Shown: piece after piece, positions 1-63,987 of the stretch
Numbering within the stretch: position 1 is the first letter of the stretch
Layout: each line of letters begins with the position of its first letter
Assembly (NCBI RefSeq): GCF_026571515.1
Contig: NW_026859416.1
Span: forward strand, 372,001 to 435,987
Length of the DNA: 63,987 bases
Direction of reading: 5' to 3'
From: Ruditapes philippinarum
Taxonomy: Eukaryota
The notes under the pieces: generated by a model
What the model saw: the letters and a program-made list of their open reading frames with translations, nothing else
What the model was told of the DNA's origin: nothing
The model's database searches: none
Program-made: the position numbers and the translations under genes

Positions 1-78
1 TTTAATAAGCAAAATGTTTCTACCAGTATAATCCCTTTGTTTTTATAAATTTCATAGGACATGTACACTTTGTTTTTA

Positions 79-429
79 TATCACATACCCGTGCCGATTT
101 TGCGTCTCCGTAAAAAAGGTATTGCACGGCTGTTAATATATTTTGACGTGACATCATTTGCTTTATACAAACTTAATGTAAATACCCGCAAATATAAGCG
201 TAACGAAAGATATTTTTTTTGTACTTTAAACATTATTTTTGGTATGTGATAATAGGATATCATATCGGTGTAGTCATTACTGATTTTATTGAAGTCGTTG
301 AATAAAATAATATTGTGCTTACCAAATGCTCGTATAATATGATTTCATTCAATTAAGTATTGAGCCTTCACTATTCAACCCGTTCAAAAATTCAATACTG
401 AAACTACACTAATTAAATAACCTCTATAT
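79..429 (+). repeat. Dispersed IR + hairpin element, copy A
   Basis: TATCACATACC...GGTATGTGATA followed by a long imperfect hairpin; homologous to 23550-23911 and 52107-52420. Confidence 0.7.
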
Positions 430-1930
430 ATCTGTCGAAAATAATTGCTTTAATATGATAAATTGATTATGTGACCTTAACACACTTATAACATTAAAAA
501 CAAACAAGTTCTGAAATAAAAATAGATCCATTCTATGTCAATTATCGTGGCAATAAGAAAAACACAATGATAAAGTGATGACTTTCATTAAAAGGAACAA
601 AAGTGCATTTTCCACTCTGGTGCTTTCAACATAATTATACACCTGTGTAAATGACAAGGACTAAAGGTGATTTGTAACTAAATGTGAAAAGAAAATACCG
701 AAACGTCTTTGTTCCTTACATAACAAAGGAGTCAAAATAACATGAAAATCATTAGATAATAAACCTTATGTTGTCGATATGACAATTCCGATTAAATATG
801 CATTTAAAGAATTTTCCTACAACCGCAAATTAAAAAGGAAATAGAACGATGACTTTTAACACAAAATGTAAATTATCCAACATATTCAAATTAAGTGAAG
901 AAAAAATTAAAGGAATATGGCATATCTAATACTACAATTAAAAAAATGTGAATAAATAATTATGATCAAGAAAGCTGTCCAGTAAATTAAATATTGTCCA
1001 AGTTAAGAATTATTCTTGAATATATTACAAAGATAATCGTCCGTCCAAATGCACATATTTATGAAGTTGACATGGCAAACATAGTATTTTTAAGGTTATA
1101 ATGATGAAAAAAAGATTCAAAAACCAACACAGTTTATCAAAACATGTTCCGCCTTAATTTGCTTCATCAGCTGATATGAGTAATAACAAATGAGAGTTTT
1201 ATTTAACTATCACACCTGCAGCTGGATAAAATGAATTTGCCTTTGCATTTTTTAAAAAGTATTTCCTTTTTATCATTTTTATATAATTTTATACTATCAA
1301 AAGACGTTCATTTTAATATTTCTTATTGACAGAGATTGCATGTTTAGCTTTAAAAAGAACGAAGAAGTTGTATACATTATAAACAATAGGATTGTCTTCA
1401 ATTTAACGACCGTTCACTATAAATAGAGAAATGTAAGTTCATTTAAAAATATAAATCAGAAACACACAATCTTAGAAATATCACTGTAACATAATAAAGA
1501 ACAAATATTATTCCATTATGAATGTGGTTTCCTTCAGAAAAAAAATAAGTTTGTTGGTTTATCTATTTCAATAGAAATACAGAGAAAAACAATAATTGAA
1601 ATTTATTATATATTAACGAATAAAATATTTAGAAATATTGACGAAATATTTATGTTCATTTTCCGTATTTTCAGTGTAAAAATAACATCTTTTCAATGCA
1701 GGTAAACATATTTTCCGTTTTTTTTGCTGATGCCCTGCTGGACTACTTTCTTCTAAATTCAACCAATATACGAAATTTACAGCCACTTACGAATTTTATT
1801 TTTCATATCACTCCATTAAAATAAATCCTGTATTTATTGAAAAAAAAAAACTTGACTATCCTCAATATCATCTACATATTCATCAACTGATACTAAAATA
1901 AATCAATCGATGTAACAGGTCCCAGCAGGT

Positions 1931-4770
1931 TCAGAATTCTCTTGGTGTTATGTAGTCCGGATTCGGACAGGGAGATGGTCTCATTCTAGCTCGAGGAATG
2001 TTAAATTGTCCATCACCCTACAATAAAAACAACAGTTGAATTTCAAAACATTTTCTAATAATCAAATTCGTTGAATTTATATCCCAGCCAAGTACTGGTA
2101 ATTTCTAACACAACAAATGCTTTATATATATATATATTTATCATGGCTTAAACAGAAATATTCTTTGTACATTATAAATATTCAAGGCAATAACAGAGCA
2201 TTAATTAACTCGGTGTTAAATAGTTATATCTGGACATGGCAATAAGATGTAAATTGCCTTTTTGTTTCTATGTTTCCCATAAAGTTTTGTTTTCAATACA
2301 GCAGTTGCAAAGAAATAGCAATATTGCTCTTTATGCATACTGCATAACTTATCAAGGCCCATAACTCTGAGTTAAAGTGTCTGACCGATACATGTCCTTT
2401 AAAGAAATAATCGCGTTTTTAGATGTCTTTTTTGTGGTCAACATCCATGGATGCTGCCTTTATTATCCACTGCCGATAGAACCGGGAGGAAGATATTGTT
2501 TTGGCGTTGTCCGTCCTGCCGTACGTCCGTCCGTCTGACGATATGCACATCTCCTGTTGCTATTGAAGTTCCCAATAAAGTTTCGTTGAATTCCAGCCAA
2601 TAGTTGCACAGAAGTAGCACGGAAACAATTATTGTGCTCTATATGCATTCCGCATAACTATTCAAGGACAATAACTCTGGGTTTAAGTGTTTGACCGGAA
2701 CAGGGCAAGGAAATGCGCATCTCCTCTAGCCATTGAAGGTTCCCATAAAGCTTCGTTGAATTCCAGCCAGTAGTTGCAGAGAAATAGCGCGGAAACGATT
2801 ATTGTTATTTATGCATACTGCAACTAAGTTAAAGTCTGACTGGAACAAGCCGATGATATGCTCAACTCCTCTTGATATTGATGATTCCCATAATTTAAAA
2901 GTTTGAATGAATTCCAGCCAATAGTTGCAGAGAACTAGCGCAGAAACGAAATTAGGACGGACGGATGGATGGACGGACGAACGTTCCAACATTTTGTGTT
3001 TAGGGGCTATTTTCTTTGTTATTTTCTTTGTTTTCCCAAGGGCTACTAGCCCATAAACCCTTTGATCACGGAATGAACCTATTGTTCTCTTTTGTTCTCT
3101 TTACTGTTATATAGCCCCTAAACCCAAAATGTTTGCTCGGACTTACGGACGGCAGGACGGACGGACAACGCCAAAACAATATCTTCCTCCCGATTCCATC
3201 GGCAGGGGATAATAAAGACAGCATCCATGGATGTTGACCACAACAAAGACATCTAAAAACGCGATTATTTCTTTAAAGGACATTATAAAACTATTAACTT
3301 ATCTTTTCAAGAGACATTAAAGAGCATGAATTGTAACGTTTGTAATTTTAAAAAATGAATGTAAATTATGAAACATTTGAATTTTCAAACCATATTATAA
3401 TAAAGACAGCATCCGTGGATTTTAGCTACTTTAAAGGCTTCATAAACGCTGTTATTTCTATATCTTTTTAAGGGACATTGCATAACTGAAAATTTAAAAT
3501 GTATAATTTAAAAGAAAAATGTAAAAAGTATGAAACGCATATTGGTCGACTTAGTGCAATAACAAAATAAGTCCTTGCAAATGTAATAGCAGTTAATCAG
3601 TTTTTAAGATGACGTTTTGATGATTAATAAACAAAATAAACAGAAAGCGTAAAAACGTATACGTATGAAAATATTTTTGTCATATTCGTGCAGCTTTAGT
3701 ATTGAAGTTTTACTTCATATACCTGTATAATTTGATATTTATTAGTTTTTTTACATTTTATGTTTCATGAGACTGAATTGAAAGGCACACTTGATTGCTA
3801 TGTAAATGTATGATCTTACTTTAGAGTCACTTCCAGACGACATGGTGAATCTTGAAGCTATTGATTTTAAGGACATATACATATTAGACTTGTTATCGGT
3901 CTTATCTTCAATGTCTGCCACTATGAAAAAACAGGTTTGGTATATGAACATTAACAAAAGAGGAAAACACTTATGTAAAAAGATGAAAATCTATCAACAA
4001 TATCGTTAAAATGTTAATCTTTCCATTTCGATCTATCAATCTATAAAGTCTATAGTATACATTAAATATGTAAACAGGTAAGCGCTTCCCTCTATGAGTG
4101 GTGCTTACCTTTATGATCTTAAGTTCCTTTGTAATACAAAATAACTTCAATACATGTCATTTAATCATCATTACCCTAATCCAAGTATAGTATATATATA
4201 TATATATATATATCTCAACAAATTATCAATACATGTCATGTAGCACACGTACCCAACACTTACAAGTATAAAGCATATAGAACGATGACAAACTTCCATT
4301 TCATAATAGCTATCTAATAATAAATATAAAATCACAATAGAAGTAGCTCTATCAAGAACTGTTTTATCACATAATGAAAGTTATGTTGAAATATAAATAA
4401 AACAACATATCACATTTATCAGTCGGTGATTATCACTTCTTTTAATTTAATTTTTTTTTCAAAATTGTTGTTGTACTGTTTGATGTCACGCCGACAAATG
4501 TTTGTCATATAGTAAAATGTTAAATTTGTGAAAAATAAATTACTTCAAAAAGATAACAGCAGCCGTGCCGTGTATATTAATTATAGAAACGTCTCACTTT
4601 TCCAATGAACATTGACGTTACAAATGTGCAATATTGCAAGACTGAAATACAAGTTGTTCTTAATAAAAACCAAAATGAAATCCGTCTTACCAGTCTGCCA
4701 ATTTAACACATTGTACACATTTTGCTGCTGTTTGTTTACATTTTCAAGCTTCTTCCAAAGTCTGGAGTAG
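1931..4770 (-). CDS. Cytoplasmic tail exons (4770-4691, 3920-3820, 2017-1931)
   Basis: DYSRLWKKLENVNKQQQNVYNVLNWQT / VADIEDKTDNKSNMYMSLKSIASRFTMSSGSDSK / GDGQFNIPRARMRPSPCPNPDYITPREF*. Canonical splice sites; frame is kept only if the AG at 4772-4771 is used. Confidence 0.7.
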
Positions 4771-7700
4771 CTGTCAGTCTAAAACATTACGCCTGAATTT
4801 TTAGACTAAATAAAAACGCTAGACAACGACCAAAATATAATTTCAAAAACCTATGTGTGAAAATATGTATTTTTAATGGAAAAAAATAAAACTAAATAAG
4901 ATAGATTCTTTATTGAAAAAAAAAATATTTAAAATAAAAAAACAGAAAATTTAGCAATTTTTTTTCTCTGGAGATAAAAGCTTGTCTGAAACAACAAAAA
5001 AACAACAAAAGAACCCAAACATACTCTTGATTATAGATAAAGAAATTTCGATAAGCAATTAACAGTTAACATACTCTTTTTGCATCCTAAGTTCATCTTT
5101 TTTCTTTTGATTTCGCTGTCTAAGACATCTGATCATAATGATGGTTACCAATAACAGAATGAAGAACCCACATGCAACACCGATTATCATCGCTAGGTTA
5201 ACTGTAAATGACATAATTATCGCCTTTATTTTTATACATAAAAGCCTTTTTATACATTTAATGGCTTATTATCTTTGACCAAACTCACAATTTCATCCAT
5301 ATTCATCTTTCAAATAAGACCTAATTATAACGCTTATATTTAATTCAAATTTGACTAATGATTATGGACTTTTTTACAAATTTGCTTGTACTAATATTCT
5401 ATTATTTTCTCCGATTGAAATCATTATCTATACTCTTACTCAACACGAATCAACAATACATCTTTCCTAAATGATATCTCCCCAATACCATTGTAATGAT
5501 ACACGTCTGATATAAAAAAAAATCTGAAAAATAATACATATTTGTCGTAATCAAATCCCCTTTGTTATAGAACGCGTCTAATAAAATTCATTATACAGTG
5601 CACACTACTTGATTACGTGAAACAGGGTAATCTATTCGTGCTTTAAATACAGTTGGGTTGATTCCAGTTACTTCCCTTGCATTATTAGTTTTAATTGTAT
5701 TTTTAACCAATTAGATGATCGCTTTGAATTTCGCTCCAAATGTGTTTAGTTTGATGATTTTTGCGGGAGTTGAAAAGTATTTTCAATAGAGTATAATTGT
5801 GCTTATGATTTGTTTTATGTGTTTTAAGGATTTGGAATAAGTATTATGGTATATTCTAAAGTTTATTGTTGGGCAATAACTTCTGTATTTCTGTAAACAG
5901 CGTATATTTTTTTGAGAAGTAAATTCATGATTTTCATGTATTTAGAATTGAGTAAAGAATTGAGATGGTTCAGAAATAGCATTCCTTTTTAACTTCACTT
6001 AACTCTTTCTCTCATGCACATTGTTCTTAATAATATGTATTCTTTATTTGATAATTTGCAACACCCAGTCACTGTGTGAATGAAGGGTTAATTTGAGTAA
6101 AATAATTAGATGGTTTGATTCATGTGATTTTATATTGTTGAGAGCATACAATTCCACAAATTGGTAAGTCATCATTATATATTATAATTGCGTATTATGT
6201 GTAAGTTATTGCTGTAACTTTTAAACTGACCATTTATTGTATGTATGTAATGTAACTGTAATATATTTTAATGTAACTTAATATTATTGTTAAGGGTTAA
6301 GATAAGCCACTAGAACCACTTAATAATAAGTATCATATGTGAACTTTTTATCATTATGATTTAATGTGTTTTTAACATTATATATTGTGAATTAAAGGGA
6401 GATAACCATGCAAAGATGAGACATTAATTGAATAGACATTTAGTGACATTTTGTATGGTTTCAGTGTGCTGGACTTGTTAACTAGGTACTCAAGTTGACT
6501 GTGATATTGTAATGTGAAACAAGAGTGCAGGAACAGTGATGTGATATTATAGTTTGAGACATTTTTAACCCTTTCGATGCCAGAGGGTTATTGTTTTATT
6601 GATCACCTATTTGACAGAGGGGGTTTTCTAAGAAATTACTATATTATTAATTAATATATTTATTATTATTTGTTATTAGTATTATAATAATTATATATGT
6701 TTCCAAATCTGTGAGTATAATAATAATTATTGTCAATGGTATAATTTTCTTTATATCTATTATTATTTTTATTATTATTATTATTTATTTATAAATATTA
6801 CTATTATTATTAAAGAAACGGCTAAAGCCGTCCATATGGCAAATACGCCGAAAATAACAGGGAGGGCATAAGCCGTCCCTATGGTAGTGAAAGGGTAAAG
6901 AGTGATACAGTGTTTATTTATATTTATTTGTTTATCAACATAGTAACACAGTGAACTATTAATAAATCTATATGTAAACCAAAGCCTATTTGGATTTGTA
7001 ATCTTTTATTTAGATGTAAAATAACCAAAGGTAACATTTGGTGCCCAACGTGGGACCGGGTGCATAACAAGACTTCGACGACATTTATAGTAAATATTCA
7101 CTTCGAACTATGATCATTTTTCATTAATTAAATACTGGGTCAAATAGTGAAGAACTATATTTACAATCTGTGTTACATTAAACTTTTGTACTATGAATTA
7201 AGTAAACTTAAAGAAGATGAAAGATGAAAAAGATGAAAGAACCTGAGTATACCTTTAAAGACTGAAGTAAGATCTTTAAAGCTTCATTAAAGATTTATAA
7301 TTATTGTCAAACTACATTTATTGTGAAATCAAATACCAAGTTTGACAGTGTCATCAACATATATGTATGAGATAGATCTACTTTACACCTTGCTGTTTTT
7401 AGAGGGAAGTAATTTCAACTGAACATCAGAGGAGGAACATTTTCACTTGTGTAGACAGTCTACACAGGAACCAACAGTGTATCTGACAGTTATTGGTGCA
7501 TGAATTATGTGTGGTTTATAAAGGTGTGGTCTAGTGGCTTGTATCAACTTCGTTGTAAGTAAAAAAATGTAAGTAAAAAGAAATTGTAAACTGGTTCAGA
7601 AATTGCAGTTATCCACAGTGAATATACATATTAATTAAATCACTTAGTTATTCAGTGTAAATAATTGCTGCAATTCCTGACAATCATTTCTATGTGGTTT

Positions 7701-10700
7701 GAAATGCATATGTAAGTCCGAGTGAGGTTCACTTTTGCATGCTTAAATTAATTGGTAATAGTAATCTATTTCACCAAAGTTCTACTGTCTGTATATCCTA
7801 GCACCGCCTCATAGCCTTAACTCCAAATATAGTTAATATTTAACACAAAAAGGCTATTTAAGAACCATCTCAAGTCTGTAAGTTTTTATCAAAAATGTAA
7901 ACAAACATTGACCTAGATTTTGACCTGTTGTTGCATTGAACTGGTGCAAAATAACAGAAGTTATTTACTTTTCTTCGTGATCAATTATTAAAAGAAATAT
8001 TGGTTCTTGTTGTCCTAGTTAATTTCTAGAGGAATAATATTTTCATTTGTCTATTCATTTCCAACCATAAAGGTGGCCTTAAATTGTCTGTTTATTGTTT
8101 ATTTTTTCCTGCCATTTACATGTGTGATTATTTTCATTAAAAGGTCAATGAAAAGTATTTTCCCAAAATCTATACTATAAGATAATTGGTTCTACTGATA
8201 TTGGAATTTCCATGACGTCATTGACTACCTGACTGATATGTGACTGAATCACATGACGTTATAGTTTAGTAACAATTTTAGTACAGGTGTAGTCTATAAT
8301 TAGGATAGTATATACATTATCAGGCTTGTGTGTGCACTGACAATTGTGACACTTTGAGATAAATTGTATACAAAACTAAGTGAAGGACAAATAAATTGAC
8401 AAGTAAGTTTTAAAAATAAATAATGAATTAATGTAAAATTAATACTTAAAAGAAAGTATTTATTTAACAGATATAAATAAATATAAATCAAGAAATAAAA
8501 TATATAGGTACTCCCTGTTAAGTGAAATAATTTTATACTGAATTGTTTGCAAAAATGATTTTGTGGATAATTCTTAAATACTTACATTTATATAATGTTA
8601 AATAAATAACGTTTCGTTAGCGAAAGTAGCTACTTATTCGCGTACACTTATTCGTGATGATAGTTTTTGATTGCTATTATAGAATTTGTAATTTTATATA
8701 GCCAAAAACTTTTCAAAAGCGTTTTCATTGTATGATCATACAAACGTAAACTGAAATTTGGTTGAATAAAATACTTTGACCTAAAACAAATGAACTGGAA
8801 TGAAATATGTGAATCACACTGAAAGTGAACAACGTTATAGCTGAAGTGAAAGGAAATTGAATTTGAAATTGTGAATTGAATTGAATAACGGAAGGGAAAG
8901 TGATTAGTGAAAGTTAGTGCAAAAGTAACTTATCTGAAAGTACAAAGTGAAATATTGAAGTTGACTTTACTTAAATCTACATGAGTGATGTATTTAATCA
9001 GGATATACACTGATTAAGGATTTGAAGAGGTGTTTGTGAAAATAGTTCAATTGTGAATGAACTAACGCAAAAGTGAACTAAGTGAAGTTAACGCAAAAGT
9101 GAATTAAGTGGATAATTTAAAGGAATTGCTTCATGTACGGAATACTTTGTTGCACTGATAAAGGAAGATATTATAAAGATAATTGAAACCATCCGCACAT
9201 TAAGCGTGAATATTTATATCAAAGAGTTAGTGCAATAAAGGTGTAACTGTGGAATTTGAGTTTGGAGAGTACAATACATGTAAATTGAACTTAAATACTT
9301 GAACATTGGAAAGTTGGATAGCTTTGAATGTTGAAGTTAACGCCAGACTGAATTAAATGTGGAGTGAATGAATTGCGTAGAGTGAAAAGCAAACTGAATT
9401 AAGTACTATATGCACAAGATAGTGACATACTGTGTTAAATATATATTCAAAGGAAGTAACAGAATTGTATTTTGAATATACAAACATTCAACGGCATACT
9501 GTATTAAGTGAATACAGATTATAGCTAAAGTGAATACGAGAGTTAGCGGCAAACTGTATTAAGTGACTTTGATTGAATTTACATTGTGAAGTGAAATAAG
9601 AATAGAGGAATTCATTTATGGAAATAGAATGTTGATATGAGATGGAGTTAAAGACTTTGTGAGATGACGGCAAACTGAATTAACTTTGTGAATAGATAGA
9701 AAACAGATAGAAAAATTGGGAATTCACAAAATTGTAGAAAGGAAGGATGTCAAAGATAGTGTTTGATTGGCAAACTTGAACTTGAGGTGGAAAATTGGCA
9801 ATGAAAACACATTGAAATAAAGGTCGGAGGTAAAAGCGATTTACTGAAAGTAGTAATTGTTAAAGGAGACGACTAATGATTAGTTGAAAGAAGTTGAAAT
9901 GAATTATTAGAGACCTTTGGAAAGAGATTTTAATTGGAAAGAGCGAAGAATGAAGTTAGTGAATATCGAATTTAAATGATCATAACCATTTCTTTGTTGA
10001 AGTTTTTTGGAACTTTTAGTGAATAGTGGCCTTTACAGATTGAATTTTGGATTAATTAAGAAAAATGCTATACAAATAATTAACTAAATTCATTATAGGC
10101 AAGTTGATGCCAAACTGAGTCAACTTTATATTAGTGAATAAGACTTCAATTGAAACAAATCAACATTACTTCATTAGTTGAAAAGTTGAAATAGTGTCAG
10201 TTAAATAAATACAGACTTTGAAACTGAACATCTATTATATTCGATATGAGTGAACCATCAGTCAAGAAAGAATAACCTGGGTGCAGAGGCTTTAGGCGGA
10301 GAGAAGAAGATAAGAAAATTCTTGCGAAATTTCATTCATTGAAATTCACGCAAAAGATAGAGTCTACTGAAGACTTGATTTTTTTTTACGAAGGATTACG
10401 GAGACGGAAATGGAGGAAGCAAAGAAAAAACCTTCACCCTTGACACTACCTACTGAAAGTTTAAGTTTAACTTAAACCTCTTCATCAACACCAGCAGCAA
10501 CATCAGCATCTGCTAGTGCAACTATACCTTCACCACTTGTAATGCCAAAAAGCTGGAACAGTTCATTTTCCTAAATTATCGAGCTTTTATGGTGAAGACA
10601 ACAAAGGAGACGCAACATGGGAAACTTTTAAATTTGAGATACAGGCATTATTGGCAGACAATGTATTCTCTGAAGAACAAATATTGTTAGGAATTAGACG

Positions 10701-13700
10701 TGCAGTTAAAATAAACGCTAGCGACAAAGTGCGAAGATTGGGAACAGGAGCTTATGTTCATCAAGTAATACAGAAATTAGACAGTTCATTCGGCACTATT
10801 GAAACAAGAAAGAATATTTTGAGGAAATTCAACAAAAAGTAAATGAGTCTGTAACCTGCTATTCATCTAGACTAGAAGAAATATTCAATTAAGCAGTCAA
10901 TTTAAATGATTTAAAGAAAACAGATGAGGACATTCTTAAACAAGTTTTATACCAAGGCCTTTGACCATATATAAGACATTTATCTGCATATAAATGCGAA
11001 GCCGTAATAGACTATGACAGATTCAAGATTGAATTAAGAAAAATAGAAGCAGATCTAAGTTCGGAAAACGAAAAGACAAAGTCTAATACTGCAGTGAGTT
11101 TTGAAAGAAAAGAAACATCAGAATTGACTGAAGTTAAAGAATCAAGAAAGGATAAGTAGGAAGAAAATTACACGTCAACACCAGGGATGTTTATGATGTT
11201 TTATTATCTACCGGTTTCGACCTACCGTGAGGTCTTCATCAGGATAAATTTTGACAGAAATTTGGGCCTGAAGTATTAAGATTGTGTAGGATGGTAAGTC
11301 ACATGACTGACCAAAATAGTAACAAAAAATCTAAAAATAGAATAAGATTTGGCTCAGTGCCAGAATGTTGTTAAGTCCATGTGTAATAAGTTAAAATATC
11401 ATAGTCTTACAGAGTCCAGTGCTTTCTGATTATTGAAAAGTTCCATAAATACAAATACACAAATAAATTGTTATTTTGTGTCACCATAAGTATTACTATT
11501 TCTATGTTATGCACTTTTTTAATGTAAATATATGTTGGCATCAGTAGTTTTAATGTACAGTCTAGTATTGAGGTTACCATGTACATCCTTAAAATATTTA
11601 ACATAAAAAATGAGCTTCTTTCATGGCTGGCGATTTCATATGTAATTTTGATAAAGGAGTAAAAATCGTTCAAGTGGGCCAAGAAGGAATACAATTCCTC
11701 ACAACGATGTGGCCAAATGGTAAAAATGTCATCAATATATCTGCACCATATGAGTGGTTCTATTTGTTGAGTGGCAAGAATTCTCTCTTCTAAGTACGCC
11801 ATGGATAGAATAGGATAATTCTGGGTATCAAAGGCAATGTGTTCTTCTTCCCACTGTAATTGTGAAGTTGAGCTGATAACTGGTACTTTTGGTATGAATG
11901 ATTTAAGGATGGATTTTGTTCTTATGTACTTTTCCAAGTATAAAATATTATATTGTGTTCGGGTCTTTTGAACATGAAGTTTCTTTGAGAATTTAAATCT
12001 TGAGACTTTCGGTTCGTCAATTTTGCGCTGTTTCTGACCTTCCGTTGTTTGTCTTATCTTCGGATTTAATTTAGGCCTTTCCTGTTCCGGAAGTGTTGCT
12101 ATGGACGTTGTTGCCGAAAGTAAATGTCATTCGGTTTCTGATTGGTCGGATTGTGTGAATGAATATATCTGGTTTCGTTTTCGATGCAATTCCCTTTCCA
12201 AGGGCTCCGATGCTGCATTTTGTGATGGATCCAAAAAAACTGGATACACGGCGGGTGTAAGAATCAATATGCCCCGGCCCACATCACGCATTTGCCTGGA
12301 TGGTTATCCTGGTGAAGACGGATCCCGCTGAAGTTAAAGAAGATGAATGATAGAATTGACAGCATTGAACAGAAACAAGACAGTGGTAGTACACAAATTA
12401 TTATAGAGGATTTTATAGAGGACCAAGACATTATAGAGGCAACAGATATAACAGCTATAGAGGGCGAGGTTCATCTTACAGTAGAGGCAACAACAATATA
12501 AGAAGACCGACTGGTACCAACACGATGCAACCTTTGTGTCATAACTGTAATGGTAGAGGACACAAAGCTAGATATTGCACTTCACAGAGAGTCTGTTTTA
12601 ATTGCAATCAGGCTGGACACTTGGCAAGGAACTGCCTAATAGTATAAGTGCTCCTGTTGTGGGATCTAACATGGGCACCAACAAACATGATCCCTTATTA
12701 GTTAGAAACATCAATAAAGCACAGATTACAATCAATAATGTATCATCAACAACACTCATAGATAGCGGAAGCTGAGTTAGTCTTGGCAGCAAATCATTTT
12801 TATGATGAACATCTTTCACAGATTGAAAATCAGATCACTGAATGAATTACTTTCATATAGCATGTGCCGATGGAAAAATTTTATTATATTTAGGATACAT
12901 AGAAGCAGAATTAAAACAGCGGACTTCCAAAGAATTAACCTCGACTTTGTTTATTTCTTGTTACACCAGATACTGATTATTCATACAAAACGTCTGTCAT
13001 AATTGGTTCAAACATACTGCAAGATTTACTTTAAGAATGCCAGAGCAACTTCGGTGATAAATTTCTTCAAGAAGCAGATCTACACACAACATGGTACTTG
13101 TCATTCAGATGTTTGGTTATTCGAGAAAGAGAATTAAAACGAAACAAAAATAGGTTAGCTGTACTAAGAAGCGCAATGTCAGGAAAGGTTACAATAAGGC
13201 CAAATGAATCTGTTCATATTACATGCTATACTGATAAAGAACTTGAATTTCAACCGACTACAGCATTTATACAAGAATGTGAAGACAGTAGCTTACCATC
13301 CTACTTAGACATTACACCAGCAGTAACACATTATGAACTTGGAAAAAACAAGTCTTTCACAGTCAACTTTTCAAATCTGACAATGAACACTTGTACTATT
13401 TCTCCAAGAGCAATTATCTGTGAGTTACAATCTGTGTCAGTTAATCAAGACGTATTTGATAAAATTGAAGGATATGATTCTATAATAAATGATTTACACC
13501 AAAAAGAAACTCAACAAATTAAAGATGTCCTAAATAAACACAAAGCTATTTTTCTACAGGCGATACTGATATAGGTAGTTGTAATAAAATTCATAATTTT
13601 TTTTTAATTGTCATAAAAATACACATAGGATAGATTTACTAGACGAAACACCTTTCAAACAACGACACAGAAGAATTCCAACAATGATGACAGATGAAAT

Positions 13701-16700
13701 AAGAAGCCACCTGAAACAATTACTCGCAGCGGGAATTATAAGAAAATCAAGGGTACCATGGTGTTCTAATGTAGAATTAGTCGGAAAGAAAAACGGGAAA
13801 TTAAGAATCTGTGTAGATTACAGAATGTTAAACAACAAGAGTGTTAAGGATTCATACGCAATACCTCGGATTGAAGAAGTTTTTGATGTTTTAAAAGGAA
13901 GCAAATATTTCAGTACAATTGATCAAAAGGCAGGATATCACCAAGAAGAAATAGAAGAAACACACAAGGAGAGGACAGCCTTTACTGTAGGATCACTTAG
14001 ATTTTTCAAATATGTTAAAATGCCGTTCGGACTTTCGAATTCGCCAGCCACTTAACAAAGATTGATTGAAGAATGTCTCGGAGACTTAAATATGAAAGTG
14101 TGTATTATATATCTGGATGATTTGATTATTTTCAGCAAAACTTTCGAAGAAAATCTACAAAATCTAGAACTGGTACTAGATAAACTTCAAGAATGTAATC
14201 TCAAATTATCTCCGGAAAAGTGCTTCTTTATTCAACAGAAAGTAAACTTCTTGGGACATGTCGTAAGTGAACAAGGCAATGAGGCTGATCCAACCAAGAT
14301 AGAGAAAATAAAAAAAACTGGCCTACTCCAAAGAATGCTGATGAACTTCGATCTTTTCTAGCATTTGCCTCGTACTACCGTCGTTTCATTAAAGGATTCT
14401 CACAAATTACACGACCACTATCTTAACTTCTTCCGCCAACCTCACCAAAGAATTCCAAAAAGACTACAAAAGAATGGATATGGACAGATAAAGAACAAGA
14501 ATTTTTTTATCAATTTAAAATAACTTTATCGTCTCCACCAATACTTGCATACCCCGATTTTGAGTTACCGTTTGAGCTGCACACAGATGCATCGACGAAA
14601 GCACTTGAAAGTGTACTTTATCAAATTCAAGATAATGTCAAGAGAGTTATCGCCTACGCTAGTCGCTCACTTACAAAATCAGAGAGAAATTACTCTGCAT
14701 TCATGCTTGAATTCCTAGCTCTTAAATGGGCTGTTACAGAAAAGTTTGCTGACTACTTAGCATTGAAAAACTTCACAGGGGTGACAAATAACAATCCTAT
14801 TACACATGTATTGTCATCGGCTTAGCTGGATGCTACAGGTCAACGATGGGCTTCAGCTTTAGGAGAGTTTGATTTCGACATAGTGTATAGACCAGAAGTT
14901 AATAATGCAGACGCTTGGAATGTAACGATATCCATATTAACAGATTGTTCAAGATAATTGAAAGGAAATTATAAAACTTGAAAATAACGTGATAAAACAA
15001 TATGCAGTAGAATAATTCCATCGCCATACTTTGAAACTCTACCAACTAATATAGATATAATTGATGCAACTGAAAATCCAGCCAACCCATGGCACAGATA
15101 GAATTTCGAGAAATCAGATGAAATCAAAGATCCAATGATAGAGAAATGGCGTCGTGCTGTTATTTATAAAAAGCTACCGTATTATGAGAAGGAATTATGA
15201 CAAATTACACTGAAAAAGATGCATTTTATACAAACATGTGGAGAAACACAACATCAATCAATTAATTATACCAAAGTGTTATAGACATAATATACTAGTA
15301 TTATCAGGACTTCATGATAACAAAGGTCATCCGGGTAGAGAAAGAACTCTCGCTTCACTTCGTGAAAGGTTTTATTGGCAAAGAATGTCGATGATGTTGA
15401 TGTCGACATTTGGGTTTCGAAGTGAAACAGATGTCTCCGAATGAAAACAAACACTAACACACGTGCACCATTAATCAATATTGAAACAACACATCCACTT
15501 GAGATGGTCTCCATTTTACAACAATTTTATAGTTCATTATGGAATTCCGACATCTATTCATTCTGATCAAGGAGCAAATTTCCAATCTGAAATCATGAAA
15601 GAACTCTGTAACATCACCAATATGAAAAAGTCAAGAACTTCAGTCTATCACCCAATGGGAAATGGAGTCTGTGAACGATTTAACCGAACGTTACTAGACA
15701 TGTTAGGCACCTTAGAAACATCTCAGAAAACTGATTGGAAGAAACATATACCATCTTTAGTCTATGCCTACAACAGCACACCACATGAAACTACTAAGAT
15801 CTCACCATATGAACTAATGTTTGGCAGAAAAGCAAAATTACCCATTGATTCAGTGTTTGCTCAAGCTACAGAAGAAACAACATCAAAAACACCAACAGAA
15901 TATATAGATGACCTCAAGAATTATATTAGTACAACAAGGCAGATAGTAGAAGAACATACAAAAAGAGCAAAGGAGAAACAAAAGAAATACTTTGATAGAA
16001 AAGCCAAAGCAGGAACAATTTCAGTGGGAGACAAGGTGTTAGTGAAAATATTGAAATATGATGGTAAACATAAGATCGCAGATAAATTTGAAGAAGAGCT
16101 TTTTGATGTCATAGATCAGCCAAGACCAGATATACCAGTGTTCAAGGTTAAGTCAGAACATACTGGTATTATAAAGACATTACACAGGAATCATTTGTAT
16201 CCAGTACAAGAAAACAACATCAGTGGTTCAGAAGAGTTGAAAATGGGAATTGAAAGTGTAAAAGATGTTAATAATAAGGAATACAGACCGGTACCGAAGA
16301 AGAGGATGTCTTCCAACAAAGACACAAAAATAGGAAGTGAAGGACCAAATAAAGGAGAGAGCGAAACAAAAGATAAAAGTAAAGGTGACGTCACAAGAGA
16401 TGAATCAGAGGATTCAGAAGACACAGATTCAGAGGTTGGGAGCAGTTATGTATTTTTTACATGCGGCAATGGGGACGCCCATAATAATCCCAAGAAGAAC
16501 AGTGATGACAATAGTACTATAGAACTGGAACAAAAGAACAACTTAAATGAAGATAGTGACTCTCAAGAAGAAGACCATAGTGATGAGGAGATAGAAGTAG
16601 ATATTGAGGAAGGTATGGCGAGTGTTGAAGCAGACACTTTACCAGAGGAGGAACCAGATGAAGAACCACCAGAAACATTACATCTTGAAATAGAGGAAAC

Positions 16701-19700
16701 AACAGAGGAATTTAAGGATACAAATGACCACAATATTGAACATACAGATATAGACATTGCCGAACCAAGTCATATAGTGGATTCTTATGACAGTGAAAAT
16801 ACTGAAATAAAGGAGATAGAGGTGAAGAATAAACAAAATATACAGAATGAGGAACTAAATACACAAGATGATGAACATAGTACAACGAATACACCCTTCT
16901 TAATATTACCTCATACATAGGTTTCTCAGAACGAGGCTAACAGGGCAAGCTCCAGTATCTGCTCTATGTAAACATATCACGAATATATGGCCGAAAGATT
17001 AAGAGATCTTAATATAGTACTGATAGTACTACATACTTGCTGTATGTTTAACATTACAAAAATCTCTTCTGGAGATAAATAAATCAACAACAAGGTTTAT
17101 TTTACGCTATATACAGTGAAGGATGTACATGTATATTCGAGACCTGTGAAGTGAATTAATGTTTATGATAATTCCAAGTAATTTCTAATATTCCGTGTCA
17201 AGTATAAATATCAGGTTAACTCTTTGCAACTTATACAGTAATTATCTGTGTTATCAGTACTTTATTGCTTACCTAAACACATGTTGGTCAAGAATGTATA
17301 AAGTAATTAACTGATAATAGATCTAAACAGTTGGATGCTGAATTCTGTACCATACTTCCCCTAAATTTAGCCATTGAAATAAAAAAACAAAGCATAAGTT
17401 TTATTCACTTTGTATTTAAAAATAAAAAAATCTGGATGACTGTCTAGTAACTGGTTAACTTTACAGACAGCTTACCAAATCAAAATAACAATTTTGTTAA
17501 GACATGACACCACAACCCTGTCTTAAACTTTTCAATAGATTTTCAATATCTTAACACATGATGTTGTTTACAGCAATGGAAAAATAAATTTCATGCTAAG
17601 TAACGGATGTAAAACTTATATATTATCAACTGTTTTAATTAATTACAGTATTAAATACTTAGTATATAGCAAATTACAATCATTTAATTACAAATATCGG
17701 TCAAAATCTTAAAACGAAACTGAGGTATCATTAGCTTGTTGCACTTGTCCAGTTGGTCCGACTTGATAATGTAGTCATATTGTTGAATCCTGTACTAGCT
17801 GATATACAACAAATCATTTGGGTACACGGCACTTCCAGAAGATGTTGCCTGGACTAGCCAACCCCAGACATTCCATTTTCCATGGACTGAACATTTGCAG
17901 AAAACATGTGCAGGACCTTGCAGTCGGAGGGTATTAGGAAAGACAGCATCTAGATTCAGCACTTCTTTAACATTCCAAGAAATATTCACTCAACAGTATA
18001 TAATGCATAAGAGGACAAAATATTAAATGTTATTACCATGTTGACATAATAACCTGCAGCTGTACCATATATGTAACAAAGCATATGTTAACAAAGTAAT
18101 GTTAAAAACAAAGTAATGCGATGATTTCCTTTTAATTATTTTATTTGAATTAAGACAAAAAATACTAAACAAATGGTCCTTTAAAATATGTTAAAAAACA
18201 TTTTGTCAGCTTGCAACATCTATCTATTTCTATCAGTCAAGCTGTTTGTTTTGCCTGCTTCATAATAAAAGCTCTTAATGTTTTTTGCTGATGTTTTTAA
18301 CATTGAAAACTGTAATGAATATACATATGTTGAAGATCCTTTATAAACAAGATATGCAACTGTTATCATTTAAAATGTGTTTGTATCAAAAGTTCAATAT
18401 CACTGTTTATTTTCTTCCTCAGTTTTCTGTAATTCTTCTTTTAACTGTTTGATAGTTTGATAGTTTCTCTTTCATCTGTTCTGCAACTGCCATGAAGAGG
18501 TATTACAATTAAAGGCGATTCAAATACCTTTTATGTTTTTTTACTGTAGCTAAACTTTATTTATGTGTAAAAATGAAAATAAAGTCTTGAGATCTACCTT
18601 TCATCTGGCAAAATCTTCTTTAGTGTTCATCTTACTGGTCTGTTCATTACTACTTCAGTTGAACCAAGAGGGTTTTTTCTACTTTTCTACTTTTCCTCTT
18701 TTCTTCTACTTATTAAAGTAAGAATCTGTGTGTATCTTATAATTATGAAATCTAAACTTTATATATTTATAAACAGACAATTATTGCGTCTAATCTATTA
18801 AGTCCCTATTCATAAATTTCTCAGATAGAAACTTCTACTCAACGTCCCTTCTTGTTTGTAGGTCGCTAATTTGACTAAGTGACGATAGTAAGGAATCTTC
18901 TTCATATTTTGTAATCAACTAGTATTTACAATTACTTTTCTATCTAAACATCAATATTTCAAACATTTTCAAAACCTGTCATATTTAAAGTAATTAATCT
19001 TATGTCAGGAAAAGGCATTTTATGCTTTCAGATCTGATCCTTTTTCAGCATTGTATTGTGTATGTAAATCTTGTATGTGTAAAATGTTCGAAATAAAATA
19101 TGTTTAAACTAACCAAGAGGGTACATCTATTCTCTTCAGACATATATGAATTTGTGTCCATGATTGTTCATCTTTTTTGTGTGAATTGCTTCAAAACGAG
19201 CAAAATTGTCTTGTCATATATTGATCTGAAATGGTATACAAAATAAACTGTAATAATTGCTTTTCAGTATAAAAACGGTATTGATTTAGATTATTCATAA
19301 CTGTGATATTTAAATGAAATTTATAAACAGGACATTGTATTATATGTTAATAATTAAATGAAACATTTAAAACAATGAAACATCAGATTAATTAATGTAA
19401 GTAGTAATACATCTAAAGTAGCTTAGTTTAAAAAAGAAAAGAACAATGGAATTTTACCTCAAAATGTTCTCATTCATCCCATCTTATTTTCACAATCCCT
19501 TTCTTTATTTAACTCACATCATTACGTATTTTATGAAAATTAACCGTATAATCATATTTAGAATTGGTATAACAGAGTGGAACACAACAATAAAAATGAT
19601 ATTTTCCCCGGTAAGTTTAACAAACTTGGGAACACACTTTGGCTTATCAGGTCAGACATTATTTGTTTACATTCATGCCCTGTTAGCCTCTCTCTGGTGA

Positions 19701-22700
19701 TGGAATGTAAAGTATGCAAATAATTTGAGAAAGGCCTATGATCAACAGAATACACATATTGAAACTGAAGAAAGACAAGGAACTGAAAGGAACTGAGAGG
19801 ACACCCTTCTGCCTAAACCTACTCCTAGAAAGTCTAAAAGAGAGAGAAGACAACCAAAATTGTTTGACTCCTATCAAATGAACCGGATGGTGGCATTGAG
19901 ACCGTATGACTAAGCTTCATGATTTAAACGTACTTGTGACATCACTCAATGATTCTGAACATAAAGCTGTAGAGGCGATCATTAAAACGATTTTGAAATG
20001 TTATGTCGAAATACGAATTGTGCATTGAAATGAAATGTACAAATAAAAATCAAATGTCGTTATTTAAGGCATACATGTGTCTATGTTTTATGATTTCTGA
20101 AAATACATAGAATTGCAAGGTTGCAATTTTGAGAGAGGGGAGAAAATAATGTATTTTTAACCAGTTTTAAATTAAATCACAAAATTAATTGTTAAATAAG
20201 TAAAATTTGATGATTAATTTAATAGTTTAAAGTTTTAAGTCATTTAATAATACTAAATAAATTAAATGATGTGTACAATTCAGGTCTAAAATCAAAATAA
20301 AAGAATGATTTAATGTTATATGGAGTAAGCTATTACTTGTGGATAAGAGCCACCAGTAAAAGTTGTGTGTCAGTTGTATGGTGCAACATAAGGCTTGAAA
20401 TAGGGTAGAAAGGAGTAGAGATAAACTATGTATTGTTATGTAGTTGATTTTTGTACGAGACACAGTTATTGACTTATGACTAAGACGGACCTGATTGAAT
20501 GACGAGACGTCATTTTCCAAGGAGGGGAAGTGTGTAACAGGGTCATCTTTTCGTGCTTTAAATACAGTTGGGTTGATTCCAGTTACTTCCCTTGGATTAT
20601 TATTTTTAATTGTATTTTTAACCAATCAGATGATCGCTTTGTATTTCCCTCCAAATGTGTTTAGTTTGATGATTTTTGCGGGAGTTGAGAAGTATTTTCA
20701 ATAGAGAATAATTGTGCATATGATTTGTTTTATGTGTTCTAAGGATTTGGAATAAGTATTATGGTATATTTTAAAGTTTATTGTTGGGCAATAACTTCTG
20801 TATTTCTGTAAACAGCGTATATTTATTTGAGAATTAAATTCATTATTTTCATGTATTTAGAAATGAGTAAAGAATTGAGATGGTTCAGAAATAGCATTCC
20901 TTTTTAACTTCACCATGCACATTGTTTTTATTATAATAATATGCATTCTTTATTTGATAATTTGCAGCACCCAGTCACTGTGTGAATGAAGTGTTGATTG
21001 GAGTAAAGTAATGAGATGGTTTGATTCATGTGTTTTGCTTTTGTTGAGAGCATACAATTTCAAAAATTTGTTAGTCATCATTATATATTATAATTGCGTA
21101 TTATGTGTAAGTTATTGCTGTAACTTTTAAACTGACCATTTATTGTATGTATGTAATGTAACTGTAATATATTTTAATGTAACTTAATATTATTGTTAAG
21201 GGTTAAGATAAGCCACTAGAACCACTTAATAATAAGTATCATATGTAAACTTTTGATCATTATGATTTTATGTGTTTTTAACATTATATATTGTGAATTA
21301 GAGGGAGAAAACCCTGCAAAGATGAGACATTAAGTGAATAGACATTTAGTGACATTTTGTATGATTTCAGTGTGCTGAACTTGTTAACTAGTTACTCTAG
21401 TTGACTGTGATTACTGTAATGTGAAACAGAGTGCAGGAACAGTTTGAGACATTTTTAAGAGTGATACACTGCTTATTTATATTTATTTGTTTATCATCAT
21501 AATAACACAGTGAACTAATAATAAATCTATATGTGAACCCAAGCCTATTTGGATTTGTAATCTTTTATTTAGATGCAAAATAATCAAAGGTAATCTATGT
21601 AATTACCATAAAATCAAACCACAATATAAAATGTAATTATAACTACATGTATACAGTCGACACATGTTATAACGTTATTTCCTATACTTTCATACCCAGT
21701 GTTACATTCTATAGTTGCACTGCTGCCAAATTCAGTTCCACCGTTATCAACTTTTTCCCCATTGTCTGGTGTTGGATCACTACAATCTATCAAAGTGTTA
21801 TGGATTGGATAACAAATATGATTAGTATATTAATATAATCATGAATATTAACATGTACATAAATGCTTCTTGAAAGTGATTATGATTTTATCTTTAATAA
21901 TACTCATAATATACCTTGTTTTTGGCAGGAGACTCTACTAGTCCATCCTTCTAACGTGCAGACAACCATGGATGCTCCTTCTAATGTATAACCTTCGTTA
22001 CATGTCACATAAGCCGAAGATCCAACTGTTGTACCTGATGCATTTATTTTGCCATTTGGTGCTGACAATAAACCACAATCTGAAGACAGAAAAAAAATGT
22101 TAATTAATAAAAAACATTGACGCCGCAAATAAAAATGTCCAGCTATATTCACAAATGCAACAACATAATCGTAATTTGTTTAATATGTTCATTATAAATA
22201 ACAGTTATTTGTTACATTTTTCTTAATACTTATATCAATAAGCGACATACAAAAATACGTTTTCCTATTTTTTGTAGTATACGTAGAAAACAAAATCAAA
22301 ATTGAAATTATGTTGAACAATCTTTAAGGAGTATAACCATAATTTTTGTTGATCTCTTACGGCCTACACAAGCCGCAACTAGCGATAAGTTTTGTGAAAA
22401 GAAGAACAAAAAATGAGCTCTAAAGAATGCCGACATCGTCAAAATTTGAATTATTGAATTGTTTGTGCATAAACTGTAGTGTAAAGTAACCTCTTTATGT
22501 ATTAAGCAGGATTTAACTAGCTTCTAAAACGATCTGAAATATTTGTCAAATCCAAAAAATGTTGCTATATATCTCTTTTTTACCAGGCTTTCGGCATTAA
22601 AAAATCGAATTCATATTATTATACACCATTGATATCTGAGGGTGCAAAAAGCGACAATGTCCGAAATACGGCGTTTAGACATCGCCGATAATCTTTGTTA

Positions 22701-25700
22701 TCGCCCTTTCTAAGAAACGGACAGTTGTCAATGTAAACAAATGAAAATGAAAACAAGACAACTCGAAATAGATATAAGAAAATGTTGTTTCATTGTTGTT
22801 TTTATCGATAAATACTCTACATTTTGGTGATAATTACATTTAGACATAATGCCAGTTTTTATGTTCAACGGCGGTTTATGCGACTGATGATTAGAATATG
22901 CGAACGATCTGACCTTTTCCTATCGTCAATCTATAATCATTTTTAGAATTTCTGAGGGTCATGTATTGTCTTGAGTTTATAAATCTTCAATGTGAAGCTT
23001 TGCTGATTGTGATCAATAAAATTTTGTCATTTAAACTTTAAAACAATTTTGGCAAGTAACCACAGTTCATTTAACGTCAGCACCCATCTAGAAAGTCACT
23101 GAGTGTTGATAACGTCATTCTGTACGTGGGCTAATTCACTCACCCATTATGAAAAATAATGCCTAGTAGCAAAGTGGCTTAAATTGCAAAATGACCTAGA
23201 TGTTGCAAATACCCTAGATTGTGTTTCTATATATAGTTACAGGTATTTATGTACGATAGTTTAAAACGGGCATCATTGCCATAACAAATGGATACCATTT
23301 GGTGTTCAACTGTTCTAAAGCAGAAGTATTTCTTAAGTTAACAATTAACTACTCTTTTAGCGATTGTTTTGCAATTAAAGTTATCTTTCTTGTTTATAAT
23401 GGATATCTCTTTTTCAAAGTAAACTGAACAAAAGACATAAGCCTTCTAGTACATCGCTTTAAATAGTTCATAATTTTAAAGCTGAAAAAGAACATTCTTG
23501 TTTTACTCTTACACAACTAATCTATCACCATTGGAATCAGTCACGAAAAATAGAGGATACTGAATGAGTGTAGTTTGATACTAAAGTTATTGAACGAGTC
23601 GGATAAAATCATATTATGTGAGCCTCTGGCGAACAAAATATTGTTTTATTCAACGAGTTTGATAAATTTAGTATTGAATCTACACGGATATAATATTGTT
23701 TTTATCACATATATAAAATAAGAACGGTAAACTGTTAAAAAGAGTAATTTTTCATTGACGCGCCTATAGTGTAACGCTAACATTAGCGCTCTTTAACGCT
23801 ATGTTTATATATAGAACAAATGACGTCACGTCAAAGTGTTCTTACACTAGTGTAATATCGATTTTATTAAATGGCTTTATTACACTCCTGCGCCGCAGTT
23901 TATGTGATTAAATGTATAATAATAATGATTTTTATAAACATGGTCATTTTGTTCTTACCAGAAGCGTTACAAACTGGGTTATCACTCCAAGTCTCGTCAG
24001 CTTGACATATGATTGTTGAATTTCCTGCGATGTTTAATCCATGATCGCATGTTATTAATACTACTGAGTCGTATATTGTGTCGGTGGAATTTCTGTTACC
24101 GTTATTAGGTGTTGGGTCACCACAATCTGAAAATCAATGATAACAAAGTAATTTATTGAGACAAGGCGGGCTTTTTTTATATTGAAAAGGAGATAAAACG
24201 TCTTTAACACAATTTGACATAATTTTAAAAACAGGTTGATATTAATGTAGATAGTAAAAAAAGGCATTTACCTATAATATTACACGGGGGCCATGCCTCC
24301 CATGTGCCTCCCATGTGCCATTTGCTAAACAAGTCACAGGCGTGCTACCATCTGGTCTGTAGCCTATATTACAGCTGATGACAGCTATCTCCTCGTAAGT
24401 TGTTTTGTTCTCTGAGAGTGTGACTTTTGCATTAACGATGGAGGGCATTCCACAGTATTTAAATGAGAAAAAATGGTTTGTATAACTATTCATCCGAAAT
24501 AAAATTTAATACAGCGCTGCTGAAAGGTTTAATATTTAGAATACTTTTACTAAACCGGGACACGACAGCTTTAAAATATGTTCAAGTCCCATGTGTTAGC
24601 CCGTTTATACAAGAAAGTTGAACATGCAAGATAACGTCTAAACTTTCTAAATTCGGCGAGCAATATAGTCTAAATAACAACATATTTACGTGATAAAAGA
24701 GAATCTAGGGTTGTCTTGAAGCATAAATGCAAAATACCTATTAACGTGCAAGACGGTACATCGGTCCAGTTGTTATTAAGCTGGCAAGTTATTACTGCAT
24801 CTCCAAGAAGCAAATACCCATCATTACAAGAAACTTTAACAACAGTTCCATAGCTTGTTTCAGACGAATTGATGTTCCCGTTTACTGGTGTTGGATCTCC
24901 ACAATCTGATGAGAAGACATATTTCAAATGTAAGTAATGTATGTGTTATTTTATTTGACAAATATCATGACAATACTTTTTAAAGAAATTTGAATTGAAA
25001 TGTTACATGAGTACTTTACGATTAAGAAAAAGTAAACATAAAGCCATCACTGAGATAGCACAATAAAATCAATAGCGATGTGGTTTTTGCTTAACATTAA
25101 TAATCTTACAAAATTGAGGTGGAAAGAACGTACCAGTACAAACGACCGAAACATCATTGGAATGATCGCAATTATCATAGGTAACGTATGTACAGTTATT
25201 CAAATGTGAAGCGGTTGGAAGACAATTGAGATCATCAATAAAGATCGGACCTTTCCCTTCTCCAAAATAAGCTCCAGAATAAACTTCAAATGCAGGTCTA
25301 TATAATACAAATTGATGATCATTACAATTAAAGTCTGCTACTTTAAGACCAAATGACATATTTATGCTTGTTGTTTTATTTTCATAATCTATAAGACATT
25401 CACCTCATTATGAACATTAAACTAGTTTCTTCACAATGTCTTAATATGTTTGACTAAGTAACCACTTTTTGAAAATCTACAGATTACGATTTAGCAATAA
25501 ACATTTGGATCTACACAGTCCAAAAATAAACAGGAGAACTTGTTTTGCTTAGATTTGTTATGCTTATATGTATATTTTTATTGCATTATATAATTGTGTG
25601 TTGAAAACACTTACGCATAACCAATCATCCGACAAACTGCATCAGCTTCTTCTTTTCCGAAATAATTATCACAAACGGTTCCCCATGTGTCCATTACCTT

Positions 25701-28700
25701 AAGTTCAACTCGACCATTACTTGCCTTAGTCCCACCAGTTAATCGAATAGCCATTATATCCAAAGGAAATTCTTAAAAAGATGTAGGGACAGTTATTTAG
25801 TGAATAAGAACATCTCATTTTTTATACTACGTTGTCCTCGGTATGGTCTCATGATATCACAATTTCCTGCACAGCTCACAATTATAATCAATGATAACAA
25901 CGAAAATGAAATTGAAATTTTGTGACAATGATTTGTACAGTTGATTCTTATCTTGTCCATATGTCTTACTTCATTTTTATTTATTTATTTATTTATTTGG
26001 TTTGGTTTTAAGTCACAAATACATTTTTGCAAATTCCCGGCTTTTGTGGTGCAAGAAGACCCTCTATCGACCTTCATGGCTTCCTCATATTTAGAAATCA
26101 TCCAAAGTCCATTGCGGGATAAGAATCTGAATAGTGAGATGGAAGTTGTTCCAAGTCCCGTAACCCCTTAGTCTAGTTTATGTATTTACATTGATTAGCT
26201 GTAAATGTAAACTATGCACCACATCATAATATATATTGCACACTATTGTATCACTTACTGTATTCCTTACATTCACCTTCTGTCACCCAGGATTTTGTTA
26301 CGTTATCACATGTCATTTTAAGCGTTCCAATGTATGTTTTGAAGTAAGAACAATCAGCGTAAAATTTTGTTCCATTGTAGCTAAAGAAACCAGCATCCCA
26401 ATAATTTATGTCCGGTTGCCCACACTCTGTAGGAATGAGATAATCAAATTGAGATATAAATTTTAGAGATGTCATAGAAAGTATTTTTGTAATGATTCCA
26501 TTGGAGTGTTAACAGTATAGATTGTATCAAAAAAGAATTTCTGACTAAGTGTAATGGATAGTAATTCGAATTATAGTGCAATTGATATAGAAATAAAATT
26601 TTGAAACAGTGCTATTAATGGACAATAGAATTGTTTTATTTCCGATTCTAAGATCGTTTCGTACGACACGACTGTTGTGTTTGTGGTACTTTTTGTTTTT
26701 ACTTTTTGGCATTTTTCTTATTGGGTCCTACATGAATAATGTTGAACCACCCTTAGGATATGTTGCCTGCTTTTTAAATTTGTCTTTTGACGTCATGTCT
26801 GTGAAATGTAGGACATGTTGCTTCTTCTGATATCAACCCATATTTTGGTACGACAATTATACTTCACTTTTTTTTTCTTCCAGTTAATTTATGTTTTATT
26901 TTGAAACTAAGGTGAAGATGGTTTAAAAATGATAATATATGGGACTTGTGTTGTTAAAGTCTCATGGAAAGTTTCGTACTCTTTAAACTTCCTTTTAACT
27001 TGATTTATATCAGTAAAATCTTGATACATTTCTCTTAAGTAGTCATTGACAAATATTTATTAGCATACACATTTCTTTAAAAAGGCAAAAATTGCCACTC
27101 ATGATCTGCTTAATATTTATTTTATTTATTTAACTGTATTTGTACTAGAAGAGATTATGTCATTTTAAATTTGATATGTGGAACATTTTATCTAAATCAA
27201 CCACTTGTTGATGAATACCTACTTTTGCCTGAGCACAATGATACTTAAAGCTTATATAAAAATGTCAAAATACTGTTATAAAGGGACATATAACAAATAG
27301 TTTGATATTTCATCTAAAGGACTATAAAACCTTTAAAAATACAATATTTAATGAGATGCCACAATAAATGTGAAATACAAAACTTTGGTCGAAAACTAAC
27401 AGAATGTTTGTTAAAGATTAAGAAAATATATTATGCACAACATTATATTGCAGTTTGATGTATCTGTTTAATACTTTATCTTAATGGTAACAGAAACATT
27501 AAATAGAAATGCTCAAAATGGGTAATATCCATAATGTCAATTGCTTCAGCAATTTAACAACGCTATACAAAACTTTAATAAACATTGGACACGAATATTT
27601 AACTTAGCCACGATTAGTTCCAGTGACAATATATGAAATTACCATGAATTAAGCTTGTATAGGAAGGTTCTATTTTATCAAAAGGTTGTTAATTCAGACC
27701 CATTAGAATAGAGAAATGTAATCTATAGAGAACGCCCGAACGGCTTAATTTAAGATGTTTAAAGCTCTGTTGCTTGAGCCTGTTTATGAACGGTACTGGT
27801 ATTGTCAAGCTAATGTCCACGTCCACTAGCATCTGCTTAAGCAGAATTCATCATTTAAACATGAAAATGATTATATTTGAATTTAGAAGCATCTCCAGAT
27901 GTGGATCCTTTATTGTGACACGTTCGTTTTCTATGAAAAACGGCATATATTTCCAAAGTAAAAGAATGCGTGTACCCTAAACGAGAAAACACTGGGCGGG
28001 TCTAACAATATTGAATTTTAAAGGAAATCAGGAAAGTCTTCGAATCAAAGACAAGACGTCAAGAGATAAATTTTTAAAATAAACATATCCAATGGGTGAT
28101 TATACATAATTCAGGTAGGAATACTAGAACCACCTAACTAGAAAAATGCAACCTAGAAACTTAAAACATCACAAATATGCAATAACAACATTAATGCCGT
28201 GCTGACTGATCTTCAATAATTATAAAACCCTATTTATTTATGTATTTATCTATTTATTCATTTATGATTTTTTTGACATTCTTAATCTCAAAACGAAAAG
28301 CACATATAGCTTAGCCATCTTTTGCTTCTTCAGAACAATGAAATGATTAAGTAGTTTGAATGAAACTGATAGAAGCATTATTTATCCCCTTCCATGTAGC
28401 GGAAAGGGGATTAAAGGAATGGCCTCGGTCTGTCACTCATCCGTCTGGTTGTCTGTCCTTTTCGTCCGTCCGTCTGACTGTCCGTAACACTCTCGTGTCC
28501 GCTCTATAACTTTTAAACCAATGAAATTGTTTTGAAATAACTTGGCACAAATCATCACCATAATGAGATGATGTGCAGAGCGCAAAAATTGGGTTTCTAT
28601 CCCCAAGGTCAAGGTCAAACTTAAAGGTCAAATGTTAAAGTGTCTTTAATTCATAATAAAAGTCTACATTTCGTGTCCGCTCCATAACTTTTAAACTGCT

Positions 28701-31700
28701 GATTTTTTTTAAATAACTTGGCACAAGTGATCACCATAATGAGACAATGTACAGAGCGTAATAATTTGGTTGCTTCCCAAAATGAAGGTCACACTCACAG
28801 GTCAAATGTTAGAAAGTCTACATTTCGAGTCTGTCCATATTATAAAAACTGCTGCCATGTTTCAAAGATATCATGGCAGAAATAATCACTATTATTACTA
28901 CATTGGCAGTGCACAATTATCAAGACACAACCCTAAAGGTCAGGGTCTCACTCAAAGGTCCAATGTAAAAAACATCTATTTTTCAAGGCAACTCTATAAC
29001 TTATTGACAATTCAATGGTTATTATCACCACCACCATGACACAATCTGCAGAGTTCAACGTCCGGGTTGCTACCCCTAAGGTCAAGGTTATATGTTTTTT
29101 TTTTACTTTTTAAAGATATTTTATAACCTGGCACAACTAATCACCATCATGAGACTATGCGCTTATGATATGCATGAAATAATATTAAGATCAAGGCTGG
29201 TAAAATGTCAAAAAGTACACATTTATGTACTGCGAAAGGGGATATAGCTGTCCTTCAGACTGCCTTGTTTTAAAGTAAAACAAAATTATCATATTCAAAG
29301 GTTTAATCTCTTCATATCTCACATGATTAAATGATGTTTGTTTTTTCTTTGGAATATTTGTATAATAATTAATTATTTCTAAAGCTTTATGTCCTTATAA
29401 CGTACTTTGCTTGAGTTTTGCTATTTTTGTGCTCAAATGTGACACTTCTTAAAAGAAACTATTTTAAATTTATTCGTCAGCAATTAACAATTATTGTTCA
29501 AACAATTGATAAAAGCTCAAAAACGAGTAATTAATTTTCATTTTCAAAAACAGCCTCTTTACCGGAGTAAATATCACTGCAAATAAGTACATACCATTAC
29601 AGACAACAGACACGTCTCTATCGTGCTTGCAGATGTTTCGAAACAAATATCTACAGTCACTCAGGTTGGTATCGATACTACTGCAAAAGAATTCGTCAAC
29701 ATACACAGGACCTGTTCCTTCGCCGTGTGATGCACCGGTGAAATAGTGTGCGCCCCTAAAATTCCAGTAGTACAGGTTTTATATTTTTCGCTTTCTCAGG
29801 ACTGTGGTAATTTATATTTACAATTAAGAAACCCAAACACATTTCAATGCCTTAAAAAAGTTATTTCTCATAATGCAAAATTAAATGTTGTTCCTGTTTT
29901 ATATGTGTATCTTTTTCAATAAAATTACACAAGACTAAAGTTTTATTTTTTTAATAAAAGAAATATACAATGATATAAGTGAAACTCAATCTTCTATTTA
30001 AATATTATTGAATTACATTCTTTTATTTAATAAAAGAATATCCAATGGCAAAATATGTCAATTTTAGACACGCAATTATACTTTAGAAATTAAACTTCTT
30101 AACTCTTAAAATGATAACTTTAATTCCGTTTAGTAGTACAACACAAAAATAATATCGAACTAAGAAAGTATCTTTTGCAACGACAGTTAAAAAGCAAAAC
30201 AAATATTTACTTCAGACCAAGCATGTTGCAAAATGTATCGGCATCATTTATGTTAAAGTTAATGTCACAGATAGTACCCCATGTGTCATTGACCTTGATT
30301 TCAGCTCGTCCGTCAAACGGTTCTGTGCCATTGGCCAGTCGAACATCAGTAATATTTAGTTTTGGACCTTTATTGGAACGTAATTTTATAAACTCGTATG
30401 TCATCGTTTTGAAAATTTTAGAAGTACTTTAAGAGATACTAATAGTACAAACATATGGTGGCTGATTTGTGCCATTCGTGATTTCTCCCTGCGACCCCGC
30501 CAAACGAAAATTCCAGAATAACCAACTTAAAATGGCCGGGCGCGGGACGAAAACACGGTTATAATCGAGGGTGCGGGTGATGCTTAATATAGAGGATATT
30601 TGTTTGTTTTGCATGTAAGATTGAAATATAATTTCACTGAGTGAACACCAGACGCAATATTTTCACGAGTGGCGTAGCCACGAGTGAAAATATAATAGCT
30701 GGTGTTCACGAATGAAATATATTTCAATCTTATATGTAAAACAAATAAATTTTCATTTTATTTCATGCTTTTTAAGTGATTTTAAGGACATGGTTTAATA
30801 AATAAAACTCCACCTCGCGTCTCAGCTACTTAGCTTATTAGCGTGTTTCGCCCTGCAAACCCGCTTAGCGAAAAGTCGAGAGTTAATAAATTATCGTTGC
30901 GGAGCGCGGAGCAAAAACACGCTAATTAGCGGGGGCTCGGGCGAAGTTTAATAAATGAAACATCGCTCCTCGGGATCGCGGAACAATATTTAATAAATAA
31001 AACGGCGGGGCGTGCGTGGAGCGAAAACACGCGTATATGCGGGGTCGCGGAGCAAAGTTTAATAAATAAAACTTCGCGTGCATCCAAGCTTATTAGCTTG
31101 TTTTTCGCATCGCGACTCTACCAAGCGAACATTCTAGAATTCACAAGTCAAAATAGCGGGGCGCAGGATGAAAACACGCTAATTAGCGGGGTCGCGATTA
31201 AATAAATAAAACGTCGCCCCGCTAGGGAGAGCGAGATTAAGAATTAAAAAAGCGGGGCGCGAAGCGAAAACACGAATGGCACAAAACAGCCATCATACAA
31301 ACAGTTTAAAAATAGAAAGAATGGTATTACAAATTTACTTAACCCTTTTACTTAAAAATATCATTACGTTTCAAAACAATGTCTTCTTTTTATATTTGAA
31401 TATTTAAAAAAAGTAAAAAGATCTTTAACTCAGCAAAAGGTTTGAAATGCCTATGGTTGTCGTTATTTGTTTCGGACTGTATTCAAATGTCTTCTTGGAA
31501 GATATAGCAACTCTATGATTATAATTAACCGTATCAAATCAGGAAAAGTAATTGAGTTTTCCTCTTATCATAGCACATCACGGACACATCGTTTCTATGT
31601 TGGCATGTATGTTCCGTAACATACTGGCACTCATTTATATGTTCTTGCCCAAAATAACAATTTAATTCGTCAATGTAAACTGGTCCGCTACCCTCACCAT

Positions 31701-34700
31701 AATATGCATTGTGGTAAAAGCTGTAACTCCTTACAATACAGAATAAAGAAAATAAGTGTGTTGTTATACTTTATATTAATGGTTTGTAAAATCGAAAAAA
31801 AAAAGTTTACAGTAAAGTCATTGCGTCTTTATGTATTAACATTACGTGGAAATATGTAATTGAAATGCATAAAAGTGTCCGAGATAAAAACATAGAATAC
31901 TGTACTTACTCAAGACCAAACATTTGGCAAATGGCATCTGCTTCGTAGTCGTAAACGTATCGATCACAGATTGTTCCCCAAGTCCCATTCACGTCTATTT
32001 CAACACGACCGTGATAAGGACCTGAAGTCCCGGCCAATCTTATTCCAGAGATATTCAGTCGATGACCTAGTGTAAGATATATAATTTTAGAAAACAGTGA
32101 CTCAAAAATAGTGTGATTAATTAAACAATTTTATGACGTGACTATCTAAATAGCTTTGTGTTTTATACGGATAAATTTAATTAAAATAATATAATTTACA
32201 ACCAGATCTATCCTACTAATCGTACTGATATTTTGGGTGTTCCAATTTAGCGGCATATTTCTTTGACTACATTCTATGTTGTGAAATCGAATAGTCACTC
32301 ACTCAGTGATAACAACTTTATTTAATAAATAAATGCATTATGAGTCGTGTTATAAAAATAATGTCCAGTACATTTACTTTTCTTAACCTTTTCTATGGTT
32401 ATTTTACCTGTACATTCAACTGCAGCATAACGAACATACTCTCCTTCAAAAGGGCAAGAATATGGTATCGTGTAAGTACATTCGTTGATATGAGATTCTG
32501 TGCCTTTACACTGTGGCTGATCGATATATTCAGGATGTTTTGGAAAAGGTACGTAATACCATGAGGAAAAGGTTTTCTCAGATATAAAAGGATTTTAAAA
32601 TAAGGAAAAGATAAGGATTTCAATAGATATATACACATATATACGTTTGTTTGAACGGAAAATTGTAAACGGTTAAAAATGTTTTTTAATTAAAGAAACT
32701 ATATTATTACTATGCTTTAGGAAATCAATCAGAATTTTACTTACTGGTATCCTAACATATTGCACACAACATTTCCAGCAGCATCATCAAAGCTGGTGTA
32801 GCACATATAACCCCATTGATCATTTACTTTGAACTGTACTACTCCTTCGTATTCATTACCGTTATAGAGACGAACGTCTGTTATGTTAAGCGGAACTTCT
32901 AAAATGTAATAGAAAGGAATAACAAACATTTCAACAAAAATACTGAAAATAAAACAAAACTTGCACCTGTGCAAAACGGCGATTACTTTAAATTTTATTT
33001 TAAGTGTAGGTAAATAATTGTGTATGTTTTTCCATAGCAGAAGAGAAAAGTAAAATAAACATAGGTATGCTGATTAAACGTGCTTGTAAGTTGAACATTC
33101 TCCTCGAATGGATAATTTTGCTATTGCACAAAATATTATAGTTTACTTTACTGTTAAGTTTGCATTGATATTAAATTCAAAATTTGACGTTTAGACGACT
33201 TGCACCATGTGTTACAATTTATAGCCTTGAGTAAAAGAAGCTACTTATTCACTCAATTGCAGAATGATCATGATTTATGTAATCAATTCACTTTTACCGT
33301 ATGAAAGTTTACATATATCGTCCCTTATCCATGTTCCGTTTTCTAGGCAATGTAATGTTACTGTCTCTGGAACGTAGCCATCTAAACTTGTTGCTTTCAA
33401 TATTGTGCCATTAAATGATGATAGAATAGCGTTTCCTATATCAGGGTCTCCGCATTCTAGAAATAATCAAGTTTGTTTAACATTTTGTATGTAGGACACT
33501 ATTTTATTTTGCACATACATGTATATTTAATCAGATAAAACATGACATGGCATATTTCATAAGATAGTACACTAAGACATATGACAGTACATGCAAAGCA
33601 TATCGAATGATATGTAACTTAAAAAAATGTACCTGTACACACTAATGATAAATCACTATAATCATTGATATAATAATATCGATATGCCGGAGCAAAATAA
33701 CAGTCGTTAATATGGCTTTGATTGCTTGAGCAGTATAATCTATCAATATATTTTGGACCCGGTCCGCTTCCATATATAGCCGTTGTAAAATGCGTAGTAT
33801 ACCTACAAAAGAAAAACTTCATTATAATAATTTTATGCACAATTATTGAAAACAAAAAAATAATTTAAAGTTTCTAAAACAGTCACAAAAACTAAGTTTT
33901 ATTTATCAGAGAACGTCATCAAATATGATTCCGCCAATATTTATATCTAAGATATTTTATGTAAGATTCCAAATGCTGAATCCAAGTTACATGGTTTCAA
34001 AATAATGGTCGTTATATTGTTATGGCATCAATAGGAACTTTCCTCGAAAAGCACACTTTTAACATTAATTTTCGATGTAAAACATTGTCCTTTGGTCTAC
34101 GAGCCTTGACTTTTCGCACGACACGTTGTATCATAATGTTGGCTTTTTAGTATACATACATCATTCACGGCTTTTCATCTGCTTGATTTGAAATAAAAAC
34201 ACTTGCAAGAGAATCATCGTCTTCTGTCGGAGTACTTTCAACATTTTTCAAATATGGAACGCGTCAAATATAAAAATGTTTTGCATTTGACCTTGTCTGT
34301 TTCATAACCATTTAAAGCAGCGCACATGGTTTTTTTTGGCATGCAATACTTTTTGTTTTAACGGTCAACAATTGTGTTTAGTATTATAAAATTCTTCACA
34401 TACGCAATAGAGTACAATGTACTTACGCATAAGCAACAAAAGTGTAATTCAATAATTGTTATCGATCTTTTCCATTTATTTGTTTTTTTGCTACGATCAT
34501 TGGTGAAAAATTTAGTCGTAGTGCATGATTGTATTAACTTTTAACATTGGTATACTGGGAGCGATCATTCCCGTTTTAAAGTTACGTATAAACCTAATCT
34601 TCTTGCTCGGACAGACAAAGAGATTTAACTTTACCGAATACTACGGAGGTTTTACATATATACTTACTGTAAATTCAGCATATTGCATAGTACAGCTCCA

Positions 34701-37700
34701 CCAGATTTGTAGAAGTATCTATTAGAAATAGTTCCCCAGGTTTTATTCATTTGAATTTCAACACGACCGTCATATTGTCCTGTTCCATTTTCTAGCCGAA
34801 TATTTGTGACGTTTAAGTCATACCCTAAGATATGTGTAAGCACATAAAATAATTAAACTTGCATATTGCCTGTGACACGAGATAAATTTCTAGACTTTAG
34901 AATGAAATTTTATAACAAGAAGAAAATTATAAATATATCAGAATAGATAAATTATTTGTGTCTTTGAAATACGGGACATGACGTGAAGTGGTTGCATACT
35001 TGGTTCAAGAGAGCAAAATGGTTGCAAACTTGACCAAATGGCTACAGAGTCATGATATTTTGTCCATAATGTCCATTACTCGGTAACTGTTTTATCCAGT
35101 TTGCAACTATTTCGCTCGCTTGAACTTAGTGTTTAACCATTGCAAGTACTGATATTTGTTGATCAAAAGCAAATGAAAGAAGCAACTTACGACAAACAAC
35201 GGAAGCGTCATAAGGGTGACGACACGAGTGGTTTACTGTATATATACAGTCATTGATGTCAGTATCCGTTCTAGAACAGTTAAGGTTACTCAGATGTATA
35301 GGCCCTTGTCCAATCCCATATTCATTAGATGAACTAGAGTACCAATAAACGCCACTGAAATAAATGAGTTATGTTGTATGAATACAATACGCACATTACA
35401 TGTTATTGGAGGAAAAGTAAATTTGAGTTAAAATCTGAGGTTATGATACTGTTAAAGTCAAGAAATATACAAGTTAAATATTTATACGCCGGCAAACAGG
35501 ATTTCTAACTTCTTTTGATATTGCATAGTTACGTGTTGTGACGAGCATACATGAAATTTGTATGTACACAAAAACTGCACTGCGTGTATATTATGATCAA
35601 AAGTTTGTAGAACACGAACTATCCCCCTTCATACATTCTGTTAGTGACATTTGACCTACTGATCTTAAAATCAATAGGGGTCATCTGTGAATGATGATTA
35701 ACTTCCCTTCCAACATTTATGATCATAGGACAAAACAAAACATACTGACCATTAAAAATGGTCCAACCATCATAGGCCACTTGAAACTGACCTACTAATC
35801 TCTAAATAATAGGGGTCATATGATTATATGATTCTAAGCAATGTTTAGCCTTTTGGGTTACTATGACCATGATCTTTGACCGACTGACTTCAAAATAGAT
35901 AGGGTCATCTTCCAATGATTCACAATTTCCCTATCAAATTTCGTGATCCTGAACCAAAGCATACTCAAGTAATCATCCGGAAATGGTTTTTTTAATTCGC
36001 GTCACTGTGACGTTGACCTTTGACGTAATGACTTTAAAATATTTGGGGTCATCTGCCATAGGTTATCATCCCCCATATTAACTTTCATGATTCCAGGCCA
36101 AAGCGTTCTGAACGCAAGATTACTGTAAAATAAATTGAATGCGAAAATGTTATGACAACCCGTGTTTGCACGTAAATAATCAAACAAGATAATCTACATG
36201 GCTATACAATGTCAATGTTGTTGAATTGTGATAATATATTTTGAAAAACTAGTTTATGCTTTCTCTGAAAATCGGGACATAATGATCTTTATGATACATT
36301 AATATTTTAACAAAATATTTAAATGTGACGTATTTATACTGTTCACTCTTCAAACTGCAATATTGATATTAAAGTGTATTTAAACGCTATATTACAATGA
36401 ACGAAAGGAAGACAGATGCCTCAGCTAATGTATAAACATTATGCAAATAAATGAAGATTAAATCATCTTAATGATTTACAAAAAATCAACCAAAACAAAA
36501 TGGGTTCTCATAATATACGTCTACAAACTGCAAATTCATTTTAAACGCGACATTTAATGATTTTACTTTCATTTCCTCTCGCACACAGTCGTCCGAATAA
36601 AGCACTTTCGTTTTGTTCTCTGTGAGCGAATGGAAGGTCTTTGAACTTGTATACCGTGTAGAAATTATGCAAATAATTTGATATTAAATCATCATAATCA
36701 TTATTTTGGAAGAAGAGGTATCAATCATTTATGAAAAATACGTATTCAAACTGCAAAATTATTATAAATTATTATACATTTCAATTAAAATACTAAATTT
36801 AATATTTTATAATATTTCATATCACTGACAGTTAAATTTTAAAGTACTAATTAAAACAATAGTTTTTCCGACCTTTCTACCCTATTATTTTTCAGCATGT
36901 TACCAGAACCGTTTTGGTCTTATGACGTCGAACACACATGCCAAGTTTTCCCCATGGAATTTTATCTTATGTAAACCATATCACAAGCCGGCCACGAGGC
37001 CGGCGTGTAATAAGTAGCTATCATTCATACCTAAAATTTAGGGTTCTGCATACTGTGTGTGCTTCAGTATATGAAAATGAGTTGCCACATATCGTTCCCC
37101 ATACACTATTAACAAGAATCTCTATACGTCCATCATGGAAACCTAAACCGTTTGCTAATCTTAATCCAGATATATTTAATGGGTAACCTGTATAATATAA
37201 AAGAAGGTGTAAATTTTTACACGAAAAATATGCATATAGCATTTAAAACAAATGGCCCGATAACTTATCACCCTTTGTTATACTCTTTCATTCATACTTG
37301 ATAAACAATTTAAAGGCTAGGTTGTTAATAACTTCTTACAGAAATTGAAAATAGAAATAAATTTAAATGTGGTATTTAGATAAAGCATGTTACTGCAATG
37401 CACCGTCACTGATAAGAAATAAAATTTGCTTACCAACGACGGCCTAAAGTACAAGACATTATTATAAAAAAACGACATTTATGACTTATGTACGGAAGCG
37501 TTCTATTTCCAATGCATAATGTTCTACAAAAGAGGATTACTCCTAGGAGGAAAAAGTCTAATTAGGGGTTTATAACTCATACGCAGGCCTTTATAATTTC
37601 TACGTAAGACTTAATAAGTACTACGTAGGAGATGCAAAAAGCCAAACTAGCAGTTTATAACTCCTACATTGGACTTTATGATTCCAACGCACACGGGGGA

Positions 37701-40700
37701 GGAAGTGTTACACGAAGTATGGAGTTCTTATGATAACTAGATCAGGAGTTCTTGTGATACCTGTCACGGAGTTCGTCGGAAAACTTTTGTATATACTACA
37801 AAAACACTCGTTGAAAATGGTTCTTTTTATCTTTCAAAAATGAGTTTTAGGTGCTTAATTAAACTTTAATGATTAAGCTTGTCTTACATCTTGTATTATT
37901 TGTCAAACACTAATTCACAGGCCATTTTTCAGCGCCTCTTGCTTCAAATCTTGTCGTTTTCAGTAAAATTTTCAAATTATTTGCTAAATCACAAGTATTG
38001 ACCGGTTTATTTCTGGTCTTCATCCTTGCCATACATAATTACATAATTATAATGCAAAATTGCAAATATAAAGCACCGGCTAACAGATTTATACCCGATT
38101 TTTCAAATGTCCCGGAGTTCTTGTGATAACTCTGAAGATGTCACAGAGTTCTTATGATAACTTTTGTTATTGCCAGTTATTATAAGAACTCCATCCTTCG
38201 TGTTACACTTCCTCCCCCGTGTGCGTTGGAATCATAAAGTCTTGCATGCATAATGATTCACAGGGCAATTTTCCGGAGCTGAGACAAGACACTTCACAGT
38301 GTATTACAAATATATTTTTGAAGGGGGGGGGGGGGGTAAGATGGTAGTTAAATGCCTTGAAAGGTATTTGAAATATAGGTGGGGGTGAAGTGTATTTTCA
38401 CATCGCCGATATACCGATCCGGAAAGTTGCGATTTATGAGCTTTATGCATGATACAAATGACAGATTACTTGTACGTACCGTAGTAGTTATCAAGTCCTA
38501 CGTAAGTTATAAACTCCTAATTAGGCGTTTTTTCTACTACGTAGGAGTAATTAAGTCCCAGGTATGAGTTATAAATTCACAAATAGGCTTTTTATTTCCT
38601 ACGTTTGAGTTAAAGGTCCTGCGTAGGAGTTTTAGAGGTTTGTTAATGTTCTACGTAGAAGTAATAAAGTCCTACGTAGGCGTTTTTATTTCCTAAGTAG
38701 GAGTTATTTAGTCCTATGTAAGAGTTATTTAGTCCTACGTAGGCGTTATAAACTCATAATAAGGCTTTTATTTCCTACGTAGGAGTTATAAAGTCCTACA
38801 TAGGAGTTTAAGTGGCTGTTAAATGTTTTACGTAGGAGTTGTAAAGCCCTAAGTATAGTTATTATTTCCTATGTTCGAGTTATGAAGTCCTACGTAGGAG
38901 TTATTAATCTTATGTAGGAGTTATAAACTCCTAATCAGTATTTTTAATCCTTTGTTAGAGTTATAAAGTCATACGTAGGAGTTATAAAGTCCTGCGTAGA
39001 AGTAATGAAGTCCTATGTAGGAGATATTAAGTCCTTATTAAACGTTTTTTTATCTCCTTAGCAGTATTCATCTACATCATTAAACACAAACAGACAAAAC
39101 ACGGATCAACATTATAATTTCTAAGGCTTTATAACTTCCAAAGTAATGACATACCTGGTGATATGCAGGTTATCTTAGATACAGACCAAGTTCCATTTCT
39201 TAAGCATATAGACGTGTTTGTGTTTGAAGAATATCCAGCATTGCAAGATATGGACAACACCGTTCCACTGGCAGATATGGATTCTACCTTCCCATTCGTA
39301 ATATCTATTTCTCCACAGCCTTTCAGAAAAGAAATATATGTGTAGTTAGAGACTAACTTATAATTAATGTTTAACTATAATAGCTGTTTGGATAAGCTGA
39401 TATCCTGTATATTTTTATTGATGTTGGATTTTTTCTCTTTTAAAGGATCTCATACAACACTTGTTACATTTATTATTTGTTAACTCTGTTTTGTTTACTT
39501 TAAATTAAGATAAGCTTTTCAAAGGGTAAGCATCTGAGTTTTCAACTATAAATTATTTCTTCCAGAAATACGGTCTATTCGGTCATACAAAAATACACTA
39601 AGTAGGTCGATATCAAACCTGTGCACATGATTCCTACATCGGAGCTATGTGTGCAATGCACGTTAGGAACAAAAGAACATTGGTTTATATGATTTTCATG
39701 CCCGCCACATCTGAGCTCTTGTGCAAATATTGGACCGATGCCTTTTCCAAAATGTGCTCCGGTGAAAAATGTTGTCGCTCTGTAAATAAGTATTATTTTT
39801 AAAAGTATTCCATAAATTGATTTAAAAAATGAAATGCTTACATAAAGCTTACAAGTACTGAAAAATACACGTATGTTTTAGATTATATTTAATTGAATTG
39901 AATAATATCAATACATACGATAGTCCCATCATTCTACACAACACTCTAGCATCTCTCATATCAAACGAATTGTGACATATTGTTCCCCAAACACCATTCA
40001 CATTTACTTCCACACGACCTTCATATGTCCCGCTTCCTCCTGGTAGTCTTATACCCGTTACATTAAGCACAGAATTTCCTGAAATTAGAAATCAATATGA
40101 TTGGAAATGAAACTGATACCTTATAGGTATTCCATTATATTATAATGCTTGGAGGAAAATAAATTCATGCCAATAGTGATAACATGTATGTATACTATAC
40201 TGTAATTTAATTTAACTATTTACTGTGTTGGAGCAGTACCTATACGATTGACAGAAATGATGATCAAAGTAGAACGTTTTTTGGCGATTCTTATTTTTTC
40301 CCACTCCTTACCGTTTTTAAATAGGTGTGAAGAGTTGAATTTGCCATTTTAAAGTGCATTTTGGCGACTGTAGAACGAGATTTTAGCATTAAATATTTCA
40401 GGCGCCCGTCCGGGATGTACGGGAATACGGTATATAGTGTGGTGATCCAATACTGTAAAATAGTCTCATTGTTTGCAATGTATATTAACAACCAAAATGT
40501 TACTTGGCGATGAAAATGTTAAACCTATTTCGAACACTGGCACTTTCTTTGTATTACAATACACCTTGAGACTATCTGACAAAATTTGTATCGCATTTTC
40601 ATAAACAAAAAAAAATTTACAATAGAAATAAGTTTATAAGTTAACATGATTATATATGTGCCTTTAACCATTTTATAAATACAATGAAATACAGTGGATT

Positions 40701-40952
40701 CATTATAGATTAAGAAGCGCCTTTTTGGGGTAAAATTGGACATTTTTTAAGACATAAACGAAAACCATAACTTTAACTTGCCCTGATTATAATTAAAATA
40801 TCACAACAATTAATTCCTATCTAAAATTATCTATCTTTAATTATGATTTCAGATAATAATGAAACTTTCAGCTAATAGAGGACGGTACACTTACCTTCTA
40901 CCTGTGCCAAATAGAATATCAACAGTAGAGCTACAACTGCTCTTGAACTCAT
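1931..40952 (-). CDS. Multi-exon SRCR/CCP(sushi) type-I transmembrane scavenger-receptor-like protein (DMBT1/CD163-like); possibly a damaged allele or partial pseudogene
   Basis: Predicted exons, minus strand: 40952-40895 signal peptide MSSRAVVALLLIFYLAQVEG; SRCR1 40078-39919 + 39779-39619; CCP 39319-39155; SRCR2 37187-37031 + 35354-35191; SRCR3 34824-34668 + 33802-33633; CCP 33456-33298; SRCR4 32898-32745 + 32559-32408; SRCR5 32066-31910 + 31729-31569; SRCR6 30367-30211 + 29755-29595; CCP 26426-26259; SRCR7 25771-25615 + 25297-25134; CCP 24905-24738, [24456-24272 dead], 24126-23959, 22079-21915, 21786-~21655 (truncated); TM 5201-5075; tail 4770-4691, 3920-3820, 2017-1931 (TGA). SRCR motifs RL..G...GRVE..VNG.WGTIC and YGEG.GPI..D.L.C are present. 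Intron phases are consistent (1 / 2 / 1 for each SRCR). Confidence 0.88.
2392..3283. repeat. Foldback formed by two inverted pearl/HINE-like element heads, with a nested small MITE (~2988-3133)
   Basis: Arm 2392-~2535 is the reverse complement of ~3140-3283; (GTCC)n microsatellite; internal ~175-bp repeats; inner TIR AACATTTTGTGTTTAGGGGCTAT / ATAGCCCCTAAACCCAAAATGTT. Confidence 0.8.
4190..4213. repeat. (TA)n microsatellite
   Basis: Directly visible. Confidence 0.9.
5075..5201 (-). CDS. Transmembrane exon of the SRCR-CCP receptor
   Basis: NLAMIIGVACGFFILLLVTIIMI followed by basic stop-transfer RCLRQRNQKKK; AG/GT flanks. Confidence 0.8.
5618..7036 (+). repeat. 5' LTR (contains a MITE insertion)
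   Basis: TGAAACAGGG...GGTAACA; colinear with 20533-21595; AATAAA at ~6961. Confidence 0.93.
6569..6895. mobile_element. piggyBac-type MITE in the 5' LTR
   Basis: TTAA|CCCTTTCGATGCCA ... TGGTAGTGAAAGGG|TAAA; the 3' LTR has the empty site TTTTAAGAGTG. Confidence 0.85.
7039..7056 (+). promoter_or_regulatory. Primer binding site, tRNA-Lys(CUU)-type
   Basis: TGGTGCCCAACGTGGGAC, 2 nt after the LTR end; 16/18 match to the canonical Lys1,2 PBS TGGCGCCCAACGTGGGGC. Confidence 0.85.
11142..12327 (-). mobile_element. Internally deleted Penelope-like retroelement
   Basis: RT remnant MAYLEERIL...PLIWCRYIDDIFTIW...FLAHLN and LYIKTTDANIYLH; hammerhead ribozyme near its 3' end; 14-bp direct repeat CTGAAGTTAAAGAA at 11128-11141 and 12328-12341. 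Confidence 0.85.
11204..11247 (-). ncRNA. Minimal type-I hammerhead ribozyme (PLE-type)
   Basis: Minus strand: UUAUC-CUGAUGA-A-GACCU cacggu AGGUC-GAAA-CCG-GUA^-GAUAA. Stem I is UUAUC/GAUAA, stem II is GACCU/AGGUC, and stem/loop III is the palindrome ACCGGU. Confidence 0.88.
12700..16900 (+). pseudogene. pol: Gypsy pol (protease, RT, RNase H, integrase with acidic C-terminal tail)
   Basis: LIDSGS; RICVDYRMLN, MPFGLSNSPAT, YLDDLII; FELHTDAS...VIAYASRSL; HSDQGANF...GVCERFNRTL. The C-terminus resumes at ~19745 (PTPRKSKRERRQPKLFDSY). Confidence 0.92.
16916..19740. mobile_element. Putative non-autonomous DNA transposon with CATAGG ends, inserted in the integrase tail
   Basis: The integrase ORF breaks at ~16900 and resumes at ~19745. 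Ends are CATAGGTTTCTCA / TGAGAAAGGCCTATG (imperfect TIR). No clean TSD. Confidence 0.55.
18674..19110 (+). mobile_element. Non-LTR retrotransposon 3' fragment
   Basis: 12-bp TSD AACCAAGAGGGT (18662-18673, 19111-19122); tail AATAAAATATGTTTAAACT. Confidence 0.65.
20519..20530 (+). promoter_or_regulatory. Polypurine tract
   Basis: AAGGAGGGGAAG, 2 nt before the 3' LTR. Confidence 0.85.
20533..21595 (+). repeat. 3' LTR
   Basis: TGTAACAGGG...GGTAATC; direct repeat of the 5' LTR without the MITE. Confidence 0.93.
21655..26426 (-). CDS. CCP + SRCR7 + membrane-proximal CCP array exons
   Basis: Examples: DCGDPTPVNGNINSSETSYGTVVKVSCNDGYLLLGDAVITCQLNNNWTDVPSC and DCGLLSAPNGKINASGTTVGSSAYVTCNEGYTLEGASMVVCTLEGWTSRVSC; symmetric phase-1 exons. 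Confidence 0.9.
23550..23911 (-). repeat. Dispersed IR + hairpin element, copy B
   Basis: Reverse-oriented homologue of 79-429. Confidence 0.7.
24272..24456 (-). pseudogene. Dead CCP exon (pseudoexon)
   Basis: Acceptor reads AT instead of AG (24458-24457). An 11-bp tandem duplication TCCCATGTGCC x2 (24298-24319) frameshifts the exon; removing one copy restores ...GTWEAWPPCNII G|GT. Confidence 0.85.
28380..29270 (+). mobile_element. pearl/HINE-like non-autonomous Helentron with an internal ~170-bp tandem array
   Basis: TTTATCCCC head, (GTCC/GTCT)n, repeated AAATAACTTGGCACAA...CACCATAATGAGA...AAGGTCA units, 3' GGGGATAT...CTTGTTT end. Confidence 0.75.
29595..37187 (-). CDS. SRCR domains 2-6 plus one CCP exon
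   Basis: Ten SRCR half-exons with WGTIC/WGYMC motifs and conserved Cys, plus CCP exon 33456-33298. Confidence 0.9.
30454..31297. mobile_element. GC-rich MITE with a nested hairpin element (~30589-30770)
   Basis: TIR TATGGTGGCTGATTTGTGCCATTCGTG / CACGAATGGCACAAAACAGCCATCATA; flanked by CAAACA on both sides; internal ~65-bp subrepeats. Confidence 0.8.
34976..35151. repeat. Palindromic MITE-like hairpin
   Basis: GGTTCAAGAGAGCAAAATGGTTGCAAACT ... AGTTTGCAACTATTTCGCTCGCTTGAACT. Confidence 0.6.
35630..36120 (-). repeat. HINE-type internal tandem repeats, degenerate
   Basis: Recurrent TGACC...AATAGGGGTCATCT units. Confidence 0.6.
37480..39035. mobile_element. Foldback-like element with inverted arms built from ~21-bp subrepeats
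   Basis: Inner ~65-bp inverted repeat 37672-37738 / 38176-38241; left units TTATAACTCCTACGTAGGACTT versus right units AAGTCCTACGTAGGAGTTATAA. Confidence 0.7.
39619..40078 (-). CDS. SRCR domain 1 (two exons)
   Basis: GIRLPGGSGTYEGRVEVNVNGVWGTICHNSFDMRDARVLCRMMGL / GAHFGKGIGPIFAQELRCGGHENHINQC...DVGIMC. Confidence 0.92.
40895..40952 (-). CDS. First coding exon (signal peptide) of the SRCR-CCP receptor
   Basis: ATG at 40952, hydrophobic core VVALLLIFYL, phase-1 donor G|GTAAGT. Confidence 0.8.
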
Positions 40953-41959
40953 TTTTACATAAGTGACATTGAATCACATCCAAAAAACTTATCTGAAGAA
41001 ATTATAAACAACACAAATAAAACAAATGAATATAATTTCATTTGATAATTATCGAATTGTATCAAATCGAAAAAAAAACTTATCTGAAGAAAATATAAAC
41101 AACACAAACAAAACAAATGAATATAATTTCATTTGATAATTATAAATATTATGTCACTTTTACATATTCCAAAAATGAATTAAAAACATATTCTAAAATA
41201 TATCATTTAAATAAGTTATACAATAAAAACAATTTAAAGCATACGTTGTACTGCTACATAGATTGTTCAGATCGTTCTGTTGTTGTCACATGCGCGACAT
41301 TCTATATATACTCCAATTAACGAGTCCATTTGAGCTGTTTTCAAGCAGGTATCCCCACGATTTTATAAATTTTCCACAATAAGTGGCATACATATTATAC
41401 GTGTTTTCAATGACTCCACTTCAGCCTTATTTGTCATAAAATACTCATGTAGCATATATCTTTGTTATAAAATATTTGAATTGTCGTTTTTATTTGCAAT
41501 AAAACATGTTTTGTTTGTTAAACATAAGCTGTTCAGTAAACTTAGTTAATCCTTTTTGTTGTTGCAAACTAGCGTGTTTTTGATGCTGCTGCTTTTTGTT
41601 ATCTGAGCAAAAACGTACATTGTTTTTTTAAGTTTAATTCATAAATTCAGACATAAATGCTTTTATAACGTTTAAATAAATAATTTAACTACGTAAATAT
41701 CTCTTAGGACGTCATGACGATCAAAATAAAATGAAATATGTCAATGACCAGTTGAATGTTAAGAATGTTATAGTTGATTATGCCTCTAAATAGATCGAAA
41801 TAAAATATCATTTTCGCATCCCCTTAGCTAGGTTAAAATCCTGCATGGTTGAGTCAATCATGTCAATAGTTAGAGTAATATTTAGCCTGACACTTGCTTC
41901 ATTGAAAAGGGTTTTTAAGTGAAAAACAATTTATGACAATTGTCAATCACAATCGAACT

Positions 41960-42400
41960 GTCCAGAATGGTAGAGGTACACTTAGCTGTGTTAATACAAT
42001 TGAATAGCTTTAAATCTCGTTTGACATTAGCTACATTCAAATTAATTATATTAGTGGTTAGTAAAACAGTAATGTCATTAGCTACATTAACATTTATCAT
42101 ATTTGTGGTAAGTTTAAAAATCAAGTATGGCATTAGTTACTTTCAAATGGTAAGTTAGAAAGGTATGGCAATAGCTACTTTAAAATTGATTATATCAGTG
42201 AGTTTGATATCAAGTATGACATAAGCTACATTACAATACGTCATATAAGAAGTAGGTTAAGAAATCAAGAATGAAATTATCTACATAAAATATCAATTAT
42301 ATTTGTGATAAGTTAAACGACCAAGTATTGCATCAGCTTTATCAAAATAAATTGAATAAGAAGTGACTTAAAAGTCGAGTATGACGTTAAGTCTTAACGA
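41960..42400. repeat. Degenerate ~60-bp minisatellite
   Basis: Recurrent TAGCTACATT...AAGTATG(G/A)CAT units. Confidence 0.55.
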
Positions 42401-43071
42401 TGTGCAGCATTCGCCAAGCTAAAAATGGCATTTATTGGTCAGACTAAAATAATTCAGTTTTAGTTTGACATTGGCAAGATTTAAATTAAATATGGCATAA
42501 GCGTAGTCATACTTATGTTACAAATAAGTCAAGGTGAAAAATATGTTATTCGTTATGTTGTAATCATGAAAAAGGATGGTCGGGTTCAATTTATGTTTTC
42601 ATTTTGCTAGGATATTAGATCATAAAAGAAAATTTAATTTTACATTCAATCAGAGATGTTATATTTCCGACCCTTAATGATCGTTCAGCACGACATAATT
42701 GATATGCTTGTGGTAACTTAGTTCTTTTTATTTTGCTTTTTTCTTGTAGGTTGGCTCCAGTATTCCTCACTTGAATACTGTTGAATCACCCCTAGGATAT
42801 GTGGCCTGCTTTTTAAATTTGTCTTTTGACGTATTATCTGTGATATTCAGGCTTCATAACCTCGGATCTCCTTTCAAAATTCCATTTTATTTAGTTTCGC
42901 CCACTGCTTTTTTTTTCGTTAAGGGCACATGCATTGTCTTACTTGGGGACCATATGCCGCTTTTCATGGAATGGCATTGAAAGTTCCATGATAACCGCTA
43001 TATTAACACATCTGCGGATGTTTCAAAATTCAAAATTGTACCAGTTCATGTTAAATGTTGAATTTTGTTGA

Positions 43072-43192
43072 AGCCGGTGCTAGGGGGCGTGGACGGTAGA
43101 TTGCACTTTACAGTACCGTCCATGAACAGGCTCAATCAAACCGAGCCTGCAACATTTTCAATTATGTTGTGTTGGACTTTCTTTAGGGATTC
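43072..43192 (+). repeat. 120-bp structured repeat (second copy 46585-46706; partial inverted copy 45816-45884)
   Basis: Near-identical GGTGCTAGGGGGCGTGGACGGTA...TACCGTCCATGAACAGGCTCAATCAAACCGAGCCTGC... Confidence 0.85.
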
Positions 43193-44779
43193 ATATGTTC
43201 TCTATTTTAAAAATGAAGTAAACGGCTAAAACTGATGAAAATATATCGGGAAGTTAAGTATTTATGAAAATAAAAGTATCGTCCTGATGTCACGTGTCCT
43301 TCGCTCTTCAGTTTGACTTCACTTGCAATTTTGAAACTGTTTTTTATTAAACTGTTTTTCACATAAAATATTTTCTTTTTATTGCATTGTGTATATCGTA
43401 AATCTTGTTTAAGGACAATTTAAAAAGTGTAAGTATCTTACACTTATTTCGTAATGTCTCAACTAGGAAGTCTTAAGAATAAAACAAGTCCTTATTTATC
43501 TTCTTGAGTATAAACAACCGTCTTGGTTATTTACTTAACACTGTTTTAAGCTTGAACAGCAAATGATAAGCACAGGCATTGATATAAGACAGTAATATGA
43601 ATAATCTGGCAACGTCATACTCAATGAGAGAGTTTTGCTATAACCTTAATGTGTTTGTTGATATGTAAACAAAAATCGGGTTAAGATAATTCATTTTTTA
43701 TTTGCATTAGGACAATACAAACAATGCGTTTTATACAAGTTTGCAATAAAGCATTCCAAAAAGTAGGTTGAAGTATGAAAATAAAAACATAAAAAAATTG
43801 CCATTTTTAATGTGCTCTCTATAAATTGATTAAATATTTTATTGCAATCACAGATACTGTCATATAAAAAGGGCAATTAACTTCATAAATTCTCCCTTTT
43901 TACTCTCTTGACATTTGTCAAAAAAAGATCAACCATTTTTTTTTTCAAATTTTAAGTACCAGCTATATAATACAAAATTAAATATTTTACGTTTTAAGTT
44001 TAAAGTTTATTTTATTCCATATTTGTATTAAGACAAAAAAAAATAATACAAATAGGAAATGAAGAAGAAAAATTATTTTAATATATGATTTCAGTATGAA
44101 GTGTGCATTTTTTATTTTACATTTCTATTTCTATTGGCTTAAATCGTTTGCAAATAGTTTTTTAATAATCGTTCGGGTGGCCGACAAGGTCAATATATAG
44201 AATTATATTTCCTGAATTACATTGAGAATCGTCAGTTTCCATGACAATCGACTACTGTGTATGAAAATAAATGTTTAAGCCATTACTTGCATCTACAAAC
44301 ATTTGAAAGGTTAATTATCCTTGGCAACGGTAACCGTAGCAACGTTTACTCAGACTGTCATAAAACTATTTTATCGGGACACTCTTTAATTAACTTTAAG
44401 ACCATATTTGCTATAACACTAGGTATTATTTATGGTAATTTAATAATTGCTAATTGTATGCTCTGGCGAGCTATTTTTTAATGTACGTTTGAACTTTATT
44501 AGGCTGTAAATGGTAAATTTACATGAAAAGGTAATTGTTTCGTTTAGTTCTAAATAACATATTCGGGCGATTCAAATATTATAATTTCTCTAAAATTGTA
44601 CTTTTCCACAATAATGACTTCAAACTTGATTTACTGTTTTGTGCAGCATAAAGCGAGGCCGTCAACTTCTGAATATGTGGTCTCTTTTCTTGCACTGCAA
44701 TGAATATAGTCTAAAATTGCTCTTATTACATTGGTTTAATAAAAAAAAATATTTTAGTTCGATTATGTAGGAAGCTATA

Positions 44780-44890
44780 ATGTTATAGACACACTTTCGA
44801 ATCTGTTCCTGGAACCAACCTGTACTTAGCAATTGTGTAAAGTTTCTTGCTCATTGAAACAACGACTTTCCTCTCACGGGGTTTGAACTT
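44780..44890 (-). mobile_element. CORE-type SINE fragment
   Basis: Minus strand GTTCAAACCCCGTGAG...TGAGCAAGAAACTTTAC...TTGCTAAGTAC: B-box-like plus CORE-like segment. Confidence 0.5.
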
Positions 44891-45159
44891 GTTATCAGTT
44901 GAAATTTGCGATGGTTCCTTTACAATGTACGAGTATGAACTGTTATAATAAATCTTGTCCGAGATTTGGTTAAATGAGATATTTATTTGCATAACATCTT
45001 GTCATTAGTTTGGCTAAAATTTATATTTTATTTTATCATACAGGGAACTGTGTAAATCGCTTGTTTCTTTATCTCGCTGAATTTTGTTTTGCATTTTCAA
45101 CCAGTGATTAAATATATTATGGTACTTGTTGTGTACCTGTGTGTTTGGGTTAAAATTAC

Positions 45160-45420
45160 TGTACCTTTTGTTATTGCCTGAAACGTTTCATGTATTGTCA
45201 TGGAAAATGGCAAATCGTCAATATTGTTTCATAATATTTCCACCTGTTAAGGGTAACAATTTTATAATTAATAAAATGGCAAATCGTGAAAATTTTTTCA
45301 CACTATTTTGCACCTGTAAAAGGGTTACAATTTTTGTATTTGATAAATGACAAATCGTGAAAATTGTTACATAATACTATTTTTGCACCTGTAAAGGGTA
45401 ACAATTTAATTATTTATAAA
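45160..45420. repeat. Degenerate ~65-70-bp tandem repeat
   Basis: Units AAATGGCAAATCGT...CACCTGTAAAGGGTAACAATTT. Confidence 0.65.
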
Positions 45421-46465
45421 TAGTCCATAAACTTACTGATTACCTCTCGTATACGAAAATATACAAATAAAAAAGATACGTTAAAAGAATATGTTAACAA
45501 GATCAAGATCCTTACTTTTGATTTTACTATTTTCACTCGGTTATGATTACTTACTGAGAAGGATTAGCATTATCAAAGATCCGTAAAACAGCTTAGAAAA
45601 GCTGCAAATCTTTATCCAAAATCTCTTACAGTACGAAACCCCACAGCGGCGAAATTGTGTGTGGTTTGAAGTGAAACGACCTATAACCAATCGTACAAAG
45701 ACGCCATGAACTGACTGTTGCAATGCAAAAACAATGTTAAATAAGTAGCTTGTTTTAATAAAAGGAAACTTTTCATTACACATGAAAAAAAAACTTAGTA
45801 AAATAAGAGAAGAACAGAATCCCGAAAGAACGGCTAAAACAAGAAAATTAAAATTGTTGCAAGCTCGGTTTAATTGAGCCTTTAAAATAATGATATGAAA
45901 TTCTGTCCATTATGTTATGACAAAAATTATTTTCAGCTGAAAGTTCATGTTGGTTTGATCAGACATTTTTTGATAAGGAACTATATTGTTATTCATATTT
46001 GAACCTGCCTCGTACGATAAGAGCAGGATAAAAATCATCTCGTCATATTTTATCATAAACTTTTAAAACGGAAAATTAGCACTTTATTTCAAATTTAGGC
46101 GTAAAGTAAATAGACTTATTACAAAATCGTAAATTATTATAGACGTCGTAGTTCGGAAACGGACAAATTATGGGTGAATATTATGATGTTATATGGTGGT
46201 GAGCTTAGTTTATTAATGTTAAATTTTATAATTTTTATCTGATTTTAATTTATTTCAGGCGTTTTTGGGATGAACTTATAGGAACACTCACTAAAAGAAT
46301 ACATACTTTCTTTTTCAATAAAAACATCTACTTAAGTTTACATTTTTTACAACTGAAAAAATTATCTTGCATCAAAAAAACAGTGCGATTACGTTCGAGG
46401 GATTCAAGTATAGTAATAAAAATTCCGAACAGTATTTGGTTTCGGTTTTTATTGTTTTATTTCAG

Positions 46466-49400
46466 ATGACTCACTATAATGTGATGATCCTGGTAACTCT
46501 GGTTGGATACTCAGGTTCGTATGAAATTCAAATTTCGTGTGTACGTAGTTTTAATTAAAATATTCATTTAAATATTTATTTTAGCCCCCGGTGCTAGGGG
46601 GCGTGGACGGTAACTTGCACTTTCCAGTACCGTCCATGAACAGGCTCAATCAAACCGAGCCTGCAACATTTTCAATTTTGCCGTGTTGGGCTTTCTTTAG
46701 GGATTCTGTATTTATCTATATTATTAAGGTCATCTTTACACAAATTTCCAAATTAACGTAATGGTTTGAAATTGAACGAAACTTTAGATTACCGAATTTC
46801 CTCACCACCCCCCTCCAACCGAATTCAAAACTTCTTGACCCCCACTCCCCAAATGATAGAAAAGATGAAGTCATTGAAAATCATGAACTTATATGAAATG
46901 GTATACGAAATGAATGTATCGCTAACTGATATTAGAAATTGAAATATGGATGTGGATGTTTTTCGCTTAGTTTATCGACCCGCTTGTGACTTTATAATTC
47001 GAATTGCTATCTTAAATCAATTGATGCAGCAAATAAATAAAGCGTTACAACTAAAGTGTTCAATTTGAATGTGAAGAAACGCAACATGTGGCATAATTGT
47101 TTCCTATTTGACCATTCTATAGTTTTTGTTTATGAAATACCATAAAATGGAGGATGTCAAACGCCTTTTGAAAGCTACATTACCTTTGCCTGGGTAAGTC
47201 TACGGCGGTATATTATGTATGATAAAAGTATTAACTAATTTCGGTCTGTTTTCATAGATGCCAGACAAGTCATTGTAAACAACAATATAGTTAAAATATC
47301 TTAAATAACAAATCTATCTCAAAAAAGCCTTTTGCCTTGAAAATGTCAAACATTTCTAATATTACTATAGTGCATATGGCTACTTGAAAACATGTTGCGA
47401 ATCTCAATCGTCGTTTATTCGTAATATTAAGACTTAAATTGATATTTTTCCGGTTGAAAATGTCTTATTATTAATATTTTCAGAATCTCTTGAGTGTTTA
47501 AGTTGCTCAGATGTTGCAAATATAGATGGATGCAATGTCACAACATCATGTTCAACTGGTCAGGTAAAAATATTGCATACCAGACGAATTGGCTATAAAG
47601 ACATATTATAATAAGCGAAACAGTGACCTTTTCGTAACCGCGCCCGTCCCAGAAATAGATTGTTGACAACTACCATGTTCCACATATGATAATAAGATAA
47701 TAACGTAAAAGAAAAGATTGAACTAGCTTAATATAGAATTGACATGTTAACTACTATCAAAATGCAGGGTAAATAGGAAAAAGTAATGCATGTAAATTAT
47801 ATTGTGCCAGATTTTGCAGAAAAAAGACTAAATGCATATTACTTTCACTACTTTTATCAAACATATTGATATACAATATGCTATATATGTAATATGCAAT
47901 GCTTGATTTTGAAAACAAAAGACATTGACGCATTGTTTTGTGTTTAATGTCCTCTTTTCTGGTTTCATGAGTTAAAATGGTGTTTAATTTATTTATTGTT
48001 TTTACCTAGAATGAGTTTTCGTTTTTCTTTGTATTGAAATAACAATGAATATAACGTTTACGTTTCAGTCATGTAATCACAATATTAATTCAGGACGTCA
48101 CAGTCTTGGATGTGTAAACAATAAGGTATTTCATTCTCCAAACCAGTGATCATTCCAAAGTTCTTAAACCAAAGTTAATTACGGTGTTATTATTAAATGT
48201 TATTATTATAAATGTGCTATCCAGCTAGCTTATGGAACGTCAGTGGATCTACTCAGGTGCCCGCCTGTGCCTGAATCAATGTACAGAGGTCTTTCGCAAC
48301 AAGTAAACCTGGAAAGTCGCCATATGACTTAAACAGCGTCGGTGCGACCTGAAACCTTATAAAGAATATGTATGTGAGAATGATTTTTGCCACATTTTAC
48401 AGAATTTGAAATCATTTTACCCATTATGAATTGTCTTTCGAGCGTGTAGCATTATTCTAAAAAGAAAATAATGTTTGCACTTGGCACATTTCAATAAATG
48501 TACAGTAAATTTAAGTTGTTCTTTAAACTTAAAAGTACTAGCATGTATCTAGTATCAGTGGTAAAGACACGTATGAATCCACGCGTAAAAAAGTCGGCAA
48601 TAAACTACAAATTATATCACGTTTTAAATTGAATATGTTTTTGTTAATTAGTAAAGGGCAATAATCCAAAATGTTCAGCATTTGATTCTTTCACACTAAC
48701 AAACTATAAACAATTGTGATATTAAAAAGTAAACAGTTTTTTTCACAATAAGAGGTTTAACAATAACTATATTTTTTTTTAAAATGAACGGATGCTATTG
48801 TTTTTCTTTTTACTCGTTTAACTGACCTCAATAAGGGATCAAAATTGCATAAATGTTAATAGACCGTAGAATATTTATCTTTTTCATAGAACTTTTTGCT
48901 GTTGTTGTTGTTATATTGTTGCATCTTTTAAACAGGATTGCGATTCTCATGCTGCCGTTTCTGCAATTATTGGGAGAGATATAGCTTCTAGGACAACATC
49001 TACATGTTTCGAATGCTGCTCCACCGACCGTTGTAACTTTGCCCTTTGCCATCATCCGGAGCGTAAGAAACAAAAATATTTTTGTTTTTATGTTTTGTTT
49101 TTTTCTTATCGTTGTTATTTTTTGACTTGGTCGATGTTGTTTATTGTTGTTCTTTCTTAAGAATAATTATAATTATGGTATTTCTATACAACCAACCGTT
49201 ACTCATTTTATGTGCAACTGTGTTGTAGAAATTGCAACCGTTGTCCTTTTTTATTTCCTTTCACAATGAGGGAATATTCAAGAGCAAATAATTCACCTTT
49301 ATATTTTTACAATGATATTGAATCAATAAAAGAAAGCAATATGAAACTACTGGGCAGATATATATCTTTTCCCCAAAGTTATGATTATACATATAATAAT

Positions 49401-52400
49401 TTCGTAAGCTTTGAAAAGGAGATCCAAAATAGAATCATTTGGCAATTTGGACTGTATAAAGCGCGTGTGTTAATATGTTTGTCAATTATTGAATGTAAGA
49501 TAGCCAAATGTCTATGGAAGGACATTTTGTTTTATAACACGTGCTGGTATATTTATGAAAACAGTTCTCCTGAAGAATTGAACATGTGTATTGTTTGAAG
49601 TTAGATACATTTTTGATCTGTAGGTATCACTTTGATATGGAGAACAGTTACGATACATGTGTACTTGTTTTATTTCAATCATGTACAATGCTTTAATTAT
49701 ACAGAAAAGAAGTGTATGTTTCAGCCAAACAATGTGTGGACGATGAATCTGTAGATTGTGCACAAATGAACTCACTATTCAGTATTTGTAGTGACATTGT
49801 ACACGCAAAAAAAGTCTGCGCAAAATTCTGTGGACTCTGTACGGGTATGCTGTCTTCCTTACGATTGTTCATCTTTACAATAGTTTAAAAATAATGCAAT
49901 TAAATGCTTTATCTTGTTTTGAACTTTAATTGTGTATCAGATTGACGATCTGGTGAATTAAGTACTATATAGGTTATATTAATGATTTTTGAACTTTTTT
50001 CACAAGTGCTGAAATTAAGATAAGGATTAAGGCACTGGCAAAAACATAACATAAAAACATAATCATACCTTTCGATTTTCTTTGTAAGAAAACTTGTACT
50101 TCGGTATTTTCTCTCTAGAGACGTGAGCAATTAAAACGTTCATTTTATTATATTGGAGTACTAACGTCTAATCATATATCATGGAAAAAAAACCACTTAG
50201 TAAACTGATGTATCAAATATTTGTTAAAAACTAATTATTGTTCCATTATTTAGTTGACGGAAACTGGACTTTATGGTCATCTTGGTCCAAATGTGATGTT
50301 ACCTGTGAAAACGGACATCAAACTAGAGCAAGGACCTGTACGAATCCGGCACCACTAAACGGCGGTCTTGACTGTGTTGGGGACGGAATGATGACAAAAG
50401 TTTGTAGGAAAGATCAACCATGTCCAGGTAACTTCAATTCCAATATCAATGTTTATGTATTCTCAATAATGATAAAAGTAAAAAAGCTCAAATATAATTC
50501 AATAAATAATGATTAACCTTTTTCATAAGATTATTACTTTATCGATCAATTCATAGTGCATGGTGGATGGAGTGATTGGTCACAGTGGGGTACATGTTCA
50601 GTTACCTGTGGTATGGGAATGCAGCGTCGCACAAGGACCTGCTCTAATCCGCCACCAAATCTTGCTGGAAACCATTGTTTCGGAGATAACACAGAATCAC
50701 AACTTTGCATGCCTGCACCATGTGCCAGTGAGTAGTAACTACTAATAAATATTTTGAAATGTGAAAATGTGACATTGATACACGTTATTGTTGTCAATCT
50801 CTGGGAATATCCGGCATTCGTAAATGAAATTATGTCATGAAACAAAATAATACTTTAAGGGCTAGAACACGGAATGATTTCCAATTGTTAATTAAATTGG
50901 ACAGAAACAAATTCTATTTTTCTGATGTGTTTATCTATATTATAAAATCATATAGAAAAATAACTTGCAAAAATTGTACAAATAAACAGGACGAGTATTG
51001 AAAAAAGTACTTTTAAGAAAATAAGTGCCATCACTATAAACAAATTTAAATTGATACCTTTCAAACATTGAGCTTGTCATTCTTCATACGTTGCAAAAGC
51101 AAAGTCTTGCTAATTGATAGAATTAGCTGTGAATTTGATGATAAACAACAAAGTATATTACAACATAATTTTAAGATTTTATGCAGATGGTGGTTGGAGT
51201 GACTGGAATTCATGGGGTACATGTAGTGCTACTTGTGGTGGAGGAATTAGGTCTCAAACTAGATCATGTTCGAATCCACCCCCGTCACCCTATGGACAAC
51301 CTTGTGTTGGATCAAATGACAGAGTGGAGTCTTGCTCTAATAATAACTGCGGTACTTTTTTATTTTATATAAAATACTATATCAACACAGTTAACAGATA
51401 CATTACCTATTTTCTTTCCATGTGTTGTTAAAATATTAACTTATTAGTTAAAAAAAATCATTTAAAAACAAGCGCATTTGTAATAGTCATTGTGTGGCTA
51501 AATATGTGTCAGTAGTTCATGTATTTATTTAACCTTTTCACATTTTGTTCATTCTGTAGATATGTCATTTACTCCTTTACAGAAACAGTACATTGTGTGA
51601 CCAATCAATGTGTACACGGTCAATGCTACGAAGTACTTCATGACTTCCTTTGTTTATGTCACCCTGGTTACGCTGGTCGATACTGTAATATATGTATGTC
51701 CTTATTTACAATGACATATATACAAAATTATATTTCAGCATTATAGCTTGTCTGATGATTACAAACAAAACTAGTTTCTACTTTTGATACTTATCCAAAA
51801 TATTAAAACGATTTTTTTTCTATGTAAAGGGTTCCCTACTCTCATTGCCTGAAGGGCGAATGGACCCCAATGTAGCTTAGAACACACTTATTATCTGTGT
51901 AAAATTATGTTCAAGAAGAAACGTGAACGATAAGTGATTTTTTTCCTTTTATTTTCTAAGAAAATTAGGATCAAAGTTTACATGTAAATAAGTTAATTTT
52001 ATACAAAATAGTTAACTGATAATTTTGTTAATATCATTTTATGCCTTGTATTTGCGAATGATGATATCTAAAACATAAATGTACCAATGATAAGAAAATA
52101 ATTAGATTTATCACATACCCGTGCCCCTTTTTCGACTACGTAAAACTGGGTTTGCACGGCTGTGCATATATTTTGACTTGACATCATTTGCGTTATACAA
52201 ACATACTGTCAAGACGAGTTTAATGTTAGCGTTACACTTTAGGCTCCTCAATGAAAGAAAGAAGATTCTTTTGCACTTTAAACAGTCTTTTTTCTTTTTT
52301 TTTTTTGGGGGGGGGGTGATAGATAGAATATTATATTTGTGTTGGCTCGCATAATATAATTTTATTTAACTCGTTCAATAAATGCAGTACTAAATCTAAA

Positions 52401-54756
52401 CTCATTTAATATCCTTTGTATATTTCATTTTGAAAAAAAATAAAACAACACTTAGTTTTGTCTTTGCATTGTTCTTTAAATATACAAAGATCTATATCTC
52501 TGTGTACCTGCTTGGTAAAAATCATTTCTTTCTGTCAAGGTAACATTGGACAGTACCTACTATATTTATATTTGTTACCTTTAAATAAATCAACTTCGAG
52601 AAAATGATATTCGTGTTGTTTGTTTCCATTGATTCAGTCTTGTGTTTTTCCAAACATGAATTCTTTCTTCTTGGATGTCTTTTAGCTTTATGGAATTATT
52701 TTTGCTCTCAAAATCCATGCAGTCATGGAACATGTGAACCAGGAATTTCTGACTATAAATGCAACTGTTTCAGTGGTTATACAGGAAAGAACTGTGAAAG
52801 CAGTAAGCTTTTTCACTTATTTTTGGTATCATTTTGTACTTGAATCAGAGTCTAAATTCTTATTTTCCTTTTTACTATAATTTGAAATTTTACCGATATA
52901 TAATAATGTAGGAATAGTTCATCGTACTCCTTTCAGTATATCATTGGTTCGATTCCGATCGGAAATGAAATTCTCTTTCAAGCTTCACTAATGTGATAAA
53001 TGATTGCTACTTGGATCACACAAAGGGCCAATTTTTTTATTGACTTATTGCACATGCTAGGTCTCATAAAGGTGATTCAACTTATTAAAAAAAAACAAAT
53101 ATAACAACTTCTTAGGTCACGTAACTGAAAAAAGATGGCATTGAATAATAAATCATAAAAAAGCAAAAGATCAACAATATTTTTAACTTATAGCAAACGC
53201 CACCGACTGTTACGATATACGTCATAAAAATATTGCGAGTAAAAGTGGAGTTTATAACGTCACCCTGTGGAGATCTAAAGTTGTTCGAGAGATATACTGT
53301 GACATGGAGACAGACAATGGTGGTTGGACGGTATGTGACATATATCATATCAACTTATTCATGTTTCAAAATATCGTAATGATCATAGGATTATACATCT
53401 AAAAACGTTTAACATATAGATAAAGAAACACATATCAAAAGACAAAAGGTTTTATTCTCGATAACTAAACGTACCATTTCATAAATAAGGCACTGATACA
53501 AATATAAAAAAACTCTCTTAGAATTTTCAAATATTCCTTATATAAAAGACTTTTTACAATTCATTTAACAGAAGAGGCGTAACTCATGATCAGTGGCAAT
53601 ATAAGTTTTGCTCACGTTGAGTTATTTCGCTTTTCAGCTTTACTTTTTGTTTTCGATCTCAGCAAAGTAATTGTTAATACTTTTACTTTTAAATTTCTGA
53701 CTCTCAATGTTTTTATTTTTTCAAGAATTATTTTAATAAAGTTTCAACAAAGTTTAGTTCATTTCAGACCATGTCTGAATACAGTATTTTCAGTATGAAA
53801 ATGACAGTACTGGTGCTTGTTTCTTAATATTGAGATGTCAACATTGTTGAATTTAACAAAACATTGTTTTAACAAAACATTGTATGCATAAATGCTTCTT
53901 TTATTCTGTTTTATATAATGATTGAAAACTTCCACAACCATGTGTTATTTGTTATGTTATAAGGCGGATGCTCCTCGTTGTCTATCACAAAAATAATTGG
54001 GGTGAACCCCAAATAGTTGTCTGAAGATAAATACTAAATTAATGTAGCACGAACATAGTATCCCTTTTGTTGTATTGATAGATGAACCTGCAAATGATCA
54101 CTCATGGCAGATATTAACGTACGAATGAATAGTATATCACTGAATATTTTCAATACAAAAACAACACACCAGACACACATAAAATCAAAGCTTGAGAAGC
54201 ACAATTGCATCTTCCATTATAATTCTATAATTCCAGGTTTTTCAAAATCGCTTTGATGGATCTTTAAATTTCACAAGAAGCTTTAAAGAATATACAGACG
54301 GATTTGGTAGCTACTCAGGAGAGTTCTGGCTAGGTAAATACATTGGTTGCATGCATGCTATATATACATGTATATGTTAAGATGTTATGGTAATTATTAA
54401 ATAAAAGAAAATTTTCAAGAAAAAAATTATATTATTCTGCGTTTAAAATAAATAGACAAATTCATATAATTTGGGAACTTTTATGCATTGAAAGATTTCA
54501 TAGTTTTAAGTAGAACATTTAAAGTATTTTAGACATGTTGTGTTCGTTGATTAAGGAGAAACATGTTTTGATTTTAACTTAAATATTTTATAAGGATTAA
54601 AATACATAGAAGAAATGGCGGTCAGTTTAGCAACTGAACTAAGAATTGATTTGACAGCGGCTGACAACTCAAGTGCTTACGCAGTATTTCGAAACTTTCA
54701 TCTTGGTTCATCACCTGGATATGAACTCCATATAGACAAAGGAACTGGAACAGCAG
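46466..54756 (+). CDS. Secreted mosaic fibrinogen-related protein: SP - Ly6/uPAR - ShKT - 3xTSP1 - 2xEGF - FReD (3' end not found in window)
   Basis: Exons: 46466-46514 ([16 protein letters not shown]); 47484-47563, 48069-48125, 48936-49062 (LECLSC...[11 protein letters not shown]); 49725-49844 (CVDDESVDC...CAKFCGLC); TSP1 50254-50427, 50557-50727, 51187-51351 (WSxWxxCSxTCG); EGF 51583-51693, 52686-52802; FReD 53194-53330 (DCYDI...[12 protein letters not shown]), 54237-54333 ([12 protein letters not shown]...GFG...EFWLG), 54595-54756. All junctions GT-AG and in frame. Confidence 0.9.
48210..48362 (+). mobile_element. SINE body/tail fragment (related pieces at ~25980-26170, ~45545-45695 and ~4465-4510 on the minus strand)
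   Basis: ATCCAGCTAGCTTATGGAACGTCAGTGG...CTGGAAAGTCGCCATATGAC...GTCGGTGCGAC resembles a mollusc tRNA-SINE as I recall it; not verified. Confidence 0.5.
52107..52420 (+). repeat. Dispersed IR + hairpin element, copy C
   Basis: TATCACATACCCGTGCC...TTGCACGGCTG...TTTTGAC.TGACATCATTTG shared with copy A. Confidence 0.7.
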
Positions 54757-55924
54757 GTTTTAATAAGTGTTTTATTCCCCTACCCTATCTACCGGATATC
54801 AGTGTATATTGAATTACTGAAACAATTTTTATGAATGCTTACCAACAATTTTGGAAACCTTTAGTGCTTTTCATACCACTTACATGTATATTAAATATTT
54901 TCTCCAAAGTTATCATTAATGGAAATAACAATGAAGATATTGATATAATCACGCATTAAATTGAAATATAATCGTCAATACGGATAATATTTCATCTATA
55001 AAAATTGATTGTGCTTACCTTTAAAGTTTAGGAAGGCATGTTGATAAATGCATGGCTCACCATTTCATACGTAATTTCTGTAAAGATGATACACAGGCGT
55101 CAGCTTATCTGTTTTAATTGCAATAACATAAATTTGTAAATAGTCAGAGAGCAATTATTTGACATACAATCAACTCTATAAAGTTTCACTATCCAGTGCT
55201 ACTTTGAACGTAACATTATGTATTCAAAAAAGCAAACACCTTGTTCTTTGGTTTTATTTGAATGAGGCATCTCTCCAATGACAAGACAAACATCAATGTG
55301 ATACAAATAATAAATACCGCTGAAATATTATTAATATCACGTAAATCCATTACCAGCAAAATTGTTATGAGACAAATTATAAGTGTGATAGAGATCATAA
55401 TTTTTATTTAATTGATAGCTAGTTTCCAGATTTTAATTTGACGTCTAAAATATCAAATAATTGTTACGTGATAATGTTGCTATTAACATAATCATAACCT
55501 TTTTTATCTTATGATATGATGTATAAACATTTAACCTTTTTCACATTCTACATGTATGTGATGCATACATTTACCGCTTTCGGTGCCTTTCTGTCCGTTC
55601 AGCCTACAATTTAGTATGAAAGTTAACGGGACATGATACATATATGTATGCTAAAATCATATATGTTGTAAGGCAAAGGCACATATGTTACTAAAAAGGC
55701 ACAATGTGTCTAGACCAATTAATTGAAATAACATAATTTTCTTTTATAAGATGACACATAGCATGAGTGTTATGCCATCTAAAATAACTTAATTTTGTAG
55801 CATTATTTACCGAATAGTTTATAGTCGAGCATTAACAAAGACGGACCTCGGCAATGCCTTGAAATGAAATGTCAACGTTTTACACTTTATAATCAACCAT
55901 ATAACCCCTTCCAACAGGAAATAC

Positions 55925-56965
55925 GTATGAGCTTACCCGAAGACAATGTCCTCAGGGTGAGCTTTTGTGAAGGCCCATTGTCCCCATCGTCCGTTCGTGA
56001 ATGTATCAACTATTTCTTTAAACAACTTCTCCTCCTACACCACTCGGCAAAATTTGTTGAATCTTGCAGGGATGTTCCTTGCATGAAGTTCTACCATAGT
56101 TGTTCAAAGAATTAAATTTCATAAATAACTCTGGTTACCAAGGCAACCGAAAGATTTTTTTAACAAAAATCTTTAAAAAAAAGTCTTAAAAAATCTTCTT
56201 GTAAATAAAAAGAAAAAGCAAAGGCTTAGATATTTGGCATGAAACATCTTCTAGTCAATGTCTACCAAGTTTGTTCAAATAAAAGCCCTAGGGTCAAAAG
56301 TAGCCCCGTCCAAGGGGCTATTGATTTTCCGTATATCTATATAGTAAGAAATTTTAAAAAATCATCTTGTGAAAATAAAAAAGTGGTAAAGCTTAAATAT
56401 TAAACATGACACATCTTCTAGCGTGACTTTACCAACGTTTGTTCATATAAATTCCTTAGGGTAAGTATTGGCCTCGCCCTAGGGGTCATTGATTTTCTTT
56501 TTATGTATATAGTAAAAACTTAAAAAACCTACTTGTGAAAATCTAAAAAGGTAGAGTTTAGATATTTGGCATGAAACATGTTCTAGAGGATGTCTACCAA
56601 GTTCTTTCAAATAAAAGCCCTAGGGTCAAAATTTGCCAGCCCCTGGGGTCATTATTTTTTCTTATTTGTATATAGTAAAAACTTTAAAATGTCCGTGTGA
56701 AAAACAAAAAGAAGTAGAGCTTAGATAACATGTTCTATTGGATGTCTTCCATATTTCTTCAAATAAAATCCCTAGGGTCAAAATTGACCCTGTCCCTGGG
56801 GGCAATTTATTTTGTATATATTTTAATAGTTAAAACTAAATCAAATATAATTTTGAAATTCCAAAAGGGCTAGTGTTTAGATATTTGGCATGAAAATCTT
56901 ATAATGGGTGTCTATCAAGTGTGTTCAAATAAAAACCCTAGGGTCAAAATTGGCACCGCCCCATG
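55925..56965 (+). mobile_element. HINE-like element with about five copies of a ~160-170-bp satellite-like unit
   Basis: Head GGTGAGCTTTTGTGA...CGTCCGT; units AGATATTTGGCATGAAACAT...CTACCAAG...CAAATAAAAGCCCTAGGGTCAAA. Confidence 0.75.
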
Positions 56966-57897
56966 TTGTTTTTTATAAGAATTATCTCACTCATTATAAG
57001 TTTTATAGTGCTTTGCTCTCACCCAATAATGACTTGCTCCTGCCCATTAGGAACAAAAATAATTTCTCTCTCAACCCTTAGTATTATTATCTGATAATTT
57101 TCGCACTCATTAAGTATTATATGATTCATTGTTATCACCAACTAGGATAAATTATGACATCTCTCTAAACCCTTTAAAGAATATATAATAGTTCTCTCAC
57201 TAATATTGTGTTTTATAGTGATTTGCTCTCAACCATTATGAGAATAATGACCTCTTTCAACCTTTAGGATAAGATATAATAGTTAATCAAATAATCAAAA
57301 GGATAATGTAAAAAATATCTCACTCATTATGTGTTTTATAGTGCTTTGCTCTAACCAATTATGCATTTTTTTACTTCTTTTAATACATAGTAGTAGAATA
57401 GACATCGGTCTGGCGCAACGACTGCGCATGCGCGGCACCATATTGGATTCTATATTTAGAGTGACATCATCGTTTTATTTTTAGAATGTGATCATTCGCC
57501 TATTTTTAGAAATTTATTTTTAATATCCCGGAAGTATACGAATCTGACTTGTATATCCGATCTAGGGCTTGAATCGCACACATTTGTAGTCAGGTCCTGG
57601 GCCCTTAGACGGAATTTAATATACCATCATTAAGATAAAAGAATGTTTGTAATTTTGATACGTTGCTTACATTTAATTTAATTTAAATAAACCAAAAATT
57701 TAATATGTTTCAAATGAATATTTTATAACCTTTGTAAAAATATTATTGTTTCTTTCCACATTCTAGTAGGAAAATGACTGTTTGGCGTCGCCGTTCCGTG
57801 TAAATGCGCATGTCCGATCTATTTTTAGTCGCGATATTGCCAATCCACAACGCGAGCAATTTCATAGCCCATTGGGGTGTCAATGAAAGAAAACGCA

Positions 57898-59612
57898 TTA
57901 AGTACAGTCGCCGCTTCAGTCTAGATTCACAATACCTATCGGACTATGTTGACAAAAACCCTTTAATCCTTCGTTACTAATATATAGCTTTTCATTTATC
58001 ATAAAGGTGCAAAAGAAATTTATTATCCTTTCAAACGCAGTGACGTTCAAGTAAAACTCATCAAACCAGAAATGGCTACGCACGCATTAACATATTTTAA
58101 CACTTGCATATAGTGTACCCCTTAATTAGGTTCCTTTTAGTGCATTGCTCGGTCAACTGAATGCAATATTTTAAACACGGTTTTGCCTTACAACTGGTCA
58201 AATTGTATGTGATGTAATGAACAACTCAGATCCTTTTATTTCTTACGAAATTGATTTTGAATTGAATATATACCTTATGTATACGAAACATGTAAATATT
58301 TTGAATTGAATGAAAATACACCTTTTGAATACTGTCTGTGATCATTTACTTGAAAGAGAAATTAAGCTTTAACCGGGTTTTCATCGTTTGGGCACGTTTA
58401 CGCTCAAATTTTTTGAGATAAAGTCGTCTCAAGATTAGAATCACCAAAATTTCGTTTTGACCCGGGGTTCTCGATTTTCGATTTTCAAGCGTTTCATTTA
58501 CGCAAGAGCGATTTTTAACCCCGAATTGCACACAAGTTCAATAAAAACGTTAGAGCTTTTACCATTGATGTCTCGCACACCTGGATAAAATATATTTTTT
58601 ATGGTCTATCTTTTATCGCTTTTGAGTAATTCGAGTTAAAGACACCGAAGTACGTTACGGAATTTCTAAAATTGATTTTCCAGTCATTAATTTATCGACT
58701 CATACTCTTGATATCGTTGGATAAGCATTTTACCACACTGTTACTGCTTATTCAAAAAAGCCATTGGACCGGAACTGAAAGCACTGAAACGTAAACTGTG
58801 TTTCTGCACCAGCATGACCGTGTTTTGTATTCAAATGAATGTCGTAAGCCGCATTTTGAATTACGACTAATACGAAGTTAAAATCACAATCATGCATACG
58901 CTTCTCATTAACTTTGAAAGAGTAAAATTAGTAACAAACACAAGACTTCAATATCCGTATTAACCCTAGTAAATTGTCAAAACTTATTAAGCAGTTAAGT
59001 AAATAACTGCTTGAACAATATAGTGAAAAAAAAATAATTAAACATGTCAAAATAAAGTACAGATAAAAGAACTAGTATACCAAATATCATTTAATATCAA
59101 ATAATTGATCAATACCACGAATTGACTTATATAAAAAAGACGATATTTTGATGCAAAATAAAATATAAACGTATTTTTTTTTAAACTAAACATTAAACCT
59201 CATAAAATTACAATACTTTTACCTGAAAATGTACTTTTGCTGACGAGTTCCATGCTAGGGCGTCAGTAATGACCCATATAAATGTTAATTGACTTATTGC
59301 GCATTGTCGACCGTTCTTTTTTACATAACGACATCATACGTGCTAGGCGTCTATTTATTATGGGCATTAAGTACAGCCGCCGCTCAGTCTAGATTCACAA
59401 TACCTAGCGGAACTATGTTGAACAAAAACCCTTTATCTTCGTTACTAAATATAGCTTTTCATTATTGACCAACACAAAAGATGAAAAGAATTCATTATCC
59501 ATTCAAACGCAGCGACCGTTAAGTACCGGCATCGCTTAGTCTAGATTTAAAATACCTAGCGGAACTATGTTGAACAAAACCCTTAATCCTTCGTTATTAA
59601 ATATAGCTTTTT
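57898..59612 (+). repeat. Three copies of a ~100-150-bp repeat (57898-58050, 59368-59518, 59519-59612)
   Basis: TTAAGTACAG.CGCCGCT.CAGTCTAGATTCACAATACCTA.CGGA.CTATGTTGA.CAAAAACCCTT... Confidence 0.8.
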
Positions 59613-59940
59613 TATGCGTAAATGGTTTACCTGGTGCGTGTCGGACAAAGTTATCAAATTGCGTTCATCAAACAACATTGAAAGTTAAAATAAAGCCAGA
59701 ACAACAGTTAATCAAAGCACAGAAAGCGCTGAATTTGTTTGGGTCTCAGAATGTCGAAAAGGTGAAGGTTGTGAGATTATAAATCAATTTGTTTTTGTTT
59801 AGTGCCACCAATGTTTTCCAGCGTTTTAATTGTACTTAATTGGCTATAAGATTAATTGCAACACTGATATTCAATTCAATGTTTATTTGACTTAAACAAT
59901 TTGAAAAAAAAATGAGTTGTCTTAACTGAGTTGTCTTAAC

Positions 59941-60000
59941 TTTGAACTCCAGACCTCTCGCTTCCTAAGGGAGAGCGCAAAACCCTCGGCCACGGTGGAG
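59941..60000 (-). mobile_element. tRNA-derived SINE head or tRNA pseudogene fragment
   Basis: Minus strand CCGTGGCCGAGGG (A-box-like) ... GGAGTTCAAA (B-box-like); no complete cloverleaf. Confidence 0.45.
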
Positions 60001-61539
60001 TTATATGTTAACGGCCTGAAGAAAACCATATTATTCTAACCCTTATTATTTCGACGCTAACTGTTGTTTAACAGAGGTGTAAATAATCATGGAGCATACT
60101 ATGAGCATGTATATCTATAACGAATAAAACAATATTATAGATCTTCGACCATTCGGGAACTATTTTGCTTGAAAATTAATGAGCCTGTCATTTGACCATC
60201 TTTACGCAGTGATCTCTCCTGATTTTTTCGGCATAAGTATACATATGAAGGGAAGTAACTGCTTCAAAAAAGCGGACTACTTTTCGGCATTTGCAATTAA
60301 CAGCATCAGGGACTGAAATTTCGCTACCATTATTTGTTTGGTCTGACGATCCAAACAAATAAAAATTACATTTTTTTTTGTACATGGATGGAAAGGTATG
60401 AATTTTTTTTCAGCAAAACATGCATAAAATTTTAACAGAAAAATGCGTTTTTTCGTCTTTTGTGCAACATTTTACGATATACATTTTGATTTTTTTCGCA
60501 TCAAATGATACACCTGCCATAATGCTTCGAAATAAACCCCAGGTTCTCGAATCGATTTCTAGCCGTTTTCGAATTATGGCCCTTTAGCGGTTTTTAAACC
60601 ATTTTTTTAAAGTCCATAAAACCCTTAGATTTATGTACCAATAGAAAGATCTCTGCGAGTAGATACAGAAAATGTTTTATTATATGGATCTATCTCTTAC
60701 CGTTTCTGAGATAGGAAAGTTTGAATATGGCAGACAAAATCACTCATGCGTATAAATACGTATAACTTTTTCGTTACTGGATATAACATAGGCATGTTGC
60801 ATTTCAAACGAAAGATCTTGACGAATGCTACAAGCTTGTACTGTTAAACCGGAAGTGAAATCACTCTTGCGTAAAAAATATTAAAATAACTAAAATAAGC
60901 TTACCCCAGTTTTAACTCCTTGCCTATTAAACTATTTATGACAAGTTACTATAGCCTATCGTTAATTGGTCCAGTTATGACAGGTTTAAACCGGTATTGC
61001 TATTTTTGATTAGCCAATGAAATTGAAGAACGATGACGTTTAAAAATAGACGGCCTCGTGTTAGAAACGTATTGATTTCTAAGTACTTCAGATTTGTGAA
61101 CGTTGTTAATGGCGTCAATATGTTACGCTACTTAACGCGACGTAAAATGTTTACGTCGACGTCATCATTTTTGTTTTGTTTTGTTATTGAGAATCTCGTC
61201 ATTTTAAATCTGGAACTTGATGTATTGAGACAAGTCAAAATCGGTTTGTTTAATTTAACAAAATAATGCAATTGTTTTAAAAGATAATTTACAGTAAGAT
61301 TAAAATTTAAAGGTACAAAAGTTTTTATTAGATTTATTGTGTAATTCATATATAATTTATTGATGATGTGAATGCTTTTATGTTTATTATTTATTACGAA
61401 GTACAAATTGTAAATGAATATTTCAGAGAATCGCTTATCAACGCTTATCAACGCTTATTGACGTTTATCAAGGAAATAAAAGTTAAAGGCGCATACTCGT
61501 TTTGATTTTATTTGAAGTAGAACCCAAGTTCCCGAACAA

Positions 61540-63987
61540 TTCTCGATTTGTCCCAAGTTATCAGCATCTGACATTAAAGGTATTTCTAATTTAGCCATGG
61601 AAATGCAAAAATGTGAAATCACGTTATCACAACTAGGTTTCTCTTGTGAAATAGATAACTCTCAAAATTTGAGACGTATAGTGAAGCGGTTACCAATGCA
61701 TTTGAGAGTGAAATGGATTGAGATCGCACACGTGATTAATGAGTCTGGTAGAGAACCAAAGTTTTCCGATTTAGCGAGATTTGTAGATGAAAAGTCGCGA
61801 GTTGCTAATTCCATGTACGGTATAGACATTGTCAAGGAGAACAGAACATTAAAAGTGGAACACAAGACGATTTCCGGTCGATTTTATGCTGAAAAACCAT
61901 CAAAAGATATAACAACACTGACTACTCAGAGTAATACGGAAATGAAGAAGTACGAGCGAAAATATAGATGTTGCCATGGTAACTGTACAGACTTATGTTC
62001 ATGTGTGAAATTTAAGTCTATGAATTTAAACGAACGGAACGACGTAGTTTAAAAGAACAAACTGTGCTTTAATTGTTTGAAAGGAAATCATTCCTTTAAT
62101 AACAGTGGAAAACCAAAGTTATGTACCGTGCCGGATTGTAGAATTAAACACAATATTCTACTACATAGTTGGACTGGACAACGTAACGAGGCCTCAGTCA
62201 CACAATCCTCGGTGAATTGCGCAGCTGTTAAGAGTTCATTTGTGAAGAACTGTTTGGGTGTTGTGCCTGTGATTGTAATATGCGAAAACGGGATTCAGTG
62301 TTAGGAGTACTTTGGAATGTAAATGAAGATAAAATTTGTTTTAAAGTAAAATTGGAAAAGAAGCCTTTCACGAGACGTGGAATTCTTTCCGTCGTAAGTT
62401 CTATATACGACCCACTTGGACTTGTGTCACCTGTTACACTCCAGGCCAAGGGTATAGTACAAAGTTTGTGCAGATTGAAGATTGGCTGGGACAACCAGAT
62501 ACCACACAACATCAGTAATTAATGGCAATAATGGTTATCTACCTTATCTAGCTTAGAGAAAGCTATCTGTGAATCGCTGGTTCAGACCACAGGGATTTGG
62601 GACCGTCAGAAATACTTCAGTTACATATATTCAGTGATGGCTCGGAACGAGGCTATGGTGCATGCGCTTACTTGCGCTTTGTTGACGTACATGACAACGT
62701 ACATTTTCCCCAGTGATAGGAAAATCTCATCTAGCACCAATAAAGCAGATGTCTATTCCACGACTGGAGTTATCTGGCGCTGTAGTAGGTGTAGATTATT
62801 TGCAATGTTATCTGAAGAATTAGATATGAATTTTGACCAAGTTACCTTTTGGACAGGACTCCATGATTGTTCTTGGATATATAAATAATGTGTCCAAGCG
62901 GTTTCAAGACGTTTGTTGGGAATAGGCTCAGCATAATCATGAAACAACTTCCCCAGACCAGTGGCGCCATGTGCACACAAGTTCAAATCCCGCAGGACAT
63001 AGCTTCCAGAGGAATAAGTGCATACGATACTGAAAAACTTCATTTATGGTTAAAATGGACCATATTTCTTCAGCAAGACTCTGCAAAAAATTGACAAAAA
63101 ATCCACTTCCGCCGGAAGTAGCAGAAAATGATAACGAGGTCAAGAAGAAGTCCTGATTAATAAAACTTCTGCAGCTGAATGTCTAGATAGCATTATAGAT
63201 CGCTATTGTAGCTGGACGAAACTTAGAAGAGCAGTCGCATGGTTGCTAAGATACAAGACTTTCTGCAGACAGCGATACCTAAAACACAAGTTGAAAATGG
63301 TAGATGGCAACTTAACATTAGAAGAAATCCAGACAGCAGAGCATAACATAATGTTGTATGTACAGAATACAGCATTTTCTAGTGAAATTAACAATTTACA
63401 AAATTCTTAGCCGGTCAAAAAGGACATCAGTATCGTTTCATTGAGTCCTGTGATATATGATGACCTCATTCGGGTACAGGGTCGACTTCAATCTCGCAAC
63501 CCGAGTAAATGTCCAGTGATACTACCAATAAAAATACCGTGACAAGATTGATAATACGACATATACATGAAAATAATGGCCATGCGGGAAACAGCATGTA
63601 CTAGCCGCATCCCGAGAAAAATTACTGCGATACTTCAGGGACCTAGTGCAGTGAAAAATATTGTAAATGATTGCATTATATGCACAAGACAACATACCCC
63701 ATTTAATGACTCAACAGATGGCCCTCTCCTACCCGAGCAGACGAACACCAGATGAACCTCTGTTCACGAATGTAGGTATTGATTACTTTGGACCACTTAT
63801 TGTAAAAGCAGAGCGTACACATGTAAAGAGATTACGGTTGTCTTTTCACGTGTCTTGCAACTAGAGCAGTACATCTTGAAGTTACACACACTTTGACAAC
63901 TGACTCCTTCATCGCAGCATTTCAGCGTTTTACGGCTAGAAGAGGATATCCGAAAGAAGGTGTAATGGAACAAATCTTGTGAGCGGT
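61540..63987 (+). mobile_element. Decayed BEL/Pao LTR retrotransposon, internal region, runs off the window
   Basis: gag with LCFNCLKGNH...C.VPDCRIKHNILLH; VLGVLWN...FTRRGILSVVSSIYDPLGLVSP; integrase PLFTNVGIDYFGPL and RAVHLE. Many frameshifts; protease and most of RT are missing at ~62290. Confidence 0.9.

Follow-up and report, generated by a model that had tools for sequence, protein, structure and literature searches.

A doubly deleted, non-autonomous Penelope-like family in Ruditapes philippinarum and a candidate RNA signal within its reverse transcriptase remnant

The short element carried by a decayed Gypsy-type retrotransposon in the window, i.e., the whole 63,987-nt stretch of Ruditapes philippinarum DNA analysed here, is a copy of a doubly deleted, non-autonomous Penelope-like element (PLE) family, as judged from sequence comparison and designated family A. 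The explanation preferred, with a probability of roughly 0.6, is that this family is copied in trans by the reverse transcriptase (RT)-endonuclease of a Neptune-type parent, and that the small island of RT-coding sequence it has kept carries an RNA signal needed for copying. Little is settled about how PLEs select and replicate their RNA, with a single in vitro system, an unsettled role for the hammerhead ribozyme and terminal repeats that had been regarded as sufficient in cis, and the repeated, independent retention of one 40-nt RT piece suggests that another signal exists. What makes the locus valuable is the candidate RT-internal signal exposed by the deleted "mini" elements, the ribozyme being of an already known kind. 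The features of the locus are collected in Table 1.

Table 1. Features of the insert and its surroundings (window positions; a dot marks features without strand)
Feature	Positions	Strand	Remark
Predicted transmembrane exon, host receptor gene	5075-5201	-	Canonical splice sites
Host Gypsy-type LTR retrotransposon, decayed	5617-21595	+	LTRs at ~5617-7036 and 20532-21595, 93% alike
Target-site duplication, left copy, 14 bp	11128-11141	.	Exact
Mini-Penelope copy, family A	11142-12327	-	1186 nt, equal to one 1216-nt unit minus the 30-nt tail of tandem copies
pLTR-derived 3' segment	11142-11502	-	Fixed 3' end of the family is 11142
AAUAAA	11200-11205	-	Overlaps 3' arm of stem I
Minimal type-I hammerhead	11204-11247	-	Predicted cut between 11209 and 11208
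Retained RT island	11520-11828	-	About aa 385-483 of the L052 RT ORF; YIDD at 11739-11728
Candidate cis-acting RNA motif	11677-11714	-	Inner hairpin plus outer helix, GGCC ... AGGAAU-UGU-AUUCCU ... GGCC
Remnant of the parents' ORF1, broken here	11829-12168	-	From parent comparison
Structured 5' leader, clade-wide	12192-12327	-	Window copy begins within the loop of the leader's first hairpin
Target-site duplication, right copy, 14 bp	12328-12341	.	Exact
SRCR and sushi exons, host receptor gene	21662-40067	-	Link to transmembrane exon inferred

The preliminary description of the locus placed an exact 14-bp target duplication around the element, and this is indeed present; it cannot be extended on either side and occurs only these two times in the window. 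Comparison with the parents revealed that the insert consists of three parts joined by deletions. The ORF had been described as a patchwork of an N-terminal piece, a YIDD-bearing RT core and a short C-terminal bit, of which the YIDD piece between the deletions stands, while the supposed C-terminal bit belongs to the pLTR region, into which the end of a third, separate ORF extends in the parents. The 239-aa stop-to-stop frame exists only in the window copy and lacks a start codon, most copies having a stop at codon 246; Pfam returned no match to this frame, and no coding capacity for RT or endonuclease is left in the family A insert. The 5' leader has 31 predicted pairs, 11 of which are accompanied by compensatory changes on both sides among eight sequences.

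Searching the genome assembly (G000) with the insert gave 52 matches, the full-length ones being 91-97% alike. Each deletion junction was crossed in 13 of 15 loci checked, corresponding for either junction to 12 distinct loci with the window included. The assembly contains indel noise, and two loci were left out of these counts: L008 is a noisy duplicate of L012, and L059, a candidate old subfamily at 72% identity, was ruled out as such and turned out to be a noisy duplicate of L010. Target duplications of 8-16 bp, whose lengths partly reflect microhomology, flank 16 of 18 family A loci and differ between distinct loci. The genome-wide copy search that had been proposed thus returned common junctions with different target duplications, supporting the earlier suggestion that the deleted form was itself mobilised in trans.

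The 3' ends of family A are fixed and its 5' ends are variable. Five loci are partial tandems in which the same 30-nt tail joins successive units, defining the unit of 1216 nt, and each of them carries two hammerheads one unit apart, whereas the window copy has one. No tail was detected at the 3' end of the copies, all five exact tail matches being internal to tandems, and eight measured copies span 1085 to 1908 nt, or about 0.9-1.6 units. At the first deletion junction, older copies retain bases nearer to those of the parent. The nearest long relatives are decayed or truncated, with about 85% identity in the RT island and 78-88% in the pLTR, and no intact parent of family A was found among the relatives in G000, while other families of the clade possess long open RT-endonuclease frames. 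An origin of the deletions by splicing was considered and rejected, as the parental sequence at the A and B junctions shows short microhomology instead of GT...AG ends.

Several further mini families were uncovered by a search with the insert's protein (153 matches, 80 neighbourhoods examined), in which minis were separated by their ribozyme sequence. Family B comprises five loci with a 1222-nt unit and has L055/L060 as its parent; family C, also of five loci, derives from L052/L068 and is 94-97% alike to its tandem full-length parent; the parent of family D is L127. Overall, B, C and D are 88-97% alike to their own parents, and their breakpoints differ, the retained RT intervals in the amino acid numbering of L052 being 385-483 for A, 331-476 for B, 390-494 for C and 385-478/488 for D. 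As the protein query was biased to RT-bearing copies, a second search was carried out with ORF1 alone, in which all 56 candidates were scored. The resulting 44 matches consist of 10 full-length elements, 3 unclassified ones, 1 duplicate and 30 deleted copies (10 of A, 4 of B, 3 of C, 8 of D, 3 of a family H, a single older copy termed I and one unique deletion). Family H (L228, L227 and L224) features a complete ORF1, an RT remnant of 38-54 nt that equals the motif discussed below and, ahead of the pLTR, unrelated sequence of about 600 nt; no parent was found for it. All the multi-copy minis, A, B, C, D and H, have preserved the structured 5' leader together with the pLTR and one island of RT-coding sequence. 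By these comparisons, B, C, D and H arose separately from other parents in the same Neptune-type clade.

The parents resemble Neptune-type elements in their RT with a C-terminal GIY-YIG endonuclease, the CX2-5CxxC linker, the pLTR hammerhead, partial tandems and the 30-nt tail, all of which are shared with the EN+ PLEs described by Craig et al. 2021 (PMC8557442, in its available part). RVT_1 and GIY-YIG were identified by Pfam in L052 and L063, and the linker ahead of the endonuclease was recognised in the translations. A protein record assigned to the clam Ruditapes philippinarum is identical to the RT of L063, and relatives of the clade occur in other bivalves. Unlike the canonical Neptune-type element, which has a single ORF according to the same source, several parent families have three, namely ORF1, RT-endonuclease and a C2H2 ORF3, and the window element differs further in being a non-autonomous derivative. 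Additional ORFs are mentioned for some Penelope-like elements in the accessible text of PMC5408684, and the non-autonomous Chlamys elements, as far as PMC8557442 presents them, work similarly to family A.

In the full-length parents L052, L063, L053, L114, L126 and L127, ORF1 has no Pfam match and ORF3 is a C2H2 zinc-finger ORF; a homologue search with ORF3 and an atlas search with ORF1 yielded no informative match. The RT ORF starts at a conserved MP(N/R)RRFR adjoining the ORF1 stop, the start of ORF3 is no more than a few bases away from the RT stop, and one family has an overlapping TAATG. This adjacency of stops and starts suggests, on sequence grounds, a coupling by termination and reinitiation.

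The RT islands of the mini families intersect in only about 40 nt (11714-11677), shortly after YIDD, where a GGCC, the predicted hairpin AGGAAU-UGU-AUUCCU and a second GGCC occur clade-wide. In an approximate simulation with randomly placed islands, for which an interior of 3 kb was assumed, an overlap of 35 nt arose in 0.5% of the trials for A-D and in 0.0015% when I and H were included. The hairpin is kept in 28 of the 30 deleted copies from the ORF1-based search, the two exceptions (on C9997 and C4288) being single loci, which indicates that one round of copying is possible with the motif lost. The copy on C9997 (L229) is a single-copy deletion of family B with ORF1 fused to the RT thumb, in which endonuclease and ORF3 are kept and the motif is absent.

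Conservation of the motif exceeds that of its surroundings. Among nine parent families, a degeneracy-corrected scan of synonymous constraint ranked the motif best of 585 windows, a result reached anywhere in 22 of 5000 permutations and at the fixed window in none of 5000; the uncorrected scan also placed it first but without significance (208 of 2000 permutations). With one mini taken per family, identity between mini and parent amounts to 166/168 in the motif versus 1065/1154 in the rest of the island (Fisher p=3e-4), and in one of the ten minis compared, the B copy L067, the motif is less conserved than the rest. These data make it likely, as far as sequence can tell, that the motif is a cis-acting RNA signal required for copying. 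The pattern gave 0 matches in metagenome contigs and was present in 0 of 30 loci from other Penelope clades. Neither an RT-internal RNA signal nor convergent tripartite minis had been reported in the freely accessible full texts searched.

Alternatively, the folded motif RNA could have steered template jumps during reverse transcription, without any later need for it in copying. The breakpoints of two single copies fit this idea, since L010 ends at the left arm of the motif and L144 right past the hairpin, fused exactly to the hammerhead cut site. However, the breakpoints of A-D are separated from the motif by tens to hundreds of bases, and the motif has been better conserved than the remaining island since the minis arose, which argues for selection, so that template jumping is regarded as improbable.

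It is equally improbable that the motif acts as DNA (an internal promoter, an enhancer or a factor site) or as a signal for splicing or export instead of a site bound by the element's protein, a reading suggested by conservation that lies mainly in primary sequence with little covariation, and by weak folding energy (z-scores of -1.75 to +0.59 in nine sequences). The pairing itself argues the other way, for one compensatory pair and two G-U changes preserve the hairpin, and the position of the second GGCC differs by one codon among families, its pairing with the first GGCC being predicted in most folds nonetheless. In total, 97.6% of the hairpin cells are paired compared with 40-63% in slid controls; 31 of 500 shuffles reach this percentage, and the hairpin is mismatched in families G and H.

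The minis might also have been kept for a fused peptide of ORF1 and RT core, as the reading frame continues across the first junction in A, B and D. This notion deserves hardly any credence: the family A island contains shared frameshifts and a shared stop, and the out-of-frame junction in C together with the RT remnant of under 60 nt in H all but excludes a peptide function.

The preferred reading of a trans-copied family with an RT-borne RNA signal could operate as follows. Transcribed partial-tandem loci, with two hammerheads one unit apart and a leader behind a pLTR, would serve as the source copies, and the parent's protein would bind the leader and the RT hairpin. Reverse transcription would start internally at the pLTR end, as it does in vitro for the anole element, with insertion at AT-rich nicks, and the copied length would fall slightly short of one unit or exceed it. 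Cutting by the two ribozymes would depend on dimer formation or on assistance by protein, and dimer cleavage and RNA circles may occur. Against this reading stand the search for an intact parent of A or H, which found none, the weak hairpin and the two loci on C9997 and C4288 without the motif. Two published conclusions are also to be set beside it: in a rotifer, the pLTRs were judged to be enough in cis by themselves (PMC3846280, in the part available), and the anole element needed just the pLTR-ORF junction in vitro (PMC11167929, likewise). Poseidon_Ac, studied in vitro by Frangieh et al. 2024 (PMC11167929), resembles the present families in its fixed internal 3' end by the tail, structured RNA after the pLTR and AT-rich targets; unlike here, the pLTR-ORF junction sufficed and no RT-internal signal is reported in the available text.

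A wider reading stands at about even odds. The clade would hide a cis-acting RNA in the coding sequence of the RT active site, which selection has mapped five or six times, and successful minis would consist of leader, RT hairpin and hammerhead pLTR, these modules defining the Penelope RNP, possibly via a dimer-cleaved circle. If this holds, the minis would amount to minimal substrates supplied by nature. The motif offers exact small mutational targets, and matched pairs of parent and mini are at hand, as in family C.

The ribozyme itself is, by its sequence features, a genuine one of the ordinary Penelope pLTR type. As first described, the minus strand contains a complete minimal core with 5-bp stems I and II and an ACCGGU palindrome: stem I UUAUC is followed by CUGAUGA with an extra A, stem II GACCU/AGGUC with a 6-nt loop, GAAA, the palindrome and the GAUAA arm. 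The core CUGANGA ... GAAA ... UH with stems I and II is thus present, as are the extra base at 9/10.1, G10.1-C11.1 and the palindromic helix-III segment. The motif occurs once in the window and in none of 100 shuffled windows, and 32 sites within one mismatch (23 of them exact) were found in G000, compared with 0 in the control. In comparison with nine long relatives, 364 of 387 positions of the ribozyme are conserved, with the flanking upstream pLTR about 79-88% alike, stems I and II covary between families, and the helix-III segment is palindromic in all 13 motifs listed.

The Rfam check that had been proposed did not recover a hammerhead at E<=10, six related loci gave no hammerhead match at E<=1, and no other Rfam family was found; the Rfam models may perhaps not cover the form lacking helix III. 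The hammerhead call accordingly relies on the sequence pattern, together with the covariation seen from family to family. The minimal metazoan PLE hammerheads of Cervera and De la Pena 2014 (PMC4209133) are likewise of type I and located in the pLTR, with the extra base at 9/10.1, G10.1-C11.1, a short stem I and a palindrome for helix III, and the accessible text reveals no substantial difference from the ribozyme in the window. Loop III has 2 nt, making closure impossible in the monomer, and according to the same text one minimal motif gave no cleavage in vitro and dimers low cleavage. The earlier view of a Penelope-type minimal hammerhead that would need a dimer is supported, and a lone ribozyme is likely inactive. 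For the anole element, PMC11167929 describes, in its available part, a ribozyme that required protein and whose cleavage was dispensable for insertion.

In a strict retrozyme cycle, which would be compatible with the preferred explanation, dimer cleavage would free a 1216-nt RNA that is circularised and then copied through more than a single turn. In keeping with such a cycle are copy lengths of about 0.9-1.6 units, in which the tail junction is exact, and two ribozymes at each tandem locus, as is L144, a 190-nt insertion (L144:2743-2931, on C12516) flanked by a 13-bp duplication, whose RT hairpin is fused exactly to the first base past the hammerhead cut; this junction is possibly the single trace of cleavage in vivo. 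Conversely, the cut site is the start of just 1 locus among 60 (30 of 36 matches examined in each of two families), the anole element needed no cleavage (PMC11167929, in the part available), and the head-to-tail joint of the RNA reads also appears in DNA runs, so that the RNA joint is no evidence of a circle. A strict cycle is hence a minority possibility, unlikely on present data.

The suggestion that the insert resembles "a retrozyme or non-autonomous PLE" is supported for the second term. For the first, the joint shared with DNA gives no evidence of circles, and a unit of 1216 nt with ORF remnants and the minimal ribozyme depart from the retrozyme definition. Animal non-LTR retrozymes (PMC7229834; bioRxiv 10.64898/2026.07.22.740005, both as available) are also non-autonomous, bear type-I hammerheads, are pLTR-related and form partial tandems. 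As characterised in the accessible text of PMC7229834, they are about 300 nt, non-coding and equipped with a canonical ribozyme, in contrast to minis of 1.0-1.2 kb with ORF remnants, a minimal ribozyme and no long arrays. R2 SIDEs (PMC6765202, in its available part) are similar in being internally deleted, ribozyme-bearing, non-autonomous and copied by the parent's protein; the minis differ from them by a Penelope parent, two deletions instead of ORF loss and an RT island kept in five multi-copy families.

The host Gypsy retains RT, RNase H and integrase, and the mini-element sits in its gag, upstream of the zinc knuckles. Empty gag joints were found in three DNA runs when presence or absence of the insertion was inspected, but these come from diverged Gypsy copies. 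At 7039-7056 (+), after the 5' LTR, lies a sequence like a primer-binding site, possibly of the lysine-tRNA type, and degenerate direct repeats of 22-28 nt occupy 8900-10130 of the Gypsy leader. In two RNA runs, reads connect a GTAAGT donor within the leader with a TTGCAG acceptor within the LTR (7554 to 20968, +). The joint likely stems from a spliced transcript of the Gypsy family without any of gag-pol; it could also be read as a back-splice into the 5' LTR.

The ribozyme lies between minus-strand receptor exons and is thus likely intronic and in the sense orientation, which had led to the proposal that it could cut that intron. Apart from the shared strand with the SRCR, sushi and transmembrane exons around it and the intact core, little speaks for such cutting or for an effect on the gene. 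Cutting is considered very doubtful, as the window holds a single motif without a partner, a monomer is unable to close a loop III of 2 nt, and a lone minimal motif was not cleaved in vitro (PMC4209133, in the part available). No pile of RNA ends at 11209/11208, for which a search had been advised, was seen in four raw-read runs (4-12% read, with low and mostly unstranded depth, hence a low-power test), and finer placement of reads from one RNA run gave no end pile either. Host exon-exon splice joints across the region were absent from four RNA runs, which showed background depth on both strands. Intron cutting is thus unsupported at this depth. With one ribozyme and without the upstream pLTR and tail, the window copy is likely a dead end that cuts host pre-mRNA rarely if ever, and its ribozyme is likely of small consequence for the host.

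The last sushi exon before the Gypsy element (21662-21787, -) ends two-thirds through its domain, 65 nt from the LTR, and the rest of the domain was not found; this copy of the host gene may be damaged. Elsewhere in the window, thrombospondin and EGF-like exons of a second gene lie on the opposite strand (50235-52840, +), and retrotransposon-like fragments without a Pfam match, possibly related to a Bel/Pao retrotransposon, are located at 61516-62888 (+).
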